64,000 bases of DNA from Parcubacteria group bacterium GW2011_GWA2_40_143 (GTDB lineage: Bacteria > Patescibacteriota > Minisyncoccia > UBA9983). This document shows, in pieces, positions 1-64,000 of this stretch. Position 1 is the stretch's first letter. Each line of letters starts with the position of its first letter. The notes below the pieces were generated by a model. That model was given only the letters and a program-made list of their open reading frames with translations. It was not told where the DNA came from and searched no databases. The DNA is taken from NCBI GenBank assembly GCA_000996035.1, contig LBYH01000001.1, forward strand, positions 21,676-85,675. The letters are read 5' to 3'. Made by a program: the position numbers and the translations under genes.

Positions 1-1189
1 GATAGCACTTTACCTCGGCAGGAGTATTCGCGTATGGCGAAGCCGGTTCAAACCAACCACTGCCGTCACAACCGGCTCCGCCGATATAATTCCACGGACC
101 GGACGAGCTGTTTGAAGTCGCCATCTGGAATCTTACTTTTCCGGTATTGCCCGTTCCGAGACTTCCTTTCCATAAAATGGAATTATACGCGGCGCCGGAT
201 GAACCGGTGTCAAATATGGAAGAATAGACCAATCCGGACACGACATATGCTCCGGTTTGCGTCGGGGGAATAATCTTGGTGTATGTAACTGTTAACTTAG
301 CGTTAACCAAATTGACAATATTGTTGGTTTTTAAATGAATGTATCTGGTGTACTCACCGGCTTCTCTGGCGAAAGTTTTAAAATAATCTGTAACGTCATG
401 ATTGACGCTAAATGATGTCGGACGGCCTGATGAGTTTATGACGTAAGTGGCATCATAAGAAACCGGCGTGGAAGCGCTATTATCAACCGCCACATCCAAG
501 TTTACCGATGAAGGATCGGCCACGCCTTTTATCTCTATAAAAGCGCTTTTGATGTCATCCAAAGGATCGCCGATGGAAAAAGTAAAAGATCTGTCATCGG
601 TTCCATTAAGAGGAGTAGCTCTTTGAAAGAGATGGTACTTTGTCTTTTTGGTCACCACCTGAAAATCAACATCAGCATAAATTTGCGAAACTCTATATTC
701 CGCGTCTTCCCATGAGCCACCGACCTGAACAGTCTTAACCCCCGCTTCAAGATTGGTCAAATCGGAAGTGGACCAGCTGGAGCTGGTGGAAGGATTGACA
801 CTCCAATAAGCGCTACAATATTTATAACCCGAAGAATCCAAACCGGAACAAGCCGTGCCTTCATAATCGGCGCCGGCCACTCTTAAAACCGGCCGAATCT
901 CCTCAGCCGTGCCGACAACCTTCACATAAGAAATGACCCTGACTCCATTTATCGTTCCGGACAAAGAATAATTTTCAAGATTATAAGTCTGGAACGCGCT
1001 AGGAACGGAAGCGGTGTTATAACTCGCGTCTCCGTCGTTGTTTGGATAATCGTCAATATCGGCATATGTTCCGGTCCAATCCGAATGATAACCGGAAGCA
1101 TCAGGCAATAAAACCTTCGCTTCGGCCGTTGTATTGAAAAAGAATGAAGCAATCAAAATTGCAAGGATCAATACTGACAATTTTTTCAT
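1..1189 (-). CDS. Partial CDS running off the window start. Hypothetical secreted protein of at least 396 aa. The N-terminal signal peptide reads MKKLSVLILAILIASFFFNTTAEA.
   Basis: Manual translation from the ATG at 1187-1189 (minus strand) reads without a stop to position 1. It is absent from the ORF track, presumably because it is incomplete. The N-terminus is a hydrophobic signal-like segment. It is co-directional with, and downstream of, the giant surface protein gene. Confidence 0.5.
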   Translation of the reverse strand, partial: MKKLSVLILAILIASFFFNTTAEAKVLLPDASGYHSDWTGTYADIDDYPNNDGDASYNTASVPSAFQTYNLENYSLSGTINGVRVISYVKVVGTAEEIRPVLRVAGADYEGTACSGLDSSGYKYCSAYWSVNPSTSSSWSTSDLTNLEAGVKTVQVGGSWEDAEYRVSQIYADVDFQVVTKKTKYHLFQRATPLNGTDDRSFTFSIGDPLDDIKSAFIEIKGVADPSSVNLDVAVDNSASTPVSYDATYVINSSGRPTSFSVNHDVTDYFKTFAREAGEYTRYIHLKTNNIVNLVNAKLTVTYTKIIPPTQTGAYVVSGLVYSSIFDTGSSGAAYNSILWKGSLGTGNTGKVRFQMATSNSSSGPWNYIGGAGCDGSGWFEPASPYANTPAEVKCY

Positions 1190-1204
1190 AAATTTTTAAT
1201 CCTA

Positions 1205-1927
1205 TTACTGAGCTTTTGTAGAGGTTACACCCCTTGAGGTTGTTAACGTGTAGCGCCATGCCTTGAGATCCGTGTTGTAATACAGGGTTAGCGCCGATAT
1301 CGTGGCATCCGAGTATTGAGGCAATTCCTGTAAACCGATAATCGCTTCATTTGAGTCTCTAAAATTTATCGGCAGATCGACGCCGACTGCCGATAAATCA
1401 ATTTCTTTTTTGGAAACGATTTGGTCAGCCTGGATTATCACCTCGTATCCTTTGCCATTTTTTAATACTGAGGAAAATACCAACTGCCATTGACTGGATT
1501 TTCCATCAAGAGTAACCGCGCCCAATGATTTCACCATCGCAACTTTTGCGTCAGAAGACCACTCTTGCGCCGCCGGCATAGCTAGATCATAACTGCCTTT
1601 TACGGTTAAAATAGCTTTTGTAACAATAATTTTCTCTCCATCGTTTTTGGGAACAAGCGGTGTTTGTACATTGCCTTCACCGCCAAATCTACCTTCAGTT
1701 AAAGTGACTTTTTGCGTATCAGGTATTACCAGATCTTCATCTATAACTTTGGGTTTCTCTTTTTTATCTGCCATAAATGACAAATTATCGCTTTTATCAT
1801 CCCGCAAAAAATAAACAGCCGAAAAAATAAATAACACTCCAAAAACAGAGCCAAGAGAAAGATAAATAATTTTATTTCTGTTTTGGCGAATAATTGCTGT
1901 TTCTTTTTTATTTTTTGATGAAGCCAT
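1205..1927 (-). CDS. Hypothetical membrane-anchored protein (single N-terminal transmembrane helix)
   Basis: 240-aa ORF. A basic N-terminus is followed by a hydrophobic helix (IIYLSLGSVFGVLFIFSAVYFL). No motif was recognised. It is tightly packed between the two neighbouring minus-strand genes. Confidence 0.5.
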   Translation of the reverse strand: MASSKNKKETAIIRQNRNKIIYLSLGSVFGVLFIFSAVYFLRDDKSDNLSFMADKKEKPKVIDEDLVIPDTQKVTLTEGRFGGEGNVQTPLVPKNDGEKIIVTKAILTVKGSYDLAMPAAQEWSSDAKVAMVKSLGAVTLDGKSSQWQLVFSSVLKNGKGYEVIIQADQIVSKKEIDLSAVGVDLPINFRDSNEAIIGLQELPQYSDATISALTLYYNTDLKAWRYTLTTSRGVTSTKAQ

Positions 1928-1973
1928 AGTTATAAAAAATTAATTGATAATTGTTGTTTGTAAGTTTTTGGTT

Positions 1974-4900
1974 TTATTGCACTGGCGTATGATAATATGT
2001 TACCACAATTTTCGCCGAAAGGGCGGTAATATTGGTGCTTGCGTCAACAACCGTCACTTTGAGTGTATTGGAATTGGTCGGGTTTGACGGAGTGGCTATA
2101 TTCAAATCAGAAGCTGAAACTTCATGAATGATGGCAAAAGGTGTCGTAGCGCCGGTTGCCGTTCCTACCGTATAAGTCGCGGCTGTTGCCGAATTAACCT
2201 GAACTGTTACTTGCGATGGCGGCGCGGAATCAGTGGAGAAAACTCCCGTAATTTCCACAAAAGCGCTCTTAATATTATATCCGCTTTCCGGAATCTGCGC
2301 GGTAAAAGTTTGAGAATACTGGCCATCGGATTGGTTCAATGCCGTCTGTTTGGATGTTACGAAAAATTCAGTAGTTCTGGTTTCCGCCTTGCTCGTGGTA
2401 AAAGTACAAGAAGTGTCGCCGCCCAAGCCATAACCTTTGCTTGTTTCATTCCCCGCCTCGTCTTTTGAACGCGCTCTGTAATAATAAACCGTATCAGGAC
2501 TTAAGCCGGTGAGTATGATTTGCTGAGGGTCGCTGTTGTATCCGGAACTTGGCGCGCCGCAAGTTTCATTGCCGCTTCCCTGCGAACAAACGGAAGAAGT
2601 AAAATTCGTCGTGGTGCTGTATTGAACTTGCTTCGTGAAAGTTGAGGACATAGCGTCTGTAAGATACCAGATGATAGTCGCCCCGCCGGCGGTCAAACTG
2701 CCGTGCATCGGGCAAGAAGTGGTTATGGCCGGCGCCGTCGCGTCTATGTAAAAATCCACATCGTTTGGATCCGTATTCCCGCCAAAAGAAACCCAATCGC
2801 TCGGATAATCACCGGTGCCATCACAAGCGGATGTGTGCGTTCCGCCTTTATTGTGGCAAACTCTGGCTTGCCAATGATATTGGGTATTAGTGGAAAGAAC
2901 GGTTGAAACTTGCCCCGTGGCAGGACCCGGGCCGGCTTGTCCCGTGCCTTCCGCCGTTACCGCGTTGGTAAAGGCCACGCCCACCGCTTTGGCTTCTATC
3001 TGCGGATAAAGAGTTCCGCCAGAAACTGAAGCTTGCATTGTCATCTGGAAATATATAGTGGTGGAACTGGCCGCCCCTCCAACGCTTATTGAATCCGTGT
3101 AGCCGGAATTTTTGAATTGATCGAGGACGGACGGGTTGCTAGGAGTATTGGAAAGCAAGGTTAAGTTTAACGCGTTGGAATCATATCCGTTTGACTTAAC
3201 AACGACATTTCCAGAAGCGGCGCCGGTCGGCACTTTTACATTAACGCCAACCGTGGAAGAATCTCCGTTCGCCCAAGTATTAAGCAATGTCGCGTCAACG
3301 GCATTGTAAAAAGTTATTTTATTGTCCGCGTCAAGCGCGCCCGGGCAGCTTGCCGCGCCGGCTTGACACAAATGATTGCCGATAATTTCCACATTATCAC
3401 CCACAGCCGGATTAACCGGATTAAATTCCGTTATCTTCGGCAACACCCTAAACCCATTGGAATCGTAAGCATTATCTTCTTTTGAACCGGTATCGGCGGC
3501 TCTGGTGATTTTAATATCTCCGAGATAAACATTATCCGCTATTGAGGTAGGAACAACCACGGTAATGGCGGTATCAGACCAAGTAACATCAACGGCTGGA
3601 ACGAGAATGTCGCCAAAATTACCGATAAAATTAACCGCGCCTTCCGTAACTCCGAATCGTTTGCCATCAATGTTGATATTATCAGCTTCTCTGGCTTGAG
3701 TGGGTATATTGGTAACCTCCGGGTAAATATAAAAATCTCGTCTTGCATCATCTTGTGTTCCTCCGACAGTCGCCAACAGGCCTTTTCCTGATGCCGCTGT
3801 TCCTCCATAAGTGGTTACTTGAGTTGACGGAATAGTCGCTGAAATAGTGGTGTTGTTGGCGTTGTTACAAGTGAGAGTTGTGCCTTCCACTTGGATTGAT
3901 ATAGAACCACAAACCGTGCCGAAGCCGGCGCCGGTGATCGTAATATTTTGACCATTCCTTGCGCCAAGATTATTTAAAACAGCCTCGCTAATGTTGTCGT
4001 AGGAAGTAACATTTGGACGGATAGTGGTGGAGCCGGAAAGCTGAACCGGATAGGTTCCCGCTTTAGTTGTGCCGTTTTGCAAAGTAAAATCTGTTGAACT
4101 GGTTATTTCCAAATCAATCGCCTGCCCGCCAACAGCACCCATCGCAATATCAAAAACGACATAAACGCAAGTGTAATTACTCCCAACCGTCACCGGTATG
4201 CTTAAACCCGAAAGCGTCATTTTGTCTGTCGTAACATCAAAAGTATCACTCACTAATGTTTCAGTTCCATTATACGCGCAAGTAGCAACTCCGCTTTCGT
4301 ATCTTATGCCCGCGTTAGCGCTTAAATTCGCGTTCGCGTTCACAGTGCCGGCTTCGGAAATAGTCAAAGCAGTAATAGTATCTGCGCTTCCGCTTGTTTG
4401 CTGAAAAGTAAATGCCGCGCCAACATATTGACCGGTGGCACCGGAATCAAGATTGACTGTTTGCGTTCCGCTTGAAGCCGCCGTAACTTGCGGTGGTGCT
4501 GATGTCGTCCCAGAACCCGCAGTACTCAAACCTGTTTGATCTCCATCCTCGTTTTTCGCTTTTGATTGAAAATCATATAGTGTGCCAGCTGTTAGTCCGT
4601 TGATAGTTAAGCTGGTAAGTTGCGTATCAGTTAACCAAACTTCGGTCACTGAAGCGTTACCTAAAGCATTCACCCATTTGCCATTCCAGTTGGCATCAGC
4701 AGTAGTAACCTGCACCGCAAAATTAGTTACGGGATTAGAAAGAGGGTTTCCATTTTCGTTGTTGGTAATAACAAGAGTGGTTTCAGTCGGAGAACCAACA
4801 GCCGGCGCAGTCGGCGTGTTAGCAGAAGTATATAGAGTAGTAATACCGGAATATCCGGTCTCGTTTGGAGTGCCAGCGTTGTCGCGCGCCTTTACCTTAT

Positions 4901-7900
4901 ATCCATAACATTTGTTTACCGAAAGCCCTGTGTCGCTATAAGTAGTGCCTGCCTGCCATCCACTATCCGCCGCACCTATGCCGACATTTGCACCAACACA
5001 AGCAGTGGTATCCAAAGCGAAATAATAACTAACTGGTGGAGTAGTGGCATCAGTGGCGGTGGTGGCAGTCATATCAATCTGCGTGGCGCTCGTATTTGAC
5101 GGAGCCGTAGCAAAAGTCATTGGGTCGGGTGTTGGAGGTGTGGTGTCATTGGCAATAGTAAAAGTCAAGCCATTGCTTGTATATGGACTTCCCCCTCCTG
5201 TAGTAACCGTTACACTGTATCCGCCATTGGTTAGCGTTGGAGCATTAGCGATGATTTCAATATGAGTAGGTATGCCTGTAACTGTGGCATTAGCAGTTCC
5301 CCACTTTACATCATTACCATCGTCGGGAGTAGTGTTGAATGTAACGGCGGAGGGACAGGCTCCTGTTTGACACAAGTGATCGCCGGCAATAGTAGTGGAT
5401 TGACCGTTCGGACCGGTATTTGGTGTGAGTGAAATAATTCTTGGTAAAATTCTAAATCCATCTGCCGAATATGCTAACCCTGTTTTGGAGTCAGAATTTC
5501 TGGTAATTCTAATATCGCCAAGATAAATACTGTCGCTCAAAGTAGTTGGCACAGTGACGGTAATAGAGGTATCTGACCAAGTAATACCACCTGTGGCAGG
5601 AACAGCAGCGCCGAAACCACCGACAAAATCAATAGTGCCTGCAGTAGCTCCAAAGTGATTTCCACCAAAAGTAATACTGTCGTTTTCTTTGGCCGCATCG
5701 CCACCGGGCCAGCTGGTGATTTTAGGAAGGATGATAAAACCAGCGGAATTATCAGATAAGGTATTGTCTCCTTCTGTTCCTTGATAGGCGACAACAGTAA
5801 CCGAGTTGTTGGCGTCATTAATAGCTGAAGGTACCACTGCTTGAATAGAAGTATCTCCCCAAGTTGATATTGTTGCCGCTACTCCATCAATAGTTACCTT
5901 GTTAGTTCCTTGAGTTGTGCCAAATCTTGTACCGGTAATAGTAACAGTGTCGCCTTCTTTTGCTTCACCTACACCAGAGGGAGAGATGGAAGTAATATCT
6001 GGATATACTTTGAACGATAGAGGTGTGGTGTCCGCTTGAGAGTTAGCGGTAACTGTAAGATTGTTTCCATAAACGGTGATGGCTGATGGAATATTGAATG
6101 TAATAGAGGCAGCTGACCATGCTGTAACATTAGCAGTTGGTATTTGATAAGTTCCCACCTTGACATTGTTGGTGGCAGTAGAACGGTTAGCCGCTCCCGG
6201 ATCAGCTCCGAAATTAGTACCGGTGATGACAATGGTTTGACCAACTCTCGCTCCGAGATTATTCAATCCCGATTCAGTGCTGTTGGTGAAAGAGGTGGCG
6301 TTGGGTGGCGTCGCCGCAGGCGTAAAAGTCCCAATAGCAACCCCGACATCATAGTTGCCATTGGTATCACGGCTGAAAACTTTGTAAGTGTAGGCCTGTC
6401 CATTAGTCAAAGCAGTAGTAGTACAACCAGCACTTCCTCCTGTACCATCAATCTTGCTTTGAACAGCGGAAGCAGTGGAGGAAATGACACAAGCGACAGT
6501 GGCAGTGGTAATAGTGTTACCGGCAGAATAGGCCGAGCCTTCGGCTGGGACTTCAGAACCAGCAGTGCCAGAAGCCCAACGGAGAACAACGGAACCAGAA
6601 GTGGTATTAAAATCAGCAGAGTTAGAAGCTGTCCAATTGATAGTGTTAGCAGTATCTCCGGCTGTACCAGAAACAGAAGTGGCGCCATTAGGTGAAAGGT
6701 TATCTAAAGTCATAGTAGCGCTACCAGAGTCAGTGCCCGCTTGTGTAGCATTGCCACTGGTAAAGCCAGTCACTGTGGCAGTGATAGCATACGAAGCGCC
6801 AGGAGGAACAGGCATAGAGCCGTGTGCTTTAGCCGTTAATTTAATTTTGAATTGAGTGTTAGTGATAGAAACAGGAATACCACAAGTAGAAAGCGAAGCG
6901 GAGTCGCCAGAAGGAGTTGCGGAACAATAGGTTACTGTGTCGCCGTCATTAGTAATCGCCACTGTTTGAATATATTGCCCCATACCAGCAGCGATGCCAA
7001 TAGTGGCGGCGGTAACTGTGTCAGTACTACCATCTGTTTGCAATCCAAAAGAATCAACCAAAGCCGATGCTCCGGGAGCGATAGTGGCATTAGACGGCTC
7101 GGCTGTAACGAAGTTTGAGATGGTTGTGATGTAGGAAGGCGCGGAAGTCGTACCCGAGCCCGCCGTGCTCAAAGCCGTTTGGTCGCCATCCTCGTTTCTC
7201 GCTTTTGATTGAAAATTATATAGCGTTCCTCCTGTTAGTCCATTAACCGTCAAGCTGGTAAGCTGTGTGTCAGTCAGCCAAACTTCGGAAACAGAAGCGT
7301 TACCCGTAGCATCAACCCACTTACCATTCCAGTTAGCATCAGCAGTAGTAACCTGCACCGCGAAAGAGGTGGTTGGATTAGAAAGAGGGTTTCCATTTTC
7401 GTTGTTGGTAATAACAAGAGTGGTTTCAGTCGGACTGCCCACCGTCGGCGCGCTCGGCGTGTTGGCTGAAGTGTAAAGAGTGGTAATGCCAGAATAACCG
7501 GTTTCATTTGGAGTGCCGACGGAATCGCGCGCTTTTACTTTATAGCCGTAACATTTGTTTACATCAAGACCAATGTCGCTGTATGTTGTGCCTGCCTGCC
7601 ATCCGCTATCAGCGGCGCCGGCGCCGATATTAGCGACAACACAAGAAGTAGTATCCAAGGCAAAATAGTAACTGACTGGCGGTGTCGTGGCATCAGTAGC
7701 AGTAGTCGCTGTCATATCAATCTGCGAGGCGCTCGTATTGCTCGGCGCCGAAGCAAAAGTCATCGGGTCGGGGGTGGGCGGGGTCGTATCAGCAGGTGGT
7801 GGCGCCGGTTTTAGCGCGATAGACATCATTGCCTTATAGGTATTTGTTGATACAGTAACAGCAGTTGCCCCATAATTTCCAGCCGTTACTTTTTCTCCGC

Positions 7901-8711
7901 TTGCTACACCTAAGGCACCTCCATTATTAGTATTTTTAGCATTATCGCTTTGCTCTGTGAGGCTGGAAAGATTGGCATTGGCCCAACCAGAAAAAACAGT
8001 TGTGCTATTTCCGTCAGGCAACGCGGTGGCGATAGCTGTCACTACAAGGGTATTATCTACGGTCGTAATGGCGCCGGGTATAGAACCGCTGTTATCCGCT
8101 ACTGCTTCAACCCCACCAGCTGTCACATCCCATGGATCTCCAGTGGTGATAACTCCACTGTACGCGGATATTCTTGCGAATTGATGGTCGCCGGAATCTC
8201 CCAAACTGGGGTTGCCTTGCGTTCCGTTATATCTTGACCAAAAGGCCGTAAGGCGAGTGCCGGCTGTGCCAGCCACGCCGGCGGTTTGTGGAGAATTGGT
8301 AACTTCTGTCCATGTTCCGCCACCTTGATTGGTAATAGAAACCGCTTGTGCTCCTGTCTCAACAAAAAGAAGCAAGATATCATCTGTTTGAATTCCTGAC
8401 GGCAAGGCAGGAGTGATTGCGGCAGCGCCGGCAGCAAAAGTTCCATTGGCAATCCATACTGGCGCCGTGGCCGCGCGCGCTTCTTCAATTTTCCACCCCT
8501 CTTTCAAATTTCTTAACGAAGTAAACTTATCAACAACATTATCGTCTTGCGACAAACGCCATGCGCGGTCTACGATATTGCCGGTCTTAATATATCCTTC
8601 AATCGCGCCAGACAACATATAAAAAGGAATATTAGAAAACACCACGCCAAAAATCACCAAAACAATGGCGGAGTTGCGGAAAAATTTTAATAATTTTTTA
8701 ACTATTTTCAT
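1974..8711 (-). CDS. Giant (2245 aa) Thr/Ser/Gly/Ala-rich cell-surface protein with an N-terminal membrane anchor and repeated Ig-like/IPT/FN3-like modules
   Basis: Single uninterrupted 6.7-kb ORF. An N-terminal transmembrane helix is present. Repeated protein modules are visible in the translation: two copies of a roughly 210-aa TTPPTPDPMTFA...SGTTSAP block, and two or more copies of an ITGT(N/R)FG / GGNHFG IPT/TIG-like block. The composition is strongly biased towards T/S/G/A. Confidence 0.7.
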   Translation of the reverse strand: MKIVKKLLKFFRNSAIVLVIFGVVFSNIPFYMLSGAIEGYIKTGNIVDRAWRLSQDDNVVDKFTSLRNLKEGWKIEEARAATAPVWIANGTFAAGAAAITPALPSGIQTDDILLLFVETGAQAVSITNQGGGTWTEVTNSPQTAGVAGTAGTRLTAFWSRYNGTQGNPSLGDSGDHQFARISAYSGVITTGDPWDVTAGGVEAVADNSGSIPGAITTVDNTLVVTAIATALPDGNSTTVFSGWANANLSSLTEQSDNAKNTNNGGALGVASGEKVTAGNYGATAVTVSTNTYKAMMSIALKPAPPPADTTPPTPDPMTFASAPSNTSASQIDMTATTATDATTPPVSYYFALDTTSCVVANIGAGAADSGWQAGTTYSDIGLDVNKCYGYKVKARDSVGTPNETGYSGITTLYTSANTPSAPTVGSPTETTLVITNNENGNPLSNPTTSFAVQVTTADANWNGKWVDATGNASVSEVWLTDTQLTSLTVNGLTGGTLYNFQSKARNEDGDQTALSTAGSGTTSAPSYITTISNFVTAEPSNATIAPGASALVDSFGLQTDGSTDTVTAATIGIAAGMGQYIQTVAITNDGDTVTYCSATPSGDSASLSTCGIPVSITNTQFKIKLTAKAHGSMPVPPGASYAITATVTGFTSGNATQAGTDSGSATMTLDNLSPNGATSVSGTAGDTANTINWTASNSADFNTTSGSVVLRWASGTAGSEVPAEGSAYSAGNTITTATVACVISSTASAVQSKIDGTGGSAGCTTTALTNGQAYTYKVFSRDTNGNYDVGVAIGTFTPAATPPNATSFTNSTESGLNNLGARVGQTIVITGTNFGADPGAANRSTATNNVKVGTYQIPTANVTAWSAASITFNIPSAITVYGNNLTVTANSQADTTPLSFKVYPDITSISPSGVGEAKEGDTVTITGTRFGTTQGTNKVTIDGVAATISTWGDTSIQAVVPSAINDANNSVTVVAYQGTEGDNTLSDNSAGFIILPKITSWPGGDAAKENDSITFGGNHFGATAGTIDFVGGFGAAVPATGGITWSDTSITVTVPTTLSDSIYLGDIRITRNSDSKTGLAYSADGFRILPRIISLTPNTGPNGQSTTIAGDHLCQTGACPSAVTFNTTPDDGNDVKWGTANATVTGIPTHIEIIANAPTLTNGGYSVTVTTGGGSPYTSNGLTFTIANDTTPPTPDPMTFATAPSNTSATQIDMTATTATDATTPPVSYYFALDTTACVGANVGIGAADSGWQAGTTYSDTGLSVNKCYGYKVKARDNAGTPNETGYSGITTLYTSANTPTAPAVGSPTETTLVITNNENGNPLSNPVTNFAVQVTTADANWNGKWVNALGNASVTEVWLTDTQLTSLTINGLTAGTLYDFQSKAKNEDGDQTGLSTAGSGTTSAPPQVTAASSGTQTVNLDSGATGQYVGAAFTFQQTSGSADTITALTISEAGTVNANANLSANAGIRYESGVATCAYNGTETLVSDTFDVTTDKMTLSGLSIPVTVGSNYTCVYVVFDIAMGAVGGQAIDLEITSSTDFTLQNGTTKAGTYPVQLSGSTTIRPNVTSYDNISEAVLNNLGARNGQNITITGAGFGTVCGSISIQVEGTTLTCNNANNTTISATIPSTQVTTYGGTAASGKGLLATVGGTQDDARRDFYIYPEVTNIPTQAREADNINIDGKRFGVTEGAVNFIGNFGDILVPAVDVTWSDTAITVVVPTSIADNVYLGDIKITRAADTGSKEDNAYDSNGFRVLPKITEFNPVNPAVGDNVEIIGNHLCQAGAASCPGALDADNKITFYNAVDATLLNTWANGDSSTVGVNVKVPTGAASGNVVVKSNGYDSNALNLTLLSNTPSNPSVLDQFKNSGYTDSISVGGAASSTTIYFQMTMQASVSGGTLYPQIEAKAVGVAFTNAVTAEGTGQAGPGPATGQVSTVLSTNTQYHWQARVCHNKGGTHTSACDGTGDYPSDWVSFGGNTDPNDVDFYIDATAPAITTSCPMHGSLTAGGATIIWYLTDAMSSTFTKQVQYSTTTNFTSSVCSQGSGNETCGAPSSGYNSDPQQIILTGLSPDTVYYYRARSKDEAGNETSKGYGLGGDTSCTFTTSKAETRTTEFFVTSKQTALNQSDGQYSQTFTAQIPESGYNIKSAFVEITGVFSTDSAPPSQVTVQVNSATAATYTVGTATGATTPFAIIHEVSASDLNIATPSNPTNSNTLKVTVVDASTNITALSAKIVVTYYHTPVQ
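4521..5150. repeat. Internal direct repeat, copy A of a roughly 630-bp duplicated segment inside the giant gene
   Basis: Roughly 85-90% nucleotide identity to 7165-7795 by eye. Long runs are shared, for example ccattccagtt(g/a)gcatcagcagtagtaacctgcaccgc and agagggtttccattttcgttgttggtaataacaagagtggtttcagtcgg. Confidence 0.7.
7165..7795. repeat. Internal direct repeat, copy B (about 2.64 kb from copy A, same orientation)
   Basis: Same as copy A. The translated copies are roughly 90% identical at the protein level. Confidence 0.7.
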
Positions 8712-8845
8712 CTTTATTTATTTTATCATCTAAAAACCAGATTCCCAAGTTATTCACAGCGACTATTGACATGAAATACGGGCTTGCTAATATGTAAATA
8801 CAAATGGCTTCGGCCCGACTCCGCCATAAGGCGGAGGAAAAACCA

Positions 8846-8880
8846 GAAAAACTCAAGGCAATAATGCCTTGAGTTTTTCT
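8846..8880. terminator. Perfect 16-bp-stem hairpin (AGAAAAACTCAAGGCA-ATAA-TGCCTTGAGTTTTTCT) followed by T-runs on both strands. Likely bidirectional intrinsic terminator overlapping the mazF-like stop codon.
   Basis: Inverted repeat read directly from the sequence. TTTTTCT follows the stem on the plus strand and TTTTTCTGGTTTTTCC follows it on the minus strand. Confidence 0.5.
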
Positions 8881-9248
8881 ATTAAGCTTCTAAAATCTTT
8901 TTCGCTTATATCTCCTATTTTTCGGCTTAATCTTTGCGCATCGATAAGTCGAATTTGGGATAAGATTGCGACACTCATAGCAGTGCCGCTAAAAGGAAAT
9001 TCAAAATAATATTTATTTCTCTTTTTTGTTTTTGAGAGTGGAATTGCCCAAAAAATTTCATTGTTGAATTTTCGCATGACAACAATGGGTCTCTGGAAAT
9101 CTTCTCCGACTCCATCTTGTTCAAATCCAACATTTGCTCCGACAGAACAAAACCATATTTCTTTCTCGTGAAAAAATGGCCGTTTTTCCACTTCATTAAT
9201 TGTTGATTTTTTATTATGCCATTTTTGAAAATCTTTTTTCATTTTCAT
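8853..9248 (-). CDS. PemK/MazF-family endoribonuclease toxin (type II toxin-antitoxin toxin-like)
   Basis: 131 aa. A RPIVVM segment matches the RPAVVVS-like strand of MazF. The C-terminal SVAILSQIRLIDAQRLSRKIG resembles the conserved MazF/PemK SVxxxxQIRTIDKxRLxxKIG region. Confidence 0.6.
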   Translation of the reverse strand: MKMKKDFQKWHNKKSTINEVEKRPFFHEKEIWFCSVGANVGFEQDGVGEDFQRPIVVMRKFNNEIFWAIPLSKTKKRNKYYFEFPFSGTAMSVAILSQIRLIDAQRLSRKIGDISEKDFRSLIEKLKALLP

Positions 9249-9254
9249 TCTGAC

Positions 9255-10202
9255 TTATTCCTTATATTCTTTCACATAATTATACACCTTTTCTGAAATA
9301 TCTTTAATGATTTCTTTTGCCTTTTGTTCGGTTTCATCTTTTATCATCACCGTAAGAATGTATGGACGATCCTTCTCATAAACAATACCGGAATCAAGAT
9401 ATATTTTTTTATCCTCGTCCACGCCAATCTTGTGCGAGAAGAGAATATCTTGAGGTAGACCACTTTGAATATAATTATAAAATGACGATTGCGATAAATA
9501 TGAAAGCAGTTTTTGCGAGTTATCTTCGTTGGCATAAGAAGCAGAATACAACGCTCTTACTATAACTGAATATCTTTTAGCGCTTAAACTTCCATTAGTT
9601 TCCAAGAAACTATCTAATCCTATATGACTATAAACATCTTCTATTTCTTCCATCTCAAGATTTCGTACCAAAATAAAATGCGCGGTGTTATCTGAGTCCA
9701 CCAATGAACGCTTGATTAAATCTTCTATGGTATGTGTTGTATTAGTTTTTTCTTTGTATAGAGTACCGAACTTATCGTCCTTATCCGTCGACATCAAAAC
9801 CAGTTCATTCGTCCATTTCCAATTTCCTTTTTCAATTTTTTTTGCCACCGCCATTGCAACGGGTACTTTAAGGAGCGATGCCGGGTAAAATTCAGCGTCT
9901 TTATTCATTGAAATATTGGAACCCGTTGGCAAGTATTCAAAATAAATAGAAATATTCGGATCAGCTTCGTATTTGTCATTCAAATAATCGCGAAGTGGCT
10001 GAAAATTAATAATCAAATCTTCCTGTTTAATAAATTCTCTCGCGGGATTTAATAAATTATATTTGTCTTTCACAACATCGGAAGATTTTGGCTTGAAAAA
10101 ATAAGCAAAAAAGTTGCTGGAAATCAAAATGAGAATAATAAAATACAAAAAATAATTTATTTTATTATTTTTTGTATTTATATCTTGTCTATTTCTTTTC
10201 AT
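9255..10202 (-). CDS. Membrane-anchored class A beta-lactamase-like serine hydrolase
   Basis: 315 aa with an N-terminal transmembrane helix. SxxK (ASLLK), SDN (DSDNTAHFIL, compare TEM SDNTAANLL) and a KIG in the KTG position. Confidence 0.6.
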   Translation of the reverse strand: MKRNRQDINTKNNKINYFLYFIILILISSNFFAYFFKPKSSDVVKDKYNLLNPAREFIKQEDLIINFQPLRDYLNDKYEADPNISIYFEYLPTGSNISMNKDAEFYPASLLKVPVAMAVAKKIEKGNWKWTNELVLMSTDKDDKFGTLYKEKTNTTHTIEDLIKRSLVDSDNTAHFILVRNLEMEEIEDVYSHIGLDSFLETNGSLSAKRYSVIVRALYSASYANEDNSQKLLSYLSQSSFYNYIQSGLPQDILFSHKIGVDEDKKIYLDSGIVYEKDRPYILTVMIKDETEQKAKEIIKDISEKVYNYVKEYKE

Positions 10203-10294
10203 GTCTTTTTATTATACCACTTCCAAAAAAATACGCCTGTGGAAAACCGTCCCAGCCTAAGCACCCGATATCCGGACGTCGGACCTCCAGATTA

Positions 10295-12304
10295 TTACAG
10301 TTTTATTCTCTTGAGCGTAAGGGCGTTGGCTACCACTATTACGGTGGACATGCTCATTATGATGGCGCCTATTTCCGGTCTTAAAAAAAAGCCGAGCGAG
10401 GCGAAAGCGCCAGCGGCGGCCGGAATGGCCACGACGTTGTAGCCAAGCGCCCAAATAAGATTCTGAATCATTTTGCCATAAACTTTCTTGGAAAGAATGA
10501 TTAAACGCGCCGCGTCCATGGGATTGCTGCGCGTAAGCACTACGTCGCCGGCTTCAGCCGCCACGTCCGTACCGGCGCCAATGGCTACCCCGATATCAGC
10601 TTGAGCCAGCGCTGGCGCGTCGTTTACGCCGTCGCCGACCATCATCACCACGCTGCCGTCTTCCTGAAGTTTTTTGATATATTTATATTTATCTTCCGGC
10701 AATACTTCGGCAAAATATATTTCTATACCAAGAGCTTCAGCCGCGTTTCTTGCCGTTTCTTTGTTATCGCCTGTTATCATGACGGGCTTGATGCCCATAC
10801 TCTTTATGGCTTTTACCGCCTCGTAAGATTCTGTCCTTATCTTATCGGCAAGCGCGATAAGACCGATCAATCTTCCGTCTTTTGCCACGAAAACAACCGT
10901 TTTGCTCTGCCTTAAAAAATCTTGATGCGGCTCTTTTCTCTCTTCAAGCACTTCGTTTTCCGCCATAAAACTTTTATTGCCTATCAAATATTCGCTGTTC
11001 CCCACTAAGGCTTTAACTCCCTTGCCAGCAATATTTTTAAAATCTCGGATTGACGCAAGCTCAATACTTTTTTCTCGCGCGTAATTCACTATCGCGTTTG
11101 CGATAACATGCGATGAATGTTTTTCCACCGAGGCAACAAGGCCTATAAATTGTTTCTCGTCTCCATAATCTTCCGTCAAAAGAGCAATGTCCGTTACGCC
11201 GAAACCGCCCTCCGTGAGAGTGCCGGTTTTATCAAACACGACATAGCTGGCGTTTTTTATTATTTCCAATTTGGAAAGATCTTTTATAAAAATTCCGTTT
11301 TTGGCGGCCAGAGAAGTGGCAATGGAAGTAACGGCCGGTATTGCCAAACCAAGCGCGTGCGGACAAGCTATTACCAATACCGTGATAGCTAGCGTAAAGG
11401 CAAAAACCAGCGGCTGGCCAAAAACAAAAGCCCAGATAAGCAAAGCGAGAACGGCGGCGGCGGCGGCGACAAAAGTCAAGACTCCGGCCGCTTTATCAGC
11501 CAAGCGTTGCGAAGAAGGCTTGGTTTTTTGCGCTTTGGCAATAAGATTTTTAATCTGCCCTATCGTTGAGTTTTCTCCCGCTCTGGTTATTTTTACGGTA
11601 AGCGAACCGTCCAAACAGATGGAACCGGCCACCACCTTGCTTTCCTTTTTCTTTTCAACCGGTTTTGACTCGCCGGTGATGAGCGCTTCGTTTACGTTAG
11701 CGCCGCCTTCTATCACCTCGCCATCGGCCGGCGCTTTCTCACCCGGCCTTATAAACACAATATCGCCTTCTTTAAGCGCCGATACGTCAACCTCTTCCTC
11801 CATTCCGTCTTTTATAACACGCGCCTTCTTTGGCAAAAGCTTGGCTATCTCCTCAAGCGCGTTTCCAGCCGCGGCGCCAGATCTGGCTTCCAAATAATGG
11901 CCAAACATCAACACCCAAATAAGCGTGGATATCTCAAGATAAAACTTGATCTCCAAAGCCGGCACAAAAACACCGGCAACCGAGAAGAGATAACCGGATC
12001 CCACTGCCAAAGAAACTAGCGTCATCATGCCGTATTTTCTTGTCTTTATCTCATGCCAAGCATGGCGAAAAAACACCAGACCAAACCAAAAGACAGCCGA
12101 AGCGATAATAAATTGAATATAATCATTTAAGATATAGCCCTCAAGACCGAAAATTTTAGAACCAATTCCGCTGCTTAAAAATAATGGAACAAGTAGAGCG
12201 GTAATAATCCAAAATTTGTTTAGAAATTCTTTCGCCGATCCGTGAGAAGACATGCCGCCGCCGCTTGAGTGACAGCAATGATTGTTTTTATTTTCCATGT
12301 TCAT
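10295..12304 (-). CDS. copB: Heavy-metal (copper) translocating P1B-type ATPase, CopB-like
   Basis: 669 aa. Cys/His-rich N-terminus (NNHCCHSSGGGMSSHGS), transmembrane CPH motif (VIACPHALG), DKTGTLT phosphorylation motif, MITGDN, GDGVNDAPAL. Confidence 0.9.
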   Translation of the reverse strand: MNMENKNNHCCHSSGGGMSSHGSAKEFLNKFWIITALLVPLFLSSGIGSKIFGLEGYILNDYIQFIIASAVFWFGLVFFRHAWHEIKTRKYGMMTLVSLAVGSGYLFSVAGVFVPALEIKFYLEISTLIWVLMFGHYLEARSGAAAGNALEEIAKLLPKKARVIKDGMEEEVDVSALKEGDIVFIRPGEKAPADGEVIEGGANVNEALITGESKPVEKKKESKVVAGSICLDGSLTVKITRAGENSTIGQIKNLIAKAQKTKPSSQRLADKAAGVLTFVAAAAAVLALLIWAFVFGQPLVFAFTLAITVLVIACPHALGLAIPAVTSIATSLAAKNGIFIKDLSKLEIIKNASYVVFDKTGTLTEGGFGVTDIALLTEDYGDEKQFIGLVASVEKHSSHVIANAIVNYAREKSIELASIRDFKNIAGKGVKALVGNSEYLIGNKSFMAENEVLEERKEPHQDFLRQSKTVVFVAKDGRLIGLIALADKIRTESYEAVKAIKSMGIKPVMITGDNKETARNAAEALGIEIYFAEVLPEDKYKYIKKLQEDGSVVMMVGDGVNDAPALAQADIGVAIGAGTDVAAEAGDVVLTRSNPMDAARLIILSKKVYGKMIQNLIWALGYNVVAIPAAAGAFASLGFFLRPEIGAIIMSMSTVIVVANALTLKRIKL

Positions 12305-12312
12305 ATTTTAGT

Positions 12313-12861
12313 TTAAATCTTCAAAGCGCAAACTGACGGCTTCCCAATATTTTTCGCCGCAAAATATATGGAAAAAACAAGCAAGGCAATGCTGAAAATC
12401 TTTATTTCCTGACCGCCAAACGGAAAAAAAGAAACTAACCAGCCTCCTCCAACCGAGGATAAAAGAGAGCCGAAAACAAATGTCCCGCAAGCGCCACATC
12501 CGGCTCCCAACACTCCACTGGCGATACCTCCGGCGCCGATGGCGGTCGCGTTGCCGCCAAACTTTCTTCTTTTGTCCTTTATGTAATAAATGATTATGGA
12601 AACATTAATCCCAAAAAGAACAGAAATGATCACCAGATACACCCTCGCCCATGCCGTAAAATTTGTTTTAAACGCGCCAAGCAAGTTGACGATTGTTTTT
12701 ATTTCTTCCCAAAAACTTCCATTTGACGATAATATTTCCAAAACAAGTTTCCAGTTTGGCAACAATATGGTCAAAACAACGGACGTGACGGAAACAACAA
12801 CGGCAACCGCGAGATAATGCCGGTTTCCAAGCGCTTTCTTTAAAACTTTAAAAGCTTCCAT
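12313..12861 (-). CDS. Polytopic membrane protein with a GAGCGACG cysteine motif. Possible thiol/metal-handling partner of the ATPase and DsbA.
   Basis: 182 aa with 4-5 hydrophobic helices and a CGAC motif inside a Gly-rich helix. No confident family assignment. Confidence 0.4.
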   Translation of the reverse strand: MEAFKVLKKALGNRHYLAVAVVVSVTSVVLTILLPNWKLVLEILSSNGSFWEEIKTIVNLLGAFKTNFTAWARVYLVIISVLFGINVSIIIYYIKDKRRKFGGNATAIGAGGIASGVLGAGCGACGTFVFGSLLSSVGGGWLVSFFPFGGQEIKIFSIALLVFSIYFAAKNIGKPSVCALKI

Positions 12862-12867
12862 TTAAAA

Positions 12868-13581
12868 TTATTTTTCTTCCAAAGCCAGCTTTACCAATTC
12901 TTCAACGGATGAGTAAGGCAACGCGCCATTTATGGGAAATTTTTTGCCGTTTGGGGCGATAAGAATGCTCCACGGAGTGCCTCGCCCACCGGTAGCAATA
13001 GCATTATCAACCTCATCCTGAATATGCTTATCGTATCTGCCACTCTCAAGACATTCATTGAATTTTGTTTTGTCCAAACCCATATCAGTGGCAATTTTAG
13101 GCAAAACAATATCTATGTCCGTTCTGTTGTTTGAAGGAGTAACTTCAAAAAATTTGTCCGCGAATTCCCAAAACGCTTCTTTGCCACCAAGCTCAACCGC
13201 ACACTCCGTGGCAATCGCTTCTTTGCGCGCCTTAACAGGGTGGAGTGAATCCAACGGAAAATGCCTATACACCCAAGCCACCTCACCGGACTTGCCGTAC
13301 TCATCAATTATTTTTTTCATTGTAAAATGAAAACTCTTGCAAAACGGACATTCAAAATCGGAATATTCCACTATTTTTATAGATGCGTTCGGGTTGCCGA
13401 GGATATGATCGTTGTTTGTTATCGGACTAAGCGACTCAAGCGGATCAGCCTTTTTTTCTTTGGGAAGATTTGCGGCTGAAGGAGCAGCTTTGCTTCTTGT
13501 CATAAATATGGCGCCGGCAATTATGATGGCGGCAATTATGATGGCGGTCGGCACCGACAAATTTTTTTTATTTTCTGTCAT
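12868..13581 (-). CDS. DsbA-family thiol:disulfide oxidoreductase (thioredoxin fold), membrane-anchored
   Basis: 237 aa. N-terminal transmembrane helix, CPFC active site, downstream cis-Pro GTP motif (GRGTPW). Confidence 0.8.
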   Translation of the reverse strand: MTENKKNLSVPTAIIIAAIIIAGAIFMTRSKAAPSAANLPKEKKADPLESLSPITNNDHILGNPNASIKIVEYSDFECPFCKSFHFTMKKIIDEYGKSGEVAWVYRHFPLDSLHPVKARKEAIATECAVELGGKEAFWEFADKFFEVTPSNNRTDIDIVLPKIATDMGLDKTKFNECLESGRYDKHIQDEVDNAIATGGRGTPWSILIAPNGKKFPINGALPYSSVEELVKLALEEK

Positions 13582-13780
13582 TTTTGATATATTTGGCCAA
13601 AGCGATTACTCCCAGCACCAAAAGCGCTATTACCAAAAGCATAAAAATCCAACCGAAACCCAAACCAAACCACCCCATTGAACCATAACCACCCATCATG
13701 GAAAAATGATGGTCAATCAATCCCGCTTGTTCCCCCATTCCTCCAAAATCGGCATAAGCCGTGTTTATTATTTTAATCAT
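13568..13780 (-). CDS. Small (70 aa) membrane protein with a Gly/Met-rich N-terminal segment and a C-terminal transmembrane helix
   Basis: The ORF overlaps the dsbA-like start by 14 nt. MMGGYGSMGWFGLGFGW is followed by a transmembrane helix. Coding status is unproven. Confidence 0.35.
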   Translation of the reverse strand: MIKIINTAYADFGGMGEQAGLIDHHFSMMGGYGSMGWFGLGFGWIFMLLVIALLVLGVIALAKYIKNDRK

Positions 13781-13802
13781 ATTTTTTGATTATACTATTT
13801 TT

Positions 13803-14288
13803 TTAATTTTTAATCACGTTGCCGGCAAAAGTAACTTTTATTTCCGGTGTAACCGTTGAGTTTGTTTTAAGAAAAATCTCTCTTTTTATCGGCCCAACAC
13901 CTTCCGGACCGTGAGCCATCGGATCAAAAATCGCCGTGAGTGTTTTCTCTCCGCCAGCTGGAATTATAACTTTGCCGGAACTGCCATGCATGCCAAAATT
14001 AAGATCGCCTACCACTCCTTCGGTACACATGCAGCTGGTTCCGCCAGAAAGAATAACTACGTCTGAGTCTCCAGTATTTTGAAGAACATAACCCGTTTCC
14101 ACTTTGCCGCCAAAAATATCAATATCGCCGAAATCGTAATGCGGATTTATGGCGACAACAGAAGAAGCTGAGGCTTGAGGCTCTGATTTTCTGTTTATTA
14201 TTTTTTCATCTTTATTACCAGAAAAACCGATTGCGGCTCCGATACCCAAAACAATAACCGCGATTGACAAAATTATATATTTGTTCAT
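13803..14288 (-). CDS. DUF1573-domain protein (secreted/anchored, beta-sandwich with conserved Cys pair)
   Basis: 161 aa. HYDFGDIDIFGGKVETGYVLQNTGDSDVVILSGGTSCMCTEG matches the DUF1573 signature (DFG..., N.G, SC.CT). Confidence 0.6.
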   Translation of the reverse strand: MNKYIILSIAVIVLGIGAAIGFSGNKDEKIINRKSEPQASASSVVAINPHYDFGDIDIFGGKVETGYVLQNTGDSDVVILSGGTSCMCTEGVVGDLNFGMHGSSGKVIIPAGGEKTLTAIFDPMAHGPEGVGPIKREIFLKTNSTVTPEIKVTFAGNVIKN

Positions 14289-14317
14289 GTTTTAATATTT
14301 TTTAATTTTAATAATTT

Positions 14318-15172
14318 TTATCGACCTTCTTCTATATCTACTTGTATCGTAATCTCCGCTTCTGGCGTACTCGGATCATTGGTTGGTATAAAAATGGTGC
14401 GCTTAAAAATATCTTTAGGCTCATCGTGAAAATCAGGATCAAAACGGACAATCATCTCGGCTGATTCTCCGGACGCGATTGCCGAAGACGAGATAGATGC
14501 GGAAGTGCAACTACAGCTGGTGGTAATTTTGCCTATTTCAAGCGTTTTTACGCCATCGTTTCTTACTTTAAATTTAGCTTCCACCACGCCGCCGTATTGC
14601 GGCACTAAACCGAAATCATGAAAAGTCCGGTCAAAAGATATTTTCGGATCATTCGGCGCGACATCTTCATTGCCCATGTTTTTTTGCTCTTCATAAGCAC
14701 CAGCTTCCACAAAAGGATGTCCATCCTCCAACCAATGAATCATGCCGCCAGACATACTTTTAATGTTGGTGTAACCGAGAGAACTCATAATATCATAGGC
14801 TGTTTTGCTTCTGGCGCCGCTGCGACAATAAATAATTATTTCTTTATTTTTTGCTTCTTCACCAAGACCCACTTCAGCCAATGTTTTTTCATTAAGATTC
14901 TGCACCGGCAAAAGGATCGCGTTTTGCAGATGACTTTCTTCATATTCCGCTGGCGTACGCACGTCAAGTAAAATAATATTCTCTTTATTTTTTATCTTGT
15001 TGGCGATATTTGACGGACTTATCTCATACGTTTCCAGATTATCCATATGTTCTTTTTCTTTTTTTAAATCCATTAAATCATTTTTATTTTCATTGCTGCC
15101 AGCTGAAAACAATAACGCTATTCCCGCAAAAATCATTATAACGATCCCGCCAATAATAATTTTTTTAAACAT
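14318..15172 (-). CDS. Rhodanese (sulfurtransferase) domain fused to a C-terminal DUF1573 domain, membrane-anchored
   Basis: 284 aa. N-terminal transmembrane helix, rhodanese active-site loop CRSGARS, and a C-terminal FHDFGLVPQYGGVVEAKFKVRNDGVKTLEIGKITTSCSCTSA DUF1573 signature. Confidence 0.75.
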   Translation of the reverse strand: MFKKIIIGGIVIMIFAGIALLFSAGSNENKNDLMDLKKEKEHMDNLETYEISPSNIANKIKNKENIILLDVRTPAEYEESHLQNAILLPVQNLNEKTLAEVGLGEEAKNKEIIIYCRSGARSKTAYDIMSSLGYTNIKSMSGGMIHWLEDGHPFVEAGAYEEQKNMGNEDVAPNDPKISFDRTFHDFGLVPQYGGVVEAKFKVRNDGVKTLEIGKITTSCSCTSASISSSAIASGESAEMIVRFDPDFHDEPKDIFKRTIFIPTNDPSTPEAEITIQVDIEEGR

Positions 15173-15177
15173 GTTTT

Positions 15178-15489
15178 TTATTTTTTCTTTGATAATTTAT
15201 AAACCGACAAAATTTCTTCCACAGCTTTGGATGACTTACTGCCTTTAATCTGTTCAACGACATGCGTAGCCAGATGATTCTCAAGCATAAGATCTTCCAC
15301 GGAAGAGAGCGCCTGCCGCGCGGCTTGAGTCTGCGTAATAATGTCTATGCAATACTTGTGATCTTCCACCATCTTTTGCAGACCCTTTACCTGACCTTCG
15401 GCAATTTTAAGCCGCCTTAAAACTTTCTTCTGAATATCTTTTCTCATAACAACTGTATGATACCCCCTATGGGTATTTGTGTCAAACAC
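15178..15489 (-). CDS. csoR: CsoR/RcnR/FrmR-family metal-sensing transcriptional repressor
   Basis: 103 aa. RLKIAEGQVKGLQKMVEDHKYCIDIITQTQAARQAL matches the DUF156/CsoR helix bundle. A Cys sits in the xYC motif and His residues lie downstream. Confidence 0.85.
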   Translation of the reverse strand: MFDTNTHRGYHTVVMRKDIQKKVLRRLKIAEGQVKGLQKMVEDHKYCIDIITQTQAARQALSSVEDLMLENHLATHVVEQIKGSKSSKAVEEILSVYKLSKKK

Positions 15490-15516
15490 TTGTCAAGGTC
15501 AGACCTTGGCAAGTCA

Positions 15517-17196
15517 TTACAGAAATAATCTTGCCAATCGCAGGTCTTCGTAAGAATATTTGCCGCCGAGAATTTCATAAACCGGAGCGAGTTTTGTTTC
15601 TTTCACTTTTTTGAACACCTCGCTTATTATTTTAAAATCTCTTTCTTTCGGCTTATAAGCGCTCAAGTCAAGCGCCGGATTTTTCATCTTTAATTTTTCC
15701 AAATGAGAAATTATCGTGCCCGGCGTCATTCCCCTTTTTTTGGCGATTTCCGCGAGTGGCATTTTTTCAGACACAAGCGCCAAAGTTTTTTCGCAAGTGG
15801 ATATTTTTTCCTTAAACGCCTCTTTTTTATCTTTTTTTTTAGCGGTATTTCTGGCGATTTCTTTTTCATCAATCATACCGCCGATTTTCTTCAAAAAATT
15901 TATATGCATTTCATTCATCTCTTTATCGCTAAATCGTTCCAGCACCTTTTCCCATTTTGCCGATTCGGCCAGTAAACGCGCGTCAACTTCCATCGCGCGC
16001 GGATGCATCATAAGCGCCATATCGTTAAATCCGCGAAGCGACAAGCCGGCGAAATCACGCAAACGCGACAGCGCCACGTAACCTTGTCCGGGAACAAACG
16101 CTTTAGATAGATCAATTTCCGCCGCGTCCAAACTCATCCCTTGACTTTTATGCACCGTTATCGCCCACGCCAATCTCAATGGCAACTGCTCCACTCTCGC
16201 CAAAACCTTTTCGTCTTCTTCCACCGTCCATTTCGCTAAAGTTACGCGTATCATATCGCCCGAAAATGTCCGCACAATCGGCATGCCCTCATTATCAAAG
16301 TCTTTCACTTTTCCCAGAGTGCCATTGGCATATCCTTCATCAAAAGAATTTTTTACAAACATCACCACCGCCCCCTTTTTTAAACGAAGAGTCTCCGGCG
16401 CCAATATTCCTTTTTTAAGCGATTCCACCATGCTCGCTTTTCCGCCAGCCGACATTTCATAAACGTGCGCTTTGCCTTCTAATTTTTCCAGCTCTCTTTC
16501 GTTTTCCGCGTCCACGTCAATATTGTGCGTATAAAGCCGAGTCGGAGAAACTGATTTTAAAGACGCCGAATTATTTTCACAAATTTCCGCCAATTTGTTT
16601 TTTGACGCCGGCGAAATACCACCTTGGCGCATTTCATTTAAAATCTTTTCCAATGAAGAATCTTTTTGCCTGAATTGTTCAGACAAATAACAAATACGAA
16701 CGTCCATTTTATTCCAAGCTTCAGACGAGTGGATGAAATCGGCATTTCCTCCTTCTTTTGTTATGGGAGGCAACTGAAAAAAATCACCGGACAACACTAC
16801 CTGCATCCCGCCAAACGGCTCTTCGCTTCGCTTCATCGCCCTGCATACTCTCTCCACCGAATCAAACAATCGGGAAGAAAGCATGGATACTTCATCTATG
16901 ATAAGGACTTTGGTTTTCTCAAATTTTTTATACAGATATTCTTTTTGGATAAGCCGCTCTATATCTTCATCATTTAAATCGTCTTTAATGCCGGCGCCGG
17001 ACCACGAATGAATCGTTACTCCGCCTATATGCGTAGCGGCAATACCGGTAGATGCCGTAACGGCCGCGCGCGCTCCGCGATTTTTGAGATAAGAAATATA
17101 CTCATTAAGAACATGAGTTTTTCCGCTTCCCGCCGCGCCGGTAAGATAAACATTTTTCCCCGCCTTCAATATTTTAAGAGCGTCTTTCTGCTTCAT
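15517..17196 (-). CDS. Pif1/RecD-family ATP-dependent DNA helicase with a C-terminal HTH-like domain
   Basis: 559 aa. Walker A VYLTGAAGSGKT, Walker B LIIDEVSM, Pif1-type GDFFQLPPI motif. Confidence 0.8.
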   Translation of the reverse strand: MKQKDALKILKAGKNVYLTGAAGSGKTHVLNEYISYLKNRGARAAVTASTGIAATHIGGVTIHSWSGAGIKDDLNDEDIERLIQKEYLYKKFEKTKVLIIDEVSMLSSRLFDSVERVCRAMKRSEEPFGGMQVVLSGDFFQLPPITKEGGNADFIHSSEAWNKMDVRICYLSEQFRQKDSSLEKILNEMRQGGISPASKNKLAEICENNSASLKSVSPTRLYTHNIDVDAENERELEKLEGKAHVYEMSAGGKASMVESLKKGILAPETLRLKKGAVVMFVKNSFDEGYANGTLGKVKDFDNEGMPIVRTFSGDMIRVTLAKWTVEEDEKVLARVEQLPLRLAWAITVHKSQGMSLDAAEIDLSKAFVPGQGYVALSRLRDFAGLSLRGFNDMALMMHPRAMEVDARLLAESAKWEKVLERFSDKEMNEMHINFLKKIGGMIDEKEIARNTAKKKDKKEAFKEKISTCEKTLALVSEKMPLAEIAKKRGMTPGTIISHLEKLKMKNPALDLSAYKPKERDFKIISEVFKKVKETKLAPVYEILGGKYSYEDLRLARLFL

Positions 17197-17255
17197 AAAG
17201 ATAATTATAACAGAGAGACAATTAAATGTTTATCTTCTGCAAAAACTGGAGCAAA

Positions 17256-18500
17256 TCACTCATACCTAAGCGCTTCTATGGGACTCTTGGATGCGGCTTT
17301 ACGCGCCGGATAAATACCAAAGACAAGACCTACGATAATAGAACTGCCTATCCCAAGGAGAGCGGCAAAAACCGGAAAAGAAAACGAGGCGCTAGCGCCA
17401 AGAAACCTGCCCACGGCAAAAGACGCGCCGAAAGAAAGAAGCGCTCCCAACACCACGCCAACCGTGCCGCCGATAGCGGTAAGCAGTACCGCCTCTATGA
17501 GAAATTGCAAAAGTATGTCTGTCTTGGTGGCGCCTACGGCTTTTCTTAAACCTATCTCTTTCGTTCTTTCCGTAACGGAGACGAGCATTACATTCATAAT
17601 ACCAATACCTCCCACCACCAACGCCACCGCCACCACCAGTGAAAGAAAAGCGGTGAAAGCGCCGAGAATCTTACCTACCTGTTCCACCACTCCTTGCTGC
17701 GTTTGCACATGAAAATCGTCTTTACTCGGGTCACTGATATTATGCAGCTCACGCAGTGTTTGCTCTATATCAAACACCACCCTATCTATAATGTCGGCGT
17801 TTGCCGCCTTGGCTATAATCTGCGTGTAATGCTTATCACCGGTAAGATAAAGCTGCGCCGTGGTATATGGCAGAATAAGCAAATCATCAACGTTGAAAAA
17901 AACTACTTGCCCTTTCGGTTCGTACACTCCTATCACTCTGAACTTCTTGCCTTTGATTTGAATATTTTTACCTATGCCATCTTCCGCGCCAAAAAGTTCT
18001 TTTTCCACTCGCGAGCCTATCACCGCCACCGCGGCTTTGGATCTTATTTCCCTGTCGTCATACAATCTTCCTTTTTCAAGAGTAAGATTGAGTGAGTCAG
18101 ACATAAATTCGGCTGAAATGCCCAAAATGGTAGGCTTAAATGTTTCGCTGCCGTAAGAAGCACTGGCGCTTAAAAAAACTTCCGGTGTGGCGCTTACAAT
18201 ACCCGGCACTTTGCTTTTTTTAAGTATCTCTTCAAACTCACGCTCTTTGAGAGAGTCGGAGAGAAGAACATCGGCAAATTCGTTCGGTCCGCTTGGCTCC
18301 TTGCCCGGCCTTATCACGATAGTCTCGGCGCCCAAACCACCAAGCTCACCCACGATTATTTTTTCCGTATTGCCGCCCAAAGAAGAAATAAGCATAATGG
18401 CGGTAATACCAATAAGAATACCCAGCATGGTGAGAAAAGTCCTTACTTTATTTGCTTTAAGACCCCAAACGGCAGTTTTAAAAATATCAAAAAAACTCAT
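17256..18500 (-). CDS. ABC transporter permease, MacB/FtsX family
   Basis: 414 aa. N-terminal transmembrane helix, large periplasmic domain, C-terminal FtsX-like 3-helix bundle. Confidence 0.85.
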   Translation of the reverse strand: MSFFDIFKTAVWGLKANKVRTFLTMLGILIGITAIMLISSLGGNTEKIIVGELGGLGAETIVIRPGKEPSGPNEFADVLLSDSLKEREFEEILKKSKVPGIVSATPEVFLSASASYGSETFKPTILGISAEFMSDSLNLTLEKGRLYDDREIRSKAAVAVIGSRVEKELFGAEDGIGKNIQIKGKKFRVIGVYEPKGQVVFFNVDDLLILPYTTAQLYLTGDKHYTQIIAKAANADIIDRVVFDIEQTLRELHNISDPSKDDFHVQTQQGVVEQVGKILGAFTAFLSLVVAVALVVGGIGIMNVMLVSVTERTKEIGLRKAVGATKTDILLQFLIEAVLLTAIGGTVGVVLGALLSFGASFAVGRFLGASASFSFPVFAALLGIGSSIIVGLVFGIYPARKAASKSPIEALRYE

Positions 18501-18503
18501 GAA

Positions 18504-19217
18504 TTATTTAATATATTCCTCTTGACCGCTAATTCTGTCTTTCACCACGTAATCATCAATTATTTTACCGTCACCCATTTTAATAATTCTTTCGGCGTAC
18601 CTGGCGGTGTTTGTCTCATGCGTTATCAGCACAATAATTCTATCTCTCCTTTCCTTGTTCATCTTATCAAATATATCCATCACCGCTTTGCCGGAACCGG
18701 AATCAAGATTGCCGGTAGGTTCATCGGCAAAAATAACATCAGGATCGTTTACAATGGCTCTGGCAATAGCCACTCTTTGCTTTTCTCCACCGGAGAGCAC
18801 CGCTACGTCAAAATCTTTTCTGTGCCCCAAACCCACAGACTCAATGGCTTCTAGCGCGAGCTTGGATCGTAGCGGCTCTCGTATGCCGGAATACGCCAAA
18901 GGCAATTTTACGTTTTCCAACACACTGGCTCTCTGCAAAAGATTAAACATCTGAAATACAAAACCTATTCTTTTGTTTCTTATGCGAGCTACTTCCGCTT
19001 CAGAATAATCTTTGATTTCTCTGTCGCCAAAAGAATAAGAACCGGAGGTATATGAATCTAAAAAACCAAGTGTATGCAAAAGCGTGGACTTGCCACTTCC
19101 CGAAGAACCCATTATGGCCACGAATTCTCCTTTTTCTATATCAAGAGAAACACCGCGCAGAGCGCGCGTGCCATCTGAGTAAACTTTCTCTATATTTCTC
19201 GCTTCTATGAAAGCCAT
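18504..19217 (-). CDS. ABC transporter ATP-binding protein (MacB/LolD-like)
   Basis: Walker A GSSGSGKST, signature LSGGEKQRVAIARA, Walker B ILFADEPTGNLD. Confidence 0.9.
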   Translation of the reverse strand: MAFIEARNIEKVYSDGTRALRGVSLDIEKGEFVAIMGSSGSGKSTLLHTLGFLDSYTSGSYSFGDREIKDYSEAEVARIRNKRIGFVFQMFNLLQRASVLENVKLPLAYSGIREPLRSKLALEAIESVGLGHRKDFDVAVLSGGEKQRVAIARAIVNDPDVIFADEPTGNLDSGSGKAVMDIFDKMNKERRDRIIVLITHETNTARYAERIIKMGDGKIIDDYVVKDRISGQEEYIK

Positions 19218-19223
19218 TTGAAT

Positions 19224-20771
19224 TTATTGTTTTTCAAAAATGATCACCTTATCGCCTTCTTGCGCGCCTTCCGTTATCTCCACGAATCCGTCCGATCCTC
19301 TCATTCCGGTTTTTACTTCTACGATTTCCGCCATGCCGGCATCATTTAAAATTTTCACGAAGCTCTTGCCGTTTTCTTGAGATATTGCTCTTTGAGCTAC
19401 GGCTATCACATTCTTTTTCTCATCTATCTTTATCTCCACATTAGCCGTCATGCCGGATTTTATGCGCGCATCATTTTGCTCAAAAACCAAAGTAGTTTTA
19501 TAAGTAGGCACGCCTTCCACAATCGTCTCTGCCGGATCCACAAACAAAACTCTGGCTAAAAACAACGCCTCATCTCCGTAAGCATCCAAGGTTATTTCGG
19601 CCATATTGCCACTTTTTAAGCCGGCAATATCAACCTCAGGCACATTTGCTTCTATTTTAAATTTATTGAGAGAGATCACTGAGGCTACAATCTCACCGAG
19701 AGAAACAGTTTCGCCAATTTCAATTTCAAGCTTGGATATGACACCGCTCACCGGCGATCTTAAAACTGTTTTAGAAAGCTCTGCTTCGTATTGGCTTATC
19801 AACGCCTGCGCTTTGGCCAGCGCCGCTTCTTGAACAAAGATATTTTCCTGCGAAGCGCCGGCCAGATCAAGCTCAAGCTCTCTTTCTTCCAAGCTAAGAA
19901 AAGTGGCAGCGTTGCTCAATTTCTCCTGAGCGGCGGAAAGATTTGAAATAGCCGTGTTTATATTGCTCCTAGCCGTAGAAATATCGTTCTTATATCCATC
20001 TATTGTCGCTTGGCTAAATGAAGCGTTAGAAGTAAGGCTGTTCACGGCGAGAGAAACGTCATCTAAAAAATTTTTTATCTTATCAAGATTAGTTTTTGCT
20101 TCGGAAACGTAAAAATCCAAATTGCCAGTAGAAACAGAAAGCTCAACGAGAGATTCTTGCCATAAGATTAAAAGCGATTCCATGCTTACCCTGTTGTTTT
20201 CTATCCTATCCTTTCTCTGCTGATCGGCCAGAGAAAAATTAAGTTTAGGGCTTGCGCTCTTTGGGTTTGAAATAAACTGGTCAACTTTGTTTCTCACGGC
20301 ATCGTCAGACTTGGTGTAAGAATCGCTTATCACGTTCATCATATTTCGCTCAGCCTCTTCAAAGAGAACTTTTTTATTTTCCACTTTAGCTTTTTGCACA
20401 TTTATCTCTTCTTCCCTCGCGCCCTTTAGCAAATCGTTTAATTTTGCTTCTTCCGATTTAACTCCGGCTTGAGCTTGAGCAAGCTTGGCGGCGATGTCGG
20501 CGGAATATATGGAAGCGATAGCCTCGCCCCTTACCACGGAATCGCCAATTACCACGTATATGCCGGTAATTTTGCCGGATTGTTCAAAAGCAAGATTGGC
20601 ATCCGCGCCAGGCTTAACTCTACCCGTAACGCTGACTTCTTTTACGACATCGCGCCTTTCCGCCAAGGCGTATTCGTAAATCGTCTCTTTGTTTCCTCTA
20701 AAACCAAAAAACCATACACCGATCGCCACAATCACCGCCGCGATTAAACCTATTTTAAAAGATTTTTTCAT
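19224..20771 (-). CDS. HlyD/MacA-family membrane fusion (periplasmic adaptor) protein
   Basis: 515 aa. N-terminal transmembrane helix, long coiled-coil, C-terminal beta-barrel region. Co-operonic with the ABC ATPase and permease. Confidence 0.8.
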   Translation of the reverse strand: MKKSFKIGLIAAVIVAIGVWFFGFRGNKETIYEYALAERRDVVKEVSVTGRVKPGADANLAFEQSGKITGIYVVIGDSVVRGEAIASIYSADIAAKLAQAQAGVKSEEAKLNDLLKGAREEEINVQKAKVENKKVLFEEAERNMMNVISDSYTKSDDAVRNKVDQFISNPKSASPKLNFSLADQQRKDRIENNRVSMESLLILWQESLVELSVSTGNLDFYVSEAKTNLDKIKNFLDDVSLAVNSLTSNASFSQATIDGYKNDISTARSNINTAISNLSAAQEKLSNAATFLSLEERELELDLAGASQENIFVQEAALAKAQALISQYEAELSKTVLRSPVSGVISKLEIEIGETVSLGEIVASVISLNKFKIEANVPEVDIAGLKSGNMAEITLDAYGDEALFLARVLFVDPAETIVEGVPTYKTTLVFEQNDARIKSGMTANVEIKIDEKKNVIAVAQRAISQENGKSFVKILNDAGMAEIVEVKTGMRGSDGFVEITEGAQEGDKVIIFEKQ

Positions 20772-20839
20772 AGCACATTAATGATAACAGTAAAACTCAA
20801 ACCTCCGTCCATAGATATATTTTTAAAAGAAATTATAAT

Positions 20840-21211
20840 TTATTTACCGCTATCTATATTTAATTTTTCTTCCATGTATTTCACTCTGGACATTAGATCG
20901 TCAAACTCATGACGATAAACGAGGTGTTGCCTTATTTCAGACACATCTCTTTCTATGTACGAAAGTCTGGCATTTATATGATCCATCTTTTCGTCAACTC
21001 TTTCAAATCTTGCGTCAATTCCTTCAAATCTCGCGTCAATCTGATCAAATCTCCTGTCAATCTGCTCAAATCTTTCATCCACCCTTTTAAACCTTTCATC
21101 CATTATTTTATGCGTTTCTTCAAAACCTTTGGCCACCATTAAAGCAAGGTCATCAATTGTAACCTCTTTTTTTAATTGCCCTTTTTTTGATTTTACGGAT
21201 TTTTTAGCCAT
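20840..21211 (-). CDS. Hypothetical coiled-coil protein with tandem heptad-like (x)RFxxIDx repeats
   Basis: 123 aa. DERFKRVDERFEQIDRRFDQIDARFEGIDARFERVDEKMDHINARL. No known family recognised. Confidence 0.5.
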   Translation of the reverse strand: MAKKSVKSKKGQLKKEVTIDDLALMVAKGFEETHKIMDERFKRVDERFEQIDRRFDQIDARFEGIDARFERVDEKMDHINARLSYIERDVSEIRQHLVYRHEFDDLMSRVKYMEEKLNIDSGK

Positions 21212-21270
21212 AAATTATAAATAGATGATAGCAAATCTGCGGCAAGTGTAAACCACCCTAAAATTGAATA

Positions 21271-23955
21271 TTAAAACTGTGATAAATTCTTTCTTCTCCG
21301 AAAGAAGAGTTTGCGCAATTCTTCGGCAACGATTATTGACGCGGCTACCGGAATGATTAAAAGCCATTCTGAAAATTCCAACGGCACGGTGCGAAGAATT
21401 TTCTGCATGACCGGCATGTATATTGCGATTACCTGAAGTATAATAACCGCAAAAGTCGCGCCAACCAAATATTTATTTGAAAACCAATCCATCTTAAATA
21501 TTGATTTATTTTCCGAGCGGCAATTCCACACATTGAACCATTGAAAAATCGCGAGTGTTGTGAGTGATATTGTCCACGCTTTGGCGATATCAGTTTCAAA
21601 GTATCGGCTGAATAAGAAAAGTGTTCCTATCATCATAGGCAACGCCATAATAATCATTCTTTGAATTATCAATGAATCAATAATATATTTTTTAGGATGT
21701 TCAAATTTTCCGGACAAAAGTCCTTCTTCTTTCGGTTCCATAGCTAAGGCCATAACAAGAAACCCGTCAGTTACGAAATTAAGCCAAATAATTTGTGCCG
21801 CGAGAATCGGCAACGGATACCCCAAAAACAAAGCGACAGAAATCACCAGCACTTCTCCGGCGCTTGTTGAGAAAAGATACAAGATAACCTTTTTTATCGT
21901 CTTATATATGCTTCGGCCTTCCTCAATTGCCGAAATAATGCTCCCAAAATTATCATCAAGCAATACAATATCCGAAGCTTCTTTCGCAACCTCCGTGCCG
22001 ATTTTACCCATGGAAACTCCGAGATCAGCGGCCACAAGCGACGGCGCGTCGTTAACTCCATCTCCTGTCATGGCGATAATTTCACCTCTCTTTTTGTAAG
22101 CGTTGATAATCTGCATTTTGTGCTCAGGCGTCACTCTGGCGAAAACCGTTGTGTTTGCCAGTTTATCGGCAAGCTCAGCGTCATACATCTTTTCAATTTC
22201 ATCTCCGGTTAGCACCGTATCTCCTTCTTGGTATATGCCCGCCTCCTTGGCAATGGCGCGGGCGGTTATCTTATGGTCGCCGGTTATCATTACCACCCTG
22301 ATTCCCGCCTCTTTCGCTCGCTGCATTGCTCCTTTAACTTCCGGCCGGAGAGTATCTTGCATGCCGAAAAATCCGACAAAAGACAGCGAATGAATTGATT
22401 CCTTTTTTAATTGTTTTGGCGCTTCATCACAAGCCGCGACCGCGATAACGCGAAGCCCTTCCTCCGACATGCCGGTAAATATTTTCTCAAGTTCTTCTTT
22501 CTCATCCGTTTCGAGAGGATGATTCTTTCCTCCGCGCCTAATATCAACGCAAAGCGAAAGTATCTTCTCCGGCGCGCCGGTAACGATTAAGAGATGGCCT
22601 TTTTCCGTCTGATGCAGAGTGGCGCGATACTTCATCTTATAATCAAAAGGAATTTCTGAAATAAGAGGCGATTCTCTCAAGAGATCTTCTTTGCGAAAGC
22701 CCGCTTTCTCGGCAAACACAAGCATGGCGGCTTCAGTGGGATCTCCGGCTATGCGCCACTCCTTTGCTTCTTCAACATAAAAGAGACGAGCGCCGGCAAC
22801 AAGCGAAGTGGTTTTTCCCAAATACAACAATTCATCATGCTTTGCCACACTGACAAGATTCTTATCAAACTTGATTTCCCCCTTAGGTTCATATCCGATA
22901 CCGCCAACTTCAAATAATTTGCCGCCCGCCCACGCTTTGCGTATGACAAGTTCGTTTTTAGTAATGGTTCCCGTCTTGTCCACCGCAATCACTCGCGCTT
23001 GTCCGAGGGCTTCCACGGCTTGAAGCCTCTTTACAAGCGCGTTCCGCTTTGACATGCGCCAAACGCCAGTCGCAAGTACAAGTGTCATAACAATTGGCAG
23101 CCCTTCGGGAATAATTGAGACGGAAAGCGAAACAACGGTCGTGAACATTTCTTTGGCGGAATGACCGAAAAGTATGCCGGCAGTGAAAAGAATCGTACCA
23201 ATGACAACGACGGCGACAATAATTGCCCGCGAGAGATGGCGGATGTTTGCCTTGAGCGGAGTTTCCGTATCAATGGCGGAAATTTGTTTAGCGATACCGC
23301 CAATCACAGTGCCAAGCCCCGTTGCCACCACGATTGCCCGGCCATTACCGGAAACAATATGCGTACCTTTCCAAACCATATTCTTTTGCTCCGCTGTAGG
23401 AAGATTATCTTTTTCAAGAACATTAGTATTTTTATGTATCGGCTCGGATTCTCCGGTCAAAGAAGCCTCGTCTATTTTTAAACTTTGAGAGAAAATAACC
23501 CGAGCATCGGCTGGAATTCGTTCTCCCTCCTGAAGAATGAGAATGTCGCCGGGAACCACCTCCATATCCGGAATGATAAATTCTTTTCCATCACGAAGGA
23601 CCGTCGCGCTTGTTGCCACGAATTTTTTGAGAGCGAGGAGAGTATTTTGGGCTTTACCTTCTTGAATAACACCGATAATGGCGTTAAACAAAAGTACGGT
23701 GAGAATAATCAAGCCGTCCATGGTCTCGCCCATAGCAAAAACAACCGCGCTGGCGACAAGAAGGATATAAATAAGCGGACTCTGGAACTGACTTAAAAAG
23801 AGTCTTCGCTTGGATCGCGGCTTTTCTTCCAGAAGACTATTCCCGCCGTATTGCTTAAGACGCTCATCTGCCGCTTCAAGCGAGAGCCCCCAATCCGAAC
23901 TCTCAAGCTTCTCAAATATTTTTTCTAATGTGAACGAGTACCATGGTCGCGCCAT
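21271..23955 (-). CDS. P2-type cation-transporting P-type ATPase (Ca2+/Mg2+-ATPase-like)
   Basis: 894 aa. DKTGTITKNE, MITGDHKITA, MTGDGVNDAPSL, 10 predicted transmembrane helices. Confidence 0.9.
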   Translation of the reverse strand: MARPWYSFTLEKIFEKLESSDWGLSLEAADERLKQYGGNSLLEEKPRSKRRLFLSQFQSPLIYILLVASAVVFAMGETMDGLIILTVLLFNAIIGVIQEGKAQNTLLALKKFVATSATVLRDGKEFIIPDMEVVPGDILILQEGERIPADARVIFSQSLKIDEASLTGESEPIHKNTNVLEKDNLPTAEQKNMVWKGTHIVSGNGRAIVVATGLGTVIGGIAKQISAIDTETPLKANIRHLSRAIIVAVVVIGTILFTAGILFGHSAKEMFTTVVSLSVSIIPEGLPIVMTLVLATGVWRMSKRNALVKRLQAVEALGQARVIAVDKTGTITKNELVIRKAWAGGKLFEVGGIGYEPKGEIKFDKNLVSVAKHDELLYLGKTTSLVAGARLFYVEEAKEWRIAGDPTEAAMLVFAEKAGFRKEDLLRESPLISEIPFDYKMKYRATLHQTEKGHLLIVTGAPEKILSLCVDIRRGGKNHPLETDEKEELEKIFTGMSEEGLRVIAVAACDEAPKQLKKESIHSLSFVGFFGMQDTLRPEVKGAMQRAKEAGIRVVMITGDHKITARAIAKEAGIYQEGDTVLTGDEIEKMYDAELADKLANTTVFARVTPEHKMQIINAYKKRGEIIAMTGDGVNDAPSLVAADLGVSMGKIGTEVAKEASDIVLLDDNFGSIISAIEEGRSIYKTIKKVILYLFSTSAGEVLVISVALFLGYPLPILAAQIIWLNFVTDGFLVMALAMEPKEEGLLSGKFEHPKKYIIDSLIIQRMIIMALPMMIGTLFLFSRYFETDIAKAWTISLTTLAIFQWFNVWNCRSENKSIFKMDWFSNKYLVGATFAVIILQVIAIYMPVMQKILRTVPLEFSEWLLIIPVAASIIVAEELRKLFFRRRKNLSQF

Positions 23956-23975
23956 AATATTTATTATAACAAGTT

Positions 23976-24998
23976 TTAATAGTTTTTTAGAACATCCAAA
24001 ATATTTTCAGAAAGAGAAGCAAATTCTTTTTTTGATTGCTCTAAATTCTCTTTAGTCCCTTTAACATTCTCAAAGCCATCAATTGTTGGATCAAGATTGA
24101 AAATAGCCTTATTTTTAATCTGAGCAAGTGGTGGCAACTGACCATAATCTTTAATAAGCGCGAGTGGACTGCTCCAAGACTTTTCTACAAGACCATTGCG
24201 ACAATGTTTTTCAGATAAATACTTCTTAATAAATGTTGGTATTTTCTCAATCCATTCTTCATTGCTCTTGATCGGTTTTTTAGAATATTGATTATATGAA
24301 TTTACAATATAGCCAATAAATAACCCTTCTCCATCTAAGACCTTATTATGTGGTATACCCTTATCTCTCGCCAAAACTTTTGCTGTTTTCTTCCAATTAT
24401 CTTTCCATGCTTCAAAAGTATTTCCTAGATTTTCAATTCCCTGCACGGAAAAAGCATCAGGCATAAGCGGAGTTATAAAATAATCCGAACCAAGAAAAAT
24501 TACCCTATTTAAAAGATTTAGATTTGGAGAAGTATCCACTATAAAAAGATCAATTTCTTCCGCTAAACCTTTTTCAGTTAAAAATCGATCGATAGCGCTA
24601 GTACTAAAGAAGCCTCGTTCTGATCCTTGAGCAGCTTCTCCATACGCTGAAATAAGAGAATTTTCATACTCAGAAAGCTTTAAACTTCCGGGCAATATAA
24701 ACAAATTACCAGAAGAGCCGATTTTTTCAAATTGCACGCTTGTGTCAATATCAGCCCCACCTCTCACTACGCCTTGCAAAACTGTATATATTGTTTTCTG
24801 GCTATCTGAAAAAAGATTCTCTTCAAAAGTATTCCCAAGAGAAATACGAGAAAGATTGCATTGAGGGTCTAAGTCAACCAATACTGTTTTATAGCCCATT
24901 TCCGCAAATTTAACCGCTGTATTATAGGCAAGAGTGGTCTTCCCAACTCCCCCCTTATTATTAAAATAAACCAGTTTTTTCGTACGAGTAAACTTCAT
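23976..24998 (-). CDS. ParA/Soj-family (deviant Walker A) ATPase with a C-terminal extension
   Basis: 340 aa. KGGVGKTTLAYN deviant Walker A, DLDPQCNLS. Lies at the edge of the AT-rich island. Confidence 0.7.
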   Translation of the reverse strand: MKFTRTKKLVYFNNKGGVGKTTLAYNTAVKFAEMGYKTVLVDLDPQCNLSRISLGNTFEENLFSDSQKTIYTVLQGVVRGGADIDTSVQFEKIGSSGNLFILPGSLKLSEYENSLISAYGEAAQGSERGFFSTSAIDRFLTEKGLAEEIDLFIVDTSPNLNLLNRVIFLGSDYFITPLMPDAFSVQGIENLGNTFEAWKDNWKKTAKVLARDKGIPHNKVLDGEGLFIGYIVNSYNQYSKKPIKSNEEWIEKIPTFIKKYLSEKHCRNGLVEKSWSSPLALIKDYGQLPPLAQIKNKAIFNLDPTIDGFENVKGTKENLEQSKKEFASLSENILDVLKNY

Positions 24999-25045
24999 GT
25001 TTATATAATATCAAATTTTATAAAAACAAGCACGCCAACCCTTTA

Positions 25046-25258
25046 TCACGGCTCGCCTTTAAAAGCCTTGTTCAAAATTGATTTCTTCATCTCCTCCAAA
25101 ATCTCCTTCGGCTCACGCAAGGAAATTTCACTCTTCAAAGTCGCGCCTTTTCCCGCCACTTCACAACTGCCACAAGCGCTGGAAGCGAATTCCGAAATGT
25201 TGGCTGGCGTCCTTGAGTAAGAACCGCGGTCGGTCAAGCCCCGTAAGGACATTTTCAA
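25046..25258 (-). CDS. Hypothetical small protein (70 aa)
   Basis: ORF only. It overlaps an equally long plus-strand ORF, so strand and coding status are uncertain. Confidence 0.2.
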   Translation of the reverse strand: MKMSLRGLTDRGSYSRTPANISEFASSACGSCEVAGKGATLKSEISLREPKEILEEMKKSILNKAFKGEP

Positions 25259-25468
25259 TACTTTTATCTTATCATTTCGACGGTCTTTGAGCAGTAGGTT
25301 TTTTATACAAATCAGGGTTTTGCTTTCTGTCCATTTTCAGCAACAAACTAAAGAAACCTACGGCTCTATCTAGCTCTTCTTTAGTCCAATTCTTCGGATT
25401 TCCTTTATCTTTATTTTTCATAAAAAGTGACAGTGAATCGCTATGTAAAGTTACACAATGATGTAACT

Positions 25469-26581
25469 CTATTTTGACAGTAATTTGCTATCAATAAAAC
25501 TTTTCAGAGAATAATTTACTATCCTTTCAAACCAACGGGTACGCGGCAACTTCTCTTTCTCAGATATTTTCTTTCTATCCATACTCATTCCCACAGAAGA
25601 ATCAATGTCCCATTTCTTCACATCATCTCCTCTCATATCCATACTCAAAAACATTGGCTTACCTGTATGTAAGTATGCAGACCGTGCATCATAGATGCGT
25701 TTAGCATATTTAGACACGTCACCCTTTGATATATAGCAATGAGAAGCCTGCTTAGGAACCTCGCCAGAAAATCCATCTGCATACTGTTCGATAAAATCTA
25801 CAAACCTTTTACAGATCTTTCTATTTTGAAGCCACCTCTCAATCTGCCCCCACTCATCTGGAATAAATAACTCCTTGTCCTTAAGTTCTATTAGCTTTTT
25901 CTCTAAATTATCAGACTCCACTTTAGATATATCTAAAAGTGCCTCAATTGAGGAAACCATTTTTATGAAAAACAACTCATGATCAACTCCTATTTCTTTA
26001 ATAGCCACAGAATACCAATGAACCGCTCTAATGAGGTTTTGGTGGTGCTTTTCATCAACCGTCTTTGTGGAATCAAGAAAGTTTAAAAGACCATTATCTT
26101 TACACCAATTCCTATCGTGATTTGAGAACATTTCAAGATTCAAACAAGTTAAATCATCGTTAATTTTTTTATACAGAAATTTCTTTTCCAATCGCATCCT
26201 TATACTCTGAGGAGTCATAGCTCCAGTAATTGTTGCTTTGAGATAAAAACGTGCCTGAAAATAGAAAGAGAATAAAGCAATAATTTCTCCAACTAATCCC
26301 TCTTTAAAGTAATACCCGTCTTTTGAGTAGTTACTCTCATCGTAATCGAAAACTTTCTCAACGTGCTTAATCTTTAAGATATAAGTGTAGAGATTGTTAT
26401 CGTCAGCCTCTTGATACAACGAGCATTCAAGCATTCCATCGCCATAGGTAAAAACGCCAGGTATTCTCACTTCTGAACATATTTCATACTCAGTGAAATA
26501 AATAGGGGTTTCTCCAGCTTGCTCTAATTCTTCAAGCTTGAGTACCCACTGCATTCTATTGTCGATTTTTTGTCTTTTCAT
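25469..26581 (-). CDS. Hypothetical 370-aa protein adjacent to the restriction-modification genes. Possible HEPN-like (Rx4H) nuclease motif.
   Basis: AT-rich. No confident family. The C-terminal region carries AKRIYDARSAYLHTG, which fits the HEPN Rx4-6H pattern seen in AbiD/AbiF-type proteins. This is a weak, motif-only indication. Confidence 0.5.
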   Translation of the reverse strand: MKRQKIDNRMQWVLKLEELEQAGETPIYFTEYEICSEVRIPGVFTYGDGMLECSLYQEADDNNLYTYILKIKHVEKVFDYDESNYSKDGYYFKEGLVGEIIALFSFYFQARFYLKATITGAMTPQSIRMRLEKKFLYKKINDDLTCLNLEMFSNHDRNWCKDNGLLNFLDSTKTVDEKHHQNLIRAVHWYSVAIKEIGVDHELFFIKMVSSIEALLDISKVESDNLEKKLIELKDKELFIPDEWGQIERWLQNRKICKRFVDFIEQYADGFSGEVPKQASHCYISKGDVSKYAKRIYDARSAYLHTGKPMFLSMDMRGDDVKKWDIDSSVGMSMDRKKISEKEKLPRTRWFERIVNYSLKSFIDSKLLSK

Positions 26582-26618
26582 ATGCTTGTATATTAACTAG
26601 TAATTATACAAGGTCAAC

Positions 26619-27290
26619 GTGCAACTTTTGGGGTCCGGGCCAACAAGAAGTGGCAACAAAGGATTAACCTTGAGCAACATATATCTTATATTACAAAACC
26701 CGTTTTATTATGGAGTTTTTGAGTACCCGAGAAAAAGCGGGAACTTTTACACAGGAAAGCACGAGCCAATTATTTCTAAAGAACTCTTTGATCAAGTCCA
26801 AGGGCAGGTAAAGAGCCAAGTATTGAGAGTGCAAGAACCAAAAGAATTCGCTTTCACTAAAATGATGACTTGCGGACTCTGCGGGTCTGGAATCTGTGCT
26901 GATGAAAAGTTTAAGAAATTGAAAGATGGATCTGTAAACAGACATATTTACTACGGATGTACAAAGTCCAAAGACAAGTACTGTAAATGTGGCTACATAA
27001 ATGAGGTAGATCTGTTAAAGCAGTTTGAAAAATTAATAGATCGAATCGAGATAAATGGGATTGGTATAAAAAAAAATCAAAAAAGATGTTGAACGATTTA
27101 AGAAATTTCAGCAAATGCTTTTGGGTAAGAGAGAGAAAATAGTGATCGGTGATATTGATATTCGTAATTATGCAAAATACATACTAAAAGAAGGAGAGGA
27201 TATTGAAAGAAGAGAACTTTTAGGATGTTTAAATGGCCAGATAAGACTTAAAAACAAAGAGATTACGATAGTTCAATAAACTTAGACGCT
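26619..27290 (+). pseudogene. Remnant of a large serine recombinase (C-terminal recombinase and zinc-ribbon region only, then a frameshifted tail)
   Basis: The 26619-27092 ORF has no resolvase catalytic domain and no upstream coding in frame. It carries the recombinase zinc beta-ribbon pattern (YYGCTKSKDKYCKCGY, CGLCGSGICAD). The continuation (…LLGCLNGQIRLKNKEITIVQ) is in another frame up to 27290. Confidence 0.55.
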
Positions 27291-27314
27291 TACCCACTGA
27301 AACAAAAGAATTCA

Positions 27315-28169
27315 TCACACACCTTTTTGAAAGATAAAAAGGTGTTCGTGCATTATCAACAAAAAATTTGATTCTTTTGATTTTGTGACCCAAAATCCAG
27401 TTGCTTTGCAATTAAACTGTCTTTTTATTATATCTTCTTTTAAAACAAAACCTGAATCTAAAAACTTCTGCATTACCTTAAAAGCAAGTGGTTGATACAT
27501 TTTATTTCTTCGAGTATCTCCCATTAAAATTGCACAGTATTTTCCTTTCTTTAAAACTCGAAACAACTCTTTGGCAACTTTTTCTATTTCATCAACAAAA
27601 GCGTCTATGTCGTGTATTCCCGAAAGATCTTCCTTAATCTTACCCTCACTGTATTTTATTATGTCTGCATATGGAGGATGAGTTAGAACAAAATCAATTT
27701 CATTGTCTTTAATAAAACTCATATCTCTCGCATCGCATTTCGCGATCCGTTGTTTCGCTTTATTATCAACTTCAAATTCAAGAGATTTTTTCGTTCTCTC
27801 TAACGCTTCATCATTAACATCAATACAAGTAATATGACGATTTAAAATTTTTGCTTCTATTGCGGTAGTACCTCCGCCAATCATGCAGTCGAGCAAGTGG
27901 TCTTTCTCTTTTGAGTAACGCAAAATAAGATTGCGAGCTACTTCTGGCGACCAGTTTCCACACCAGTCAGATTTATGTGCCCGTCCACTCTTTCTCGCAT
28001 TCAGCACAGCGGTTATTGCCAGTGTGCTCAAACATGTCGGTAAAACCGTTTGGCTGATATATGTTTTCCTTTTTGCTCCAGAAAAACTCATCATCGATAA
28101 CTGTCTCGACATATTTACGCTCAGCTCCACAGTGTTGACATGCATGTTTTGGGTACTTTCTTGTTTCAT
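27315..28169 (-). CDS. N4/N6 DNA methyltransferase (PF01555-like) with atypical motif order: motif I region (HKSDW…LLDCMIGGGTT) precedes the HPPY catalytic motif
   Basis: 284 aa. HKSDWCGNWSPEVARNLILRYSKEKDHLLDCMIGGGTTAIEAKIL matches the C-terminal HPTQKP…DPFxGSGTT block of beta-class N4/N6 methyltransferases. IDFVLTHPPYADII…LKKGKYCAILMGD matches their N-terminal (D/S)PPY block. The two blocks are in swapped order here. Confidence 0.7.
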   Translation of the reverse strand: MKQESTQNMHVNTVELSVNMSRQLSMMSFSGAKRKTYISQTVLPTCLSTLAITAVLNARKSGRAHKSDWCGNWSPEVARNLILRYSKEKDHLLDCMIGGGTTAIEAKILNRHITCIDVNDEALERTKKSLEFEVDNKAKQRIAKCDARDMSFIKDNEIDFVLTHPPYADIIKYSEGKIKEDLSGIHDIDAFVDEIEKVAKELFRVLKKGKYCAILMGDTRRNKMYQPLAFKVMQKFLDSGFVLKEDIIKRQFNCKATGFWVTKSKESNFLLIMHEHLFIFQKGV

Positions 28170-28202
28170 TTTCCATAATTAGATCCTTGATCGAATCGAT
28201 TT

Positions 28203-28970
28203 CTATGTCAAGCGATATTTTCCAGCTTCAACGAATTCAAGATAACCTTTATCTCTCAAAAATTGTAATTGCTGTCTTATTTTCGGCTTTATATTTTTGT
28301 TTTCAGGATGAATGACAGATAAGTCTTGCTCAAAAGCATACATATCTTCCAGTGTGAAATCTTTTTTATTGAGAGAGTCAATGCAATTCATAATGTCTAA
28401 AATCCAACCCTTAGCGTCAGGTTTTTTAACTTGTTTTAGAAACACTGTTTTCTGCCATTTTTCCAATACATCTTTTTTATCAAGCTCTTTTCCATTTTCA
28501 ATATAAAAAATTTGCCCTGCTTTTGGTATTTTTGAAAACAGAATATTTGAACCAACCCAACCAGCTCGTCTGGCACTTTCTGCGAGAGGTTTTCGTTCTT
28601 CGATAATTTCAGATACAAAAAAGTGTTTTGGGATAACAAAAAAATCATTCACATTCCACATCTCGACCATATAACCCATAAAAAAGAAGTTTGGTTTTTG
28701 AAACGAATTGATTCTCTTTATCATCTGAGAGTAAGCACCCGCAGAAACTTTTTTGCCAATTTTGCCTTTTTTAGATTTTAACTCAAAATCTTCGGAACAT
28801 TTTTTGCAATAAAAATCTGCAACAGGTTTGTTGTTGTCGTAATCGTAAATACTATCACCACAACTTGGACAATATATTTCATTAAGAACCCAAGCCTCAC
28901 TTAGAACACGGGCTTTTTGAGAATAACTTGTGTAAGTGTCAGCTAGTTTAGTATCGAAAGTTAAGTTCAT
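28203..28970 (-). CDS. DpnI-family (m6A-dependent, type IIM) restriction endonuclease
   Basis: 255 aa. N-terminal SQKARVLSE, a Cys4 cluster (YCPSCG … YCKKCS), and a PD-(D/E)xK triad with D-x10-E-x-K spacing (ADFYCKKCSEDFELKSKK) matching DpnI D53/E64/K66. The C-terminal RQQLQFLRDKGYLEF winged-helix region is DpnI-like. Length matches DpnI (254 aa). Confidence 0.75.
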   Translation of the reverse strand: MNLTFDTKLADTYTSYSQKARVLSEAWVLNEIYCPSCGDSIYDYDNNKPVADFYCKKCSEDFELKSKKGKIGKKVSAGAYSQMIKRINSFQKPNFFFMGYMVEMWNVNDFFVIPKHFFVSEIIEERKPLAESARRAGWVGSNILFSKIPKAGQIFYIENGKELDKKDVLEKWQKTVFLKQVKKPDAKGWILDIMNCIDSLNKKDFTLEDMYAFEQDLSVIHPENKNIKPKIRQQLQFLRDKGYLEFVEAGKYRLT

Positions 28971-28973
28971 AAA

Positions 28974-29717
28974 TTAAGCAAAAGTGTACGAAGTAAACGA
29001 TGCAGTTTTACTTACTGGATAATATGGTGGATCAAAATAAACAAAATCTCCCTTTTTTGCTTTTTTAAGTACTTCTTTATAATCTTGTTTTTTTATTTCA
29101 ACATTTTTTAATGCTTTTGATGCTTTTCTAAGATTATTTTCATCGCAAATAAGAGGATTTGTGTATTTACCAAATGGAACATTAAATCCGCCTCTGCTAT
29201 TCACGCGATACATACCATTGAAACAAGTTCTATTCAGATAGATAAAGCGAGAAGCAGTATTTAAGTCAGAGAGTTTTTCTGGGTTTTGAACTCGTATTTT
29301 TAGAAAGTAGTCTTTATCTAGTTTGTGTTTTTTAAGTGATTTTATTAGATTTTCAACATCATTTTTTATCACATTGTAAGTGATAACAAGTTCGTTGTTT
29401 AAATCGGAAAGATATGCTGTCTCTGGAAGTAAATCAAAGAACACTGCACCTCCGCCAACAAAAGGCTCGAAATATTTTCCTTTTTTAATATCAAATTTTT
29501 CAGGTGGGTATAGATTCATTAAACGAAATTGTGCGAGAAGCTGTCTTTTCCCACCAACCCATTTAACAAAAGGTTTTGGCTTTTCATCAATAATTCTTCC
29601 AGAGTCTTCTAATAGATTTGTTTTGTCGGCAAGTGAGAATACTCTCTGTGCGTAAATTGCATTAATATTGAAGGTGTTCTGAATCTCCTTTATAGCTTTT
29701 TTTGTGGTCATTAGCAT
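28974..29717 (-). CDS. Dam-family N6-adenine DNA methyltransferase (alpha class), apparently C-terminally truncated
   Basis: 247 aa. KWVGGKRQL, EPFVGGGAVFF (motif I), NRTCFNGMYRVN, DPPYYPVSKTASFTSYTFA*. E. coli Dam continues about 90 aa beyond the equivalent DPPYAPLSATANFTAY. Here the ORF stops 3 nt before the dpnI-like start. Confidence 0.75.
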   Translation of the reverse strand: MLMTTKKAIKEIQNTFNINAIYAQRVFSLADKTNLLEDSGRIIDEKPKPFVKWVGGKRQLLAQFRLMNLYPPEKFDIKKGKYFEPFVGGGAVFFDLLPETAYLSDLNNELVITYNVIKNDVENLIKSLKKHKLDKDYFLKIRVQNPEKLSDLNTASRFIYLNRTCFNGMYRVNSRGGFNVPFGKYTNPLICDENNLRKASKALKNVEIKKQDYKEVLKKAKKGDFVYFDPPYYPVSKTASFTSYTFA

Positions 29718-29769
29718 AACTTCATTTTACAATAATCTTGAATTAATATAAAGGTAATAGTCGAACACA

Positions 29770-29796
29770 AAGCCACCCGATCGGGTGGCTTTGTGT
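29770..29796. terminator. Perfect 11-bp hairpin CAAAGCCACCC-GATC-GGGTGGCTTTG. Possible terminator between tRNA-Gln and the island.
   Basis: Inverted repeat read directly from the sequence. No strong T-tract, so a terminator role is tentative. Confidence 0.3.
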
Positions 29797-29874
29797 TCTG
29801 AATACTGCTCTCAGCAGGTATGCAATTTAAGTATAGATCTTCCTGATTAGCTCTATCTTTGAGCTAGCTCAAGT

Positions 29875-29948
29875 TGGCTGCCAGACTAGGATTCGAACCT
29901 AGATAACAGGTTTCAGAGACCTGTGTCCTACCATTAGACGATCTGGCA
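29875..29948 (-). tRNA. tRNA-Gln (anticodon CTG), CCA encoded
   Basis: The reverse complement folds as a cloverleaf. Acceptor stem TGCCAGA/TCTGGCA (7 bp), D-arm GTCT-AATGGTA-GGAC, anticodon stem CAGGT/ACCTG with loop CTCTGAA, T-arm CTAGG-TTCGAAT-CCTAG, discriminator G, then CCA. Confidence 0.85.
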
Positions 29949-30110
29949 ATATGTTCTTGACAATGTTTTTACATTCCCAATCTACCAGAAAAATGGCCAA
30001 AAATCCAATTTTTGTGATATGGTTTAAATATAATGTGGCGGTCTCTCCGGAAATAAAAGCTTGTTTTGACGAGTTTATAGAACTCTTGAAAGACCAGTCG
30101 TATGGATAGG

Positions 30111-31031
30111 CTAAACCCTCAGATACCGCCTTATGGCGATGAAGCTGGAAACAGAGCAGATCAACACGCCGATTATCAAAAGAATTACAAAGATTTGTCC
30201 GAAGTTTTGGATATAATAATTATACACATTCATGCCGCTTAAAAAGTTTTCCGTGAGAGCGCCAAGCCACATGGTAACGGGAAAGAACATAATCATGGTA
30301 ATAATGGCCGAAACCACGCCGTACATAACACCCTCCACTATAAACGGCCCGCTGGCAAATTTATTGCTAGCTCCCACCAAGCGCATTACTTCTATCTCTT
30401 CGCGAGAGGAATAGATAGTAAGCCTGATAGTATTGAAAGTAACCAATATGGCGACACCGGCAAGCACCAAGCTAATAATCACCCCGAATCTCTGCGCCGA
30501 ATCTGTGAGCACGGAAAGACGTTCTATGACTCTTTTATTTTCAAAATAGTTTATCTTGTCTATATAATCACTCGCGCCGGAATTCATGTGACTATTCAAA
30601 AAATTGGCGATTGATTCATATTGAGAAATTTCTTTAGCTTTTATGTTTAAAGAAGCGCCAAGAGGATTCTCACCTAATTCATCCAAAGATTGCATAAGGA
30701 GAGCGTTATTTTTGTTTCTCTCTTTAAAACTTTCCAGGGCTTGTTCTCTGTCAACATACGCCACATCCTTCGTTTCCGACAATTTAGAAACAGCTGTTTT
30801 AATGGTCATTATGTCCTGCTCTTGAGCCTCCGGCTTGAAATATACGGTTATGTCCACTTTGTCTTTAAGCTGGGCAACGAGCGCGTCAAGACCACCTTTA
30901 AAAAACACCAGCGAGCCGATAGTAAAAAGGGTTATCACCACCACCAGAATGGAAGCGAGCGACACCCAGCCATTTCGCCAAAAACTCATAAAACCCGCCC
31001 TTATGACTCTTTTTAATTTTGTGAAAAACAT
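30111..31031 (-). CDS. ftsX: Cell-division ABC transporter permease FtsX
   Basis: 306 aa. N-terminal transmembrane helix, periplasmic domain, C-terminal FtsX 3-transmembrane bundle. Immediately downstream of ftsE. Confidence 0.85.
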   Translation of the reverse strand: MFFTKLKRVIRAGFMSFWRNGWVSLASILVVVITLFTIGSLVFFKGGLDALVAQLKDKVDITVYFKPEAQEQDIMTIKTAVSKLSETKDVAYVDREQALESFKERNKNNALLMQSLDELGENPLGASLNIKAKEISQYESIANFLNSHMNSGASDYIDKINYFENKRVIERLSVLTDSAQRFGVIISLVLAGVAILVTFNTIRLTIYSSREEIEVMRLVGASNKFASGPFIVEGVMYGVVSAIITMIMFFPVTMWLGALTENFLSGMNVYNYYIQNFGQIFVILLIIGVLICSVSSFIAIRRYLRV

Positions 31032-31052
31032 TTGCTTTATTATTTCTAAATA

Positions 31053-31733
31053 TTATAACGTATATTTGCCTTTTTTATCATCTCTTATTATTTTACCATC
31101 TTCCAAGGTAACTACTCTTTTACCAAGTGAATCTATAACACCTTTGTTGTGCGTAGCCAGAATGATGGTGGTGCCAAGTTCGTTAATCTTCTCCAATATT
31201 CGTATAATCTCTCTTGTGTTTTCTGGATCAAGATTACCGGTCGGCTCATCGGCTACCACCACGTCCGGTCGATTTATAATAGCTCTGGCTATGGCTACTC
31301 TCTGCCCCTCGCCGCCTGAGAGTTCGTGAGGGAAGCGATGGCTCTTATCAGTAAGACCCACCAAATCAAGCACGTACGGAATATTTTCTTCTATATCCTT
31401 AGTGCTGCGGCCGGAAGCTTCCATGGCGAAAGCAATATTCTCAAAAACGGTTTTACCGGATAAAAGTCTGAAATCTTGGAAAACCATGCCGATTTTTCTT
31501 CTTAAAAAAGGCAATTTTCTTCTGGGCATATAGTGGATATTTACGGATTCAAAAAAAACTTCCCCCTTGCTTGGAGCTTCTTCGGCCAGAAGAATTTTAA
31601 GCAAAGTGCTCTTGCCAGCGCCACTCCTGCCTACCAAAGACACAAACTCTTTAGACTCTATGGTAAGATTGATATCTTTCAAAGCCACGGAATCAGCTGA
31701 ATATATTTTGAATACTTGGTTAAAATAAATCAT
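31053..31733 (-). CDS. ftsE: Cell-division ATP-binding protein FtsE
   Basis: GRSGAGKSTLLK, LSGGEGQRVAIARA, VVADEPTGNLD. Confidence 0.9.
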   Translation of the reverse strand: MIYFNQVFKIYSADSVALKDINLTIESKEFVSLVGRSGAGKSTLLKILLAEEAPSKGEVFFESVNIHYMPRRKLPFLRRKIGMVFQDFRLLSGKTVFENIAFAMEASGRSTKDIEENIPYVLDLVGLTDKSHRFPHELSGGEGQRVAIARAIINRPDVVVADEPTGNLDPENTREIIRILEKINELGTTIILATHNKGVIDSLGKRVVTLEDGKIIRDDKKGKYTL

Positions 31734-31735
31734 TT

Positions 31736-32617
31736 TTAATTTAAGTTTTCCGCTTCTATAAACTCATCTATATCTCCTTCAAGCACACCATCCACATCGC
31801 TTGTCTCTACTTCCGTTCTGTGATCCTTTACCATCTTATACGGATGGAAGACGTAAGATCTTATTTGACTTCCCCATTCCGGCTCTACTTTTTGAGCAAT
31901 TCTCATGCTGTCTTTTTCCTCTTCCCGCTCTTTAAGCATTGCTTTGTAAAGTTTAGCTTTGAGCAGATGCATAGCTTTTTCTTTATTCTGCGCTTGTGAC
32001 CGTTCGCTGTCCACGTGCGCCGCTATACCTGATGGCAGATGCACGGCTCTTACCGCCGTCTCTCTCTTGTTTACGTTTTGGCCGCCCGCGCCGCCGGCTC
32101 TCATCAAGTCTATTCTCAAATCTCCTTCTTTTATCTCCACTTCCTCCGGCGCCACAAACTTTGGCGTTATTTCAAGAAGAGCGAAAGCGGTGTGACGAAG
32201 CTTCTTGGCGGAAAATGGCGATACTCTCACTAAGCGATGCACGCCAGCTTCTTTTTTTATTTTACCATATACTCCTTTTCCCTCAAGTTCAAAGGAAATG
32301 TTTTTGTATCCGCCGGTTTCGCTTCTGTGCTCGTGAAGTATTTTCGCCGTCCAATTTTGCTTCTCCGCGTATCTGCGATACATGTTAAAAAGTATCCCGA
32401 CCCAATCTTCCGCGTCATCGCCACCAGCGCCGGCAAAGAGCGTGAGCACGGCGTCACCCTTATCATATTTACCCACGCCTTCAAGTTTGTTTTTAAGCTC
32501 ACCTATTTCCCTTATCACTTCTTGAGCCTTAATCTTGTCTTGCCAGAAGTCCGCGGTTTGCATGGACCCTTCCAAATCCTTTATTTTTTGAGATATTTCT
32601 TCTTTGTTTGTCTTCAT
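31736..32617 (-). CDS. prfB: Peptide chain release factor 2 (SPF motif, GGQ motif), N-terminally short (293 aa)
   Basis: RVSPFSAKK (SPF tripeptide, RF2-type), AGGAGGQNVNK, C-terminal SQIRSYVFHP. An in-frame TAA lies 4 codons upstream of the ATG, so no N-terminal extension is possible. No CTT-TGA-type frameshift site. Confidence 0.85.
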   Translation of the reverse strand: MKTNKEEISQKIKDLEGSMQTADFWQDKIKAQEVIREIGELKNKLEGVGKYDKGDAVLTLFAGAGGDDAEDWVGILFNMYRRYAEKQNWTAKILHEHRSETGGYKNISFELEGKGVYGKIKKEAGVHRLVRVSPFSAKKLRHTAFALLEITPKFVAPEEVEIKEGDLRIDLMRAGGAGGQNVNKRETAVRAVHLPSGIAAHVDSERSQAQNKEKAMHLLKAKLYKAMLKEREEEKDSMRIAQKVEPEWGSQIRSYVFHPYKMVKDHRTEVETSDVDGVLEGDIDEFIEAENLN

Positions 32618-32825
32618 AATGCGATACTCTGATTATAGCAGAAATATCGCTCACTAAGAAAATCTTCATAAGAAAAAGCAGGCTTTTCAAGAAAGCCTGC
32701 TTTTGTTTTTTTAAAAAAAGTAAAAATAAGTTTTAAACGAACTTATTTAATTAGATCATACTTGGAATTTATGTCAAGATTTTGACTAATCCTGTTTTAT
32801 GCTAAATTTATAAAGTAATTAAATC

Positions 32826-33860
32826 ATGGATATACAATACAATTTTCAACCGAAACAAAAAAGCGACCTTAAGGCAAAAATCTTTTTACTTATCGTTATA
32901 GGTGGCATTTTGCTGGTTTCATCCGGCGTATTTAGCAGTGATAAAATCGGTGGCAAAGAAGCAGAGGCGGAAGAAGAGCCGCTCAAGTTCCCCTCCGTAA
33001 AGCAGGTGGAGGAGCAAATGCAGATTGGCACCAGCACCGTAATTGTCTTGGCGAATCCGGTGCCACCCGCGCTTTCGACCGGATCGTTTCTTTCCGTTTT
33101 TTCTTATGGTAACGGAAAATCAAAAATACTGGCCGGAAAAGAGCCGGGCAAAAAAATGCCTTTGGCCAGCGTTACCAAACTGATGACGGCTCTAATCGCC
33201 TATCAAAACATATCACCGGAACAAGAGATTGTGATAACGGAAGATATTATAAAAGAAGACAGCTCTCTTAAGTTTTGGGCGGGAGATAGATTCTTCTTTC
33301 GGGATCTATTTTTTGCCATGCTTATAGAATCAAACAACGATGCCGCCAACGCTTTCGCGGCCACGCTCGGCAAAGATAATTTTATAAAAATGATGAACGC
33401 TCAAGCCGCCGAGATAGGCATGATAAATACCTACTACGGCAATCCCACCGGCCTTGATCCGAACATAGACAGAGAGCCCATTATAAACTTCTCCACCGCT
33501 GAAGATATCTTCGTGCTGGCGGAATATATATTAGAAAATAAATCTGAAATCTTTCCCGTTACCACGCTTAAAGAATACGATATTTACAAACTTAAAGGCG
33601 GCTTTAATCACAAAGCCCAAACCACAAACAAGCTTCTTGAGTTTGGCGACACGCTGGCCTGCGCCGGTAAACCCATTAAAATATTAGGCGGCAAAACCGG
33701 CTCCACGGATCTGGCTCGCAAGAATCTTTTGCTTGTCACCGAATCGCCTATTGAAAATAGTCATATTATAAATATCGTTCTCGGCGCGGATGATCACTTC
33801 GCCGACATGACATCTTTAATTGATTGGGTGTGCCAAAATTATGATTGGCAAATATTATAG
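32826..33860 (+). CDS. dacA: D-alanyl-D-alanine carboxypeptidase (low-molecular-weight PBP, peptidase S11)
   Basis: 344 aa. N-terminal transmembrane helix, SxxK (ASVTK), SxN (ESNND), KTG (GKTGST). Confidence 0.85.
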   Translation: MDIQYNFQPKQKSDLKAKIFLLIVIGGILLVSSGVFSSDKIGGKEAEAEEEPLKFPSVKQVEEQMQIGTSTVIVLANPVPPALSTGSFLSVFSYGNGKSKILAGKEPGKKMPLASVTKLMTALIAYQNISPEQEIVITEDIIKEDSSLKFWAGDRFFFRDLFFAMLIESNNDAANAFAATLGKDNFIKMMNAQAAEIGMINTYYGNPTGLDPNIDREPIINFSTAEDIFVLAEYILENKSEIFPVTTLKEYDIYKLKGGFNHKAQTTNKLLEFGDTLACAGKPIKILGGKTGSTDLARKNLLLVTESPIENSHIINIVLGADDHFADMTSLIDWVCQNYDWQIL

Positions 33861-34547
33861 ATTTTCGTTTTTGTGTTGCTGATTTTCTTTCTCCTTTTTT
33901 ATTGCCATATCCTCTCTCCAAAGCTTTTTCTGCATTTTGTAAACCATTAAGATCATTACTACTGCTTCCGCGCCAATTATAAAAGGCAAGGCCTTTTGAG
34001 CCAAATTAACGCCAAAGATTATCAAAAGAGTATTAAGTAAAATAATGGCTATCCTGCCTTCAGTCGGACCCATCCGCAAGAAAGAGATATCCAGTTTGCT
34101 TGAAGATATAAAGGAAAGATAAACACTGACCATAAAAGAAGAAGAGAGCGTTAGTATAATCAAAAAGAGTATGGCAAAACCGGGCGGGAACAATAAGGCG
34201 TAAGCGATAATGATTGAGCTTAAAAACAAATAGTCCAGAAAATGATCCATATAATACCCCCACTTGATAAGTCCGGTATCTCTGTATCTGCCGAGCGCTC
34301 CATCAAACAGATCGGTTATGTATTGGAAAATTATCATCAAAGAAATAAACCATAGCCAATTTATATCGTTTCGCGCAAGCCAGCCAAACAAAACAATCAA
34401 GCCACTCCAAAGAAAAGTTAAGCAAGTGAGATGATAAGTTTCTATAAAACGCGGAATATGCGGAACTATCTTGTTTCTGAATTTATTTTCAGCGTCCTGC
34501 GTAAACCATTTTCCTTCTTTTTGATTGTCGGTAATTATTTTGCTCAT
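33855..34547 (-). CDS. CDP-alcohol phosphatidyltransferase family protein (PgsA-like)
   Basis: DLFDGALGRYRDTGLIKWGYYMDHFLDYLF matches D-G-x2-A-R-x8-G-x3-D-x3-D. Polytopic membrane protein. Confidence 0.8.
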   Translation of the reverse strand: MSKIITDNQKEGKWFTQDAENKFRNKIVPHIPRFIETYHLTCLTFLWSGLIVLFGWLARNDINWLWFISLMIIFQYITDLFDGALGRYRDTGLIKWGYYMDHFLDYLFLSSIIIAYALLFPPGFAILFLIILTLSSSFMVSVYLSFISSSKLDISFLRMGPTEGRIAIILLNTLLIIFGVNLAQKALPFIIGAEAVVMILMVYKMQKKLWREDMAIKKEKENQQHKNENL

Positions 34548-34650
34548 AATGTATTTTAACTAAATTTAGCATAAAATGCATTCCATGAATATCGTATACT
34601 AGGCTTTGCTACCCTCTCGTAAAATATATTCACTTCGTTCATTATTTTAC

Positions 34651-34734
34651 GGAGGGTGAGAGATTCGAACTCTCGGTGGGTTGCCCCACACAGTCTTTCC
34701 AGGACTGCGCACTAGACCACTATGCGAACCCTCC
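34651..34734 (-). tRNA. tRNA-Ser (anticodon GGA), long variable arm, CCA not encoded
   Basis: Reverse complement GGAGGGT…ACCCTCC acceptor. Anticodon stem CAGTC/GACTG with loop CTGGAAA. Long variable stem TGGGG/CCCAC. T-loop GGTTCGAATCT. Confidence 0.85.
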
Positions 34735-34853
34735 TTTTTTATATTATTTAATTAATGTTCGGGTTCGCGACATGGAACTCCCTCCAAAACATAAGTATTA
34801 TAGCAAAAAACGACCAAAATGACCAATTAAAACAAACGCCCATGATATTTCTA

Positions 34854-35033
34854 TCATGGGGCTTTTTCAAGATTTTGAGAAAAAATCTCAAGGAAAATGG
34901 ATAAAGTTTTTTCTATACCACCGGTGCAAAATTTTGCGTGGCAATAATTCTCCCAATCTTCCCAGATTTTTTGATGTAAATCTCCGGAAACATTATATTC
35001 AAGAGCAATTCTTAAAAAATCTTCTTTCTTCAT
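34854..35033 (-). CDS. Small hypothetical protein (59 aa) with a strong Shine-Dalgarno site (GAAAAAGGAGGATCAAA-ATG)
   Basis: A minus-strand ORF MKKEDFLRIALEYNVSGDLHQKIWEDWENYCHAKFCTGGIEKTLSIFLEIFSQNLEKAP is preceded by AAGGAGG 8 nt upstream. It competes with the listed plus-strand ORF 34856..35038, which has no RBS. Confidence 0.35.
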   Translation of the reverse strand: MKKEDFLRIALEYNVSGDLHQKIWEDWENYCHAKFCTGGIEKTLSIFLEIFSQNLEKAP

Positions 35034-35105
35034 TTTGATCCTCCTTTTTCTATATGAAAAATAAAAAATGCAGGATAAATTTAAGATACTATTTTCTACT
35101 GTACA

Positions 35106-36002
35106 TTATACCCCTTCTTTCTTATCTCGCAAAGCGCACAATCTCTCCTCTATCGGCGGATGAGTGGCAAACCAACCGGCTATGCGACTAGACTTAGGCG
35201 AGGATATGTATAAGTGAGCGGTGGCTTTATTGTATCGCCTCATCGGCATCTTATAGTTTGAAATTTTTTCCAACGCCGAGGCCAGTCCCTCAGGATATCG
35301 GGTAAGAAGCGATCCCGAAGCATCGGCTAAAAATTCCCTTTTGCGAGATATGGCAAGCTGAATGAGCGTTACGGCAATGGGCGCCAGAATAGCTAAGACA
35401 ATGCCGGCCAACATCATTATCATCTGAACGCGGCCATCTCCATCTCTATCTCTGCTTCTCCCACCTCCAAATAAAGTAAACCTCAGAAAGAAGTCGGAAA
35501 GAAGAGCCACAAAGCCAACTAAAATCACCACTATGGTAGAAAGCAAGATGTCTCTATTACCAATGTGAGAGAGCTCATGCGCGATTACTCCTTCCATTTC
35601 GTTTTTATTTAATACATCCAGCAAGCCGCTGGTAACGGCCACGGCGGCATGTTCTTGATTCCTGCCGGTGGCAAAAGCGTTTGGCGCCGGATCGTTTACG
35701 ATATAAAGTTTTGGCATTTTAAGCCCGGCGGTAATGCAAAGATTTTCCACAATTCTTACCAGATCCAAATGTTCTTCTCTTTTTATCGGCTTAGCGCCGG
35801 AAATTTTAAGCACGATTTTGTCGGAATACCAGAAACTGAAAAAGTTCATAAATAAACTAAAGGCCACGGCGATATAAACGAAAGACGGATCACCAAAGGC
35901 CTGCGAGAATACCCAGCCAATACCAATAACCGCCACCAAAAAAATGACCATAAGCGCCCACGTGCGACGAATATTTTTATCTTGTTGAGTGTATAGATTC
36001 AT
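35106..36002 (-). CDS. htpX: Zinc metalloprotease HtpX (M48 family)
   Basis: HELSHIGNRD (HExxH), 4 transmembrane helices, co-operonic with lemA. Confidence 0.9.
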   Translation of the reverse strand: MNLYTQQDKNIRRTWALMVIFLVAVIGIGWVFSQAFGDPSFVYIAVAFSLFMNFFSFWYSDKIVLKISGAKPIKREEHLDLVRIVENLCITAGLKMPKLYIVNDPAPNAFATGRNQEHAAVAVTSGLLDVLNKNEMEGVIAHELSHIGNRDILLSTIVVILVGFVALLSDFFLRFTLFGGGRSRDRDGDGRVQMIMMLAGIVLAILAPIAVTLIQLAISRKREFLADASGSLLTRYPEGLASALEKISNYKMPMRRYNKATAHLYISSPKSSRIAGWFATHPPIEERLCALRDKKEGV

Positions 36003-36559
36003 TAAAAACTAACCTTCACCGGCTCTTTGGCCGCTTCCTCTTCCAGTTCAAAAAAATCTTGTTTTTTGAATTTAAACATATTGCCAACGATATTGTTTGG
36101 AAATGTTTCCAGCTTGATGTTAAAATCTCGCACATTGGTATTGTAAAAACGACGGGCCGCTTGAATTTTATTTTCCGTATCGGAAAGCTCGTCTTGTAGC
36201 TTAGTAAAACTCTCTACCGCGCGCAATTGCGGATAGGCTTCAGCTATGGCAAAAATAGACTTAAGAGCAGAGCTCACCATATTGTCCGCCTCCCCTTTCT
36301 CGGCCACTGTTTGAGCGCCGAGTGCTTTGGCTCTGGCTTCAGTTACCTTCTCAAATGCCTCTCTTTCGTGAGTGGCGTAGCCTTTTACCGTCTCCACCAA
36401 GTTTGGGATAAGATCATAGCGTCTTTTGAGCTGCACATCTATGTCGGCCCAAGCCTCTTTAGTGCGGTTTAAAAGACGCACGAAACCGTTGTATATGGCT
36501 ATAAACCAAGCCGCCGCTATGGCAGCAACACCTATTATTATATATGTAACCGTATTCAT
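36002..36559 (-). CDS. lemA: LemA family protein
   Basis: 185 aa. N-terminal transmembrane helix and the LemA consensus (…RRYDLIPNLVETVKGYATHE…AEAYPQLRA…). Confidence 0.85.
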   Translation of the reverse strand: MNTVTYIIIGVAAIAAAWFIAIYNGFVRLLNRTKEAWADIDVQLKRRYDLIPNLVETVKGYATHEREAFEKVTEARAKALGAQTVAEKGEADNMVSSALKSIFAIAEAYPQLRAVESFTKLQDELSDTENKIQAARRFYNTNVRDFNIKLETFPNNIVGNMFKFKKQDFFELEEEAAKEPVKVSF

Positions 36560-36621
36560 AATATTGATACTAAAAGCCTATAATAAATAATTATAGCATA
36601 TTGGGAAAATAATAGAGTAAG

Positions 36622-37707
36622 CTACTCTCCCGCCAACTGACCGCAAGCGGCAAGAATATCTTCCCCGAAAGAAACACGCTGAGTTACGGATACGCCAAGC
36701 TTTTTAAGCGTGTCAAAAAAAACGTCTCGCTTAGCCTTGAGCGATGGTTTATATGTTCCGCCAGTATCATGATATTTAATGAGATTTACATGATACAGAT
36801 GCCCTTTCATTAGCTTGGCAAGTTCATACGCGTCTTCTCTGCTGTCATTTACCCCATCTATAAGCAGATACTCAAACATTACTTTTCGGTTTGTTTTTTT
36901 AATGTAATTATCTATGGCGGTCATAAGAGCGGCGATCGGATAAACTTTATTTATAGGCATAAGTTTTGTTCTTATTTCGTCATTGGCGCCGTGCAGAGAA
37001 ACAGCGAGATTTATTTGCAATTTTTCTTCCGCAAATTTCTTTATGGCCGGCGTTATGCCGCAAGTGGAAATTGAGATATGCCTTATGCCAAGATTAAAGC
37101 CGTCTTTGTCGTTTAATATTCTTGCAGCTTCCATTACATTATCGTAATTTAAAAATGGCTCGCCCATGCCCATAAAGACAATGTTGTCTATGGCATTGCG
37201 ACCATCAATGCGACCATCAAGGGGAGTCCTTGATATCAAGGACTCCCCTTGATGGTTTTCAGACTTCAAATACCGCGCAAAAAATAAAACTTGTTCAACA
37301 ATCTCCTCGCTTGCAAGATTGCGTTTATAGCCTGCCTTGCCGGTGGCGCAAAAACCGCAAGCCATGGCGCAACCGGCCTGAGAAGATATACATACGGTAT
37401 TGCGGCCGACCACTTGTTCTGAGCCGGTCGCAAGATGCTTCATCAGCACGGTTTCTATTTTTAAGCCGTCACTCGTCTCAAACACCACTTTCACGGAATC
37501 ACCTTTTTTTGATTCAAGAGTTTTTATGTTTTTAAGACACGAAAAAGCAAATTTTTCATCCAGACTGTCGCGCAAATCTTTCGGCAAAAATTTTATATCT
37601 TGCCAGCTCGTTGCCAAATCCACAAACACCGCCTTCTTAATTTCTTTAAGACGATAAGGTTTGTGGCCATTTTCAGCCAAAAAATTTTCTATGTCTTTAA
37701 TATTCAT
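36622..37707 (-). CDS. rlmN: Radical-SAM 23S rRNA/tRNA adenine-C2 methyltransferase RlmN, carrying an in-frame REP-derived insertion
   Basis: CAMACGFCATG (Cx3Cx2C), GMGEPFLNYDNV, C-terminal CGQLAG. The segment HQGESLISRTPLDGRIDGRNA is encoded by two abutting palindromic repeat units at 37213-37256. Confidence 0.9.
   Translation of the reverse strand: MNIKDIENFLAENGHKPYRLKEIKKAVFVDLATSWQDIKFLPKDLRDSLDEKFAFSCLKNIKTLESKKGDSVKVVFETSDGLKIETVLMKHLATGSEQVVGRNTVCISSQAGCAMACGFCATGKAGYKRNLASEEIVEQVLFFARYLKSENHQGESLISRTPLDGRIDGRNAIDNIVFMGMGEPFLNYDNVMEAARILNDKDGFNLGIRHISISTCGITPAIKKFAEEKLQINLAVSLHGANDEIRTKLMPINKVYPIAALMTAIDNYIKKTNRKVMFEYLLIDGVNDSREDAYELAKLMKGHLYHVNLIKYHDTGGTYKPSLKAKRDVFFDTLKKLGVSVTQRVSFGEDILAACGQLAGE
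37213..37256. repeat. REP-like copy 1: two abutting, oppositely oriented units (CCATCAAGGGGAGTCCTTGAT + ATCAAGGACTCCCCTTGATGG) inside the rlmN coding sequence, in frame
   Basis: Same 21-bp core as the 51-54 kb cluster. The ORF stays continuous across it. Confidence 0.8.
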
Positions 37708-37740
37708 TTGATATGATATTCTTTGAATTACGAAATAATA

Positions 37741-38571
37741 TCATTTGCTTAAATATGCAAGATTCTCAAACAAAACCGCCACGGTTACAGGTCCCACGCC
37801 GCCGGGCACCGGGGTAAAAAAATAAGCTTTTTCTTCCACTCCCGGCGCCATATCGCCGGCCAGTTTGCCGCCTTGCTCAGAAGTACCAGCATCTACGATA
37901 GTTACCCCTTCTTTTACCATATCAGAAGTGATGATACCCGGCGCGCCGACACCGGAAATTATAATATCCGCGGCGATTGTCTTCTCTTTGGGGTTTATCG
38001 TTTGCTTGTCTATAACAACGGTCTTGACGCCAATATTCTCAAACCAAGTCGCAACCGGTTTGCCCACCAGAGAACCTCGGCCGAAAATTACTATATTTTT
38101 CAAAGCCAAATCTTTAGCGTTTAAACCAATCTTCTCTAAAATAACTTTTACCGCGCCTGTTACCGGCGGCAAAATAACACTATTACCTTCCTTAAAATTT
38201 TTCTGAGAAAAAGAAGACAACATGTCTATATCTTTTTCCGACGAAATATTATCTAAAATTTCTTTCTGAGCTTGGCGCAGACTCTCCGGCAGCGGCAACT
38301 GAACAATTACTCCGGAAATATTTTTATCGGCGCAAATTGTTTTTATTTTAGTTTTAAGATCTTCTTTACTTATGCTCTCCGGCAATTTAATGACGTCGGT
38401 TTCCACGCCTATCTCCTCGGCAAATTTTTTCTTCATCTTTATAAATCTCTCAGACACATCATTCTTGCCAACTTGAACAACGGCAAGACAAAGCCTCTTG
38501 CCTGATTGAGAAACTTTTTCTTTAAGCGTTTGTTTTATTTCTTCCGCTATTTTTTTTCCGTCTATTATCAT
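37741..38571 (-). CDS. folD: Bifunctional methylenetetrahydrofolate dehydrogenase/cyclohydrolase FolD
   Basis: MIIDGKKIAEEIK…, GRGSLVGKPVA, PGGVGPVTVAVL. Confidence 0.9.
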   Translation of the reverse strand: MIIDGKKIAEEIKQTLKEKVSQSGKRLCLAVVQVGKNDVSERFIKMKKKFAEEIGVETDVIKLPESISKEDLKTKIKTICADKNISGVIVQLPLPESLRQAQKEILDNISSEKDIDMLSSFSQKNFKEGNSVILPPVTGAVKVILEKIGLNAKDLALKNIVIFGRGSLVGKPVATWFENIGVKTVVIDKQTINPKEKTIAADIIISGVGAPGIITSDMVKEGVTIVDAGTSEQGGKLAGDMAPGVEEKAYFFTPVPGGVGPVTVAVLFENLAYLSK

Positions 38572-38580
38572 GTTTAAAAT

Positions 38581-39717
38581 TTAATCAAACTTAGATTCCA
38601 AATATTCCGCCTCTATTTCTTCCGAACGAGCATGCCTTGAGTATCTTCTCATGCCCATTAAAATTCCGAGACTCATATACACCGTGGCCATGTGCGAACC
38701 TCCATAACTTAAAAACGGCAAAGTAGTACCCGTAATCGGCAGAAGGCCTATATTCATACCTATATGCACGAAGAAATGAGCGGCCAAAAAAGAAGCTACG
38801 CCGATCCCAAAAAGAGTTTCAAAATTGCTTTGCCCAAGATAAGCGTTTTTAAGCACTCGCCACACTACAATAGCATAAAAGATAAAAACAAACATAGCGC
38901 CGACAAAACCCCATTCTTCCACGAAAGCGGCAAAGATAAAGTCGGTTTGATGTTCCGGAAGAAACTCAAGCCTGCTCTGGCTGCCAAAGCCTATGCCTTT
39001 GCCAAACATTCCGCCGGAACCAACGGCAATGGTGGACTGAAGCGCGTTATAACCGGCGCCGCGCGCATCTCTCGCCGGATTTAAAAAGGTAAGAATACGA
39101 TCTTTTTGGTATGGCTCAAAAGCAAAAAACCAAGAAATGCTCAGGAGGGTGGTTAAAATAAGAACAATGGCAATGAGGTGTCTCTTGCTTATGCCAGCCA
39201 CCATAATCATAGCCAGCCAGATGAGAAAAAGTATTATGGCCGAGCCAAAATCCGGTTGCAGAAAAACCAAAAAAGTTGGTATGCCGACATAAAGACCCGG
39301 GATTATAATATGCCTGATGTTGGCTATCTCTATATGCCGACGAGAAAAATATTTTGCCAATATGAAAATTATGAGTATTTTGAGCGGATCTACCGGCTCT
39401 ATGGAAAAGAGCCCCAGATCAAACCAGCTGGCCGCTCCCTTTGTAACCTTGCCGGTCACCAGTAAAATCATCAAAAAGAAATTGGCCACCAAGAACAAGA
39501 CAACTAAAACTTCCGTTTTTTTAAAAATACGCCAATCCACAAAACTGAAAGAAAAAAACAGGAACATGCTGAAAATTATCCAGTAAACCTGTCTGGTAAA
39601 ATAATAATCCGATTCCAGCCCGAAAGACCTCATGCTTATAAGCCCTGCCGCCAGAAGAGGCAAAGTGGCAATAAACAGAACCCAGTCTATGCTGGCATTT
39701 TTATATATCGCTCTCAT
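38581..39717 (-). CDS. SEDS-family peptidoglycan glycosyltransferase (RodA/FtsW)
   Basis: 378 aa, 10 transmembrane helices, conserved SEDS blocks (…NPARDARGAGYNALQS…FIFAAFVEEWGF…PFLSYGGSHM…). Confidence 0.85.
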   Translation of the reverse strand: MRAIYKNASIDWVLFIATLPLLAAGLISMRSFGLESDYYFTRQVYWIIFSMFLFFSFSFVDWRIFKKTEVLVVLFLVANFFLMILLVTGKVTKGAASWFDLGLFSIEPVDPLKILIIFILAKYFSRRHIEIANIRHIIIPGLYVGIPTFLVFLQPDFGSAIILFLIWLAMIMVAGISKRHLIAIVLILTTLLSISWFFAFEPYQKDRILTFLNPARDARGAGYNALQSTIAVGSGGMFGKGIGFGSQSRLEFLPEHQTDFIFAAFVEEWGFVGAMFVFIFYAIVVWRVLKNAYLGQSNFETLFGIGVASFLAAHFFVHIGMNIGLLPITGTTLPFLSYGGSHMATVYMSLGILMGMRRYSRHARSEEIEAEYLESKFD

Positions 39718-39725
39718 GATATTTT

Positions 39726-40508
39726 TTACGGATTAAAGCTGGATGGTTCAATAGAAATGATTAACTCCACCGAATCCACGTCGTCTTCAAAATCGTACGG
39801 CCATGTAAAGTATACGTCACTGCTGTTGCCCGCTTCAAGAACTTCCAAACGGGTGGCGCTGACCGCGATGGCGTTACCATTAAAATTATAAATAATAGCC
39901 GTCGCCCAAACACCCTTGGCATCTTGGATGGATTTATTCGCGAGAGTGGCTGAAAGTTTTGGAAACCGGTCATCATTATATTCTTTATTGGTTACTATGA
40001 TACTTAACTTGTCATCTCTATTGATATCCCATTTTATATCCTTCTCAAATTCAATAAAAGCTTTGATTGGCTCTCTTCTGCCCGTATCTATATTGCTCTC
40101 AAAGATGGCAAATTTCTGTCCGGGCGGAGCAAAAGTTTGTCCGCTTTTTACCGCCACGAGCACATTATTTTTATCATACAGCTTGAATTGATATTTAATT
40201 GCTTCGGACACAAGAGAAAGATTCCTGTTTTCAACCATGGCAACAACATCGTAATTACCATTTTCCACCTTAAGCGGTCTCACCCATATTGAAACAAGAT
40301 CTTTTATGTCCCCCAGACACATTTTAGAACAAGAACCGCCACAATCTACACCTTCTTCATTTTGATTTTGTTTATCGTCATCGCAAGTCGGCGCGGTGAT
40401 TTTGATAGCAAACAATCCGCCGATACCGGCGATAATAAGAAAAAATATCAAAAAGTAAAATAATTGTCTTTTTGCCGCCCAATTCATGAACATATTATAG
40501 CACAACAA
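39726..40508 (-). CDS. Hypothetical membrane-anchored protein (N-terminal transmembrane helix, Cys-rich CDDDKQNQNEEGVDCGGSCSKMC segment)
   Basis: ORF with a plausible signal/anchor. No family recognised. Confidence 0.5.
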   Translation of the reverse strand: MLCYNMFMNWAAKRQLFYFLIFFLIIAGIGGLFAIKITAPTCDDDKQNQNEEGVDCGGSCSKMCLGDIKDLVSIWVRPLKVENGNYDVVAMVENRNLSLVSEAIKYQFKLYDKNNVLVAVKSGQTFAPPGQKFAIFESNIDTGRREPIKAFIEFEKDIKWDINRDDKLSIIVTNKEYNDDRFPKLSATLANKSIQDAKGVWATAIIYNFNGNAIAVSATRLEVLEAGNSSDVYFTWPYDFEDDVDSVELIISIEPSSFNP

Positions 40509-40509
40509 A

Positions 40510-40545
40510 AGCGGACGCCGAAACGCCCGCTTTTGTGCTTTGAAC
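40510..40545 (-). terminator. Imperfect GC-rich hairpin with a T-tract downstream of the 5S gene. Probable rRNA operon terminator.
   Basis: Minus-strand reading AAGCACAAAAGCGGGCGTTTCGGCGTCCGCTTTTGTTGTGCT. Confidence 0.4.
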
Positions 40546-40559
40546 GATTAAATACTTTG

Positions 40560-40666
40560 TACCGGCGACTGCCTACTTTCCCCAAAAGAGTATCATCGGC
40601 ACTACGGCGTTTTACTTCTGTGTTCGGAATGGGAACAGGTAGTTCCACCGCGTCAAGTCACCAGAA
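40560..40666 (-). rRNA. rrf: 5S ribosomal RNA
   Basis: The reverse complement contains CCCATTCCGAACACAGAAGTAAAACGCCGTAGTGCCGATG (5S loop B/C consensus). Helix I CUGGUGAC/GUCGCCGG. Flanked by an 11-bp inverted repeat (AAATACTTTGT / ACAAAGTATTT) suggestive of a processing stem. Confidence 0.8.
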
Positions 40667-40863
40667 CAAAGTATTTAATCGCTAAATCAATATTCAAACA
40701 AGGATTTTAAGTATTTTAAATTTCAAAACAAATAAGTGGCTGAAATTTACAAAGTTCCTAATAGGACGACAATTAGTACTTCTCGGCTTAATCCGTTGCC
40801 GGACTTACACCTAAAGCCTATCAAGGTTGTCATCTTCAACCTGTCTTAGATTCCTAATCTTGG

Positions 40864-40905
<42 letters not shown>

Positions 40906-41031
40906 CAACATAGCTACCCAGCAATGCTCCTGGCGGAACAACTGGTACACCAGAGGTTAGTCCACTCTGATCCTCTCGTACAAAGAGCAGATCTCCTCAA
41001 GAATCAAACGCCTGCAGCAGATAGGAGACCA

Positions 41032-41066
<35 letters not shown>

Positions 41067-41136
41067 TCTTTTTAATTGGCGAACAGCCAAACCCTTGGGA
41101 CCTTCTCCAGCCCCAGGATAAGATGAGCCGACATCG

Positions 41137-41967
41137 TATATTTCTCCATTATTACTAATGGTATGGACTATATCTTCTTCCTTCTGCGATAATCACTCGC
41201 AGTTAGGAGTTGGCGTATTAGCGTTTCTCATTTGAAACACTCTCAGCTTGCGCTTCAGTCTCTACGGGGTCATAACTAACTTATATTTCATTGATGGCGC
41301 AACAAAAGGTTTAATAATATCCATAAAACCTTTTATGCTTTCCTTCAAGATTCTAATACGATGATATTTCTTATCTCTATTAAGACGAGCATTTATGCCC
41401 AATTTTCTTAAGCAATTCAATAAAATCTTTTGATCGTTTAAACTGAATTGTTGAGTATTAAGATAGATATCGCCATCTCTACATTTACTCCCATCATCCA
41501 TATACCAAATGGCTATGGAAATAGGATCAATGTCAATGTCTTTTGGTATTATTTTGCGTCCGTTTTTATAAAACATATAATAAAGATTAGTTAAATCTTT
41601 ATGTTGTTTAGTAAAAAACCTACACGCACGACGATTATCACCAGACACTCTTTCCTTTGGTGCAGATTCACAAATTCTTTTTAATTTTTTGAATTTGTAA
41701 TCAACATAATCTTTCGCTTTTATAGAATGATTTATTTCTAAAAAAGCGTCTGATCTGCCGGGCATGATTCTCACGTACCCGTCTCCCAAGAGAGATCCGA
41801 TTATAATCGATCGTTCAAGTTTAGTTAGACTTCCCACGGTATTGTCCATGATTATATTATATCATGGAGTTCACCGTTATAAGCCAAATATTTTAATCAA
41901 AACATATTCTCCTAAATATGCTTTAACCCAGACTGCGCGATCTCTCGCGCCGCACCCCGATATGTTA
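41137..41967 (-). mobile_element. Group I intron in 23S rRNA domain V (insertion near E. coli position about 2585-2593), encoding a homing endonuclease. Boundaries are good to about 10 nt.
   Basis: The exon sequence …GGCGGAGTTCGGCACCT is followed by non-rRNA sequence. The rRNA resumes at CGATGTCGGCTCATC, and these two exon ends are contiguous in E. coli 23S. The element carries a LAGLIDADG ORF. Confidence 0.75.
41262..41849 (-). CDS. LAGLIDADG homing endonuclease (double-motif), intron-encoded
   Basis: 195 aa. IIGSLLGDGYV and AIWYMDDGS motifs. Same orientation as the 23S rRNA. Confidence 0.85.
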   Translation of the reverse strand: MDNTVGSLTKLERSIIIGSLLGDGYVRIMPGRSDAFLEINHSIKAKDYVDYKFKKLKRICESAPKERVSGDNRRACRFFTKQHKDLTNLYYMFYKNGRKIIPKDIDIDPISIAIWYMDDGSKCRDGDIYLNTQQFSLNDQKILLNCLRKLGINARLNRDKKYHRIRILKESIKGFMDIIKPFVAPSMKYKLVMTP

Positions 41968-42505
41968 AGGTGCCGAACTCCGCCGTCGCTATGGACGCTT
42001 GGGCGGAACTAGCCTGTTATCCCCGGAGTAGCTTTTATCCGTTAATCTTCCACCGCTTCTAAAGCGAATGGTCGGTTCACTATGTTCTGCTTTCGCATCT
42101 GCTCGACATGTCCGTCTTGCAGTTAAGCCGGCTTTTGCCATTGCGCTATCAGCGCGGTTTCCATCCGCGCCTAGCCGACCTTTAAACTCCTCCGTTACTT
42201 TTTAGGAGGAAATCGCCCCAATTAAACTACCCACCAGGCACTGTCTCCTTGCGTTTTTGCCGCAAAGGTTAGAATTTAGCTTTTTAAAGAACGGTATTTC
42301 ACTGGCGGCTCCATGTCACCCAAAAGCGACACTTCAAAGCCTCCCGTCTATGCTACGCATTAAAAATCTAAACCCAATACCAAGCTATAGTAAAGCTTCC
42401 GGGGTCTTTTCGTCTAGCTGCAGGTAACCGGCATCTTCACCGGTATTGTATTTTCACCGGGCTACTTCCCGAGACAGTTCTCCAGTCGTTACACCATTCG
42501 TGCGC

Positions 42506-42571
<66 letters not shown>

Positions 42572-44000
42572 AGGGCTTATACAGTCCAGCTTCCGCCTTG
42601 CGGCGAAAACCCTCCGTATTTGACCTTCTCGCATTGGTCAGGTGTCACCCCCTATACATCCTCTTACGAGTTCGCAGGGAGCTGTGTTTTTGATAAACAG
42701 TCGCCAGAGAAACTTTCGCTGCGGCCCGCCTTGCGGCGGGCAGACCTTATCCCGAAGTTACGGTCGCTTTTTTGCCGAGTTCCTTGGGAAGAACTCACCC
42801 GTTCGCCTTGGTCTTCTCGACCTATCCACCTGTGTCGGTTTTCGGTACGGTTTCCGTATTTCTTTCCCCGCTAAAGCGGGGCTTAGAAGCTTTTCTTGGA
42901 AGACTGCTTTGCTAAATTTATTCCGCTATAAACGGAATATTTCATTTGCGCTTGGAATTTCCCTTGCGGGCGCGGGCGGATTTTCCTGCCTGCGTTCCTT
43001 ACGCCAATAACGCAAATCCAGTAATGCGCCTAGCATACTAATCTTCGTCACTCCATTAAAAATACGGAAGTCACGGAATATTAACCGTGTGTCCATCGGC
43101 TGCGGCTTTCGCCATTGCCTTAGGCCCGACTAACCCTTGGTTGATCGTCATTGCCAAGGAAACCTTGGATTTTCGGCGTCAGCCGTTTTCAGGCTGATTG
43201 TGGTTACTTGTGCCAACATTCTTACTTCGCAACGCTCCACCGTGCCTCACGACACAGCTTCACAGCAGATGCGAACACTCTCCTACCATGTTCCGCTAAA
43301 AGCGGAACATCCTCACCTTCGGTACTCTACTTAGCCCCGATTATTTGCGGTGCAAGATCTCTTAACGAGTGAGCTGTTACGCATTCTTTAAAAGATGGCT
43401 GCTTCTAAGCCAACTTCCTCGTTGTCTGAGAAATTTCACCTCCTTAAGTGCACTTAGTAGAAATTTAGGGACCTTAGATTGAGATCTGGGCTCTTTCCCT
43501 TTTGACTAGTGAAGCTTAGCCCTCACAGTCTAACTGTCTGCCAATTACTTCCGGTATTCGGAGTTTGATAGGATTGACGAGGTTTCCCCCTGTTCAATCC
43601 TTCCAGTGCTCTACCCCCGGAAGGTAAGACAAACGCTAGCCCTAAAGCTATTTCGGAGAGAACCAGCTATTACCAGGTTCGATGAGCTTTTCACTCCATA
43701 CCACAGGTCATCCGATAGTTTTGCACGGCTAACCGGTTCGGACCTCCTCCCGCATTTCTGCGGAATTCATCCTGCCCATGGCAAGTTCACCTGGCTTCGG
43801 GTCTAATTTGTAATACTTTTGATCGCCCTTTTAAGACTCGCTTTCGCTGTGTCTCCGTCCTCTCGGACTTAGACAGCAACACAAATTAACTCGTTGGCTC
43901 ATTCTTCAATAGGCACGCCGTCGTCCACGACTTGCGTCGAGACTTCGACTCCTTGTAGACATATGGTTTCAGGTTCTATTTCAACGCCCTCATCGGGCTA

Positions 44001-44037
<37 letters not shown>

Positions 44038-44660
44038 ATCTTAAAGAGTATTTAGCCTTGCCGGTTAGTTCCGGCAGATTCCTCCGAGCCATTCGTGTCT
44101 CGAAGTACTTAAGAATAATAACTGAAAGTATAATCATGTTTTCGTTTACAGGGCTATTACCTTCTTTGGCTCCGCTTTCCAACGGATTCAGCTAACAAGA
44201 TTAAAACTCACTTAGAATTGCTTCATTCGCTATTACCTTGCAACCCCTTACTTAATAAAAAGTAAGGTTTAGGCTATTCCCATTTCGCTCGCCGCTACTC
44301 AGGGAATCACATTGTTTTCTTTTCCTCCCGGTACTGAGATGTTTCACTTCCCGGGGTTTCCTTCCCGCCAAAGGCGGGATAACACCGATTTACGGTGTTG
44401 GGTTTCCCCATTCGGAGATCTCCGGATCAAAGGCCGCTCAGCGCCTCCCCGAAGCTTATCGTAGCTAAGCCACGTCCTTCATCGTCTCTTTAAGTCTAGG
44501 CATCCACCATACGCCCTTATTCCTATTAGGAAATTTATAAACTTCCTTTCTAGATTCACTCGTAACCACTTTTTTGTTTTGGTTTAAATACAAATTACCT
44601 ACATTTTGCTTGATTGAATATTGATTTTTCAAAATGCAGTCTTTCCGAAAAATTCCAAAT

Positions 44661-44686
44661 AAAAAGCCGCCTCTGAGGCGGTTTTA
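44661..44686 (-). terminator. Intrinsic terminator (stem CCGCCTC/GAGGCGG, T-tract) after the 44854..45537 gene and before the rRNA operon
   Basis: Minus-strand reading AAAACCGCCTCAGAGGCGGCTTTTTATTTGG. Confidence 0.5.
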
Positions 44687-44853
44687 GCCAAAACAATAAA
44701 TTGCCAGGGCTAATATTTCCGCTTCATTTTTTTGCTTTTTATTTTTCTATACATCAATATTTAAGAGTATATATGATGGAGAAAATAAGTCAAGCAAAAA
44801 GACCCCGACTAAAAGGAAGGGGTCTTTTTGAGTTTTTCCTTTATTTTAAAAGC

Positions 44854-45537
44854 TTACTCCGCTATGTCCTTCTTGAGCTTTTCTATGTATTTCGCGGCCG
44901 CGTCTTTACCTCCCAAACCGAAGGCCAAACCGCCGGCAATGGCAACCATGGCCACAAAGCCGGTAAAAAGAGTCTGCGCGAAAGCTCCAGCGATACCAAG
45001 CTGGAAAAGAGCCGCCAAGATGGCGAAGATCCATATCGCCCATTTGGTAAGCCCACCCAAAATATTTACCGAAGGCACTCCGGCTGCTCTGGCTGAACCT
45101 GTTACAAGCTTCTGCATGGCGCCAGCCAAAAAAGCGGCAACCACCAAAATGATTGCGGCGATTATCACGTTAGGCAAATAGCCAAGCACTACGTCTCTTA
45201 AAAAATTGTTTACGTCACTCAAGCCAAGAATATCTATGGAAGCGACCAAGAAAACGATAATGAGAAACCACTTTATGAGTCCGCCGATAAACGCTCCGGC
45301 ATTTAAGCTGAAGCCGGCCTTGTTCATCATCTCATCAACACCAACAGTTTGAAGAGCTTTATCAACCTTAAGAGCATCCACCACTTTCGCGACAAACTTT
45401 CCTACAATGGAAGATATTATCGCGCCGACTATAAACACGATTAAAGCGATAATAAAAACAGGCGCGAAAGACAAAACGCCGTCAGATAGACTTTGGAAAG
45501 ATTCCGTAAGAACCCCCGTCCAAATTTCTGTTGTCAT
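44854..45537 (-). CDS. Polytopic membrane protein with repeated conserved transmembrane-helix modules (mechanosensitive-channel-associated TM_helix-like)
   Basis: 227 aa. 5-6 hydrophobic helices. Repeated FxxxxIIALIVFIVGxxIS / LIKWFLIIVFLVASIDIL-like segments. Confidence 0.5.
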   Translation of the reverse strand: MTTEIWTGVLTESFQSLSDGVLSFAPVFIIALIVFIVGAIISSIVGKFVAKVVDALKVDKALQTVGVDEMMNKAGFSLNAGAFIGGLIKWFLIIVFLVASIDILGLSDVNNFLRDVVLGYLPNVIIAAIILVVAAFLAGAMQKLVTGSARAAGVPSVNILGGLTKWAIWIFAILAALFQLGIAGAFAQTLFTGFVAMVAIAGGLAFGLGGKDAAAKYIEKLKKDIAE

Positions 45538-45691
45538 AAAATTAAAATTTATTTATTGTTAATAATTTAAAACGACCGTTTTAAAAAGCTAATAAAAAAG
45601 CTTACCTTAAATTATACATCAATTTAAGATTTTTTGACCATAGCACTGTGGATAAGTAAAAAGACGGGTCAACGACCCGTCTTTTTACTTG

Positions 45692-46321
45692 CTATATGCT
45701 AAGTCTGTTTACCACTTTCTCGTGAGGCGATTCCATTATTTCTCTTACGAATTTATCATACATGCCGTAGCGATACATAAAGTCTTTCGTAGAAAAAACA
45801 GCATACACGATTTCCTTGCCCAATTCAGCTTCCACATTTTTAAGCGCTCTGTCCAACTTGCTTTCCTTTATCGCGTCTCCCACCAACAAAAGATCCACGC
45901 TACTGCCTCCTTCGTTGTTGGTAAATATGCCGGACAAAATCATCAGTTTCACCTTGCCGGCCGCGCCAAGATTCTTTATCAGTTTCTCTTTATCAAGAGG
46001 CGCTGAATTTAAAACAAGATTTTTGAGCGGAAAAAGAAATGGAAACAATTGATTTAAAACAAAACCGCTCGTCTCCACTTTTTTTGTTTTAATTTTCCCG
46101 TCTTTTAATTTTAATTCTTCTAAGAACTTTTCTGTCTTGGGCCGCACCAGTCCAATACTTTTTAAAAGAGAAATCTCTCTTCGCGCCGATGCCGCCGGCA
46201 CCTTGGCGCGTTGAGAGATTTCCTTCAAAGAGTACACTGTTTCCGGATTAAGCATAAACAGTCGGATGATCTTTATCCGGGCGGATGATCCAAAAAGTTT
46301 TGATAGTTTATCGTTCATCAC
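45692..46321 (-). CDS. Hypothetical protein with an N-terminal winged-helix/HTH (ArsR-like)
   Basis: ARIKIIRLFMLNPETVYSLKEISQRAKVPAASARREISLLKSIGLV resembles an HTH. The remainder is unassigned. Confidence 0.45.
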   Translation of the reverse strand: MMNDKLSKLFGSSARIKIIRLFMLNPETVYSLKEISQRAKVPAASARREISLLKSIGLVRPKTEKFLEELKLKDGKIKTKKVETSGFVLNQLFPFLFPLKNLVLNSAPLDKEKLIKNLGAAGKVKLMILSGIFTNNEGGSSVDLLLVGDAIKESKLDRALKNVEAELGKEIVYAVFSTKDFMYRYGMYDKFVREIMESPHEKVVNRLSI

Positions 46322-46341
46322 GCGCTATTTTAACATTTTAT

Positions 46342-46752
46342 CTACTTAAGCGCAACTGTTCCTCCGGCAGCTTCAAGCTTGGCTTTAAGTTCCTCCGCTT
46401 CTTTCTTATCCACGCCTTCTTTTACCATAACGGGAGCTTTGTCAGCCATGTCTTTGGCTTCCTTGAGACCCAAACCAAGAGCTTCTCTGAGCACTTTGAT
46501 TATCTGGATTTTCTGATCGCCGGCGCTCTTAAGTTCCACGCTGGCTTTACTTGGTCCAACAGCATCACCGCCTTCAGCATCTCCACCGGCGACAGGAGCC
46601 GCGGCTACGGCCACAGCTTGAGCTGATACGCCGAATTTTTCTTCAAATAATTTTACAAGCTCGGAAAGATCGAGAACACTCATTGTTTCTATTTTCTCAA
46701 CAATGTCCTTGAACTTTGCCGGCACCTCCACAACTTTTTTTTCTTCTGTCAT
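46342..46752 (-). CDS. rplL: 50S ribosomal protein L7/L12
   Basis: …[15 protein letters not shown]…[13 protein letters not shown]…[52 protein letters not shown]. Confidence 0.95.
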
Positions 46753-46788
46753 ATTTTTATTATTTTTTTTAGTTTTTGATTAATAATT

Positions 46789-47316
46789 TTACGCTACCTG
46801 CTTTTGCTTCGCTATTTCAGACAAAGCCACGGCAAATTTCTTTATCACGCCGTTTAACGTTACCACCATGCCTCTTGTTGGTGAGCTGATCACATTTACA
46901 AATTGGCCAAGCAACACTTCTCTTGAAGGAATATTGGCGAGCATTATCATTTTTTCTTTGCCGATATAACCGCTTTCAAACACGCCGCCGATTATTTTTA
47001 TAGCCTCATTCTTCTTAGCGAATTGCTGCACGGCTTTGGCGGCAACGGTCGGCTCTTCGCTTGAAAAAGCAACGGCTATCTCTCCATCCAAAGAAGGCAT
47101 CTCTCCTTCAAATCCGGCGGCGACAAAAGCTTTCTTGATTAAAGTCTTTTTGGCTACCGTGATTTTGGCGCCGATTTTTCCAAGCATTCTTCTAAGTTCG
47201 CTGGCGGCTGCCACGTTAAGACCATGGAAGTTTATAAACATAACCATGTTGGCTTGTTTTATATTCTCCTCAAGATCTCTCAGTATCACACCCTTTTTTT
47301 GCTTTGTTATTGCCAT
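46789..47316 (-). CDS. rplJ: 50S ribosomal protein L10
   Basis: MAITKQKKGVILRDLEENIKQANMVMFINFHGLNVAAASELRRMLGKIGAKITVAKKTLIKKA…. Confidence 0.95.
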   Translation of the reverse strand: MAITKQKKGVILRDLEENIKQANMVMFINFHGLNVAAASELRRMLGKIGAKITVAKKTLIKKAFVAAGFEGEMPSLDGEIAVAFSSEEPTVAAKAVQQFAKKNEAIKIIGGVFESGYIGKEKMIMLANIPSREVLLGQFVNVISSPTRGMVVTLNGVIKKFAVALSEIAKQKQVA

Positions 47317-47463
47317 TCTTTTACATGCTAATCAAATAAAAAACGACCTTTTATAAAGTCGCAGAATACAAAATCGCCTTAAAGCAATTATTTGTCTCGG
47401 CAGGATTTATTTCGCCAAACGGCGAGAAACCTGCTTTCTACGACCAATATTTAATTACTTATT

Positions 47464-47491
47464 ATTATATACGATTCGCCGAAACTGTCAA
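47464..47491 (-). promoter_or_regulatory. Near-consensus sigma70-type promoter (TTGACA, 16-nt spacer, TATAAT) upstream of rplJ, followed by an approximately 140-nt leader
   Basis: Minus-strand reading TTGACAGTTTCGGCGAATCGTATATAAT. The leader at 47317-47460 is long enough for the L10(L12)4 autoregulatory leader structure. Confidence 0.5.
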
Positions 47492-47519
47492 CGACAATCG
47501 CGCGAAGGACGGACCTTCG

Positions 47520-50500
47520 TTAATATTCTATTTCCTCTCCCTCTATCGTCGCGTTGCCGGAGATCTCGCTGCCTCCGGCAACAACCACTCCTTCGTCGGA
47601 GACATTTTCTATTGTTACATCAGACAAAGTAGCTGAAGAACCGTTGTATAAACCGATACCATCTCCGTCCAATATGTCGCTAATGGTTGATGTCGCGATT
47701 GTGATAACGGAATCGTAAGAGCCTATACCATCGCCATCTAAAACATTCGTTATCGTGGAGCTGGCTATGACAATAGTTGATTCGTAAGCGCCTATGCCAT
47801 CGCCATCAAGAACCGTATCTATGGTGGTTGAAGACATTGTCAACGAAGAATTATAAACGGATACCGCGTCCGCGTCTATGGTATTGGTTATCGTGGAAGA
47901 AGCAATGGAAACGGAACTTCCGCTGTACGCCGCAATCGCTTCATTCGTGGTACTGGCAAAAGTGGTATTTTCAATTATGACCACGCTATTATTATTCAAT
48001 TCAATGCCGGCGTTATTGCTGATAAATTCCGAATCGGTTATTTCCAGATCGGCTCCATTGCTTAGGCTTATACCTCCCGTATTGGAGATTATAACGTTAT
48101 CTAAAGTGCTCGTTCCATTATTGCCGCTAATTTTTATTTTATTCGCAGTTGATGTGTCTGAAAAAGAATCAAAGACTATCGGATTGTTTTCTTCTCCGTT
48201 AGCGTTGATGACGCCATTGACTTCAAGGTCATCTAAGTAAAGGCTCACTTGAACGCCGGACTCAATGGTGAGAGTTGAAGTGGCTGAGACTTGAACATTT
48301 TGGGAAACATAGTAACAACCACCTTCTTCAAGAGTGATGTCTTGATATATGCTTTGGCCGTTGTTGAGATTATTAAAGCTGACGGAATTACATTGGCCGG
48401 GCGTGCCGGAGATGGAATTGCCTTCGGCATCTTGTCCGCTTTTAATGAAATCAATGTTCGTCCCCCATGTGGCCCAATTGGAAGTATCAGATCCGGACTC
48501 TTTGGAGTTTACTCTCTCCATAGTCTTTCTGGAAGTGGAACTTGTATTATCTCCGGCGGACCATCCGTCGGTTGCGACAGGAGTTCTGTCTAAAGTGGTG
48601 GATGAGTGAGAGAGAATGATTTGTTCTCCATTGTTACCAAGCGCCCACTGAGATGACCCATTGCCATAAACGGAAACAGTTGATCTGGCGGTTATTGTGT
48701 TTGCCCTTCTTTCAAGAATGCGATATTCATAAGGAGCCATTTCTCCGACAAGGGCGATAAACGGCGCGCCGTCAGTTGATTCTACTGCCCATTGCGACAA
48801 ATCTAGCGTATAACTTGTATTGTTTTTTATTTCCAGCCATTCATCATACGCGGAAGCCGCCGTTCCCATCCACGCGATTTCGTTGATAGCGAGAGGAATG
48901 GTGGCGACAGAAACGGCTTGAGTAGAAGTGGCGCTTGTCGTGGCCGAAGAAATTGCCGATACAGAAAAAGTGTACTCGGAAAAATCGGAGATGTTGGCGA
49001 TGAAGCTCGGTGCCGTCGTGGTAGCGTATTCTCCGTTCTTACTTATGGCGTAATGTTCCGCGTCGGAAACCGCTTGCCAAGAAAAAGTTACGGTGGTGGT
49101 GGCAAGAAGACAGCCATCGGTAGCCAAAGAGTAATCGCATTGGGAAACACTAAGGATTGGCGCGGAAAGTGAAACTGTTTCTTGCTCATCCTCTTCTTCC
49201 TGATCTTCTTCTTGCTCGGATTCAGAGACAAGAGAAACTTTTGGCGCCGCCCCGCCGCCGAAACCGGAATACGGAAGACCTAGAAAAATAATGCGAGGCT
49301 GATTGTCAGCCTCGCTCTTATCAAAATCTCCTAAGGAACGAGACGCGCTAAAATCGGCGCGTCTAGCAGTATCATCCTCATCAGTTGATTCACTCTTTAC
49401 AAGATTCAACACCGCTTGTTTTTTCTCACTCTCGCTGTCTTTCTTTTTCTTATCCTCTTCCACTAACGCCATGGTTTGCTTTTTAATATCTTCCAGGGAA
49501 GCTTGAATTTGAGTGATTGAAGCGGAAAAACTCAAATTTGAGAAAGACTCCGCCGCCTCGGAAACCACTGTATCAAAAACCGCTAGATCAACGACTTCGC
49601 TTACCTCATTGTCAAGGTTCAACCTTGACAATGAGGTAACAGCCTCCACCGCCACAGCCAAACCATCGCCATCTTTCGGCGAACGACTCGCCTCAAGAGA
49701 AAAAATATCGGTAATCTTGCCAGTCAAGCTTGACGCGACACTTGCGATCTTACTCGCGCCGGCAGAAATATTTTCTTTAACGGAATTATAAGAATCTTTA
49801 GCAAAGGCAAAAGCTTTGGCCCCTTCACCCACAACAGACACTCCGCCAATGTAGCCGTTTAAAGTAACGATTTTCTTAATAACTCCATTTTCTTTAACAA
49901 AAATTTCCGGTGCCGGTTTTTGGCCGGCTATTATTGCCTCCGCTTCTTGATGAAATAACTCTATCAGGCCGGCACCATTTATAATAGCTTCGCGAGAGAG
50001 ACGGGAGAAATATTGAGAAAGGATTTCTGTTTCCTTTTTGGTTTCCAAAAGATATTCTTTTTTTAGATTAAGAAGATTATCAGGAATAGTTCTTGCCCTA
50101 ATAAGCTCAAACTCCTCTCCATTCTTATCCAACCCATAACCAAAACTTTCATCTTCTCTCACTATTTTAGGATTAGCATATTTAGGATCGTTTATAGTGT
50201 CTTTGCTAAAGAAATATCCATTGGAATAATTAGCCAAAGCGTAAAAGTAATTATCCACCTCGCCTCTTTGGATAGGAGTCATGCCTTTGACTGCCAACTC
50301 GTCAGCCACCTTAAAATTCTCTCTGGTAAAATCCTTGGCGTATTCCTCCAGCGGACTGCCGTAATCGCCGGTAATCGTTCTGGCCTCATGAGCGTGCGGG
50401 TCGTCTCTGGTGTGGTCCGGCACGGCCATATCCTCCATCAAGTGCAAAGTATGGCCGAGAGTCGCATACGCTTCTTTTTTATTGCCGTTTGCGTATTCAT

Positions 50501-50924
50501 AAAGCGCTTTCTCCCAAGTGCGATTGCCCAGGTATTTGTAATATTCCGCTTGCAACTCTTGATTATGCAGCCAGTCCGGCGCAGGCACGGGAGCAGTGAA
50601 GGACAGAAAGTTTTCCGCCAAGTAGCGCATCAACCAAGCCGGCACCCGGCCAGTATTCTCTCCTGTCCAACCTGTCTTATTCACCGGATCATAAAAATGG
50701 TTTACCCATCTTGGCGGCGTATCTTCCGAGACAACGCCTGATATAATCCACTCTTTCTCTTCCGCGCTCAACTTATCTTCGGCGAATATGTTATAAAAAT
50801 CCACAATTTCGTCCGTAATGGCCGGATGAGTGGTAAGATCGTCAAAAGCCAGCGCCGACGCGCCGGTTAAGAAAACTCCCGCCAAGACGAGCGGGACAGT
50901 GATTTTACTAAAATCAAATTTCAT
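47520..50924 (-). CDS. Large secreted multidomain protein: zinc-dependent phospholipase C-like N-domain, lamin-tail domain, and C-terminal parallel beta-helix repeats
   Basis: 1134 aa with a signal peptide. HFYDPVNKTGW and LGHTLHLMEDMAVPDHT match the PLC zinc ligand blocks (compare B. cereus PLC HFYDPDNGKT, LGLSLHYLGDVNQPMHA). LAINEIAWMGTAASAYDEWLEIKNNT is a lamin-tail-domain signature. The C-terminus has repeating NN/IxN beta-helix turns. Confidence 0.7.
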   Translation of the reverse strand: MKFDFSKITVPLVLAGVFLTGASALAFDDLTTHPAITDEIVDFYNIFAEDKLSAEEKEWIISGVVSEDTPPRWVNHFYDPVNKTGWTGENTGRVPAWLMRYLAENFLSFTAPVPAPDWLHNQELQAEYYKYLGNRTWEKALYEYANGNKKEAYATLGHTLHLMEDMAVPDHTRDDPHAHEARTITGDYGSPLEEYAKDFTRENFKVADELAVKGMTPIQRGEVDNYFYALANYSNGYFFSKDTINDPKYANPKIVREDESFGYGLDKNGEEFELIRARTIPDNLLNLKKEYLLETKKETEILSQYFSRLSREAIINGAGLIELFHQEAEAIIAGQKPAPEIFVKENGVIKKIVTLNGYIGGVSVVGEGAKAFAFAKDSYNSVKENISAGASKIASVASSLTGKITDIFSLEASRSPKDGDGLAVAVEAVTSLSRLNLDNEVSEVVDLAVFDTVVSEAAESFSNLSFSASITQIQASLEDIKKQTMALVEEDKKKKDSESEKKQAVLNLVKSESTDEDDTARRADFSASRSLGDFDKSEADNQPRIIFLGLPYSGFGGGAAPKVSLVSESEQEEDQEEEDEQETVSLSAPILSVSQCDYSLATDGCLLATTTVTFSWQAVSDAEHYAISKNGEYATTTAPSFIANISDFSEYTFSVSAISSATTSATSTQAVSVATIPLAINEIAWMGTAASAYDEWLEIKNNTSYTLDLSQWAVESTDGAPFIALVGEMAPYEYRILERRANTITARSTVSVYGNGSSQWALGNNGEQIILSHSSTTLDRTPVATDGWSAGDNTSSTSRKTMERVNSKESGSDTSNWATWGTNIDFIKSGQDAEGNSISGTPGQCNSVSFNNLNNGQSIYQDITLEEGGCYYVSQNVQVSATSTLTIESGVQVSLYLDDLEVNGVINANGEENNPIVFDSFSDTSTANKIKISGNNGTSTLDNVIISNTGGISLSNGADLEITDSEFISNNAGIELNNNSVVIIENTTFASTTNEAIAAYSGSSVSIASSTITNTIDADAVSVYNSSLTMSSTTIDTVLDGDGIGAYESTIVIASSTITNVLDGDGIGSYDSVITIATSTISDILDGDGIGLYNGSSATLSDVTIENVSDEGVVVAGGSEISGNATIEGEEIEY

Positions 50925-51396
50925 TTATCTTCCAATTATCTGATGGGTATTTTATAAAGCTAACAAACATAGATGGTTTTGAATTTAATTTCGCTTCCAT
51001 AATAAAAGAATCACTACCAGCACCAGATCTCCATTCACTTGCTGTCTTTAAGATGTTCATCAAATTATAAATATTTTCTTGTGGAGCATTATTTAATATC
51101 CTCAATTCCTCCCCTTGCTTCTCCGCCACAAAATATTTACTGGCCAGTTCATAATCGCCGGCTTCCACGGCCGCAATAAACATTTCCAAAGTCTCTTGTG
51201 GAGTGTTACCGCCAATAGTGTCTTTTGCCAATTCTTTTTCTCTGTCTTCCACCATTTTATCAATCTTAGTCATATTTCTCTCAAACTTAGTATTATCTCG
51301 CCACTCCAAAAAACTTATCACGCCAATAAGTACCGCCCAAATAGCAAAAAAAATCCCCACTCCATAAATTATTTTTCTTCTCATCCTCATTATCAA
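50914..51396 (-). CDS. Hypothetical membrane-anchored protein
   Basis: 160 aa. N-terminal transmembrane helix. No family recognised. Confidence 0.5.
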   Translation of the reverse strand: MIMRMRRKIIYGVGIFFAIWAVLIGVISFLEWRDNTKFERNMTKIDKMVEDREKELAKDTIGGNTPQETLEMFIAAVEAGDYELASKYFVAEKQGEELRILNNAPQENIYNLMNILKTASEWRSGAGSDSFIMEAKLNSKPSMFVSFIKYPSDNWKINEI

Positions 51397-51432
51397 AATT
51401 TTATCACACCAAATTTTCTAAAACAACCCCGC

Positions 51433-51469
51433 CCCCCACCATCAAGGACTCCCCTTGATGGTGGGGGTA
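51433..51469. repeat. REP-like palindromic element, copy 2 (CCCCCCACCATCAAGG-ACTCC-CCTTGATGGTGGGGG), inside an approximately 80-nt MITE-like unit at 51402-51483
   Basis: Perfect 15-bp arms. The core is shared with 7 other sites. Confidence 0.8.
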
Positions 51470-51475
51470 ACTTTT

Positions 51476-52249
51476 CTAGCTTTCGCCGGGTTGGAAAATC
51501 TCCTTTAACGCCCAAGGAGCCATAAATTCTTGGATCGCTGAAATTGGAATATCTCCGAATATAGAAAAAGGGCCTTTGTCTTCATTACTATAATCAACTC
51601 CGACGCAGGAGGCCGAGAAAGCTTCCCGTTTCGGGGCAAACATCAAATCACAGCTTGGTTCTCCGTCATATTTAGAAAGCAGCAGCGGTTTCATTATCCT
51701 TACCGCTTCCGCCCAAGCCAAATCATCGCGAAACAGTTCGTTTCCCTCTCTCATCATTTCGCCCTTTTCAAGATCGAAAATAAGATATGTTCGCTTGGGG
51801 TCGCTGGCTTTACTGCCAGACAAATGGTCTGATGATGTAAAAGCCATGGAAATCAAACGCGGAGACATAAGCAATATTTCCGTATCTATATTGAGAGTGC
51901 TTGCTTCCCCGTTATCATCGGCGGCGGTTCTGACACCCCGAATAAAAATATCCTTCAACGCTCCGATATATCCAGCAACATCCTCGTTAATTTTTTCGGC
52001 CAAGAAATCATTGGTGTAAATAACCACATCGGGAATCCTTAAACTTATTAAGAACTTTTTTGGTTCATCCTCTATGGTAATTTTTTGCCATTTTATGACT
52101 GGCTGACTTAATTGCTTTACCACCTGAGAAACCTCTTCTTTTTTATTCCAACGCGGAGTAAATGCTAAAAATGAAATCGCGATAATTATCCCAAAAATCA
52201 CTGCGATGGCTTTTGAAAAAAATTTTCCAGACATAAAAATATCAATCAA
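51476..52249 (-). CDS. Hypothetical exported protein (DUF3298/DUF4163-like, RsiV-type fold suspected)
   Basis: 257 aa. N-terminal transmembrane helix. Weak resemblance to DUF3298/DUF4163 blocks. Low certainty. Confidence 0.45.
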   Translation of the reverse strand: MIDIFMSGKFFSKAIAVIFGIIIAISFLAFTPRWNKKEEVSQVVKQLSQPVIKWQKITIEDEPKKFLISLRIPDVVIYTNDFLAEKINEDVAGYIGALKDIFIRGVRTAADDNGEASTLNIDTEILLMSPRLISMAFTSSDHLSGSKASDPKRTYLIFDLEKGEMMREGNELFRDDLAWAEAVRIMKPLLLSKYDGEPSCDLMFAPKREAFSASCVGVDYSNEDKGPFSIFGDIPISAIQEFMAPWALKEIFQPGES

Positions 52250-52422
52250 TCACCTTCAAAACACCGACGCTTCTTTTATCAACTCGGAAAAATTTTTCAA
52301 AGGCTTTAACCTCGACCCTAATATCGCGCCCAACAGAATTACCGGCGTATTTTATTTTTGTAAAATTTAGTTGAATTGATTTTATCACACCAAATTTTCT
52401 AAAACAACCCCATTTAAACTCT

Positions 52423-52478
52423 AATATTATACCACACCCACTGTCCAAATATGCCATCCAAGGGTAACCCTTGGATGA
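52423..52478. repeat. REP-like palindrome, variant copy 3 (…CATCCAAGGGTAACCCTTGGATG… with outer arms CCACACCC/GGGTGTGG), inside a second MITE-like unit at 52382-52498 that shares the flanks of copy 2
   Basis: The flanks TTATCACACCAAATTTTCTAAAACAACCCC (5') and TAACTTTTCTAGCTTT (3') are repeated at 51402 and 52382. Confidence 0.7.
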
Positions 52479-52572
52479 TGGGGTGTGGATAACTTTTCTA
52501 GCTTTTTCTAATGGAAAGATAACCAATCATCTATCATGGTGCTAAAGTCTTGTTGAGTTAAAAAATACTCAG

Positions 52573-52621
52573 GAAAAGTTTCCTTGCTTAGCACCACCAT
52601 CAAGGGGAGTCCTTGATGGTG
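52573..52621. repeat. REP-like palindrome, copy 4, with 22-bp arms (TTGCTTAGCACCACCATCAAGG-GGAGT-CCTTGATGGTGGTGCTAAGCAA), overlapping the 3' end and stop of the RAYT gene
   Basis: The transposase C-terminus LLSTTIKDSP* is encoded by the repeat. An approximately 25-nt stretch (AAAAATAYTCAGGAAAAGWYTCCTTG) is duplicated at 52562-52586 and 52676-52700 on either side of it. Confidence 0.8.
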
Positions 52622-53286
52622 GTGCTAAGCAAAAGCCAATCGTTTATAAAATCATCAAAATCTTTGCGATTTGAAAAATATTCAGGAAAAGACTCCTTGT
52701 TAATAATCTTTCCCTCCGGCCTGTTACCGTTTTCGCTATAATCAAAATAACTTGAATAAGAATACTCGTTCAAAAAAGAACTAGCTGTGTTTTTATTTTT
52801 AATGCCACTTTCTTTCCATTCCGGCTCTATTAGTTTAACTGGATTTAAATGAATATAGGCAAAAAGATATTTTAAATACTCATCATTATCCGCATGAGTT
52901 GACTTAAAAACCCCTTGGAATAAAGCCCCCGTCCTATTATATCTCTTATTAAAATACATTGAGTATCCTGTAGCCAGCTTGCCCATAAATTTACTGATGC
53001 CTTTTTCTTTTTTCTCTTTAACAAGAAGATGGAAATGGTTAGGCATCAAACAATAAGCTCCAATATCAACAAGAGAGTCTTTTTTATTTATGTTTAATAT
53101 CTTCATCAAGGACTCCCCTTGATTTATGAGGTTGCTTATGTGCACAACATCAACATTGTTGGAAATATAAAGCAAAACAAGAAACCTTAAATAATCGGCT
53201 TTGTCCGAAAAAATATCTCTTTTTTCGGTGCCACGATTGTAGATGTGATAATATTCACCAACAGAAAAAACTATTTTTCTTTCCAT
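52600..53286 (-). CDS. IS200/IS605-family Y1 (HUH) transposase, REP-associated tyrosine transposase (RAYT)-like
   Basis: 228 aa. EYYHIYNRGTEKRDIF (N-terminal beta-strand block), HUH motif YCLMPNHFHLLV, RYNRTGALFQGVFKS…YLFAYIHLNPVK (compare RAYT …GIWQRRFWEH…YIHINPLKHG). Flanked by inverted REP copies (copy 6 lies 14 nt upstream, copy 4 overlaps the stop). A partial REP copy is in-frame inside the gene. Confidence 0.8.
   Translation of the reverse strand: MERKIVFSVGEYYHIYNRGTEKRDIFSDKADYLRFLVLLYISNNVDVVHISNLINQGESLMKILNINKKDSLVDIGAYCLMPNHFHLLVKEKKEKGISKFMGKLATGYSMYFNKRYNRTGALFQGVFKSTHADNDEYLKYLFAYIHLNPVKLIEPEWKESGIKNKNTASSFLNEYSYSSYFDYSENGNRPEGKIINKESFPEYFSNRKDFDDFINDWLLLSTTIKDSP
53104..53123. 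repeat. REP-like partial copy 5 inside the transposase gene, in-frame (encodes NQGESL)
   Basis: CATCAAGGACTCCCCTTGAT. Translated on the minus strand it gives LINQGESLM, the same peptide core as the rlmN insertion. Confidence 0.7.
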
Positions 53287-53300
53287 GCTTTTATTTTAAG

Positions 53301-53335
53301 ACACTTATCCCCAACCATCAAGGACTCCCCTTGAT
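53301..53335. repeat. REP-like palindrome, copy 6 (CCCCAACCATCAAGG-ACTCC-CCTTGATGGTTGGGG), immediately upstream of the RAYT gene
   Basis: 15-bp perfect arms. Opposite core orientation to copy 4. Confidence 0.8.
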
Positions 53336-53354
53336 GGTTGGGGATGTTATAAAT

Positions 53355-54083
53355 TTATTGGAAGTTTTGAAGAAGATTTTGGAGGTCTTGGGATGTGTCT
53401 GGGTTGGCGGCGATGCCTTGTTCTAGAAGAGCTTTGGCTTTGGCTTCGTCTTTGAGAAAATTTCTATAGAAATCATAGAAATTGCGGTAAATGAAAATCA
53501 TGTTTTTACCATTTTCTATCGCCTTTTTATAACTCGCTTCCGCTTTGGTGTTGTCTTTAAGATAATAAGCGTAAAGTTCTCCCAGATTATTGTATGATAC
53601 ATAATTATCCGGACTTATTCTGCCAACGTAATTCCACACGTCCGCCGCGCCTTGATAATCGCCTATTATTTTCCAATATATCCCGAGCACCAGCCAGTTT
53701 TCCACATTTTTCGGATCCTCTCTGAGGCTGGTTGAGATTTCATTGATCTTTTCCATCGCTCTTTCCGCCAAGACTTGGTCTATGCTACTTATCGGTTGAG
53801 CGACTCTATCTAAGAGAGTGGCGCCTTCGCTATCAAGCTTTTTTTCTTCCTCTATTTTTATGGGACTAACTTTAAAATCACCATCGCCTTCAATGGCTAA
53901 ATTTGACCCTTCTATAGTCTTAATGGTGGAAGAGGCGGATTCTATATCTTCGGCAGCATTCTCCTTTGAGTTTAAAGCTAAATCCGAACCGGACTTAGTA
54001 AAGATATCTTTGGATATAAAATAACTTACTCCGCCGACCATAAGCAAGATAAAAATTATAAAAATCAGTTTGTTTTTATTCAT
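53355..54083 (-). CDS. TPR-repeat protein, membrane-anchored
   Basis: 242 aa. N-terminal transmembrane helix. Tetratricopeptide-like helices (…WLVLGIYWKIIGDYQGAADVWNYVGRISPDNYVSYNNLGELYAYY…). Confidence 0.7.
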   Translation of the reverse strand: MNKNKLIFIIFILLMVGGVSYFISKDIFTKSGSDLALNSKENAAEDIESASSTIKTIEGSNLAIEGDGDFKVSPIKIEEEKKLDSEGATLLDRVAQPISSIDQVLAERAMEKINEISTSLREDPKNVENWLVLGIYWKIIGDYQGAADVWNYVGRISPDNYVSYNNLGELYAYYLKDNTKAEASYKKAIENGKNMIFIYRNFYDFYRNFLKDEAKAKALLEQGIAANPDTSQDLQNLLQNFQ

Positions 54084-54136
54084 AGTACTTACATATTAAA
54101 TAATTCCTTATCCTGCGTCAAACCTCGTCATCAAGA

Positions 54137-54211
54137 CCATCAAGGGGAGTCCTTGATGGTGGGGAGTTTTCATTCTTAGTATGTCCGTATCCAAGGACTG
54201 TCCTTGGATAC
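54137..54211. repeat. REP-like copies 7 (ACCATCAAGGGGAGTCCTTGATGGT, 54137-54161) and 8 (variant GTATCCAAGGACTGTCCTTGGATAC, 54187-54211) in the intergenic region downstream of the surface-protein gene
   Basis: Palindromes read directly from the sequence. Confidence 0.75.
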
Positions 54212-54311
54212 TTTATGTTGGGTAAAGATAGAAAATACAAAAACCCCGTTCTCTTACGAGAACGGGGTTTTTGCTAACCTCCCGCTAAAAGCGAGACACA
54301 AGATGGTTAGA

Positions 54312-57300
54312 TTACTTAGATTTGGTGTAGCTGATACCTCCTGACGGAAGCGACGTTACGTTGTAGCCGTTTATCCAATCGTAGTCATTTATTGAGTTTG
54401 TCGTTGTAGTAGCTCTTGGTGACCAGATGAAGTTATTGGCTGCTGTAGCCGCTGCCTCAATATTTACGTAGTTATCAACCAATCCGGCCAAGGAAGGATA
54501 AGCATTGTCACCCTTGAGGGTTACCGTCAAAGAATCTCCTGAAGAAACTCCTGTTATGGTAGCCACTACCTTGAAGTATCTCGTAGCGCCGGCTGGAATC
54601 TCTATTGTCGTAGAAGCGGTGCTAATTTGAGGATAAATTTCAAGGTCGGTTGAAGCTGAAGCCCAGTTGGCTTCCAAATCAACATCAGTGTTCATAAGCT
54701 TGCCTCCTGAGTTTATTCCGGAAATCGGTCCGGTAAATGAACCGTTGCTGTAACTGTCATAAGCGTAAACATTCAAGCTGTCTGCCGTTACACCAGTGGT
54801 GGCAATATTGAAGGAAAGTTTGTACAAGGACATCTTGCCGGCGCTGTCAGCAGTGATGCTGAAGCCCATGATAGTCTCATCTGTCGTACCGGACAAAGAT
54901 GATTCTATGCCGGAAAGTCTCACTACCGTCGGGAATGTTTTAAACATTCTTACGCCGGAGAAAGAAGTGGCTCCTGAAGTTGAAGTAATGGTCGTACCGC
55001 TGGAAGATCCTCTACCTTGCGCATTGCCGGCTCCAATATAGTCAACGGCAATGAGTGCTCCCTGAGTACCCACCTGGCTTGTGCCAATGGCGGCTAAATC
55101 AGCCTTAACTGTCATACTCTTTGTCTCATCTTTACCAATGATGAACTTTGAAGTTCCATCAGTGTTGGTAAGTATGGTTGATGTGCCTGTGCTACCCGTA
55201 AGGATAAGTGTGCCAACTTGCGTTGAACCATCCCACAAAGTTACCTGAGATAAATCAGAAACTGAGGAAGAGGCTGTATTGGTAAGCGTAAGTCCTAGAT
55301 AGGTAAGTTCAATGGCTTCGTTTGCTGAAGTAAAGTCAATTACTCCAAGCGTAACCGTTGAACCTGAAGCAGCTACGGCGTTCGCGGCCGGACTCTGTGA
55401 TGTGTTTTCCGTTACAGTAAGCGTGCCATTCGCTGTAAGCGCCATAGCCTGACCAGTTGAGTCATTCTCAGTAAGAGCAGCGCTTTGACCTGAAGTTACG
55501 CCTGTAACTGTCGGTAAAGCCTCGCTATCGTAACCCCAAGCGTAAGTACCGGTAGCTCCGGCAACAATATTACACTTGAGAGAAATCGTTTTCGCGGTGC
55601 CTTTTGATATAGTAAGCGGATTGTCAAGCGTGAAGGTCGTGGAAGAAGCTGAGGATGAAGTCGGGCTAAGCACATTTGAACCGGTGTTCAATGCTGTTGA
55701 GCCGTCGTATAGAACACAATTGTTCAAGTTCGTGGCGGTATTACCGAATTTCTCATACGCGAATGGGAATGAATTGATTTTTACATCTTCTCCTGATGCC
55801 GTAGCGTCAAAAATGTAGTTGGCAAAAGTGAATTCTTGCGCTCCGGCTACCACTGTTTGAGCGGCCGGATTAGTGGAAACGCTGATGGCCAAAGCCGCAG
55901 CCTTAACTGTCATTGTGTTTCCGGTTACAACAGCTGATGAAGGCGTAATTGAATTGCCTGTTGTCTGGCCGGTAATGCTAGTGAAGTCGGATGAAGGGGT
56001 AGTAGAAGCAACAACTGTTTGGTTGTTGGCAAAATCCGTACCCAATTTTCCTTTAAGTGTATATGTTCCCTTTCCTATCGGGAAAGTTACGGTGTCGGTA
56101 AAGGTTACTGTACCGTATACAGCGGCTCCTGAACCGTCGGCCGGACCGGCTACTATGTTGCCGTTTGAATCAAACAAAGCGATGTTTGTGATATCTTCAA
56201 CTTGGCCGGCAGTGCTGGTAATCTGGAAGTGGTAAACCTGCTGCGCTACCGATATGGCTTCTCCTTTGGCTTCTATCTCAAAACCTCCGAGCGTTACATC
56301 AGATACATTCTCGGCAATATTCTGAGCGGATACCGAAGTGGCCTTGGTTATCGTAAGCGAGCCTGTTGAAACTGTAGCCTGATAAGCATCAAACCATGGG
56401 TTAGCGCTTGAGAAGGCGCCGGTGTCATCCGTGGGATCTGTAGCTCCATTGGCCGGCGTTATGCCATAACCATAGGTCTCTCCCACTACGTTTACATCTG
56501 TTCTCTTGTAGATATCAAAATCTATCGTTCTGCCCGAACCGCTTACAATGTCTCCTTTGATAGACATTTCAATGCTTCCTCCTTTGTCTACTACGATACC
56601 GCTACCGAAAGTGGAAGTGTAGTATTTGCCGTCTGAGGAAACTGTTGTGTCGTAAGCAACACCGTCTATGTATGTCTTTACGTTCTCAATGTCGGAAGTG
56701 GCGGCTGAACCTGATTGATTCCATCTTATGGAATTGAATCTTACTTTCTCGGCTGAACCAGTTGTGAATTTAACTGAAGAGAAAGTGTATCCGGTGGTGC
56801 CTACCTCTTTGTTCTGACCTGATCCCGGGTCTATTGAACCCACGGCCAATGTCGGAACCGAACCGATTGAAAGCGTAGCGTTTATGGTGTGAACCGCTCC
56901 AGTAATTGGAAGTATGCCTGATACCGTGGCTGAAGTGTTGATGCCATTTATAGTAAGGGCTACAATCTGTCCGGCTCTGGTGCTGTTGTCAGCTGCCATG
57001 TTTCCGGCAATCGTCATAGTTTTTGAAGTGCCGGCTTTTACCGTGAAAGTGTCTCCTACCGTAGCCTGGTGATTTGAGTTCAAAGTTTTCTCCAAACCAA
57101 GCTGTGTGTCATTTTCATCTAAAAGCACTATTCCGGAAAAGTTTGAATCGCTTCCTAAATTAGTCCTTTCTATATTGATGCCGGTTACGGTTACATCATC
57201 GGCTCCCGCCGTGAGGGTAACTTTCGTAAACGGAACTCTTGCCGCGCTTTCCGGAGCCAATGTGGCTACCGGTTGCGTCGGGCTGGCTACCGCCAAGCCT

Positions 57301-57956
57301 GTGCCTGTCGGAACGGTTGTGATGACACTTGAGCAAGACTGGCCCGTCGTCGAGCTGAATCCTGTCGCTGAAGTACAACCTTCAGGGTATGTCGTTGTGG
57401 TTGTGGCGCAAGACTGACCCGTTGTCGGGCTGAATCCTGTCGCTGAAGTACAACCTTCAGGGTATGTCGTGGTCGTCGTGGTCGTCGTGGTCGTGGTCGT
57501 GGTTACTGAAGCCGCCAACGAATTGTACTTGGCTTGCGAAACCGAGCCAAAGTATCCTACCGCCGGTGATACGCCGTTGGCTGATTGCCACGCGGCCACC
57601 GCTGTTCTCGTTACCGGTCCGAAGTATCCGGTTGATCCTCCCGAGAATGTATAGTGCCCCGTGCTTTTCAAATAATCCTGCAAGCATGTTACGTCACTTC
57701 CTTGTGAACCTATTGTAAGGCTCTTCGTGAAGGCGCATTCTGCAGTTGCAGTGCCGCCAGTCGCTGTGCCAAGAGCGGCAATCTCAGCTTGGAGCTGCGT
57801 TATCTGCGCAAGCAACTGAGCTATTGTCTCTTCCGTAGTAAGAGCTGACGCCGTTTGAGGCGCGGCCATTACTCCAACGGAAAGGGTCAAAGCGGTTGCG
57901 AATCCAAGAACTACAGAAACAACTTTTCCTAATCTGGTATTTCTAATGTTACTCAT
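54312..57956 (-). CDS. Large (1214 aa) cell-surface protein with an N-terminal peptidoglycan-binding-like domain (PG_binding_1), poly-Thr linker and beta-rich repeats
   Basis: Signal/anchor. …GSQGSDVTCLQDYLKSTGHYTFSGGSTGYFGPVTRTAVAAWQSANGV… is a PG_binding_1-like block. Then TTTTTTTTTTTTT and two YPEGCTSATGFSxTTGQSC repeats. The remainder is Thr/Ser/Gly/Ala-rich. Confidence 0.75.
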   Translation of the reverse strand: MSNIRNTRLGKVVSVVLGFATALTLSVGVMAAPQTASALTTEETIAQLLAQITQLQAEIAALGTATGGTATAECAFTKSLTIGSQGSDVTCLQDYLKSTGHYTFSGGSTGYFGPVTRTAVAAWQSANGVSPAVGYFGSVSQAKYNSLAASVTTTTTTTTTTTTTYPEGCTSATGFSPTTGQSCATTTTTYPEGCTSATGFSSTTGQSCSSVITTVPTGTGLAVASPTQPVATLAPESAARVPFTKVTLTAGADDVTVTGINIERTNLGSDSNFSGIVLLDENDTQLGLEKTLNSNHQATVGDTFTVKAGTSKTMTIAGNMAADNSTRAGQIVALTINGINTSATVSGILPITGAVHTINATLSIGSVPTLAVGSIDPGSGQNKEVGTTGYTFSSVKFTTGSAEKVRFNSIRWNQSGSAATSDIENVKTYIDGVAYDTTVSSDGKYYTSTFGSGIVVDKGGSIEMSIKGDIVSGSGRTIDFDIYKRTDVNVVGETYGYGITPANGATDPTDDTGAFSSANPWFDAYQATVSTGSLTITKATSVSAQNIAENVSDVTLGGFEIEAKGEAISVAQQVYHFQITSTAGQVEDITNIALFDSNGNIVAGPADGSGAAVYGTVTFTDTVTFPIGKGTYTLKGKLGTDFANNQTVVASTTPSSDFTSITGQTTGNSITPSSAVVTGNTMTVKAAALAISVSTNPAAQTVVAGAQEFTFANYIFDATASGEDVKINSFPFAYEKFGNTATNLNNCVLYDGSTALNTGSNVLSPTSSSASSTTFTLDNPLTISKGTAKTISLKCNIVAGATGTYAWGYDSEALPTVTGVTSGQSAALTENDSTGQAMALTANGTLTVTENTSQSPAANAVAASGSTVTLGVIDFTSANEAIELTYLGLTLTNTASSSVSDLSQVTLWDGSTQVGTLILTGSTGTSTILTNTDGTSKFIIGKDETKSMTVKADLAAIGTSQVGTQGALIAVDYIGAGNAQGRGSSSGTTITSTSGATSFSGVRMFKTFPTVVRLSGIESSLSGTTDETIMGFSITADSAGKMSLYKLSFNIATTGVTADSLNVYAYDSYSNGSFTGPISGINSGGKLMNTDVDLEANWASASTDLEIYPQISTASTTIEIPAGATRYFKVVATITGVSSGDSLTVTLKGDNAYPSLAGLVDNYVNIEAAATAANNFIWSPRATTTTNSINDYDWINGYNVTSLPSGGISYTKSK
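57353..57505. repeat. Tandem duplication (two copies of about 80 nt) followed by a (GTCGTG/GTCGTC)n microsatellite encoding the poly-Thr tract
   Basis: CTGAATCCTGTCGCTGAAGTACAACCTTCAGGGTATGTCGT occurs at 57353 and 57433. GTCGTCGTGGTCGTCGTGGTCGTGGTCGTGGTT follows. Confidence 0.7.
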
Positions 57957-58523
57957 AATTTATTTATATCTTTATAATAACGATTCCACGATTCTCACTT
58001 GCTTCGTTTTTAAACAAAGCTTGCGTCAAACCGCAAAACCATTTTTGCGCGGACTTAATTTGGTTTCGACTTCCGCCAAATGCCCGACGCATTAACTAAC
58101 CAATAATTTCAAAGCCAGCCTCTTTTAAAATTTTTAATTTTAGGCTGGCTCGTTCCGCTAAAAACGGAACGGCGAAAATTTAACTGATTAACATTTTGTC
58201 TCTCGCGAATCTTTCTATCATATAGTGAGGTGTCAGTGTTTCGGAAAATTTTTTCCATCTTGTTTCTTTATTCTTTTTTCAACGTTCTGGCAATAAATCT
58301 AAAACAAGCAAGTTACAAAAATCATACATTCGTTCCGCCTTTCTGTAATTATAATACACTAAGGTCATTACTGACAAATACACATGTGGATAACTTTAGG
58401 CGCTTGTATGCGAATAAAGACTTGCTTAGCCCAAAACACCTTATTTTTAAACATTAAAAAACTGGTGCAAAGGACTATTAAATATTACACTAGGATATAT
58501 TTAATGTCAATTAAACCTTGATT

Positions 58524-59249
58524 TTAGACAGACTCGTAAGTTCGCCATCTTTTATCTCCTTTCGCCAGTACCCTTCCCATGCGCGCCAGATCAAGCAAAT
58601 CTCTCTGGGTGGCCTTGGTACTCACGGAGCCTTCAAAAATAGCCGATATTTCGCCCACGGTTTTTGGACCGCCGGCCTTCAAAAACACCGTTATCTTATC
58701 TTTGCGATTTTCCGGATCAAGCGATTTTCCGGCTGTATTGCCCCCACTTTCTTCTCCTAAAATTAACGTTTTTTCCGACACTCTGCCCGCCCCGCTACTT
58801 GTCCCGCGATAAGTGGGAACAGCGGCGGTTTTGCTTGGCGCGGGCAATCTAATCTCTCCTATCGGGGCGATAATGTCACCGGTGGTAATCTTTTTATTTT
58901 TCCCTTCTATAAAATTTTTGAGATTAAGATATTCCCTTTTGAGAATATCAAAATTTAAATTGGACACATACACGCCAATGGAGACCAGCTCAAGAGTCTT
59001 AATAATACGAAAGAAGTTCCCCATTGTTTCTTCAATCAATCGCCCTTTGTCTTTTATAAATCTAATGGACATAACATTCTCATGCAGGTGCATGGCAGTG
59101 TCTCTTAGTGTCCATTTGATTGGTTCCTTATCGGACATCAAGTCTGTAACCCTATATAAAGCAGCGGTTATTCTTTGTATTCCGTCCGTTATTTGTCCAT
59201 AAATGTCCTTTAGCTCTTTATCTTGATTGTTTTGTGTTTTGCCGTTCAT
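58524..59249 (-). CDS. Hypothetical protein with a C-terminal winged-helix-like segment
   Basis: 241 aa. …KTVGEISAIFEGSVSTKATQRDLLDLARMGRVLAKGDKRWRTYE. No family assigned. Confidence 0.45.
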   Translation of the reverse strand: MNGKTQNNQDKELKDIYGQITDGIQRITAALYRVTDLMSDKEPIKWTLRDTAMHLHENVMSIRFIKDKGRLIEETMGNFFRIIKTLELVSIGVYVSNLNFDILKREYLNLKNFIEGKNKKITTGDIIAPIGEIRLPAPSKTAAVPTYRGTSSGAGRVSEKTLILGEESGGNTAGKSLDPENRKDKITVFLKAGGPKTVGEISAIFEGSVSTKATQRDLLDLARMGRVLAKGDKRWRTYESV

Positions 59250-59407
59250 TTTTTATTGCTTAAATATGTCCTTTAAACATATCTTAATGGACAAACCGGT
59301 TCTGTAAAGAAAAAACCAATCCACATCATAGTAGTCAAACTTTCGCAAACAATACTATTTCATAATTCAAAGTAAAAGTTGTATAATAAATAAGTAAATT
59401 AGCAGAA

Positions 59408-61792
59408 TTGAACAACAACTCAATGTCATCAAAATCAAAAGCAAAAAAGCAAAAAATTAAACACAAAAAAGAGGAGGAAAAAGAAGAAGACGAACCAAAA
59501 GAAAGCTTTCTAAATGCCTTGGAAGATAGAACAAAAAATTTCATCATATCCATCGTCCTTTTTTCCTTTGGCACGGTTTTTACTCTTTCGTATTTCAATA
59601 AAGCCGGACCGGCCGGAAAATACATAAATAATATATTTGATTCACTTTTCGGTAATGGCTCAATCTTGCTGCCGCTCGCGCTTTTCGCTTCGGCTGGCAT
59701 ATTAGCTCTCTCAATCAAGCCGTCTTTCCTTAAAAGAACGCTCATCGGTATTGCCGTTTTTCTAATCGGCAATCTGGGGATCATGGCAACCATCTGGGGT
59801 AAAGACGCGGGAGGATACATTGGCTATCTGACCTCCCTGCCACTTATGAAGCTTTTTGATTTTTGGGCGTCAATCATCATCCTCTCCGCCATTCTCGTGG
59901 TGTCCGCGACCCTGATAATCAATAAGCCGATTTTCGCTTTTATTCCTTTCAAATTAAAACGCAGAGAAGCTGATGACGATATCATCCAAGCCAATCATTT
60001 TAACGAAAACGGCGGGGCGGTGGAAGAAAAAGAAAATGCCAAAGAGTCCGCGCATGTCCCAGCTGAAAGCGGAGCGGGAAAAGCGATGGAAATCAAAAAA
60101 GACAAAAAACGAAAAGAAGGAACAGGTAAAGACAAGGAAGAAGAGTACGAAGAAGGCTCAATTTCCTATCCAAAGCAAAACAAGGTGGCATTCATACCGC
60201 CACCACTTGAACTCCTTGAGGGCGACAGGGGCAAGCCGTCCAGCGGCGATATAAAGGCAAACGCCAATATCATAAAAAGAACTCTCCAAAACTTCGGCAT
60301 AGACGTGGAGATGGGAGAAATCAACATCGGCCCATCGGTAACTCAATACACTCTCAAGCCGGCTGAAGGCGTGAAGCTGGCCAGGATAGTGGCCTTGCAA
60401 AATGATCTGGCTCTTTCTCTGGCCGCCCATCCCATTAGAATAGAAGCTCCTATCCCCAGCCGATCTCTTGTAGGCATAGAAATCCCAAACAGCACAAAAA
60501 CCATCATCGGTTTAGCCACCTTGTTTAAAGAAAGCGACTATCAAAATGGGACTCATCCCCTGCTTGTAACTTTTGGCCGCAGCGTGGGCGGTCAAGCGGC
60601 CTTCTACAATCTGGCCAAGATGCCGCATCTCTTGGTGGCCGGAGCGACGGGCAGCGGGAAATCAATTTACATTCATTCTCTCATTATGAGCTTGCTCTAC
60701 CGCAACTCGCCTGAAGATTTGCGTTTTATCATGATAGACCCTAAGCGCGTGGAACTTACCGTATATAACAAGATCCCGCATATGCTTACTCCAGTTATCA
60801 CAGAAACCAAAAAGGCTATTCTCATTTTAAAGTGGCTTACAAAAGAAATGGAAAGAAGATATGACACGCTACTCTCCGCCGGCGTAAGAAACATAGAATC
60901 TTATCGCAAAGAAGAAGCCTCTGACAAAAAACCCATGCCCTATCTCGTAGTAGTGATAGACGAACTCGCCGACTTAATGAGCACCTATCCGAGAGAGATG
61001 GAAGCTTCCATCGTGCGCTTGGCGCAAATGTCGCGCGCCGTGGGCATACACTTAGTGCTCTCTACTCAAAGACCATCGGTAGAAGTTATCACCGGTCTCA
61101 TAAAAGCCAACGTTCCGAGCCGTGTGGCCTTGCAAGTGGCCTCTCAGATAGACTCCAGAACAATACTGGATATGTCTGGCGCCGAGAAACTCCTTGGTAA
61201 TGGAGACATGCTCTATTTAGTGGGAGATTCGGCCAAGCCGAGACGCGTGCAAGGACCTTATGTAACAGACAAAGAAATTAAAAATGTGGTGGATTTCTTG
61301 GCCGACACTTATAAAGATTTTGATTTGGAAGACATAGACACATCCGCGGAAAACGGCGGCTCGCCATCCAAGGCGCGCGGCGCCATCAGTATAGACTTAG
61401 ACCAAGTCGGCATGGACGAAGACGCCGACGACGAAATGTACGAAGAAGCAAGAGCCACGGTAATAGAATTTGGCAAAGCATCCACCTCATTTCTCCAGAG
61501 GAAACTGAAGGTCGGTTACGCCAGAGCCGCCAGACTTATGGATATGCTTGAAGAGAGAGGAATTATAAGTCAAGGAGACGGCGCCAAACCAAGACAAGTT
61601 TTAGTGGAAAGCAGGGACGCTTTCGCCGACGCTGTTGATGATTACAAAGATGAAAACGGAAGTAAGACCGATGGTAGCGAACAAATAAATCAACAAGAAA
61701 GCGTTTCTACTTTTCCGACCTCGCCAAGCGAAGCGGGGTTGGCCGATAAAGACGCCGATCAAAACATAGAAAAAAATGGGAACCAAAACTAA
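59408..61792 (+). CDS. ftsK: DNA translocase FtsK/SpoIIIE
   Basis: 794 aa. 4 N-terminal transmembrane helices, Walker A LLVAGATGSGKS, motor domain blocks, C-terminal gamma (winged-helix) domain …FLQRKLKVGYARAARLMDMLEERGII. Confidence 0.9.
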   Translation: MNNNSMSSKSKAKKQKIKHKKEEEKEEDEPKESFLNALEDRTKNFIISIVLFSFGTVFTLSYFNKAGPAGKYINNIFDSLFGNGSILLPLALFASAGILALSIKPSFLKRTLIGIAVFLIGNLGIMATIWGKDAGGYIGYLTSLPLMKLFDFWASIIILSAILVVSATLIINKPIFAFIPFKLKRREADDDIIQANHFNENGGAVEEKENAKESAHVPAESGAGKAMEIKKDKKRKEGTGKDKEEEYEEGSISYPKQNKVAFIPPPLELLEGDRGKPSSGDIKANANIIKRTLQNFGIDVEMGEINIGPSVTQYTLKPAEGVKLARIVALQNDLALSLAAHPIRIEAPIPSRSLVGIEIPNSTKTIIGLATLFKESDYQNGTHPLLVTFGRSVGGQAAFYNLAKMPHLLVAGATGSGKSIYIHSLIMSLLYRNSPEDLRFIMIDPKRVELTVYNKIPHMLTPVITETKKAILILKWLTKEMERRYDTLLSAGVRNIESYRKEEASDKKPMPYLVVVIDELADLMSTYPREMEASIVRLAQMSRAVGIHLVLSTQRPSVEVITGLIKANVPSRVALQVASQIDSRTILDMSGAEKLLGNGDMLYLVGDSAKPRRVQGPYVTDKEIKNVVDFLADTYKDFDLEDIDTSAENGGSPSKARGAISIDLDQVGMDEDADDEMYEEARATVIEFGKASTSFLQRKLKVGYARAARLMDMLEERGIISQGDGAKPRQVLVESRDAFADAVDDYKDENGSKTDGSEQINQQESVSTFPTSPSEAGLADKDADQNIEKNGNQN

Positions 61793-62126
61793 AACCATCA
61801 CCAGCATAAGCCTTGTTGCCACTCTACTCTTCTTTTTTGGCATATATGGCGCGTACAAAGCCAGAGATTTCTTGGCCGGACCCGGTATTGCCTTCAGCTC
61901 CGTCAGCAATGGTCAAACGGTGGATCGTTCCGACATTAAAATAATCGGCAAGGTTTCAAACATGGCCAATTTATTTATAAATGGCCGGAAGATTCTCCCC
62001 GACAGAGACGGCAACTTTGAAACGGAGATGCTTTTGGCGGCGGGTTATAATATAATAGAAGCCCGAGGAGAAGATAAATTCGGGCGAGAAACAAAAAAAT
62101 TATTGGAAATAATCTATAAACAATAG
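61776..62126 (+). CDS. Hypothetical membrane-anchored protein
   Basis: 116 aa. N-terminal transmembrane helix. Overlaps the ftsK stop by 17 nt. Confidence 0.45.
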   Translation: MGTKTKTITSISLVATLLFFFGIYGAYKARDFLAGPGIAFSSVSNGQTVDRSDIKIIGKVSNMANLFINGRKILPDRDGNFETEMLLAAGYNIIEARGEDKFGRETKKLLEIIYKQ

Positions 62127-62141
62127 AAAATACTAAATTAT

Positions 62142-63152
62142 ATGGCATTCACGAAAAAAAGCGCCAAGGCGCCAAAAGAAACAAACATCGGCGTGGAAAA
62201 CGCCTTAAAAGACATTAAAGCCAAATACGGCGAAGGATCAATCATGAAGCTTGGTGAAACACCTAAGGTAAATATTGGCGCCATATCCACCGGCTCCTTG
62301 AGTCTGGATATCGCCCTTGGCGTAGGTGGCATGCCAAGAGGCAGAGTGATAGAAGTTTACGGTCCGGAAAGCTCCGGCAAAACCACGCTCGCCCTAAACG
62401 TAATAGCCCAAGCCCAAAAGAAAGGCGGGGTTTGCGCCTTCGTGGATGCCGAACACGCTCTTGATCCGGAATATGCCAAAAAACTCGGCGTTAAAATAGA
62501 CGACTTGTTGGTGTCGCAACCGGATAATGGAGAACAAGCTCTTGAGATTACGGAAAGTCTGGTAAGAAGCGGTGGCATAGATGTAGTAGTGATAGACTCC
62601 GTGGCCGCTCTTACTCCAAGAGCTGAGATTGAGGGAGAAATGGGCGCTTCTCACGTAGGCTTGCAAGCCAGACTTATGTCGCAAGCGCTAAGAAAGCTTA
62701 CAGCCATTACCGCCAGGTCTCATACTATCGTTATTTTTATAAACCAAGTTAGAATGCAAATAGGCATAATGTTTGGCAATCCGGAAACTACCCCGGGCGG
62801 CAAGGCCCTTAAATTCTACTCTTCCGTGCGCGTGGAAGTAAGAAGAGCGGCGCAGATCAAAAAAGGTGAAGAGGTGGTGGGCAACAGAGTAAAATGCAAA
62901 GTGGTGAAAAATAAAGTGGCGGCGCCGTTTAAAATAGCCGAATTTGATATTGTATTTAATGAGGGTATATCCTACGAGGGCGATATACTAAATCTTGGGG
63001 AGAAATACGAAATTATAAAAAAATCCGGCGCTTCCTATTCCTACGGCGCCACTTCTCTTGGACGCGGCTACGATAAAGCTAAAGAATTCTTGAAAGAAAA
63101 CCCAAAAATAACTCAAGAGCTGGAGAAAAAAATAAAAGAAGCGGCGGCATAA
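62142..63152 (+). CDS. recA: Recombinase RecA
   Basis: …[51 protein letters not shown]…, RecA loop L1/L2 regions present. Confidence 0.95.
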
Positions 63153-63195
63153 AAAAAGTCCGCAAGATTAACCATTAATATCTTGACAAAAAAAT

Positions 63196-63534
63196 ATGAC
63201 TACTCACACAATGAAATTATCCGGACTACCCTTTGAAAAAATAACGAATGGCAAGAAAATTATTGAATCAAGGTTATACGATGAAAAACGCCAACAAATT
63301 AATATTGGTGACCAAATAGAGTTTTCTTGCAATGATGAACCGAAAAAAAAGGTTACTACAAAAGTAAAAGCGCTTTACAGATATGAATCGTTTAAAGATT
63401 TATTTTCTGATTTTCCTCCCGAATATTTCGGTAGCAATTCAAAAGATGAATTAATTAAAGAAATTGAAACCTTTTACTCAAAAGAAGAACAAAAAAAATA
63501 TGGTGTTATTGGGATAAAAATAGAACTGATTTAA
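63196..63534 (+). CDS. ASCH-domain protein
   Basis: 112 aa. MKLSGLPFEKITNGKKIIESRLYDEKRQQINIGDQIEF matches the ASCH N-terminal beta-barrel signature (GxKxxExR…GD). Confidence 0.65.
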   Translation: MTTHTMKLSGLPFEKITNGKKIIESRLYDEKRQQINIGDQIEFSCNDEPKKKVTTKVKALYRYESFKDLFSDFPPEYFGSNSKDELIKEIETFYSKEEQKKYGVIGIKIELI

Positions 63535-63566
63535 CTCTATCTCCGCGGTAAACATACGCTGTTCAA

Positions 63567-63625
63567 AATAAAAGAAGCGGCGGCATAAAAAAAGTCCGCC
63601 TTGAAAAACAGCGGACTCTAAGATA
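63567..63625 (+). terminator. Second copy of the recA 3'-end 35-mer followed by a hairpin (AGTCCGC-N11-GCGGACT). Probable original recA terminator, now displaced downstream of the ASCH gene.
   Basis: AAAATAAAAGAAGCGGCGGCATAAAAAAAGTCCGC is present at 63128-63163 and again at 63567-63600. Only the second copy is followed by the stem. Confidence 0.5.
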
Positions 63626-63922
63626 TTTTAAAAATAGAATTTAACTTAAAATAAACGATTTTTAAGGTCTTTTTCAACGACCTTGTTGTCAACATTTCCC
63701 CAAGATAATGCTCTGATTAACCATGAGCAAGATTTTAAGGTTATACAAAATAAAGAAAAAAAGACGTTTAAAACTCTCATACTAACACTGATTTTGGGCG
63801 GTTTGGGCGCCCAAGTCCATCCATTACTGTTTTTCATCTTTCCTCTCCTTTATATAATAAGGAAAAAAATAAAGTACGATTTTATCTGATTCAATAGTAA
63901 ACCAAATTATTTAAATAAGCAA

Positions 63923-63992
63923 GAAATAAAGTGGCGTAAATTAAAATTTTGAGACGCGTCTCAAAATTTTAATTTACGCCACTTTATTTCTT
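63923..63992. repeat. 70-bp perfect palindrome (AGAAATAAAGTGGCGTAAATTAAAATTTTGAGACGC|GCGTCTCAAAATTTTAATTTACGCCACTTTATTTCT)
   Basis: Read directly. 35-bp arms with no loop, centred on GACGCGTC. Confidence 0.8.
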
Positions 63993-64000
63993 AGATTTAT

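Follow-up and report, generated by a model that had tools for sequence, protein, structure and literature searches.

A CsoR-headed Parcubacteria operon linking rhodanese-DUF1573 and DUF1573 proteins to a CopB-type copper ATPase

Copper efflux operons under an autoregulated CsoR-family repressor are known from several bacteria: copZA of B. subtilis, cso of M. tuberculosis, copZ-csoR-copA of T. thermophilus and copB-mco of S. aureus. Copper responses also extend beyond the cytoplasm: copper-induced Dsb-like systems include Scs, in which ScsC and ScsB bind Cu(I) (PMC10907172), and P. aeruginosa dsbDEG (bioRxiv 10.1101/2020.08.17.255257). For DUF1573, the literature searched reports no function for any member, and a selenoprotein form carries Sec-Gly-Cys (UGC) in place of Cys-x-Cys (PMC9312934), a form that fits a redox role and a metal role alike. 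Here we describe an operon of a Parcubacteria (CPR) bacterium, found in a 64-kb stretch of its DNA (the window), in which these elements meet. We consider it moderately likely that the operon is a copper-inducible efflux system with an extracytoplasmic thiol module. The link between sensor, pump and DUF1573, which recurs in dozens of related genomes, gives DUF1573 a first testable role.

A seven-gene operon behind a CsoR box

Seven co-directional genes lie on the minus strand between 10295 and 15447 in the order csoR, rhodanese-DUF1573, DUF1573, a small Gly/Met-rich membrane protein, a DsbA-like protein, a 182-amino-acid CxxC membrane protein and a CPH-type (CopB) P1B ATPase (Table 1). From csoR downwards the gaps are 5, 29, 22, −14, 6 and 8 nt, none above 29 nt, which bears out the tight packing described in the initial annotation; every motif quoted there (SCSCT, SCMCTEG, CPFC, CGACG and CPH) is present in the sequence. 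The term island, also used there, fares less well: composition does not show one, and the indirect evidence is that recombinases adjoin the cluster in nine related loci, suggesting a mobile resistance trait, which is not the case in the window.

Table 1. Features of the operon and its control region (positions in the window)
Feature	Coordinates	Strand	Description
sigma-70-type promoter	15457..15485	-	TTGACA-17-TATCAT, 11/12 matches; near-consensus
CsoR box	15461..15475	.	TACCCATAGGGGGTA; TACCC-N5-GGGTA, with flanks ATACCC...GGGTAT
csoR	15178..15447	-	89 aa, CsoR/RcnR family, fingerprint x-C-H-H; PF02583 8e-25
rhodanese-DUF1573 fusion	14318..15172	-	PF00581 1e-18, PF07610 7.5e-18; membrane-anchored, extracytoplasmic (predicted)
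stand-alone DUF1573 paralogue	13803..14288	-	PF07610 1.3e-8, 35.2 bits (cut-off 26.1); membrane-anchored (predicted)
70-aa protein	13568..13780	-	His/Met/Gly-rich extracytoplasmic N-terminus HHFSMMGGYGSMGW, one TM; no Pfam/NCBIfam match
DsbA/BdbD-like thiol-disulfide oxidoreductase	12868..13581	-	PF13462 1.4e-23, PF01323 6e-16; membrane-anchored, C78-PF-C81
182-aa polytopic membrane protein	12313..12861	-	undescribed family; invariant G-C122-x-x-C125-G in Gly-rich helix
CopB-type P1B copper ATPase	10295..12304	-	TIGR01511 2.5e-173; CPH, DKTGT, YN-x4-P, MSxST

A promoter with its −35 element at 15485-15480 and its −10 element at 15462-15457 precedes the operon, and the CsoR box sits in the spacer, overlapping the −10. 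The TACCC-N5-GGGTA site occurs once in the whole window and matches the published CsoR boxes ATACCCCnnnGGGGTAT and TATACCCnnnnnGGGTATA (PMC5057107). The layout TTGAC, box, TAT(T/C)AT, ATG is kept in about 26 other Patescibacteria loci, among them a second CsoR box in L024 that precedes the rhodanese-DUF1573 module, which is there separated from csoR. An operator search had been proposed, and the promoter and box that it yielded are new relative to the initial annotation.

That a CsoR-type repressor heads the operon holds for family and place, but its start is the ATG at 15447, 13 nt past the box as in its orthologues, and not the GTG at 15489, a candidate that we rejected because the reading frame from there would read through its own promoter. 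As the ATG lies about 9 nt past the −10 element, the csoR mRNA is probably leaderless. The repressor has a single Cys and the set x-C-H-H rather than the canonical C-H-C; in the orthologue alignment, proteins at identical boxes have C-H-H in some cases and C-H-C in others. Its best PDB relatives are the copper CsoRs 4m1p, 4adz, 3aai and 2hh7; it has neither RcnR His3 nor FrmR Pro2 and keeps the second-shell Tyr and Glu. The subfamily check called for earlier comes out in favour of a copper CsoR. The x-C-H-H cluster, shared with Thermus CsoR, is considered likely to sense Cu(I) (PMC11672702; PMC5057107); Zn, Cd and Cu(II) also elicit a response from the Thermus protein (PMC5057107), and by analogy x-C-H-H sensors may be less metal-specific.

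DUF1573 proteins and their membrane partners

The fusion protein has one predicted N-terminal transmembrane helix, a rhodanese domain with the active-site loop C116-RSGARS, and a DUF1573 Ig-like domain with C220-S-C222 and H249; C220, C222, H249 and the loop, as CRSGxRS, are invariant. Its AlphaFold 2 model (pLDDT 81) matches the rhodaneses 3nhv and 1gmx as well as 2qsv and the PapD-like domains of HYDIN, and NCBIfam gives a weak match to TsoB, a rhodanese/DsbD-like fusion selenoprotein. In the paralogue, C86-M-C88, H101 and H126 are all invariant, as are the motifs TSCxCT, FGMH and DPxAHGP. Each of the two proteins is predicted to be held by one N-terminal anchor, its short N-terminus bearing Lys. 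A structure prediction to look for a cupredoxin- or chaperone-like site in DUF1573 had been proposed; the predicted fold is a generic Ig/PapD-like sandwich and not a cupredoxin. The Cys-x-Cys motif seems common to DUF1573 as a whole and here, judging by strand order only, would lie close to the conserved His; the aligned domain of 2qsv, the sole solved relative, is without the Cys pair.

Neither gene 4 (70 aa) nor gene 6 (182 aa) is assigned a family by Pfam and NCBIfam. The former is a probable, not a certain, gene: the Gly/Met-rich mini membrane protein noted initially is present but has no conserved orthologue at this position, although similar single-TM segments recur in related clusters (Gly/Met-rich in L001, L008, L020, L013 and L024, with a SHOCT-like tail in L024). 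The 182-aa protein, in which P147, G150 and E152 are invariant and the C-terminal C178 near-invariant, has 1162 homologous cluster representatives at E<=1e-3; its AlphaFold 2 model (pLDDT 84.6, pTM 0.77) has no fold match in the PDB at E<3. Its gene directly follows the DsbA gene in every compared locus with a detected homologue. The DsbA-like protein is related to 4n30, 3f4r and BdbD (3eu3), and weakly to ScsC (6nen, 4xvw; E about 8e-4).

The ATPase carries CPH in its transmembrane metal site, has a short N-terminus with His and Cys, and by Pfam contains the E1-E2 ATPase and HAD domains but no HMA domain. For the nucleotide-binding domain, the match to A. fulgidus CopB (3skx, 243.6 bits) outscores that to CopA (3a1c, 196.7 bits). 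Of the initial description as a His-rich CopB-type pump, the CPH/CopB assignment stands, but the N-terminus is only modestly His-rich here (4 His and 2 Cys in about 22 residues, with 'HCCH'); the orthologue in L035 has a strongly His-rich one.

Recurrence in related loci

We compared 35 non-redundant loci with a rhodanese-DUF1573 gene and limited linkage counts to the 14 that have 5 kb or more of flank on each side. At the thresholds used, 29 of the 35 have the DUF1573 paralogue immediately behind the fusion gene. Among the well-flanked loci, csoR and the paralogue are each present in 13/14 (the L005 paralogue, 39% identical, falls below the cut-off and is uncounted), and the P1B ATPase and DsbA each in 11/14, all on the same strand. 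Recurrence in 35 non-redundant loci puts this arrangement far beyond chance. The neighbourhood survey thus sets rhodanese-DUF1573 beside its paralogue in essentially all loci, within a same-strand cluster with csoR, the ATPase and DsbA in most well-flanked ones, and the earlier proposal tying DUF1573 to a sulfurtransferase and a copper exporter is strengthened on three counts: the linkage recurs, an operator is present and the regulator resembles copper CsoRs.

Other genes accompany the module in part of the set. A multicopper oxidase is placed after it in 10 loci (9 without duplicates), DUF302 occurs in 16 (12 without duplicates), and about 10 have CcdA and a small thioredoxin inserted immediately behind DUF1573. 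In L049 the order is csoR, Rho-DUF, DUF-Rho, CcdA, Trx, CopB, DsbA, membrane protein. Rhodanese and DUF1573 have been fused twice independently, N-terminally on paralogue A and C-terminally on paralogue B (P0281, P0350). The window contains no CcdA or thioredoxin gene, so this reductive branch is not universal.

Probable copper efflux and a proposed role of the thiol module

In the copper-efflux reading, the x-C-H-H repressor would occupy the box at the operon's single promoter until cytoplasmic Cu(I) frees it and the operon is transcribed, and the CopB-type ATPase would export copper. On the external face of the membrane, the two anchored DUF1573 Ig-like proteins, one with an active-type rhodanese, would expose Cys-x-Cys and a conserved His beside the DsbA-like oxidoreductase, its dedicated CxxC membrane partner and the small His/Met-rich membrane peptide. 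The DUF1573 pair may take up or hand on exported Cu(I) at a Cys2-His site and would need keeping reduced; we count the CcdA and thioredoxin genes of the related loci as support for this need of reducing power. On proteobacterial analogy, the DsbA/membrane-CxxC pair would, like Scs, uphold envelope cysteines otherwise mis-oxidised by copper. The sequence analysis shows the gene content, the promoter with its operator, the conservation of linkage and residues, and the predicted topology and folds; we infer copper as the inducer, as well as the chemistry given here to the DUF1573, rhodanese and membrane proteins.

The module could instead generate sulfide, with DUF1573 as redox carrier and not copper chaperone, a reading that we hold unlikely. 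The rhodanese would take sulfane sulfur from thiosulfate or persulfides, Cys-x-Cys would accept it as a dithiol, in the part that thioredoxin plays for GlpE-type rhodaneses, and sulfide released at the membrane surface would precipitate or cap exported copper, with CcdA/thioredoxin or the CxxC membrane protein re-reducing the DUF1573 disulfide. The CcdA and thioredoxin genes that immediately follow DUF1573 in about 10 loci support such a relay, yet neither is encoded in the window and the cluster encodes no sulfane sulfur source. The repeated, independent joining of rhodanese to DUF1573, the invariant CRSGxRS loop, the selenocysteine version of the motif and the weak TsoB match also speak for the relay, but a Cys-x-Cys disulfide is strained and rare as a catalytic couple, and a pure dithiol role leaves the subfamily-specific invariant H249, H101 and H126 unexplained.

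A pure Scs-like thiol repair is improbable to the same degree. Here rhodanese-DUF1573, DUF1573, DsbA and the membrane CxxC protein would all be oxidoreductases that mend copper damage on surface proteins by reducing or isomerising non-native disulfides and sulfenic acids, copper itself not being handled. Dsb-like systems under copper induction have ample precedent (PMC10907172; bioRxiv 10.1101/2020.08.17.255257), and related loci contain CcdA and thioredoxin. The DsbA/membrane-CxxC pair also occurs outside copper clusters (L046, L048), in housekeeping contexts, and is thus a general redox pair recruited into the operon, unlike rhodanese-DUF1573, which in our sample is confined to csoR/ATPase clusters; moreover, the DUF1573 domain is predicted to have no thioredoxin fold, and the conserved His and Met beside its Cys motif resemble metal ligands.

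Very unlikely is a role in assembly, not detoxification, with the ATPase and DUF1573 passing Cu(I) to an extracytoplasmic cuproprotein. The multicopper oxidase behind the module in some loci would be a suitable recipient, as multicopper oxidases are known to need CopA-type efflux for their maturation (PMC8456105), but it is absent from this window and most loci, CsoR derepression at high copper follows the logic of detoxification, and the recombinases flanking the cluster in nine loci suggest a mobile resistance trait. A cst-type persulfide detoxification, with a CstR-type sensor and a rhodanese processing sulfane sulfur, recalls the rhodanese gene immediately behind a CsoR-family regulator in cstR-cstA (PMC8643695) and is largely refuted, since the regulator has one Cys where CstR sensing requires two, the box is of the copper-CsoR type, the steady partners are P1B copper ATPases and multicopper oxidases, and no persulfide dioxygenase or TauE-like gene was found in the compared clusters.

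Read as a copper-efflux system, the operon shares with the CsoR copper operons an autoregulated repressor, a GC-rich pseudo-palindromic ATACCC...GGGTAT-type box over the promoter and a P1B copper ATPase within the operon. With the S. aureus copB-mco element (PMC6191537) it has the CopB type in common and, in some relatives, the multicopper oxidase and the mobile-element association. It differs in its CPR host, its apparently leaderless csoR and the lack of a CopZ/HMA chaperone, in place of which it has four or five Cys proteins that are extracytoplasmic or in the membrane (among them rhodanese-DUF1573, DUF1573, DsbA and the CxxC protein). ScsABCD and P. aeruginosa dsbDEG likewise comprise copper-induced extracytoplasmic thiol-disulfide oxidoreductases, an induction that is presumptive here, and a DsbA-like protein paired with a membrane Cys protein, joined in related loci by a DsbD/CcdA-type electron importer. 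The operon's DsbA is far nearer BdbD/DsbA than ScsC, however, its membrane partner does not resemble DsbD/ScsB and falls into no described family, control is by CsoR rather than CueR or CpxR, and rhodanese and DUF1573 are without Scs counterparts.

Both DUF1573 domains exceed the Pfam gathering threshold of the family that includes the OS_HP2 (seleno)protein, to whose Sec-Gly-Cys their Cys-x-Cys corresponds. An invariant DPxxH His is the addition of this Patescibacteria subfamily, with FGMH as a further one in the paralogue; its members are membrane-anchored, fused to or beside rhodanese, in copper operons. With PspE/GlpE-type rhodaneses the fusion shares a single rhodanese domain, a CX4R-type loop and a predicted location outside the cytoplasm; its rhodanese fold is like those of GlpE (1gmx) and YgaP, with weak NCBIfam matches to PspE and GlpE, but it is joined to an Ig-like Cys-x-Cys domain and placed under putative copper control.

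Regulator, operator and pump

Seven same-direction ORFs occupy the minus strand between 10295 and 15489, separated in order by gaps of 5, 29, 22, −14, 6 and 8 nt. Every sequence motif quoted in the initial annotation is present in these ORFs, and both DUF1573 domains score above the PF07610 gathering score of 26.1 bits. The 70-aa and 182-aa ORFs gave no family match in Pfam or NCBIfam. With 100% identity, a protein of Parcubacteria group bacterium GW2011_GWC2_40_31 is the nearest database match. No convincing terminator was found downstream of copB or between the operon genes by a terminator scan, and an Rfam scan of 9500-16500 returned no RNA families. No Shine-Dalgarno sequence is recognisable before any of the seven genes, whose upstream regions are A/T-rich.

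Coordinates of features in the window and in related loci (L numbers)
Feature	Location	Strand	Assignment or remark
csoR (ORF 1)	15178-15447	−	CsoR/RcnR family, PF02583 8e-25, 87.5 bits (cut-off 22.8)
Rhodanese-DUF1573 fusion (ORF 2)	14318-15172	−	Rhodanese PF00581 1.3e-18 (67.7 bits), then DUF1573 PF07610 7.5e-18 (64.8 bits)
Stand-alone DUF1573 paralogue (ORF 3)	13803-14288	−	PF07610 1.3e-8, 35.2 bits
70-aa protein (ORF 4)	13568-13780	−	Gly/Met/His-rich, single TM
DsbA-like protein (ORF 5)	12868-13581	−	DsbA-like thioredoxin fold, PF13462 and PF01323
182-aa membrane protein (ORF 6)	12313-12861	−	
copB (ORF 7)	10295-12304	−	Copper-translocating P1B ATPase, TIGR01511 2.5e-173
csoR promoter	15485-15457	−	11/12 match to TTGACA-17-TATCAT
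CsoR box	15461-15475	+	TACCCATAGGGGGTA
Palindrome	15488-15514		13-nt arms ACTTGTCAAGGTC / GACCTTGGCAAGT, 92% complementary, 1 nt between arms
Second P-type ATPase	about 21900-23700	−	24-38% identity to the CopB gene, over fragments; presumably another subclass
2245-aa ORF	1974-8711	−	Large internal duplications; Thr/Ser/Gly/Ala-rich; N-terminal membrane anchor; probably a giant surface protein
182-aa protein homologues	L046 6001-6543; L048 1412-1957; L044 5001-5519		
Proteins or segments similar to the 70-aa protein	L024 16564-17304; L001 7207-7317		
Large serine recombinases	L003 13058-14353; L022 7939-9222		Resolvase/Recombinase/Zn_ribbon_recom
Unannotated family, ~300 aa	L001 9354-10244		After DUF1573, ~8 loci
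Unannotated membrane protein, ~136 aa	L005 7497-7907		CPF...C...HH; directly after csoR, 15 loci
Unannotated secreted Met-rich protein, ~106 aa	L012 1-319		18 loci
Unannotated family, ~158 aa	L026 12708-13184		Contains GDPPGGHHR

The regulator at the head of the operon has one Cys and the metal-ligand fingerprint x-C-H-H (Cys, then His at +25 and His at +29), and thus departs from the canonical x-C-H-C fingerprint for Cu(I). The same x-C-H-H set is used by Thermus CsoR, the regulator of a copZ-csoR-copA operon (PMC5057107, PMC11672702), and five orthologues carry C-H-C at the same boxes before the same genes. Its best PDB relatives are the copper CsoRs of Geobacillus, Streptomyces, Thermus and M. 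tuberculosis, with lower scores for InrS and FrmR. A Tyr just before the Cys ('KYCIDI') and a Glu 16 residues past the last ligand ('AVEEIL') align with the second-shell residues of Geobacillus CsoR 4m1p, which have been linked to Cu(I) allostery (PMC11672702). The N-terminus, MRKDIQ, lacks the His3 of RcnR (H-C-H-H) and the Pro2 of FrmR, and the NCBIfam scores for both families are far under cut-off. The persulfide sensor CstR needs two Cys residues, against the single one present here. A nickel or formaldehyde identity, under which the initial annotation's copper reading was to be abandoned, is rejected on the strength of the copper-CsoR relatives, second-shell residues, C-H-C orthologues and Thermus-type ligands, together with the absent His3 and Pro2. 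The swapping of C-H-H and C-H-C at the same box is evidence from natural variation for copper sensing by x-C-H-H CsoRs.

The initial annotation had called for a search for an operator upstream of csoR, and a GC-rich pseudo-palindrome was found over the gene's own promoter, in the spacer between −35 and −10. Published CsoR boxes of the same type are ATACCCCnnnGGGGTAT (C. glutamicum) and TATACCCnnnnnGGGTATA (Bradyrhizobium) (PMC5057107). Because GTG 15489 sits upstream of this promoter, the true csoR start is ATG 15447, giving a protein of 89 aa, the same length as its orthologues. This ATG lies 13 nt past the box and ~9 nt past the −10, so the csoR mRNA is probably leaderless. The layout TTGAC / box / TAT(T/C)AT / ATG (mostly +12) recurs in ~26 further non-identical promoter regions of related loci; in nearly all loci (15445-15462 in the window, plus the ~26) the ATG again falls ~9 nt past the −10 hexamer. 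The box occurs once in the 64-kb window and normally once per related locus. In one related locus (L024), where the rhodanese-DUF1573 module stands apart from csoR, a second box precedes the gene for a small CPF-motif membrane protein that heads the module, which places the module itself within the CsoR regulon.

Between the csoR promoter and the stop of the helicase-like gene upstream (15517) there is a separate palindrome, one arm of which overlaps a second TTGACA. Since it lacks a T-run, it does not qualify as a classic terminator; it may serve as a second regulatory site or as a hairpin that terminates the upstream gene.

In the Arguello classification, P1B-3 pumps are marked by CPH at the transmembrane metal site and by DKTGT, while their two final helices carry YN-x4-P and MSxST. 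The operon's ATPase contains IACPHALG, GYNVVAIP, MSMSTVIV and FDKTGT. It scores 577.8 bits against TIGR01511 (cut-off 397), its nucleotide-binding domain scores higher with A. fulgidus CopB (243.6 bits) than with CopA (196.7 bits), and Pfam detects no HMA domain in it. By these sequence criteria it is a CopB-type (P1B-3) pump. The proposal of a His-rich CopB-type ATPase thus stands for the CPH motif and the class; the His-rich character is modest, since the short N-terminus has 4 His and 2 Cys (HCCH) in this genome. An orthologue in L035 has a strongly His-rich N-terminus.

The DUF1573 module and its linkage to copper genes

The fusion protein and its paralogue each begin with a short Lys-bearing N-terminus and one hydrophobic anchor, which predicts a location outside the membrane for the bulk of both. 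Across 25 fusion sequences the invariant elements are the rhodanese loop YCRSGxRS and, in DUF1573, TSC220xC222T and FDPxxH249xEP; across 19 paralogues they are TSC86xC88T, FGMH101 and DPxAH126GP. The PF00581 fold and a six-residue CX4R loop that holds the catalytic Cys predict rhodanese activity. In an AlphaFold 2 model of the fusion (pLDDT 81), a disordered linker joins the rhodanese domain to a sandwich of seven strands. Foldseek matched the first domain to rhodaneses (3nhv, GlpE 1gmx) and the second to P. gingivalis protein 2qsv and HYDIN/PapD-like domains. The fold is not a cupredoxin, one of the two possibilities that the initial annotation proposed to look for. The Cys-x-Cys occupies the loop that leads into one strand, and DPxxH comes after the next strand of the hairpin; this strand order would put the two motifs at the same end of the sandwich. 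Sequence searches of the PDB gave no match for the stand-alone DUF1573 protein or its profile and, for the fusion's DUF1573 domain, a marginal match to 2qsv only. In 2qsv the aligned domain has no Cys pair, and no metal site can therefore be transferred to DUF1573 from a solved structure. We found no functional account of DUF1573 in the literature searched; its selenoprotein form carries Sec-Gly-Cys (PMC9312934).

The fusion has 385 relatives, all of the same architecture and 55-65% identical, and those with a named source come nearly all from Patescibacteria lineages. We compared loci by tblastn (six metagenome/genome and 35 genome loci; 35 left after near-identical copies were removed). The stand-alone DUF1573 gene follows the fusion gene at 18-150 nt in 29 of these 35; most of the others end at a contig edge or have a paralogue just under the identity threshold. 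In the 14 loci flanked by 5 kb or more on each side, 13 carry csoR, 11 a P1B ATPase, 11 DsbA and 10 the CxxC membrane protein, all on the same strand. If a genome of ~1 Mb holds one or two ATPases of this kind, we estimate the chance of proximity within 10 kb at a few per cent. The co-occurrence of DUF1573 with copper genes noted in the initial annotation thus recurs across the 35 loci, and gene order supports a solid link of the module to the copper operon. The claim covers the Patescibacteria subfamily, since both homologue searches returned only this subfamily.

Recurrent neighbours include DUF302, DUF5676 and several unannotated families (table), CcdA/DsbD_TM with an 85-aa thioredoxin in ~10 loci, and a multicopper oxidase, found in 10 loci or, once duplicate loci are removed, in 9. 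A second, independent fusion, in which a stand-alone-type DUF1573 has a C-terminal rhodanese, occurs in two related proteins (P0281 and P0350). One locus, L049, has the order csoR, Rho-DUF1573, DUF1573-Rho, CcdA, 62 aa, Trx, CopB, 53 aa, DsbA, membrane protein. In related clusters, certain longer proteins have an N-terminal half similar to the 70-aa protein; they are often neighbours of DUF302, and those in L024 end in a SHOCT-like tail, DILKERYAKGEINHKEFEQKKKDI.

The cluster proteins are unusually conserved across Parcubacteria lineages (55-70% identity), which suggests horizontal spread. Large serine recombinases lie beside the copper cluster in nine related loci, L003, L022 and seven others; none was found within window positions 2000-26000. 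A tblastn search of 72,556 plasmids gave no match to either DUF1573 or the 182-aa protein. Two loci labelled as Pseudomonadales and Bacteroidia MAGs (L008 and L032) carry the Patescibacteria-type cluster, and are probably mis-binned contigs rather than true occurrences in those groups.

A DsbA-like protein and its putative membrane partner

ORF 5 has the thioredoxin fold, helical insertion and CxxC (CPFC) of a DsbA/BdbD-like oxidoreductase and a putative redox role. Its PDB relatives are BdbD, DsbA and MdbA-type oxidoreductases, and its likeness to ScsC is marginal (E about 8e-4). The 182-aa protein always follows it in the copper clusters. A word-indexed search returned only three relatives of the 182-aa protein; an exhaustive HMMER search was needed and gave 1162 representatives at 50% clustering (E<=1e-3), for which Pfam and NCBIfam hold no model. 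G119, C122, C125, G126, P147, G150 and E152 are invariant in this family, and C178, in a C-terminal P-x-V-C, is nearly so. AlphaFold 2 predicts a confident helical bundle (pLDDT 84.6, pTM 0.77) with no fold match in the PDB. Hydropathy and charge suggest that the N-terminus is inside, that C178 is cytoplasmic and that the CxxC is near the outer end of the third helix, which is Gly-rich.

Homologues also occur outside copper clusters. L046 has, in this order, DsbA, a homologue and a true DsbB beside ribosomal genes, L048 has DUF305, DsbA and a homologue in succession, and one distant homologue adjoins DnaK, DedA and MauE/DoxX. In L046 and L048 the family thus adjoins DsbA too, and the protein is therefore a general DsbA-associated one recruited into the copper operon. 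Identity as DsbB, VKOR or DsbD-CcdA was rejected: it belongs to no known thiol-relay family by sequence or fold, and a homologue stands beside a true DsbB.

Proposed mechanism and relation to known systems

The regulatory and efflux core is ordinary Gram-positive-type copper homeostasis. What is new is the conserved accessory module of rhodanese-DUF1573 and DUF1573 (optionally with CcdA and Trx), the inclusion of this module in the CsoR regulon, and the DsbA-partner family represented by the 182-aa protein; our search of the accessible literature found no description of any of these. A defined regulator, operator and operon now tie one subfamily of DUF1573, a large family without assigned function that includes a selenoprotein form, to copper stress and make its function directly testable. 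The partner family, large and unannotated, travels with DsbA in Patescibacteria and is relevant to the handling of envelope disulfides in these reduced bacteria, most of which lack quinones.

The analysis shows a single promoter that carries a CsoR box, a CsoR of the copper type, a CopB pump, and the conserved linkage of these to Cys proteins whose location is predicted to be extracytoplasmic. On the reading that we consider more likely than not, copper would derepress the operon as CsoR leaves its box, and CopB would export the metal. The DUF1573 pair would take up exported copper at the membrane surface on its Cys2-His site, which CcdA/Trx, where present, would keep reduced. The DsbA pair would protect envelope cysteines as a functional analogue of Scs (PMC10907172). 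A bolder reading, possible rather than probable, is that the operon encodes an undescribed Parcubacteria extracytoplasmic copper defence. In it the DUF1573 Cys-x-Cys/His site, serviced by the fused rhodanese and CcdA/thioredoxin, would act either as a surface Cu(I) chaperone of a new class or as a dithiol sulfur acceptor making sulfide against exported copper. The 182-aa CxxC protein would be the founding member of a new DsbA redox-partner family, which spans more than 1000 sequence clusters, in bacteria mostly lacking quinones.

Other chemistries would fit the same regulatory frame. A rhodanese/dithiol relay that makes sulfide appears unlikely, and we consider pure thiol repair equally improbable. 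Copper delivery to a multicopper oxidase is less probable still. A cst-type sulfur operon is largely excluded, as the regulator lacks the second Cys of CstR. Scs pairs the DsbD-like ScsB with ScsC, and this pair is absent here, with no DsbD_TM gene in the window; the relation to Scs would thus be one of functional likeness, not of membership.

Follow-up and report, generated by a model that had tools for sequence, protein, structure and literature searches.

Introduction

All characterised members of the DpnI family, DpnI itself and the neisserial NmeBII/Drg, require G(m6A)TC (PMC516771; PMC4269198; PMC3424567). In Streptococcus pneumoniae, one locus holds either of two alternatives, a GATC system (DpnM, a second methylase and an endonuclease) or DpnI with a small partner gene, and the two states are complementary at the population level (PMC3812788). 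In Neisseria, a gene for a G(m6A)TC-dependent endonuclease of this family (the dam-replacing gene drg, NmeBII) is inserted at the dam locus and truncates dam in several strains; the insert is lower in GC than the genome as a whole, and dam+ and drg+ exclude each other (Cantalupo 2001; PMC516771; PMC4269198).

We analysed a 64-kb stretch of DNA from an uncultured Patescibacterium (64,000 nucleotides, hereafter the window), in which a DpnI-type gene lies between remnants of two methylase genes, M1 (dam') and M2 (M2') (Table 1). This locus is probably the scar of a restriction-cassette swap, in which a DpnII-like GATC cassette gave way to a DpnI module, and as such a clean new example of the swap already known from pneumococcus and Neisseria. 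The likeness to pneumococcus extends to the genes: M1 of the relatives is closest to DpnM, one relative carries a PF04556 DpnII, and the window enzyme is 48% identical to DpnI. However, the gene order is M1-R-M2 in the Patescibacteria cassettes and dpnM-dpnA-dpnB in pneumococcus, M2 is a permuted PF01555 enzyme whereas DpnA is beta-class, and the partner gene encodes a 67-aa zinc ribbon (Zn67) rather than DpnD (PF14207). Lacks and colleagues reportedly found in 1986 that pneumococcal cassettes are swapped whole, via flanking housekeeping homology, and that the DpnI cassette carries no methylase remnants; in the window, by contrast, the breakpoints lie inside two methylase genes, left as truncated ORFs. 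With neisserial drg the locus shares a DpnI-family gene at dam, a truncated dam and low GC. As neisserial dam is a solitary methylase outside a restriction-modification (R-M) cassette, no restriction gene or second methylase was displaced there, unlike here, and the host is a proteobacterial pathogen.

Table 1. Features of the locus, in window positions
Feature	Position	Strand	Basis or remark
AT-rich tract, 35.1% GC	23750..29870	.	GC profile; flanks 43.7% and 42.5%
Large serine recombinase remnant, two ORFs (157 aa, 54 aa)	26619..27279	+	Recombinase and Zn_ribbon_recom domains only
M2', 3' 220 codons of second Type II methyltransferase (permuted PF01555; GGGTT then HPPY)	27315..27977	-	blastn and alignment
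Zn67, 67-aa CxxC...CxxC zinc-ribbon gene	27973..28176	-	conserved frame; stop codon at right junction
Replacing segment (dpnI and Zn67), about 1 kb	27978..28982	-	sits where relatives have dam 3' end, restriction gene and M2 5' end
Conserved intergenic element	28182..28211	-	just 5' of Zn67 gene
dpnI homologue, 255 aa	28203..28970	-	Pfam, PADLOC, alignment to R.DpnI 4ESJ
Left junction, ...TAC AC/T TTT GCT TAA TTT ATG	28968..28984	-	end of homology to full-length dam at 28983/4 (slash)
dam', DpnM/Dam-type (D12, alpha-class) N6-adenine methyltransferase gene, 247 aa	28974..29717	-	Pfam, NCBIfam, alignment
36-nt perfect hairpin between tRNA and dam'	29763..29798	-	self-inverted blastn match
tRNA-Gln (anticodon CUG)	29875..29948	-	ARAGORN; 157 nt upstream of dam'

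A full-length DpnI homologue

Sequence comparison identifies the 255-aa protein as a full-length DpnI homologue. It matches PF06044 over profile positions 1-182 of 183 (E=1.9e-73) and PF17726 (DpnI_C) over positions 1-69 of 70 (E=4e-33), both nearly end to end, as well as the PADLOC profile mREase_II (E=7e-104). Crystallised R.DpnI (4ESJ) aligns with it over residues 1-253 at 48% identity (E=1.4e-80), with both CXXC pairs, E25 and the D-x10-E-x-K residues in register. The DpnI identity, which a preliminary description of this DNA had proposed from length, a Cys4 cluster, the D-x10-E-x-K spacing and a winged helix, is therefore confirmed by both Pfam domains and by this alignment. R.DpnI, a Type IIM enzyme (PDB 4ESJ/4KYW; PMC3424567), has the same length and two-domain architecture as the window enzyme, which also retains the PD-(D/E)XK residues, the winged helix and both CXXC motifs, and whose activity and specificity are nonetheless predictions at just 48% identity. 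The dN/dS of dpnI against other copies is 0.03-0.07.

A different reading would make this protein a conventional methylation-blocked, or otherwise specific, PD-(D/E)XK enzyme, with a flanking methylase as its active partner in an ordinary R-M system. Both flanking methylase ORFs are indeed uninterrupted, and M2 is intact next to DpnI homologues in some loci. Such a system is nevertheless very improbable, considering that both DpnI domains are present end to end with all catalytic and zinc ligands kept, that the characterised family members all need G(m6A)TC, and that a third of the catalytic domain is missing from dam'.

Both flanking methylase genes are truncated

The dam' product covers only positions 1-198 of 253 in PF02086 and 2-196 of 267 in TIGR00571. 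Its N-terminal 245 residues align with DpnM (M1.DpnII, PDB 2DPM) and E. coli Dam, including motif I (FxGxG), the target-recognition region and DPPY, and it has an N-terminal extension of about 45 residues, typical of the Patescibacteria clade, that the two enzymes lack. Unlike them, it breaks off 12 residues past DPPY, and motifs V-VIII are absent (alignment to P0002, P0006, P0021 and E. coli Dam). Compared with a 97%-identical homologue of 320 aa, the last 73 codons are missing; the 3' truncation at the start of dpnI was described correctly at first. No C-terminal remnant of dam was found elsewhere in the 64-kb window.

Truncation is not restricted to dam, as had been assumed, since M2 is truncated too. 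An ORF of 284 aa (27315..28169, minus strand) contains two PF01555 blocks in permuted order. This permutation, earlier regarded as an anomaly, is real but native to the M2 family, whose PADLOC profile (MTase_II PDLC03376) is matched over its full length and which comprises thousands of homologues of 244-257 aa. The true defect is the replaced 5' end: homology to the family is limited to the M2' segment, the first 64 codons of the ORF overlap the Zn67 gene in a different frame, and M2' lacks both the native start and the conserved N-terminal VWAFPRRGNWAT segment, a motif present in 115 of 120 M2 homologues. What speaks against a disabled M2 is that M2' is an uninterrupted ORF with a dN/dS of about 0.03 and that an in-frame ATG at 28169 could yield a 284-aa product. 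The junction between Zn67 and HKSDW also occurs in L018, L029, L030 and L039, with M2' decayed in the last three. As M2 is intact beside dpnI in L011, L013, L015/L096 and L031, it is not necessarily incompatible with DpnI.

The sequences stem from metagenome assemblies, and one contig (L004) departs from the window inside ftsX at 30193, as might be expected if the truncation were an assembly or binning artefact, for example a chimeric contig of two cassette variants. This is almost certainly not the case, as assemblies from at least 5 different projects and samples agree at every position of a 3.7-kb region and the dam'/dpnI junction recurs in lineages whose proteins have diverged by 14-24%.

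Relatives carry an intact cassette

Close relatives, with a Dam 86-97% identical, carry an intact cassette at the equivalent place, composed of Dam (318-320 aa), a restriction enzyme of the DpnII or DUF6996/6997 type, and M2 (244-249 aa). The arrangement is Dam-DpnII(PF04556)-M2 in L008, HTH-Dam-DUF6996/6997-M2 in L009 and L010, and tRNA-Gln-Dam(97%)-DUF6996/6997 in L007, to which window positions 29950..28984 are 94.5% identical by blastn. The closest solved structure to the full-length Dam of relatives is DpnM of the DpnII system (2DPM, E=8e-70). DNA homology to relatives stops at 28983/4 and restarts inside M2 at 27977/9 (27979/27977 against M2 of L008, L009 and L010), so that what has been replaced comprises the 3' 73 codons of M1, the restriction gene in full and about 26 codons at the 5' end of M2. 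These results support the cassette replacement already suggested in the preliminary description. As for a rescue copy, no other dam, M2 or DpnII sequence was found in the 64-kb window, which contains 153 GATC sites that a methyl-dependent enzyme would cut if they were methylated.

We also surveyed 80 DpnI loci from GTDB genomes. Beside dpnI, the dam remnant ends at aa 12 (L031), 35 (L026), 93 (L053), 245 (the window type, 7 lineages) or about 278 (L066), giving at least 5 distinct truncation points across Patescibacteria. M2 3' remnants of various lengths lie 3' of dpnI in 11 loci (L026, L055-L059, L063, L066, L071, L076 and L077), and most of the 80 loci are without both methylase genes. Less in line with a swap that disables dam, a DpnI homologue in the Bacteroidota loci L089-L091 adjoins a Dam-type gene that is nearly complete, only about the last 12 residues being replaced. 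Moreover, the window remnants are mosaic: the divergence of dam' from L007 is 2.8% over the first 497 nt and 8.9% over the final 235 nt (max-chi2 permutation p=0.018), and M2' holds a 180-nt stretch 97-100% identical to L009.

Conservation of dam' and its junction

At the left junction, dam' and dpnI share one reading frame, in which 3 nt separate the dam' stop from the dpnI ATG. The junction sequence TTTGCTTAATTTATGAACTTA is identical in 7 lineages (L011, L013, L014, L015, L096, L097 and L098), in 6 of which dam' is an intact ORF of 245-247 aa. Among the columns with at least 97% conservation in full-length homologues, 144 in all, window dam' deviates at none. Codon differences between lineages next to the junction are almost all synonymous; saturation of synonymous sites reaches the junction, and omega over the last 40 dam' codons is nonetheless 0.015-0.14. 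The low omega and undamaged ORF are unlike a long-dead pseudogene, unless conversion from full-length alleles refreshes dam'. Together with the invariant 21 nt, consistent with termination-reinitiation coupling, these features raise the question whether Dam' is a selected non-catalytic helper of DpnI (for instance a regulator or partner that binds GATC or AdoMet), or an ORF whose translation dpnI expression needs. We consider this unlikely. Motifs V-VIII belong to the Rossmann core in alpha-class MTases, and without them a stable methyltransferase fold is doubtful. In L052 the junction is kept and dam' has decayed, while other lineages retain just 12, 35 or 93 dam codons, or none. Furthermore, the 5' half of window dam' is 99% identical to a full-length allele; since recombination with functional alleles supplies such fresh sequence, the low omega may be inherited rather than current.

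tRNA-Gln and the AT-rich tract

The low GC, the linkage to tRNA-Gln and the decayed serine recombinase were all noted correctly before, although the AT-rich tract continues to about 23750, past the range first given. Besides the cassette and the recombinase remnant, it includes a gene for a ParA-like ATPase and an ORF of 370 aa without a match to any family, and it may represent an island in decay. The two fragments of the recombinase, 26619..27092 and 27115..27279 (plus strand), correspond to residues 214-355 and 372-422 of an intact relative of 423 aa, and the Resolvase catalytic domain is absent; in L008 the intact 423-aa homologue adjoins the Dam-DpnII-M2 cassette. tRNA-Gln adjoins related cassettes in L007, L008 and L097. 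The hairpin aaagccacccgatcgggtggcttt probably acts as the tRNA terminator.

It is possible, if somewhat doubtful, that the dam'-dpnI-Zn67-M2' block came ready-made on a serine-recombinase island at tRNA-Gln, and that no active GATC system ever existed at this site. The recombinase remnant within the AT-rich tract and the intact recombinase beside a related cassette and tRNA-Gln in L008 point in this direction, and keep the integrated element of the preliminary description plausible. In addition, both junction types predate the lineage, being common to loci with dS 0.7-1, and homology to L007 starts exactly at the tRNA 5' end, the genes upstream being different. On the other hand, no repeat of the tRNA 3' end, as had been anticipated for such an element, nor any other att-like duplication was found within the window, no empty site was found, and the mosaic identity in dam' and M2' speaks for homologous exchange with full-length alleles and not for a simple site-specific insertion. 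Island arrival and homologous exchange are not mutually exclusive.

Proposed history of the swap

Under a cassette swap at the site, the ancestral state, kept in close relatives, would be a DpnII-like three-gene GATC R-M cassette adjoining tRNA-Gln, with the DpnM/Dam-type methylase M1, a GATC restriction enzyme (DpnII- or DUF6996/6997-type) and the permuted PF01555 methylase M2. The two-gene module of dpnI and Zn67 would have taken the place of the restriction gene and of the adjoining ends of M1 (3') and M2 (5'). DpnI would be harmless to the host because, with both methylases disabled, the chromosome would no longer be methylated at GATC, while incoming G(m6A)TC DNA, for example from phage or from the many neighbouring Dam-R-M2 Patescibacteria, would be cut. 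No spacer or ribosome-binding site belongs to dpnI itself, whose ATG follows the dam' stop in the same frame (TAA TTT ATG); its transcription therefore probably starts at the former dam promoter, and its translation is probably coupled to that of dam'. The swap most likely spreads by homologous recombination, with the conserved methylase genes as homology arms.

Zinc-ribbon gene and intergenic element

The conserved Zn67 gene had been overlooked in the preliminary gene list. Its product matches no family in Pfam, PHROG or PADLOC. The gene directly follows dpnI at 13 further loci, with identities of 42-93%; premature stops interrupt it in L054 and L084, and the other 11 copies are intact. The Zn67 frame is the conserved one, and the frame that overlaps it diverges. 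Zn67 arrived together with dpnI. In the conserved intergenic element, TTGACA (28206..28211) overlaps the final dpnI codons and is followed by GATCAAGGATC at 28182..28192. Of 77 related loci, 26 have an exact GATC-N3-GATC in the 90 nt after the stop of dpnI, compared with 0.004 expected per such stretch.

Probable exchange of a GATC restriction-modification cassette for dpnI

We compared the window with related loci (numbered L004 to L098) and looked at the genes that accompany full-length Dam. L008 carries a tRNA-Gln, an intact serine recombinase, Dam, a DpnII-family endonuclease (PF04556) and a 247-aa PF01555 methylase, M2; L009 and L010 carry an HTH regulator, Dam, a DUF6996/6997 protein (PADLOC REase_II) and M2; L007 carries a tRNA-Gln, a Dam 97% identical to that of the window and DUF6996/6997. 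These gene contexts point to a DpnII-like M1-R-M2 cassette for GATC restriction-modification as the probable ancestral module, M1 being Dam. The locus is found in an R-M state in L007, L008, L009 and L010 and in a DpnI state in the window, L011, L013, L014, L015 and L097, with common flanking homology.

DNA homology of the window to the R-M relatives spans dam (against L007 it begins at the 5' end of the tRNA), breaks ten bases before the stop codon of the truncated gene, dam', and resumes inside M2, whose remaining 3' part is called M2' (Table). The approximately 1 kb between the breakpoints is unrelated to the R-M relatives and contains dpnI and a small zinc-ribbon gene, Zn67. In assemblies of this Patescibacteria (Parcubacteria/Paceibacterota) population made independently in at least 5 projects, a stretch of 3.7 kb is 100% identical, so that the arrangement is no assembly artefact. 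Two genes seem to have come in, and both methylases are clipped. The replacement of a GATC module by dpnI, proposed in the preliminary description, is supported and sharpened by the intact Dam-R-M2 cassettes of relatives and by the exact breakpoints, but that description had truncation in dam only, and M2 is clipped as well.

Positions of features in the window and in compared loci
Feature	Position	Strand	Remark
AT-rich tract	23750..29870		GC 35.1%
ParA-like ATPase and 370-aa ORF	23976..26581		
Serine recombinase remnant	26619..27279	+	two ORFs
M2'	27315..27977	-	220 codons, from HKSDW
End of M2 homology to R-M relatives	27324		
Right breakpoint, homology resumes	27979/27977		
Zn67	27973..28176	-	67 aa
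Possible start codon for M2'	28169		ATG
Element after dpnI	28182..28211	-	
dpnI	28203..28970	-	255 aa
dam'/dpnI border	28968..28976		same frame
Left breakpoint	28983/4		
dam'	28974..29717	-	247 aa
tRNA-Gln	29875..29948	-	CUG
End of identity with L004	30193		within ftsX 3' end
Part of L004 unlike the window (FBP-aldolase fragment)	L004:1-581		
tRNA-Gln	L007:5724-5797		UUG
tRNA-Gln	L008:7986-8057		CUG
tRNA-Gln	L097:1140-1213		CUG
Defence-island-like run	L008:12887-19235		
Fused M2	L013:1855-2850		
Fused M2	L015:5731-6774		
Fused M2	L031:1988-2983		
Bacteroidota scar	L089:4040-6885		Paludibacter MAG

Across many classes of Patescibacteria the two cassette methylases vary unusually little (Dam 81-97% and M2 83-95% identical over 120 top matches), and this uniformity suggests that the cassette has spread horizontally, very recently and often. 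One M2 match is labelled Nitrosarchaeum. Downstream of the intact Dam-DpnII-M2 of L008 is a defence-island-like run with AIPR, DUF6119, a trypsin-like protease, a PDDEXK_4 protein and a reverse transcriptase with bAvd (diversity-generating retroelement-like).

The dpnI product

[quoted passage not shown] It also matches the PADLOC model mREase_II for Type II methyl-directed restriction enzymes (1-254 of 256, E=7e-104) and aligns to 4ESJ over its whole length (E=1.4e-80, 48% identity). The DpnI likeness first read from the sequence thus agrees with profile and structure comparison, both Pfam domains being matched end to end. The PD-(D/E)XK catalytic residues and CXXC motifs of R.DpnI have been named (PMC3424567); in pairwise alignment E25, the D-x10-E-x-K residues and both CXXC zinc motifs are identical in the two proteins. 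The dN/dS of dpnI is 0.03-0.07, indicating purifying selection. Since every catalytic residue and zinc ligand is kept and the gene is under purifying selection, its product most likely cleaves DNA in a G(m6A)TC-dependent manner.

The truncated Dam

Protein searches with the dam' product returned thousands of relatives, nearly all of 318-320 aa, the closest being 97% identical. Against the full-length homologue, DpnM (2DPM), the methylase of pneumococcal DpnII, gives E=8e-70 and is the nearest, well ahead of E. coli Dam at about 6e-36. In the dam' product, the AdoMet motif I (EPFVGGGAVF, FxGxG type) and the catalytic DPPY are both present, but the protein ends 12 residues past DPPY, leaving the catalytic domain incomplete and the segment with motifs V-VIII absent. 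PF02086 is covered only up to position 198 of 253 and TIGR00571 only up to 196 of 267, and alignment to full-length homologues bears out the earlier statement that the gene is cut at its 3' end where dpnI begins, with the last 73 residues of the 97%-identical homologue gone. Because profile coverage stops early and the protein is 73 residues shorter than its homologue, dam' is best filed as a truncated remnant of the D12-class N6-adenine methyltransferases and not as a functional member. The Dam C-terminus and remnants of DpnII or DUF6996/6997 were sought elsewhere in the 64-kb window, and none was found.

The dam' gene is nevertheless an intact ORF in 6 of the 7 lineages bearing the left junction (the dam'/dpnI border). 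The window copy shows no deviation at 144 highly conserved columns, and the truncated copies show 0-4, where full-length proteins average 0.84, a difference too weak to decide on. In the 40 codons beside the shared left junction, the lineages differ almost only synonymously (omega 0.015-0.14). The dN/dS of dam' and M2' is also low (0.03-0.15), a value that does not tell whether they are dead, since recombination with functional alleles is demonstrable. Either the truncated Dam, or at least its translation, is still under selection, or conversion from the abundant full-length alleles keeps renewing dam'.

Possible coupling of dpnI to dam' and a conserved element behind it

The dpnI start lies 3 nt past the dam' stop and in the same frame, with only TAA TTT between the two genes and no room for a ribosome-binding site spacer. 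The 21-nt left junction does not vary even between lineages with saturated wobble positions next to it. Taken together, the in-frame gap without a spacer and the invariant junction suggest that dpnI would be expressed by translational coupling to dam'. In two other loci, L018 and L023, a Bro-N-domain gene precedes dpnI with the same stop-NTT-ATG spacing (GCATAA(C/T)TTATG), which suggests a conserved termination-reinitiation arrangement ahead of dpnI. Scanning the locus for sigma-70 promoters and terminators gave fewer promoter-like sites than shuffled sequence did and was therefore uninformative.

A conserved non-coding element follows dpnI. Its TTGAC(A/T) overlaps or abuts the stop, and (T/C)GATCAANGATCA, which is often perfectly palindromic (GATCAATGATC), comes about 17 nt later, shortly before the next gene begins. 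It is also present in the first approximately 60 nt past the dpnI stop in L018, L022, L023, L025, L027-L030, L033, L035, L036, L038-L040, L042, L045, L046, L048, L049, L054, L057, L060, L065, L068, L073 and L076. Of 77 loci, 26 have an exact GATC-N3-GATC after dpnI, where 0.004 would be expected per stretch. The element might serve as an operator or as a promoter sensitive to methylation.

The first ORF downstream of dpnI (L016-L094) differs from locus to locus, within a small number of families: the 67-aa zinc ribbon; a 60-70-aa 'MNTKLQLLEKEI...' protein; an 88-170-aa 'M(D/K)ISR..LKYL..FYFPF' protein; a 52-aa 'MKLKEFIKKL' protein; a nucleotidyltransferase-like domain, alone or fused to M2; and DpnD/PcfM-like proteins (PF14207) in Bacteroidota and L064. 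Besides Zn67 and the DpnD-like genes, two of these partners were compared with Pfam or PHROGs, the 69-aa ORF of L011 and the 89-aa ORF of L040, and neither came up to the curated threshold of a family.

The dam'-dpnI unit might also be more than a scar, though we consider this improbable. In that case selection would retain the truncated Dam (which has the AdoMet pocket, the GATC-recognition region and DPPY but no C-terminal third) in a non-catalytic role, as a partner of DpnI or its regulator, and the conserved TTGACW-N17-GATCAANGATC would switch the variable downstream gene in response to methylation; the two would make up a small sensor-effector module for foreign Dam activity, widespread in Patescibacteria.

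Zn67 and the remainder of M2

Zn67 is a CxxC...CxxC ORF found directly after dpnI in 13 other loci (42-93% identity; intact in 11 of the 13). Its reading frame is conserved and the overlapping frame is not. Considering this recurrence and the conservation of its own frame, we regard Zn67 as a real gene. No family was matched by Zn67, by the 370-aa ORF of the AT-rich tract or by the other partner genes compared with PHROGs and PADLOC models.

The annotated 284-aa methylase is a composite: codons 1 to 64 read Zn67 in its +1 frame and only the remainder, from HKSDW, belongs to M2. A zinc-ribbon-methylase fusion or a programmed frameshift was rejected as the main reading, as Zn67 stands alone in the majority of loci and the frame that overlaps it is free to change, with 2-7 stops in Zn67 copies outside the window's clade, except in L027. 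From HKSDW to the end, M2' is 86-89% identical to intact homologues of 244-249 aa and contains motif I (GGGTT), then motif IV (HPPY), and the C-terminal region. It is without its native start and the N-terminal segment VWAFPRRGNWAT (VW(A/S)FPRRGxWATH), which 115 of 120 homologues carry and which is missing from the window, Zn67 standing in its place. Translation of M2' from the upstream ATG is possible. The swapped motif order noticed earlier is real, as the alignment to 2ZIE falls into two permuted pieces; it is no anomaly, being native to a large Type II methylase family (PADLOC PDLC03376, MTase_II, matched at full length), and the true oddity of M2' is its lost N-terminus.

Recurrent loss of methylases beside dpnI

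A DpnI protein scan with one genome per GTDB species gave 197 relatives, and the flanks of the best 80, mostly Patescibacteria, were searched by tblastn. Dam remnants beside dpnI end at residue 12 (L031, fused to a Bro-N protein), 35 (L026), 93 (L053), 245, the window junction (L011/12, L013, L014 and L015; decayed in L052), and about 278 (L066). A search of JGI metagenome contigs for exact copies of the left junction added 3 loci (2 lineages: L096 and L097/98) and 2 chance matches; with only three further junction loci, it gives no basis for a pseudogene census. Remnants of the M2 3' part, of many different lengths, lie beside dpnI in 11 loci. The window-type Zn67|HKSDW junction (the right junction) is found with a 5'-truncated M2 ORF in L018, with the rest of M2 deleted in L029 and L030, and frameshifted in L039. 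Most DpnI loci among the best 80 of 197 keep neither methylase. Many truncation points, remnants and loci without either methylase argue that acquisition of dpnI has repeatedly gone together with the GATC methylases being inactivated and in the end lost.

An intact M2 is found alongside dpnI in four lineages, unexpectedly for a cassette methylase. It is unfused in L011 and, in L013, L015/96 and L031, fused to an N-terminal minimal nucleotidyltransferase-like domain (GS..G..SDLD; weak matches to PF01909, PF18765 and PF22600); the fused proteins of L013, L015 and L031 are 331-347 aa long, intact and encoded directly after dpnI. This coexistence means that the product of M2 may not be double-stranded G(m6A)TC.

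A parallel scar with an almost complete M1 was observed in Bacteroidota, in L089 and similarly in L090 and L091 (a Pelobium manganitolerans isolate). The order there is a Dam-type gene, a DpnI homologue (57% identical), a DpnD-like gene (PF14207) and a DpnA-like PF01555 methylase; the first has the full Pfam profile with its last approximately 12 residues swapped for an unrelated tail, and the last is 5'-truncated, with the first 38 profile positions and DPPY absent. This scar is independent of that in the window.

Probable recombination through the methylase genes and a possible genomic island

The left junction of the window is common to L011, L013, L014, L015 and L097 and the right junction to L018, L029, L030 and L039. 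No other locus has both, which argues that the modules recombine with each other. When four full-length DNA alleles were compared for mosaicism in the methylase arms, the window dam' differed from the full-length L007 gene at 2.8% of sites in the first 497 nt and at 8.9% in the last 235 nt (max-chi-square, permutation p=0.018). A 180-nt stretch of M2' is 97-100% identical to L009 and only 80-97% to L018. This mosaicism fits homologous recombination, in which the highly conserved methylase genes would serve as arms for the exchange of modules.

The chimera may have been formed by exchange in this genome or have arrived on an island. In favour of an island history, the tract around the locus has a low GC against 42-44% on either side, tRNA-Gln linkage recurs in L007, L008 and L097, and the recombinase remnant corresponds to residues 214-355 and 372-422 of the intact 423-aa serine recombinase of L008, with Recombinase and Zn_ribbon_recom domains only and the Resolvase catalytic domain (PF00239) absent. 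The ORFs, AT-richness, tRNA-Gln and decayed large-serine-recombinase gene are hence as initially described. Against an island history, the proposed distal repeat of the tRNA-Gln 3' end did not appear (blastn-short of the tRNA and downstream sequence against the window gave nothing above chance), and no empty site was found for the locus.

In four lineages a tRNA-Gln lies just upstream of the cassette with differing genes further upstream, and this tRNA may move together with the cassette or indicate a hot spot for integration that the lineages share; a tRNA-Ser in L034 and a tRNA-Glu in L018 also abut DpnI loci. The L004 contig (GCA_000995735.1) is identical to the window up to the ftsX 3' end and then continues into unrelated sequence; either the contig is chimeric or strains differ by a rearrangement at the island edge. 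The tract also holds a ParA-like ATPase (340 aa; PHROG 164, E=1e-40) and the 370-aa ORF, which has no Pfam, PHROG or PADLOC match and one sub-threshold NCBIfam match (E=0.0027); both may be further island cargo.

GATC modification and proposed complementary restriction

No other dam, M2 or DpnII sequence was found in the 64-kb window, where the adjacent dam and M2 are both truncated. With M1 and M2 disabled, host GATC would be unmethylated and DpnI would be safe for the host, while DNA from many neighbouring Dam-R-M2 lineages would be cut. This resembles the logic of the complementary restriction systems described for pneumococcus (PMC3812788). It also matches the Neisseria dam/drg dichotomy, in which insertion of drg likewise cuts dam short and the inserted DNA is AT-rich (PMC516771, PMC4269198). 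The system falls in an already known kind and is not a new kind; our literature search found no paper on DpnI in Patescibacteria among the 12 that it listed.

Complementary restriction, in which some strains methylate GATC and cut it unmethylated and neighbours cut it methylated, would thus reach past two pathogens to uncultured, ultra-small Patescibacteria, where the swap appears repeated and has left datable scars inside methylase genes. In metagenomic methylomes, GATC is predicted to be unmethylated in the population of the window and methylated in Dam-R-M2 relatives. The locus offers a natural system for turnover of restriction specificity by recombination in organisms thought dependent on DNA uptake. 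It amounts to a natural experiment, clean and repeated, in a phylum that has been little studied, and its one intriguing loose end is the apparently constrained truncated Dam. For annotation, the public 247-aa 'modification methylase' and 284-aa 'DNA methylase' are truncated or chimeric ORFs, and the genuine 67-aa gene is usually missed in public records.

The window contains 153 GATC sites, an observed/expected ratio of 0.66; this depletion is not diagnostic, since TCGA (0.31), GGCC (0.53), CTAG (0.55) and ACGT (0.56) are more depleted. These more strongly depleted 4-bp palindromes hint at a trace of other restriction pressures in the past.

Follow-up and report, generated by a model that had tools for sequence, protein, structure and literature searches.

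A REPIN-like hairpin doublet in the reading frame of rlmN and an untagged REP-like family with a Y1 transposase in a Parcubacteria genome

How can a perfect palindrome come to lie within the coding sequence of a conserved enzyme without breaking its reading frame? This question is raised by the rlmN gene in a stretch of 64,000 nt (hereafter, the window) from the Parcubacteria group bacterium GW2011_GWA2_40_143 (contig LBYH01000001.1, positions 21,676 to 85,675). A first-pass annotation, made from the letters alone, had described two abutting REP units at 37213-37256 as a tolerated in-frame insertion in this gene. The reading that we favour, and consider reasonably probable, is that a head-to-head, REPIN-like doublet of the genome's own REP-type hairpin family entered a loop of RlmN and that the enzyme stays functional.

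The palindrome in rlmN and its empty sister allele

As for the architecture of the insert, closer analysis strengthens the initial description. The 361-aa ORF is continuous, and the two arms of the palindrome (37213-37234 and 37235-37256), each of 22 nt, are 100% complementary. Each arm is composed of ACC and the 19-nt unit ATCAAGGGGAGTCCTTGAT, which is a hairpin by itself, with a 7-bp stem and a 5-nt loop, GGAGT (Table 1). As single-stranded DNA, the doublet forms a single long hairpin (-23.6 kcal/mol, z = -9.1), and as mRNA the insert forms a 20-bp helix within a 111-nt stretch of -49 kcal/mol (z = -7.3). The ORF translation agrees with the placement of the segment between the Cx3Cx2C cluster and GMGEP, where the insert region encodes SENHQGESLISRTPLDGRIDGRNAIDN. 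Two of the three frames of the doublet are closed, so that inside a gene it can be maintained in a single register only. This accounts for the single reading frame shared by type-A doublets at both intact sites read as DNA (the window and L002). The slippage duplication that had been noticed next to the insert is there as well. Its two 12-nt copies (37194-37205 and 37206-37217) span the junction between element and flank, adding four codons and keeping the rlmN frame.

Table 1. Positions of hairpin units and associated genes in the window, followed by the contents of rlmN loops read as DNA
Feature	Position	Strand	Remarks
CAAGG-N5-CCTTG variant, intergenic	15494..15508		loop TCAGA
rlmN, host gene of the insertion	36622..37707	(-)	361 aa; ORF reads through the insert
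12-nt tandem duplication, CATTGCGACCAT / CAATGCGACCAT	37194..37217		family D2, 92% identity
57 nt (19 codons, HQGESLISRTPLDGRIDGR) missing from the closest orthologue	37198..37254	(-)	sole indel in the pairwise gene alignment; placement ambiguous by ~6 nt (MAFFT gap 37192-37248)
Perfect 44-nt palindrome, REPIN-like head-to-head doublet of the hairpin unit	37213..37256		no spacer
Unit 1, ATCAAGGGGAGTCCTTGAT	37216..37234	(+)	exact match
Unit 2, ATCAAGGGGAGTCCTTGAT 19-mer in the opposite orientation	37235..37253	(-)	exact match
39-nt perfect hairpin of the CAAGG-N5-CCTTG class	49601..49639		loop TTCAA; in the 1134-aa ORF, encodes VTSLSRLNLDNEVS
Intergenic unit, 15-bp-stem hairpin	51433..51467	(-)
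CAAGG-N5-CCTTG variant hairpin 3' of the transposase gene	52455..52477		within a doubtful 94-aa ORF
Unit, 22-bp-stem hairpin, 3' end of the transposase gene	52584..52632	(+)	provides the final codons with the TGA stop (TIKDSP*)
Y1 (IS200/RAYT-like) transposase gene	52600..53286	(-)	228 aa; Pfam Y1_Tnp 44.6 bits, cut-off 23
Unit within the transposase ORF	53105..53123	(-)	encodes NQGESLM; overlies the conserved x-G-x-[ST]-[LF] motif
Unit, 17-bp-stem hairpin, just 5' of the transposase start	53307..53345	(-)	core at -47 from the start codon
Intergenic unit, 10-bp-stem hairpin	54136..54160	(+)
CAAGG-N5-CCTTG variant hairpin, intergenic	54187..54211		GTATCCAAGGAC t GTCCTTGGATAC
rlmN loop, window			hairpin with 22-nt arms
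rlmN loop, L002			26-nt arms; stem as in the window, loop ACCGT
rlmN loop, L003			single unit of the L002 type
rlmN loops, L004 and L005			second stem class, ATGGCAAGG...CCTTGACAT
rlmN loop, L203			unrelated 29-nt palindrome, TCCCCCTCGACATC c GATGTCGAGGGGGA
rlmN loop, L207			truncated copy of the window's doublet
rlmN loops, L208 and L209			8-bp stems

The closest orthologue of this RlmN (P0002, 342 aa, encoded by L001) has an empty site. Across rlmN the two genes are 91.6% identical in nucleotide sequence and differ by a single indel of 57 nt, located exactly at the insert. The filled site of the window and the empty site of L001 constitute a presence/absence polymorphism at this level of identity, and the segment is thus lineage-specific, a point for which an alignment of orthologues had been proposed as a check. 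The possibility that all orthologues possess an equivalent loop of the same length is ruled out by this empty site and by the spacing between cluster and GMGEP, which is at a baseline of 38 aa in 68 of 115 Patescibacteria orthologues. Neither unit in rlmN departs from the family consensus at any of its 19 positions. With a dS of 0.25 between the window and L001, the 44 nt should have accumulated about five neutral changes after the two lineages separated, and the intactness of the units therefore favours a recent gain or continuing homogenisation. We infer that the event was a gain in the lineage of the window rather than a loss in its sister. The rlmN insert shows no evident target-site duplication of the kind typical of transposons.

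Perfect palindromes can cause assembly errors. This is the sole point in favour of the view, already raised with the first-pass annotation, that errors of assembly or sequencing, such as a palindrome-induced chimera, created the continuous frame. However, the exact 361-aa protein is recorded in 32 blocks of the collection and was read on 24 contigs, from ENA, JGI and NCBI assemblies, and the sequence of an independent assembly (L206) does not differ from the window along 2,086 nt. Moreover, related genomes have comparable in-frame palindromes at the same rlmN site. With the same protein on at least 24 contigs of independently made assemblies, an artefact is ruled out for all practical purposes, its probability being close to nil.

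The gene is intact and under selection. Its product scores 330.8 bits on the RlmN equivalog TIGR00048 (cut-off of 290), and C106, C113, C117, C120 and C355, which comprise the cluster cysteines and the two catalytic ones, do not vary across the orthologue alignment. When compared with the L001 allele, dN/dS is 0.20. When aligned to a solved RlmN (6fz6), the segment faces a gap of 18 residues. AlphaFold2 (mean pLDDT of 81.9) models residues 153-169 as a coil with pLDDT below 50, flanked by a helix (133-149) and a strand (175-181), and the model superposes onto 6fz6 and E. coli 5hr7 with TM values of 0.86 and 0.84, respectively. The proposal that the segment is a tolerated insertion in a surface loop fits with both the alignment gap and the position of the low-confidence coil on an otherwise intact RlmN fold. 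Judging from selection, the conserved cysteines, the profile score and the predicted fold, the insert-bearing RlmN still looks functional. The insertion itself is probably neutral.

The following course of events can be envisaged. A REPIN-like doublet would have entered the rlmN loop between the helix that follows the Fe-S cluster and the GMGEP strand, providing some 45 nt, and the 12-nt slippage duplication at the junction would have provided the rest of the 57 nt (19 residues). The extra residues would then form a disordered surface loop.

The dispersed unit family and its Y1 transposase

The rlmN insert belongs to a repeat family. The 16-mer core of the unit occurs in seven exact copies in the window when 0.43 would be expected, and none of 100 shuffles reached the eight matches observed (the seven exact ones and one with three mismatches). 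For the looser core CAAGG-N5-CCTTG, there are 11 matches versus 0.025 expected. Within the 64-kb window, five of these are intergenic, two are ambiguous and four lie within confident ORFs, namely rlmN (twice), a 1134-aa ORF and a transposase gene. Outside rlmN, five further exact units are present (at 51441, 52599, 53105, 53317 and 54139). Most exact units form the inner part of longer perfect hairpins. The outer stems of these hairpins are related to one another and show compensatory changes, which suggests that they are part of a longer unit. The idea that the variable outer stems might be target DNA was set aside since the stems in the window conform to a common pattern (CCCC[C/A]ACC...GGT[G/T]GGGG), with compensatory changes.

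The unit is widespread, as expected of a mobile family, its exact 19-mer being found in more than 116 metagenome stretches. A GTAG or CGTC tag is present within 8 nt of the unit in just 7 of 106 distinct flank pairs, and the flank consensus is AAW...WTT, which lengthens the stem. An Rfam search revealed no RNA family that matches any of the hairpin sites. For the 1134-aa ORF with its 39-nt hairpin, a search with a 400-aa fragment (a query containing low-complexity runs) gave no match, and local tblastn gave no usable homologue.

The transposase gene is present in one copy in the window, 15 kb away from the rlmN insert, and is flanked by inverted units, at 53317 (-) and 52599 (+). The REP-associated tyrosine transposase NF047646 is the one NCBIfam model matched by its product, with a score (49.3 bits) that is below the cut-off of 80. 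HUH and Tyr motifs are found in nearly all of the 120 homologues listed. The association between repeat and transposase extends to other genomes. Homologues with 46-55% identity were found in 14 of the 80 loci taken from the metagenome scan with the 19-mer, and units are present 5' and/or at the 3' end in 10 of the 11 homologous genes examined with their flanks. As in the window, the loop orientation of the flanking units is inverted in most homologues. The Y1 transposase is thus the presumed mobiliser of the hairpin units. The combination of a Y1_Tnp domain with small flanking hairpins makes a single-stranded DNA mechanism plausible, and the enzyme would move the units as single-stranded hairpin DNA.

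One unit lies inside the transposase ORF itself. The first-pass annotation had seen here a partial REP copy encoding NQGESL. While the peptide is confirmed (NQGESLM, 53105-53123), the copy is not partial: it is a complete 19-nt unit that merely lacks the ACC/GGT extension of the stem. This unit is not an insertion either, since the segment that it occupies has a constant length across the 120 homologues listed and overlies a conserved motif, x-G-x-[ST]-[LF]. The first and last residues of the motif covary, with 48 Q-L pairs, 41 E/K-F pairs and 3 mismatched ones (Fisher p ~1.5e-22). This matches what would be expected from a 5-bp stem formed by CAAGG/CCTTG, GAAGG/CCTTC or AAAGG/CCTTT. Furthermore, the residue preceding L/F is S, T, A or P, amino acids with NCC codons, in 83% of the members versus a background of 17%. 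When the motif is masked for tree building, at least eight switches between the Q-L and E/K-F states are seen, which indicates that the association does not stem from one inherited change. When QGxxL homologues were read as DNA at the motif, a perfect 7-bp stem was found in 13 of 13, with the loop in either orientation (QGESL or QGLPL). No transposase of the E-F or K-F type was found among the fetched loci, viral contigs, plasmids or phages. Together, covariation and stems suggest that a nucleic-acid hairpin is conserved within the transposase ORF. Judging from the peptides, the loop variants QGRSL, QGSTL and QGETL of transposases would be encoded by loop classes of rlmN inserts in other genomes. 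A cognate hairpin kept within the ORF by compensatory change would point to autoregulation or to a protected master copy.

Relation to known palindromic elements

REP/RAYT systems are usually treated as extragenic elements of Proteobacteria. In the REP/REPIN-RAYT systems of Pseudomonas and E. coli, REP and transposase are arranged as REP-transposase-REP (PMC3116915, PMC5581495). The family described here shares several features with these systems: short hairpin units far in excess of expectation, long hairpins made of two inverted units, a Y1/HUH transposase gene bracketed by inverted copies of the unit, and unit variants that differ between genomes with compensatory changes in the stem. There are also clear differences. 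Known REP superfamilies are defined by GTAG or CGTC tags (PMC3733652), whereas the present units have neither, and the transposase falls under the curated RAYT cut-off. In further contrast to REP/REPIN-RAYT, the doublet is spacer-free and only 44 nt long, many copies are in coding sequence and in frame, and the transposase ORF itself holds a unit at a conserved motif. A literature search revealed no report of REPs in Patescibacteria.

In-frame entry of palindromes into genes, put forward by the first-pass annotation as an unusual route of protein-sequence innovation, is indeed unusual but it is not new, since it is documented in other phyla. Intragenic REPs, as singles and dimers encoding 20-30 residues, have been described in Opitutus, Thioalkalivibrio and others, often in replication/repair genes (PMC3733652), and the RPEs of Rickettsia are in-frame palindromic elements (Ogata 2000 and 2002, as reviewed in PMC10969869). 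As in those cases, single or dimer palindromes are found here in frame in housekeeping genes, where they add ~10-30 residues, presumably in permissive regions, and do not inactivate the protein. The replication/repair hosts there have a parallel in LigA, RecR and ComEC, which carry the unit in other genomes here. However, RPEs are ~100-150 bp long and CGTC-tagged and have no known dedicated transposase, in contrast to the present units, which are 19-25 nt long, untagged and transposase-associated. The papers cited here on REPs and RPEs contain no description of one orthologous loop that, in different members of a phylum, is repeatedly filled by hairpins of several unrelated classes.

The resemblance to IS200/IS605 elements lies in the Y1 HUH transposase (Pfam Y1_Tnp) between small hairpins. 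Unlike the subterminal hairpins of IS200/IS605, which have the same orientation, the flanking hairpins here have inverted loop orientations, and the hairpin is also dispersed without the gene. In addition, no tnpB is apparent, on inspection of the ORF listing, among the ORFs adjoining the transposase. The novelty lies in the unit class, which is untagged and accompanied by a divergent Y1 transposase, and in a single enzyme loop that is filled repeatedly by several hairpin classes. To these may be added the covarying hairpin suggested within the transposase ORF. An untagged REP-like family is at work in the ultra-compact genomes of Patescibacteria, which have little intergenic space, with units that are read through as protein.

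The RlmN loop as a recurrent hairpin site

In 42 of the 115 Patescibacteria orthologues, the spacing between cluster and GMGEP is 4 to 26 aa longer than the baseline. Filled and empty loops are interleaved on a neighbour-joining tree computed with the loop masked, which is indicative only. DNA was read for nine filled sites, and a hairpin is present in each, with perfect stems of 7 to 26 bp that belong to at least five sequence classes (Table 1). No hairpin is present at the two empty sites read as DNA (L001 and L204). The first-pass annotation had not noticed this recurrence across the phylum. Palindromes are not a general property of RlmN indels, as a second length-variable loop (in L005) has none. 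The hairpins found in rlmN loops are multicopy families in their genomes. The class seen in L203 has two more copies elsewhere, in L003, and L004 has a further hairpin class around and within its own Y1 transposase gene. The presence of at least five unrelated classes in one loop of a conserved enzyme raises the question of how hairpin elements choose their targets. Stretches of 8-21 kb from L002-L005 contain no CAAGG-N5-CCTTG unit other than the one in rlmN, so that random insertion followed by tolerance is not an easy explanation of the recurrence.

Could the rlmN hairpin instead be old and vertically inherited, kept perfect and brought up to date with the repeat sequence current in each genome by gene conversion, template switching or re-targeting of a hairpin already present, and precisely lost many times, including in the L001 lineage? 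The extra residues of the 42 orthologues all fall in the one loop. The RlmN of L207 is only 63% identical to that of the window, yet it shares the window's doublet and right-hand junction, which fits better with shared ancestry or site-specific integration than with a random recent event. In a clade with the ERYEK flank, both loops differ in concert, as seen from the encoded peptides (WQGETL..VKVSPC versus WQGLAL..VKARPC), and L202 resembles a decayed remnant of baseline length. REPs are also known targets for further insertions, which would help this explanation. Nevertheless, we regard it as unlikely. The consensus empty sequence KKENQx is common to many lineages within and outside the filled clades, which argues that the empty state is ancestral, and neither the number of unrelated hairpin classes at the site nor the cleanly empty, scarless allele of L001 sits well with inheritance.

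The constancy of hairpins at the filled sites might also mean that a stable hairpin in rlmN is itself useful, either in the mRNA, where its structure could slow translation or alter stability, or in DNA, as a site bound by the Y1 transposase, and that lineages recruited different hairpins. Nine out of nine filled sites, the hairpin-free second loop and the strong mRNA helix of the window insert are all compatible with this, and the intra-ORF hairpin that the transposase family appears to keep by covariation would imply that a hairpin within coding sequence can have a function in these organisms. However, the 68 orthologues at baseline spacing, which include the sister strain, do without a hairpin, and the hairpins are copies of dispersed repeats rather than specific to rlmN. 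Moreover, mobile hairpins with a preferred target would give an identical pattern. Usefulness of the hairpin is therefore an improbable explanation in our opinion.

Entry of a doublet of the genome's own hairpin family into the RlmN loop is consequently the reading we retain. It can be placed in a wider scheme, which we put forward tentatively as a possibility. The Y1 family of Patescibacteria, which counts at least 7,835 members, would keep the hairpin that it presumably mobilises in its own ORF (CAA..TTG, GAA..TTC or AAA..TTT). The dispersed units are identical in sequence to this translatable master copy and would hence be readable in frame. They would land repeatedly in loops of housekeeping genes, perhaps through targeting or through microhomology to the native CAAG in the conserved Gln codon, and the loop between helix and GMGEP in rlmN would be the clearest hotspot. 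If this scheme is true, transposases would systematically drive the variation of protein loops in genomes that have hardly any intergenic space. If confirmed, the repeated filling of one enzyme loop and the hairpin kept within the transposase ORF would tie the biology of domesticated transposases to protein-sequence innovation and, for annotation, explain a class of odd low-confidence loops in the proteins of these organisms.

In other genomes, the exact unit is found in frame in genes for a MiaB-like methylthiotransferase, RecR, PurD, LigA, MnmA and ComEC, all Pfam-confirmed. RecR contains units in both loop orientations, in two species. As for PurD, 92 residues of its GARS_C domain align to 92 profile positions across the unit, and there is thus no net change in length. 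This suggests that a conversion-like process may act besides insertion.

The empty rlmN site has a feature of its own. The consensus KKENQA (AAA GAA AAT CAA GCC in L204) contains ATCAAG, which corresponds to six of the seven bases of the unit stem. This native ATCAAG is a lead towards site choice.

Signs of a hairpin within the transposase ORF

The Y1 (IS200/RAYT-like) transposase gene of the window (52600-53286, minus strand) encodes an x-G-x-[ST]-[LF] motif whose residues, there and in 120 homologous transposases (P0121-P0240), covary like a base-paired stem. Among these homologues, the residue pair at the motif is Q-L in 48 and E/K-F in 41, with 3 mismatched, and the two states have been exchanged in at least eight independent switches. 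This covariation, combined with the repeated switching, indicates that the transposase ORF holds a predicted conserved hairpin matching the dispersed repeat. At the 3' end of the same gene, another unit supplies the stop codon (Table), a feature shared with REPs in other systems, which are known to provide stop codons to flanking ORFs (PMC3733652).

In L004, a locus whose rlmN hairpin is of a second stem class, a Y1 transposase gene also lies directly upstream of rlmN. A hairpin family of its own, ACTTGGACATT c AATGTCCAAGT, accompanies this transposase across the region 8444-9839, and two of the copies lie in frame within the gene, each encoding LGHSMSK.

Coordinates of hairpins and repeat units
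Feature	Locus	Position	Context
39-nt perfect hairpin, CAAGG-N5-CCTTG class	window	49601-49639	within 1134-aa ORF; encodes VTSLSRLNLDNEVS
3' unit	window	52599-52617	source of the transposase's final codons and TGA stop (TIKDSP-stop)
Hairpin copy	L004	9313	just upstream of Y1 transposase gene
Hairpin copy	L004	8444	further copy of the same family
Four-unit tandem array	L093	1914-2040	
Four-unit tandem array	L116	1885-2011	
Four-unit tandem array	L156	1429-1555	

In-frame units and tandem arrays

The hairpin in the 1134-aa ORF and unit 1 of the L005 rlmN insert have the same core sequence, even though L005 belongs to another genome. The exact 19-nt unit is itself found in frame within coding genes of other genomes (L097, L108, L118, L130, L135, L152, and L155), its hosts being a MiaB-like enzyme, RecR, PurD, ComEC, LigA, and MnmA. 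RecR carries it in both loop orientations, in two species. Since the unit leaves the net length of PurD unchanged, its presence there suggests conversion rather than simple insertion. In three loci, four units form tandem arrays in the same orientation with a spacing of 31-45 nt, every unit having identical short flanks.

The 23S rRNA gene and other features

The 23S rRNA gene, which lies 3 kb from rlmN, whose product modifies 23S rRNA, gives a match of 3,776 nt (window 40755-44530, minus strand) versus 2,925 nt for the Rfam model, and therefore contains ~850 nt of extra sequence. Intron-type insertions have been reported for rRNA genes of Patescibacteria, and the extra sequence resembles these. 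A 195-aa ORF (window 41262-41849, minus strand) is nested in the gene.

Two further perfect palindromes lack a spacer. One, of 72 nt with 36-nt arms (window 63921-63992), is intergenic at the window end and shows no sequence relationship with the CAAGG units; the other, of 36 nt with 18-nt arms (window 29763-29798), adjoins a tRNA gene (29878-29948). In L205 (about position 1836 onward), one assembly of the same strain, an indel splits lemA, the neighbour of rlmN, into two; rlmN is nevertheless identical.
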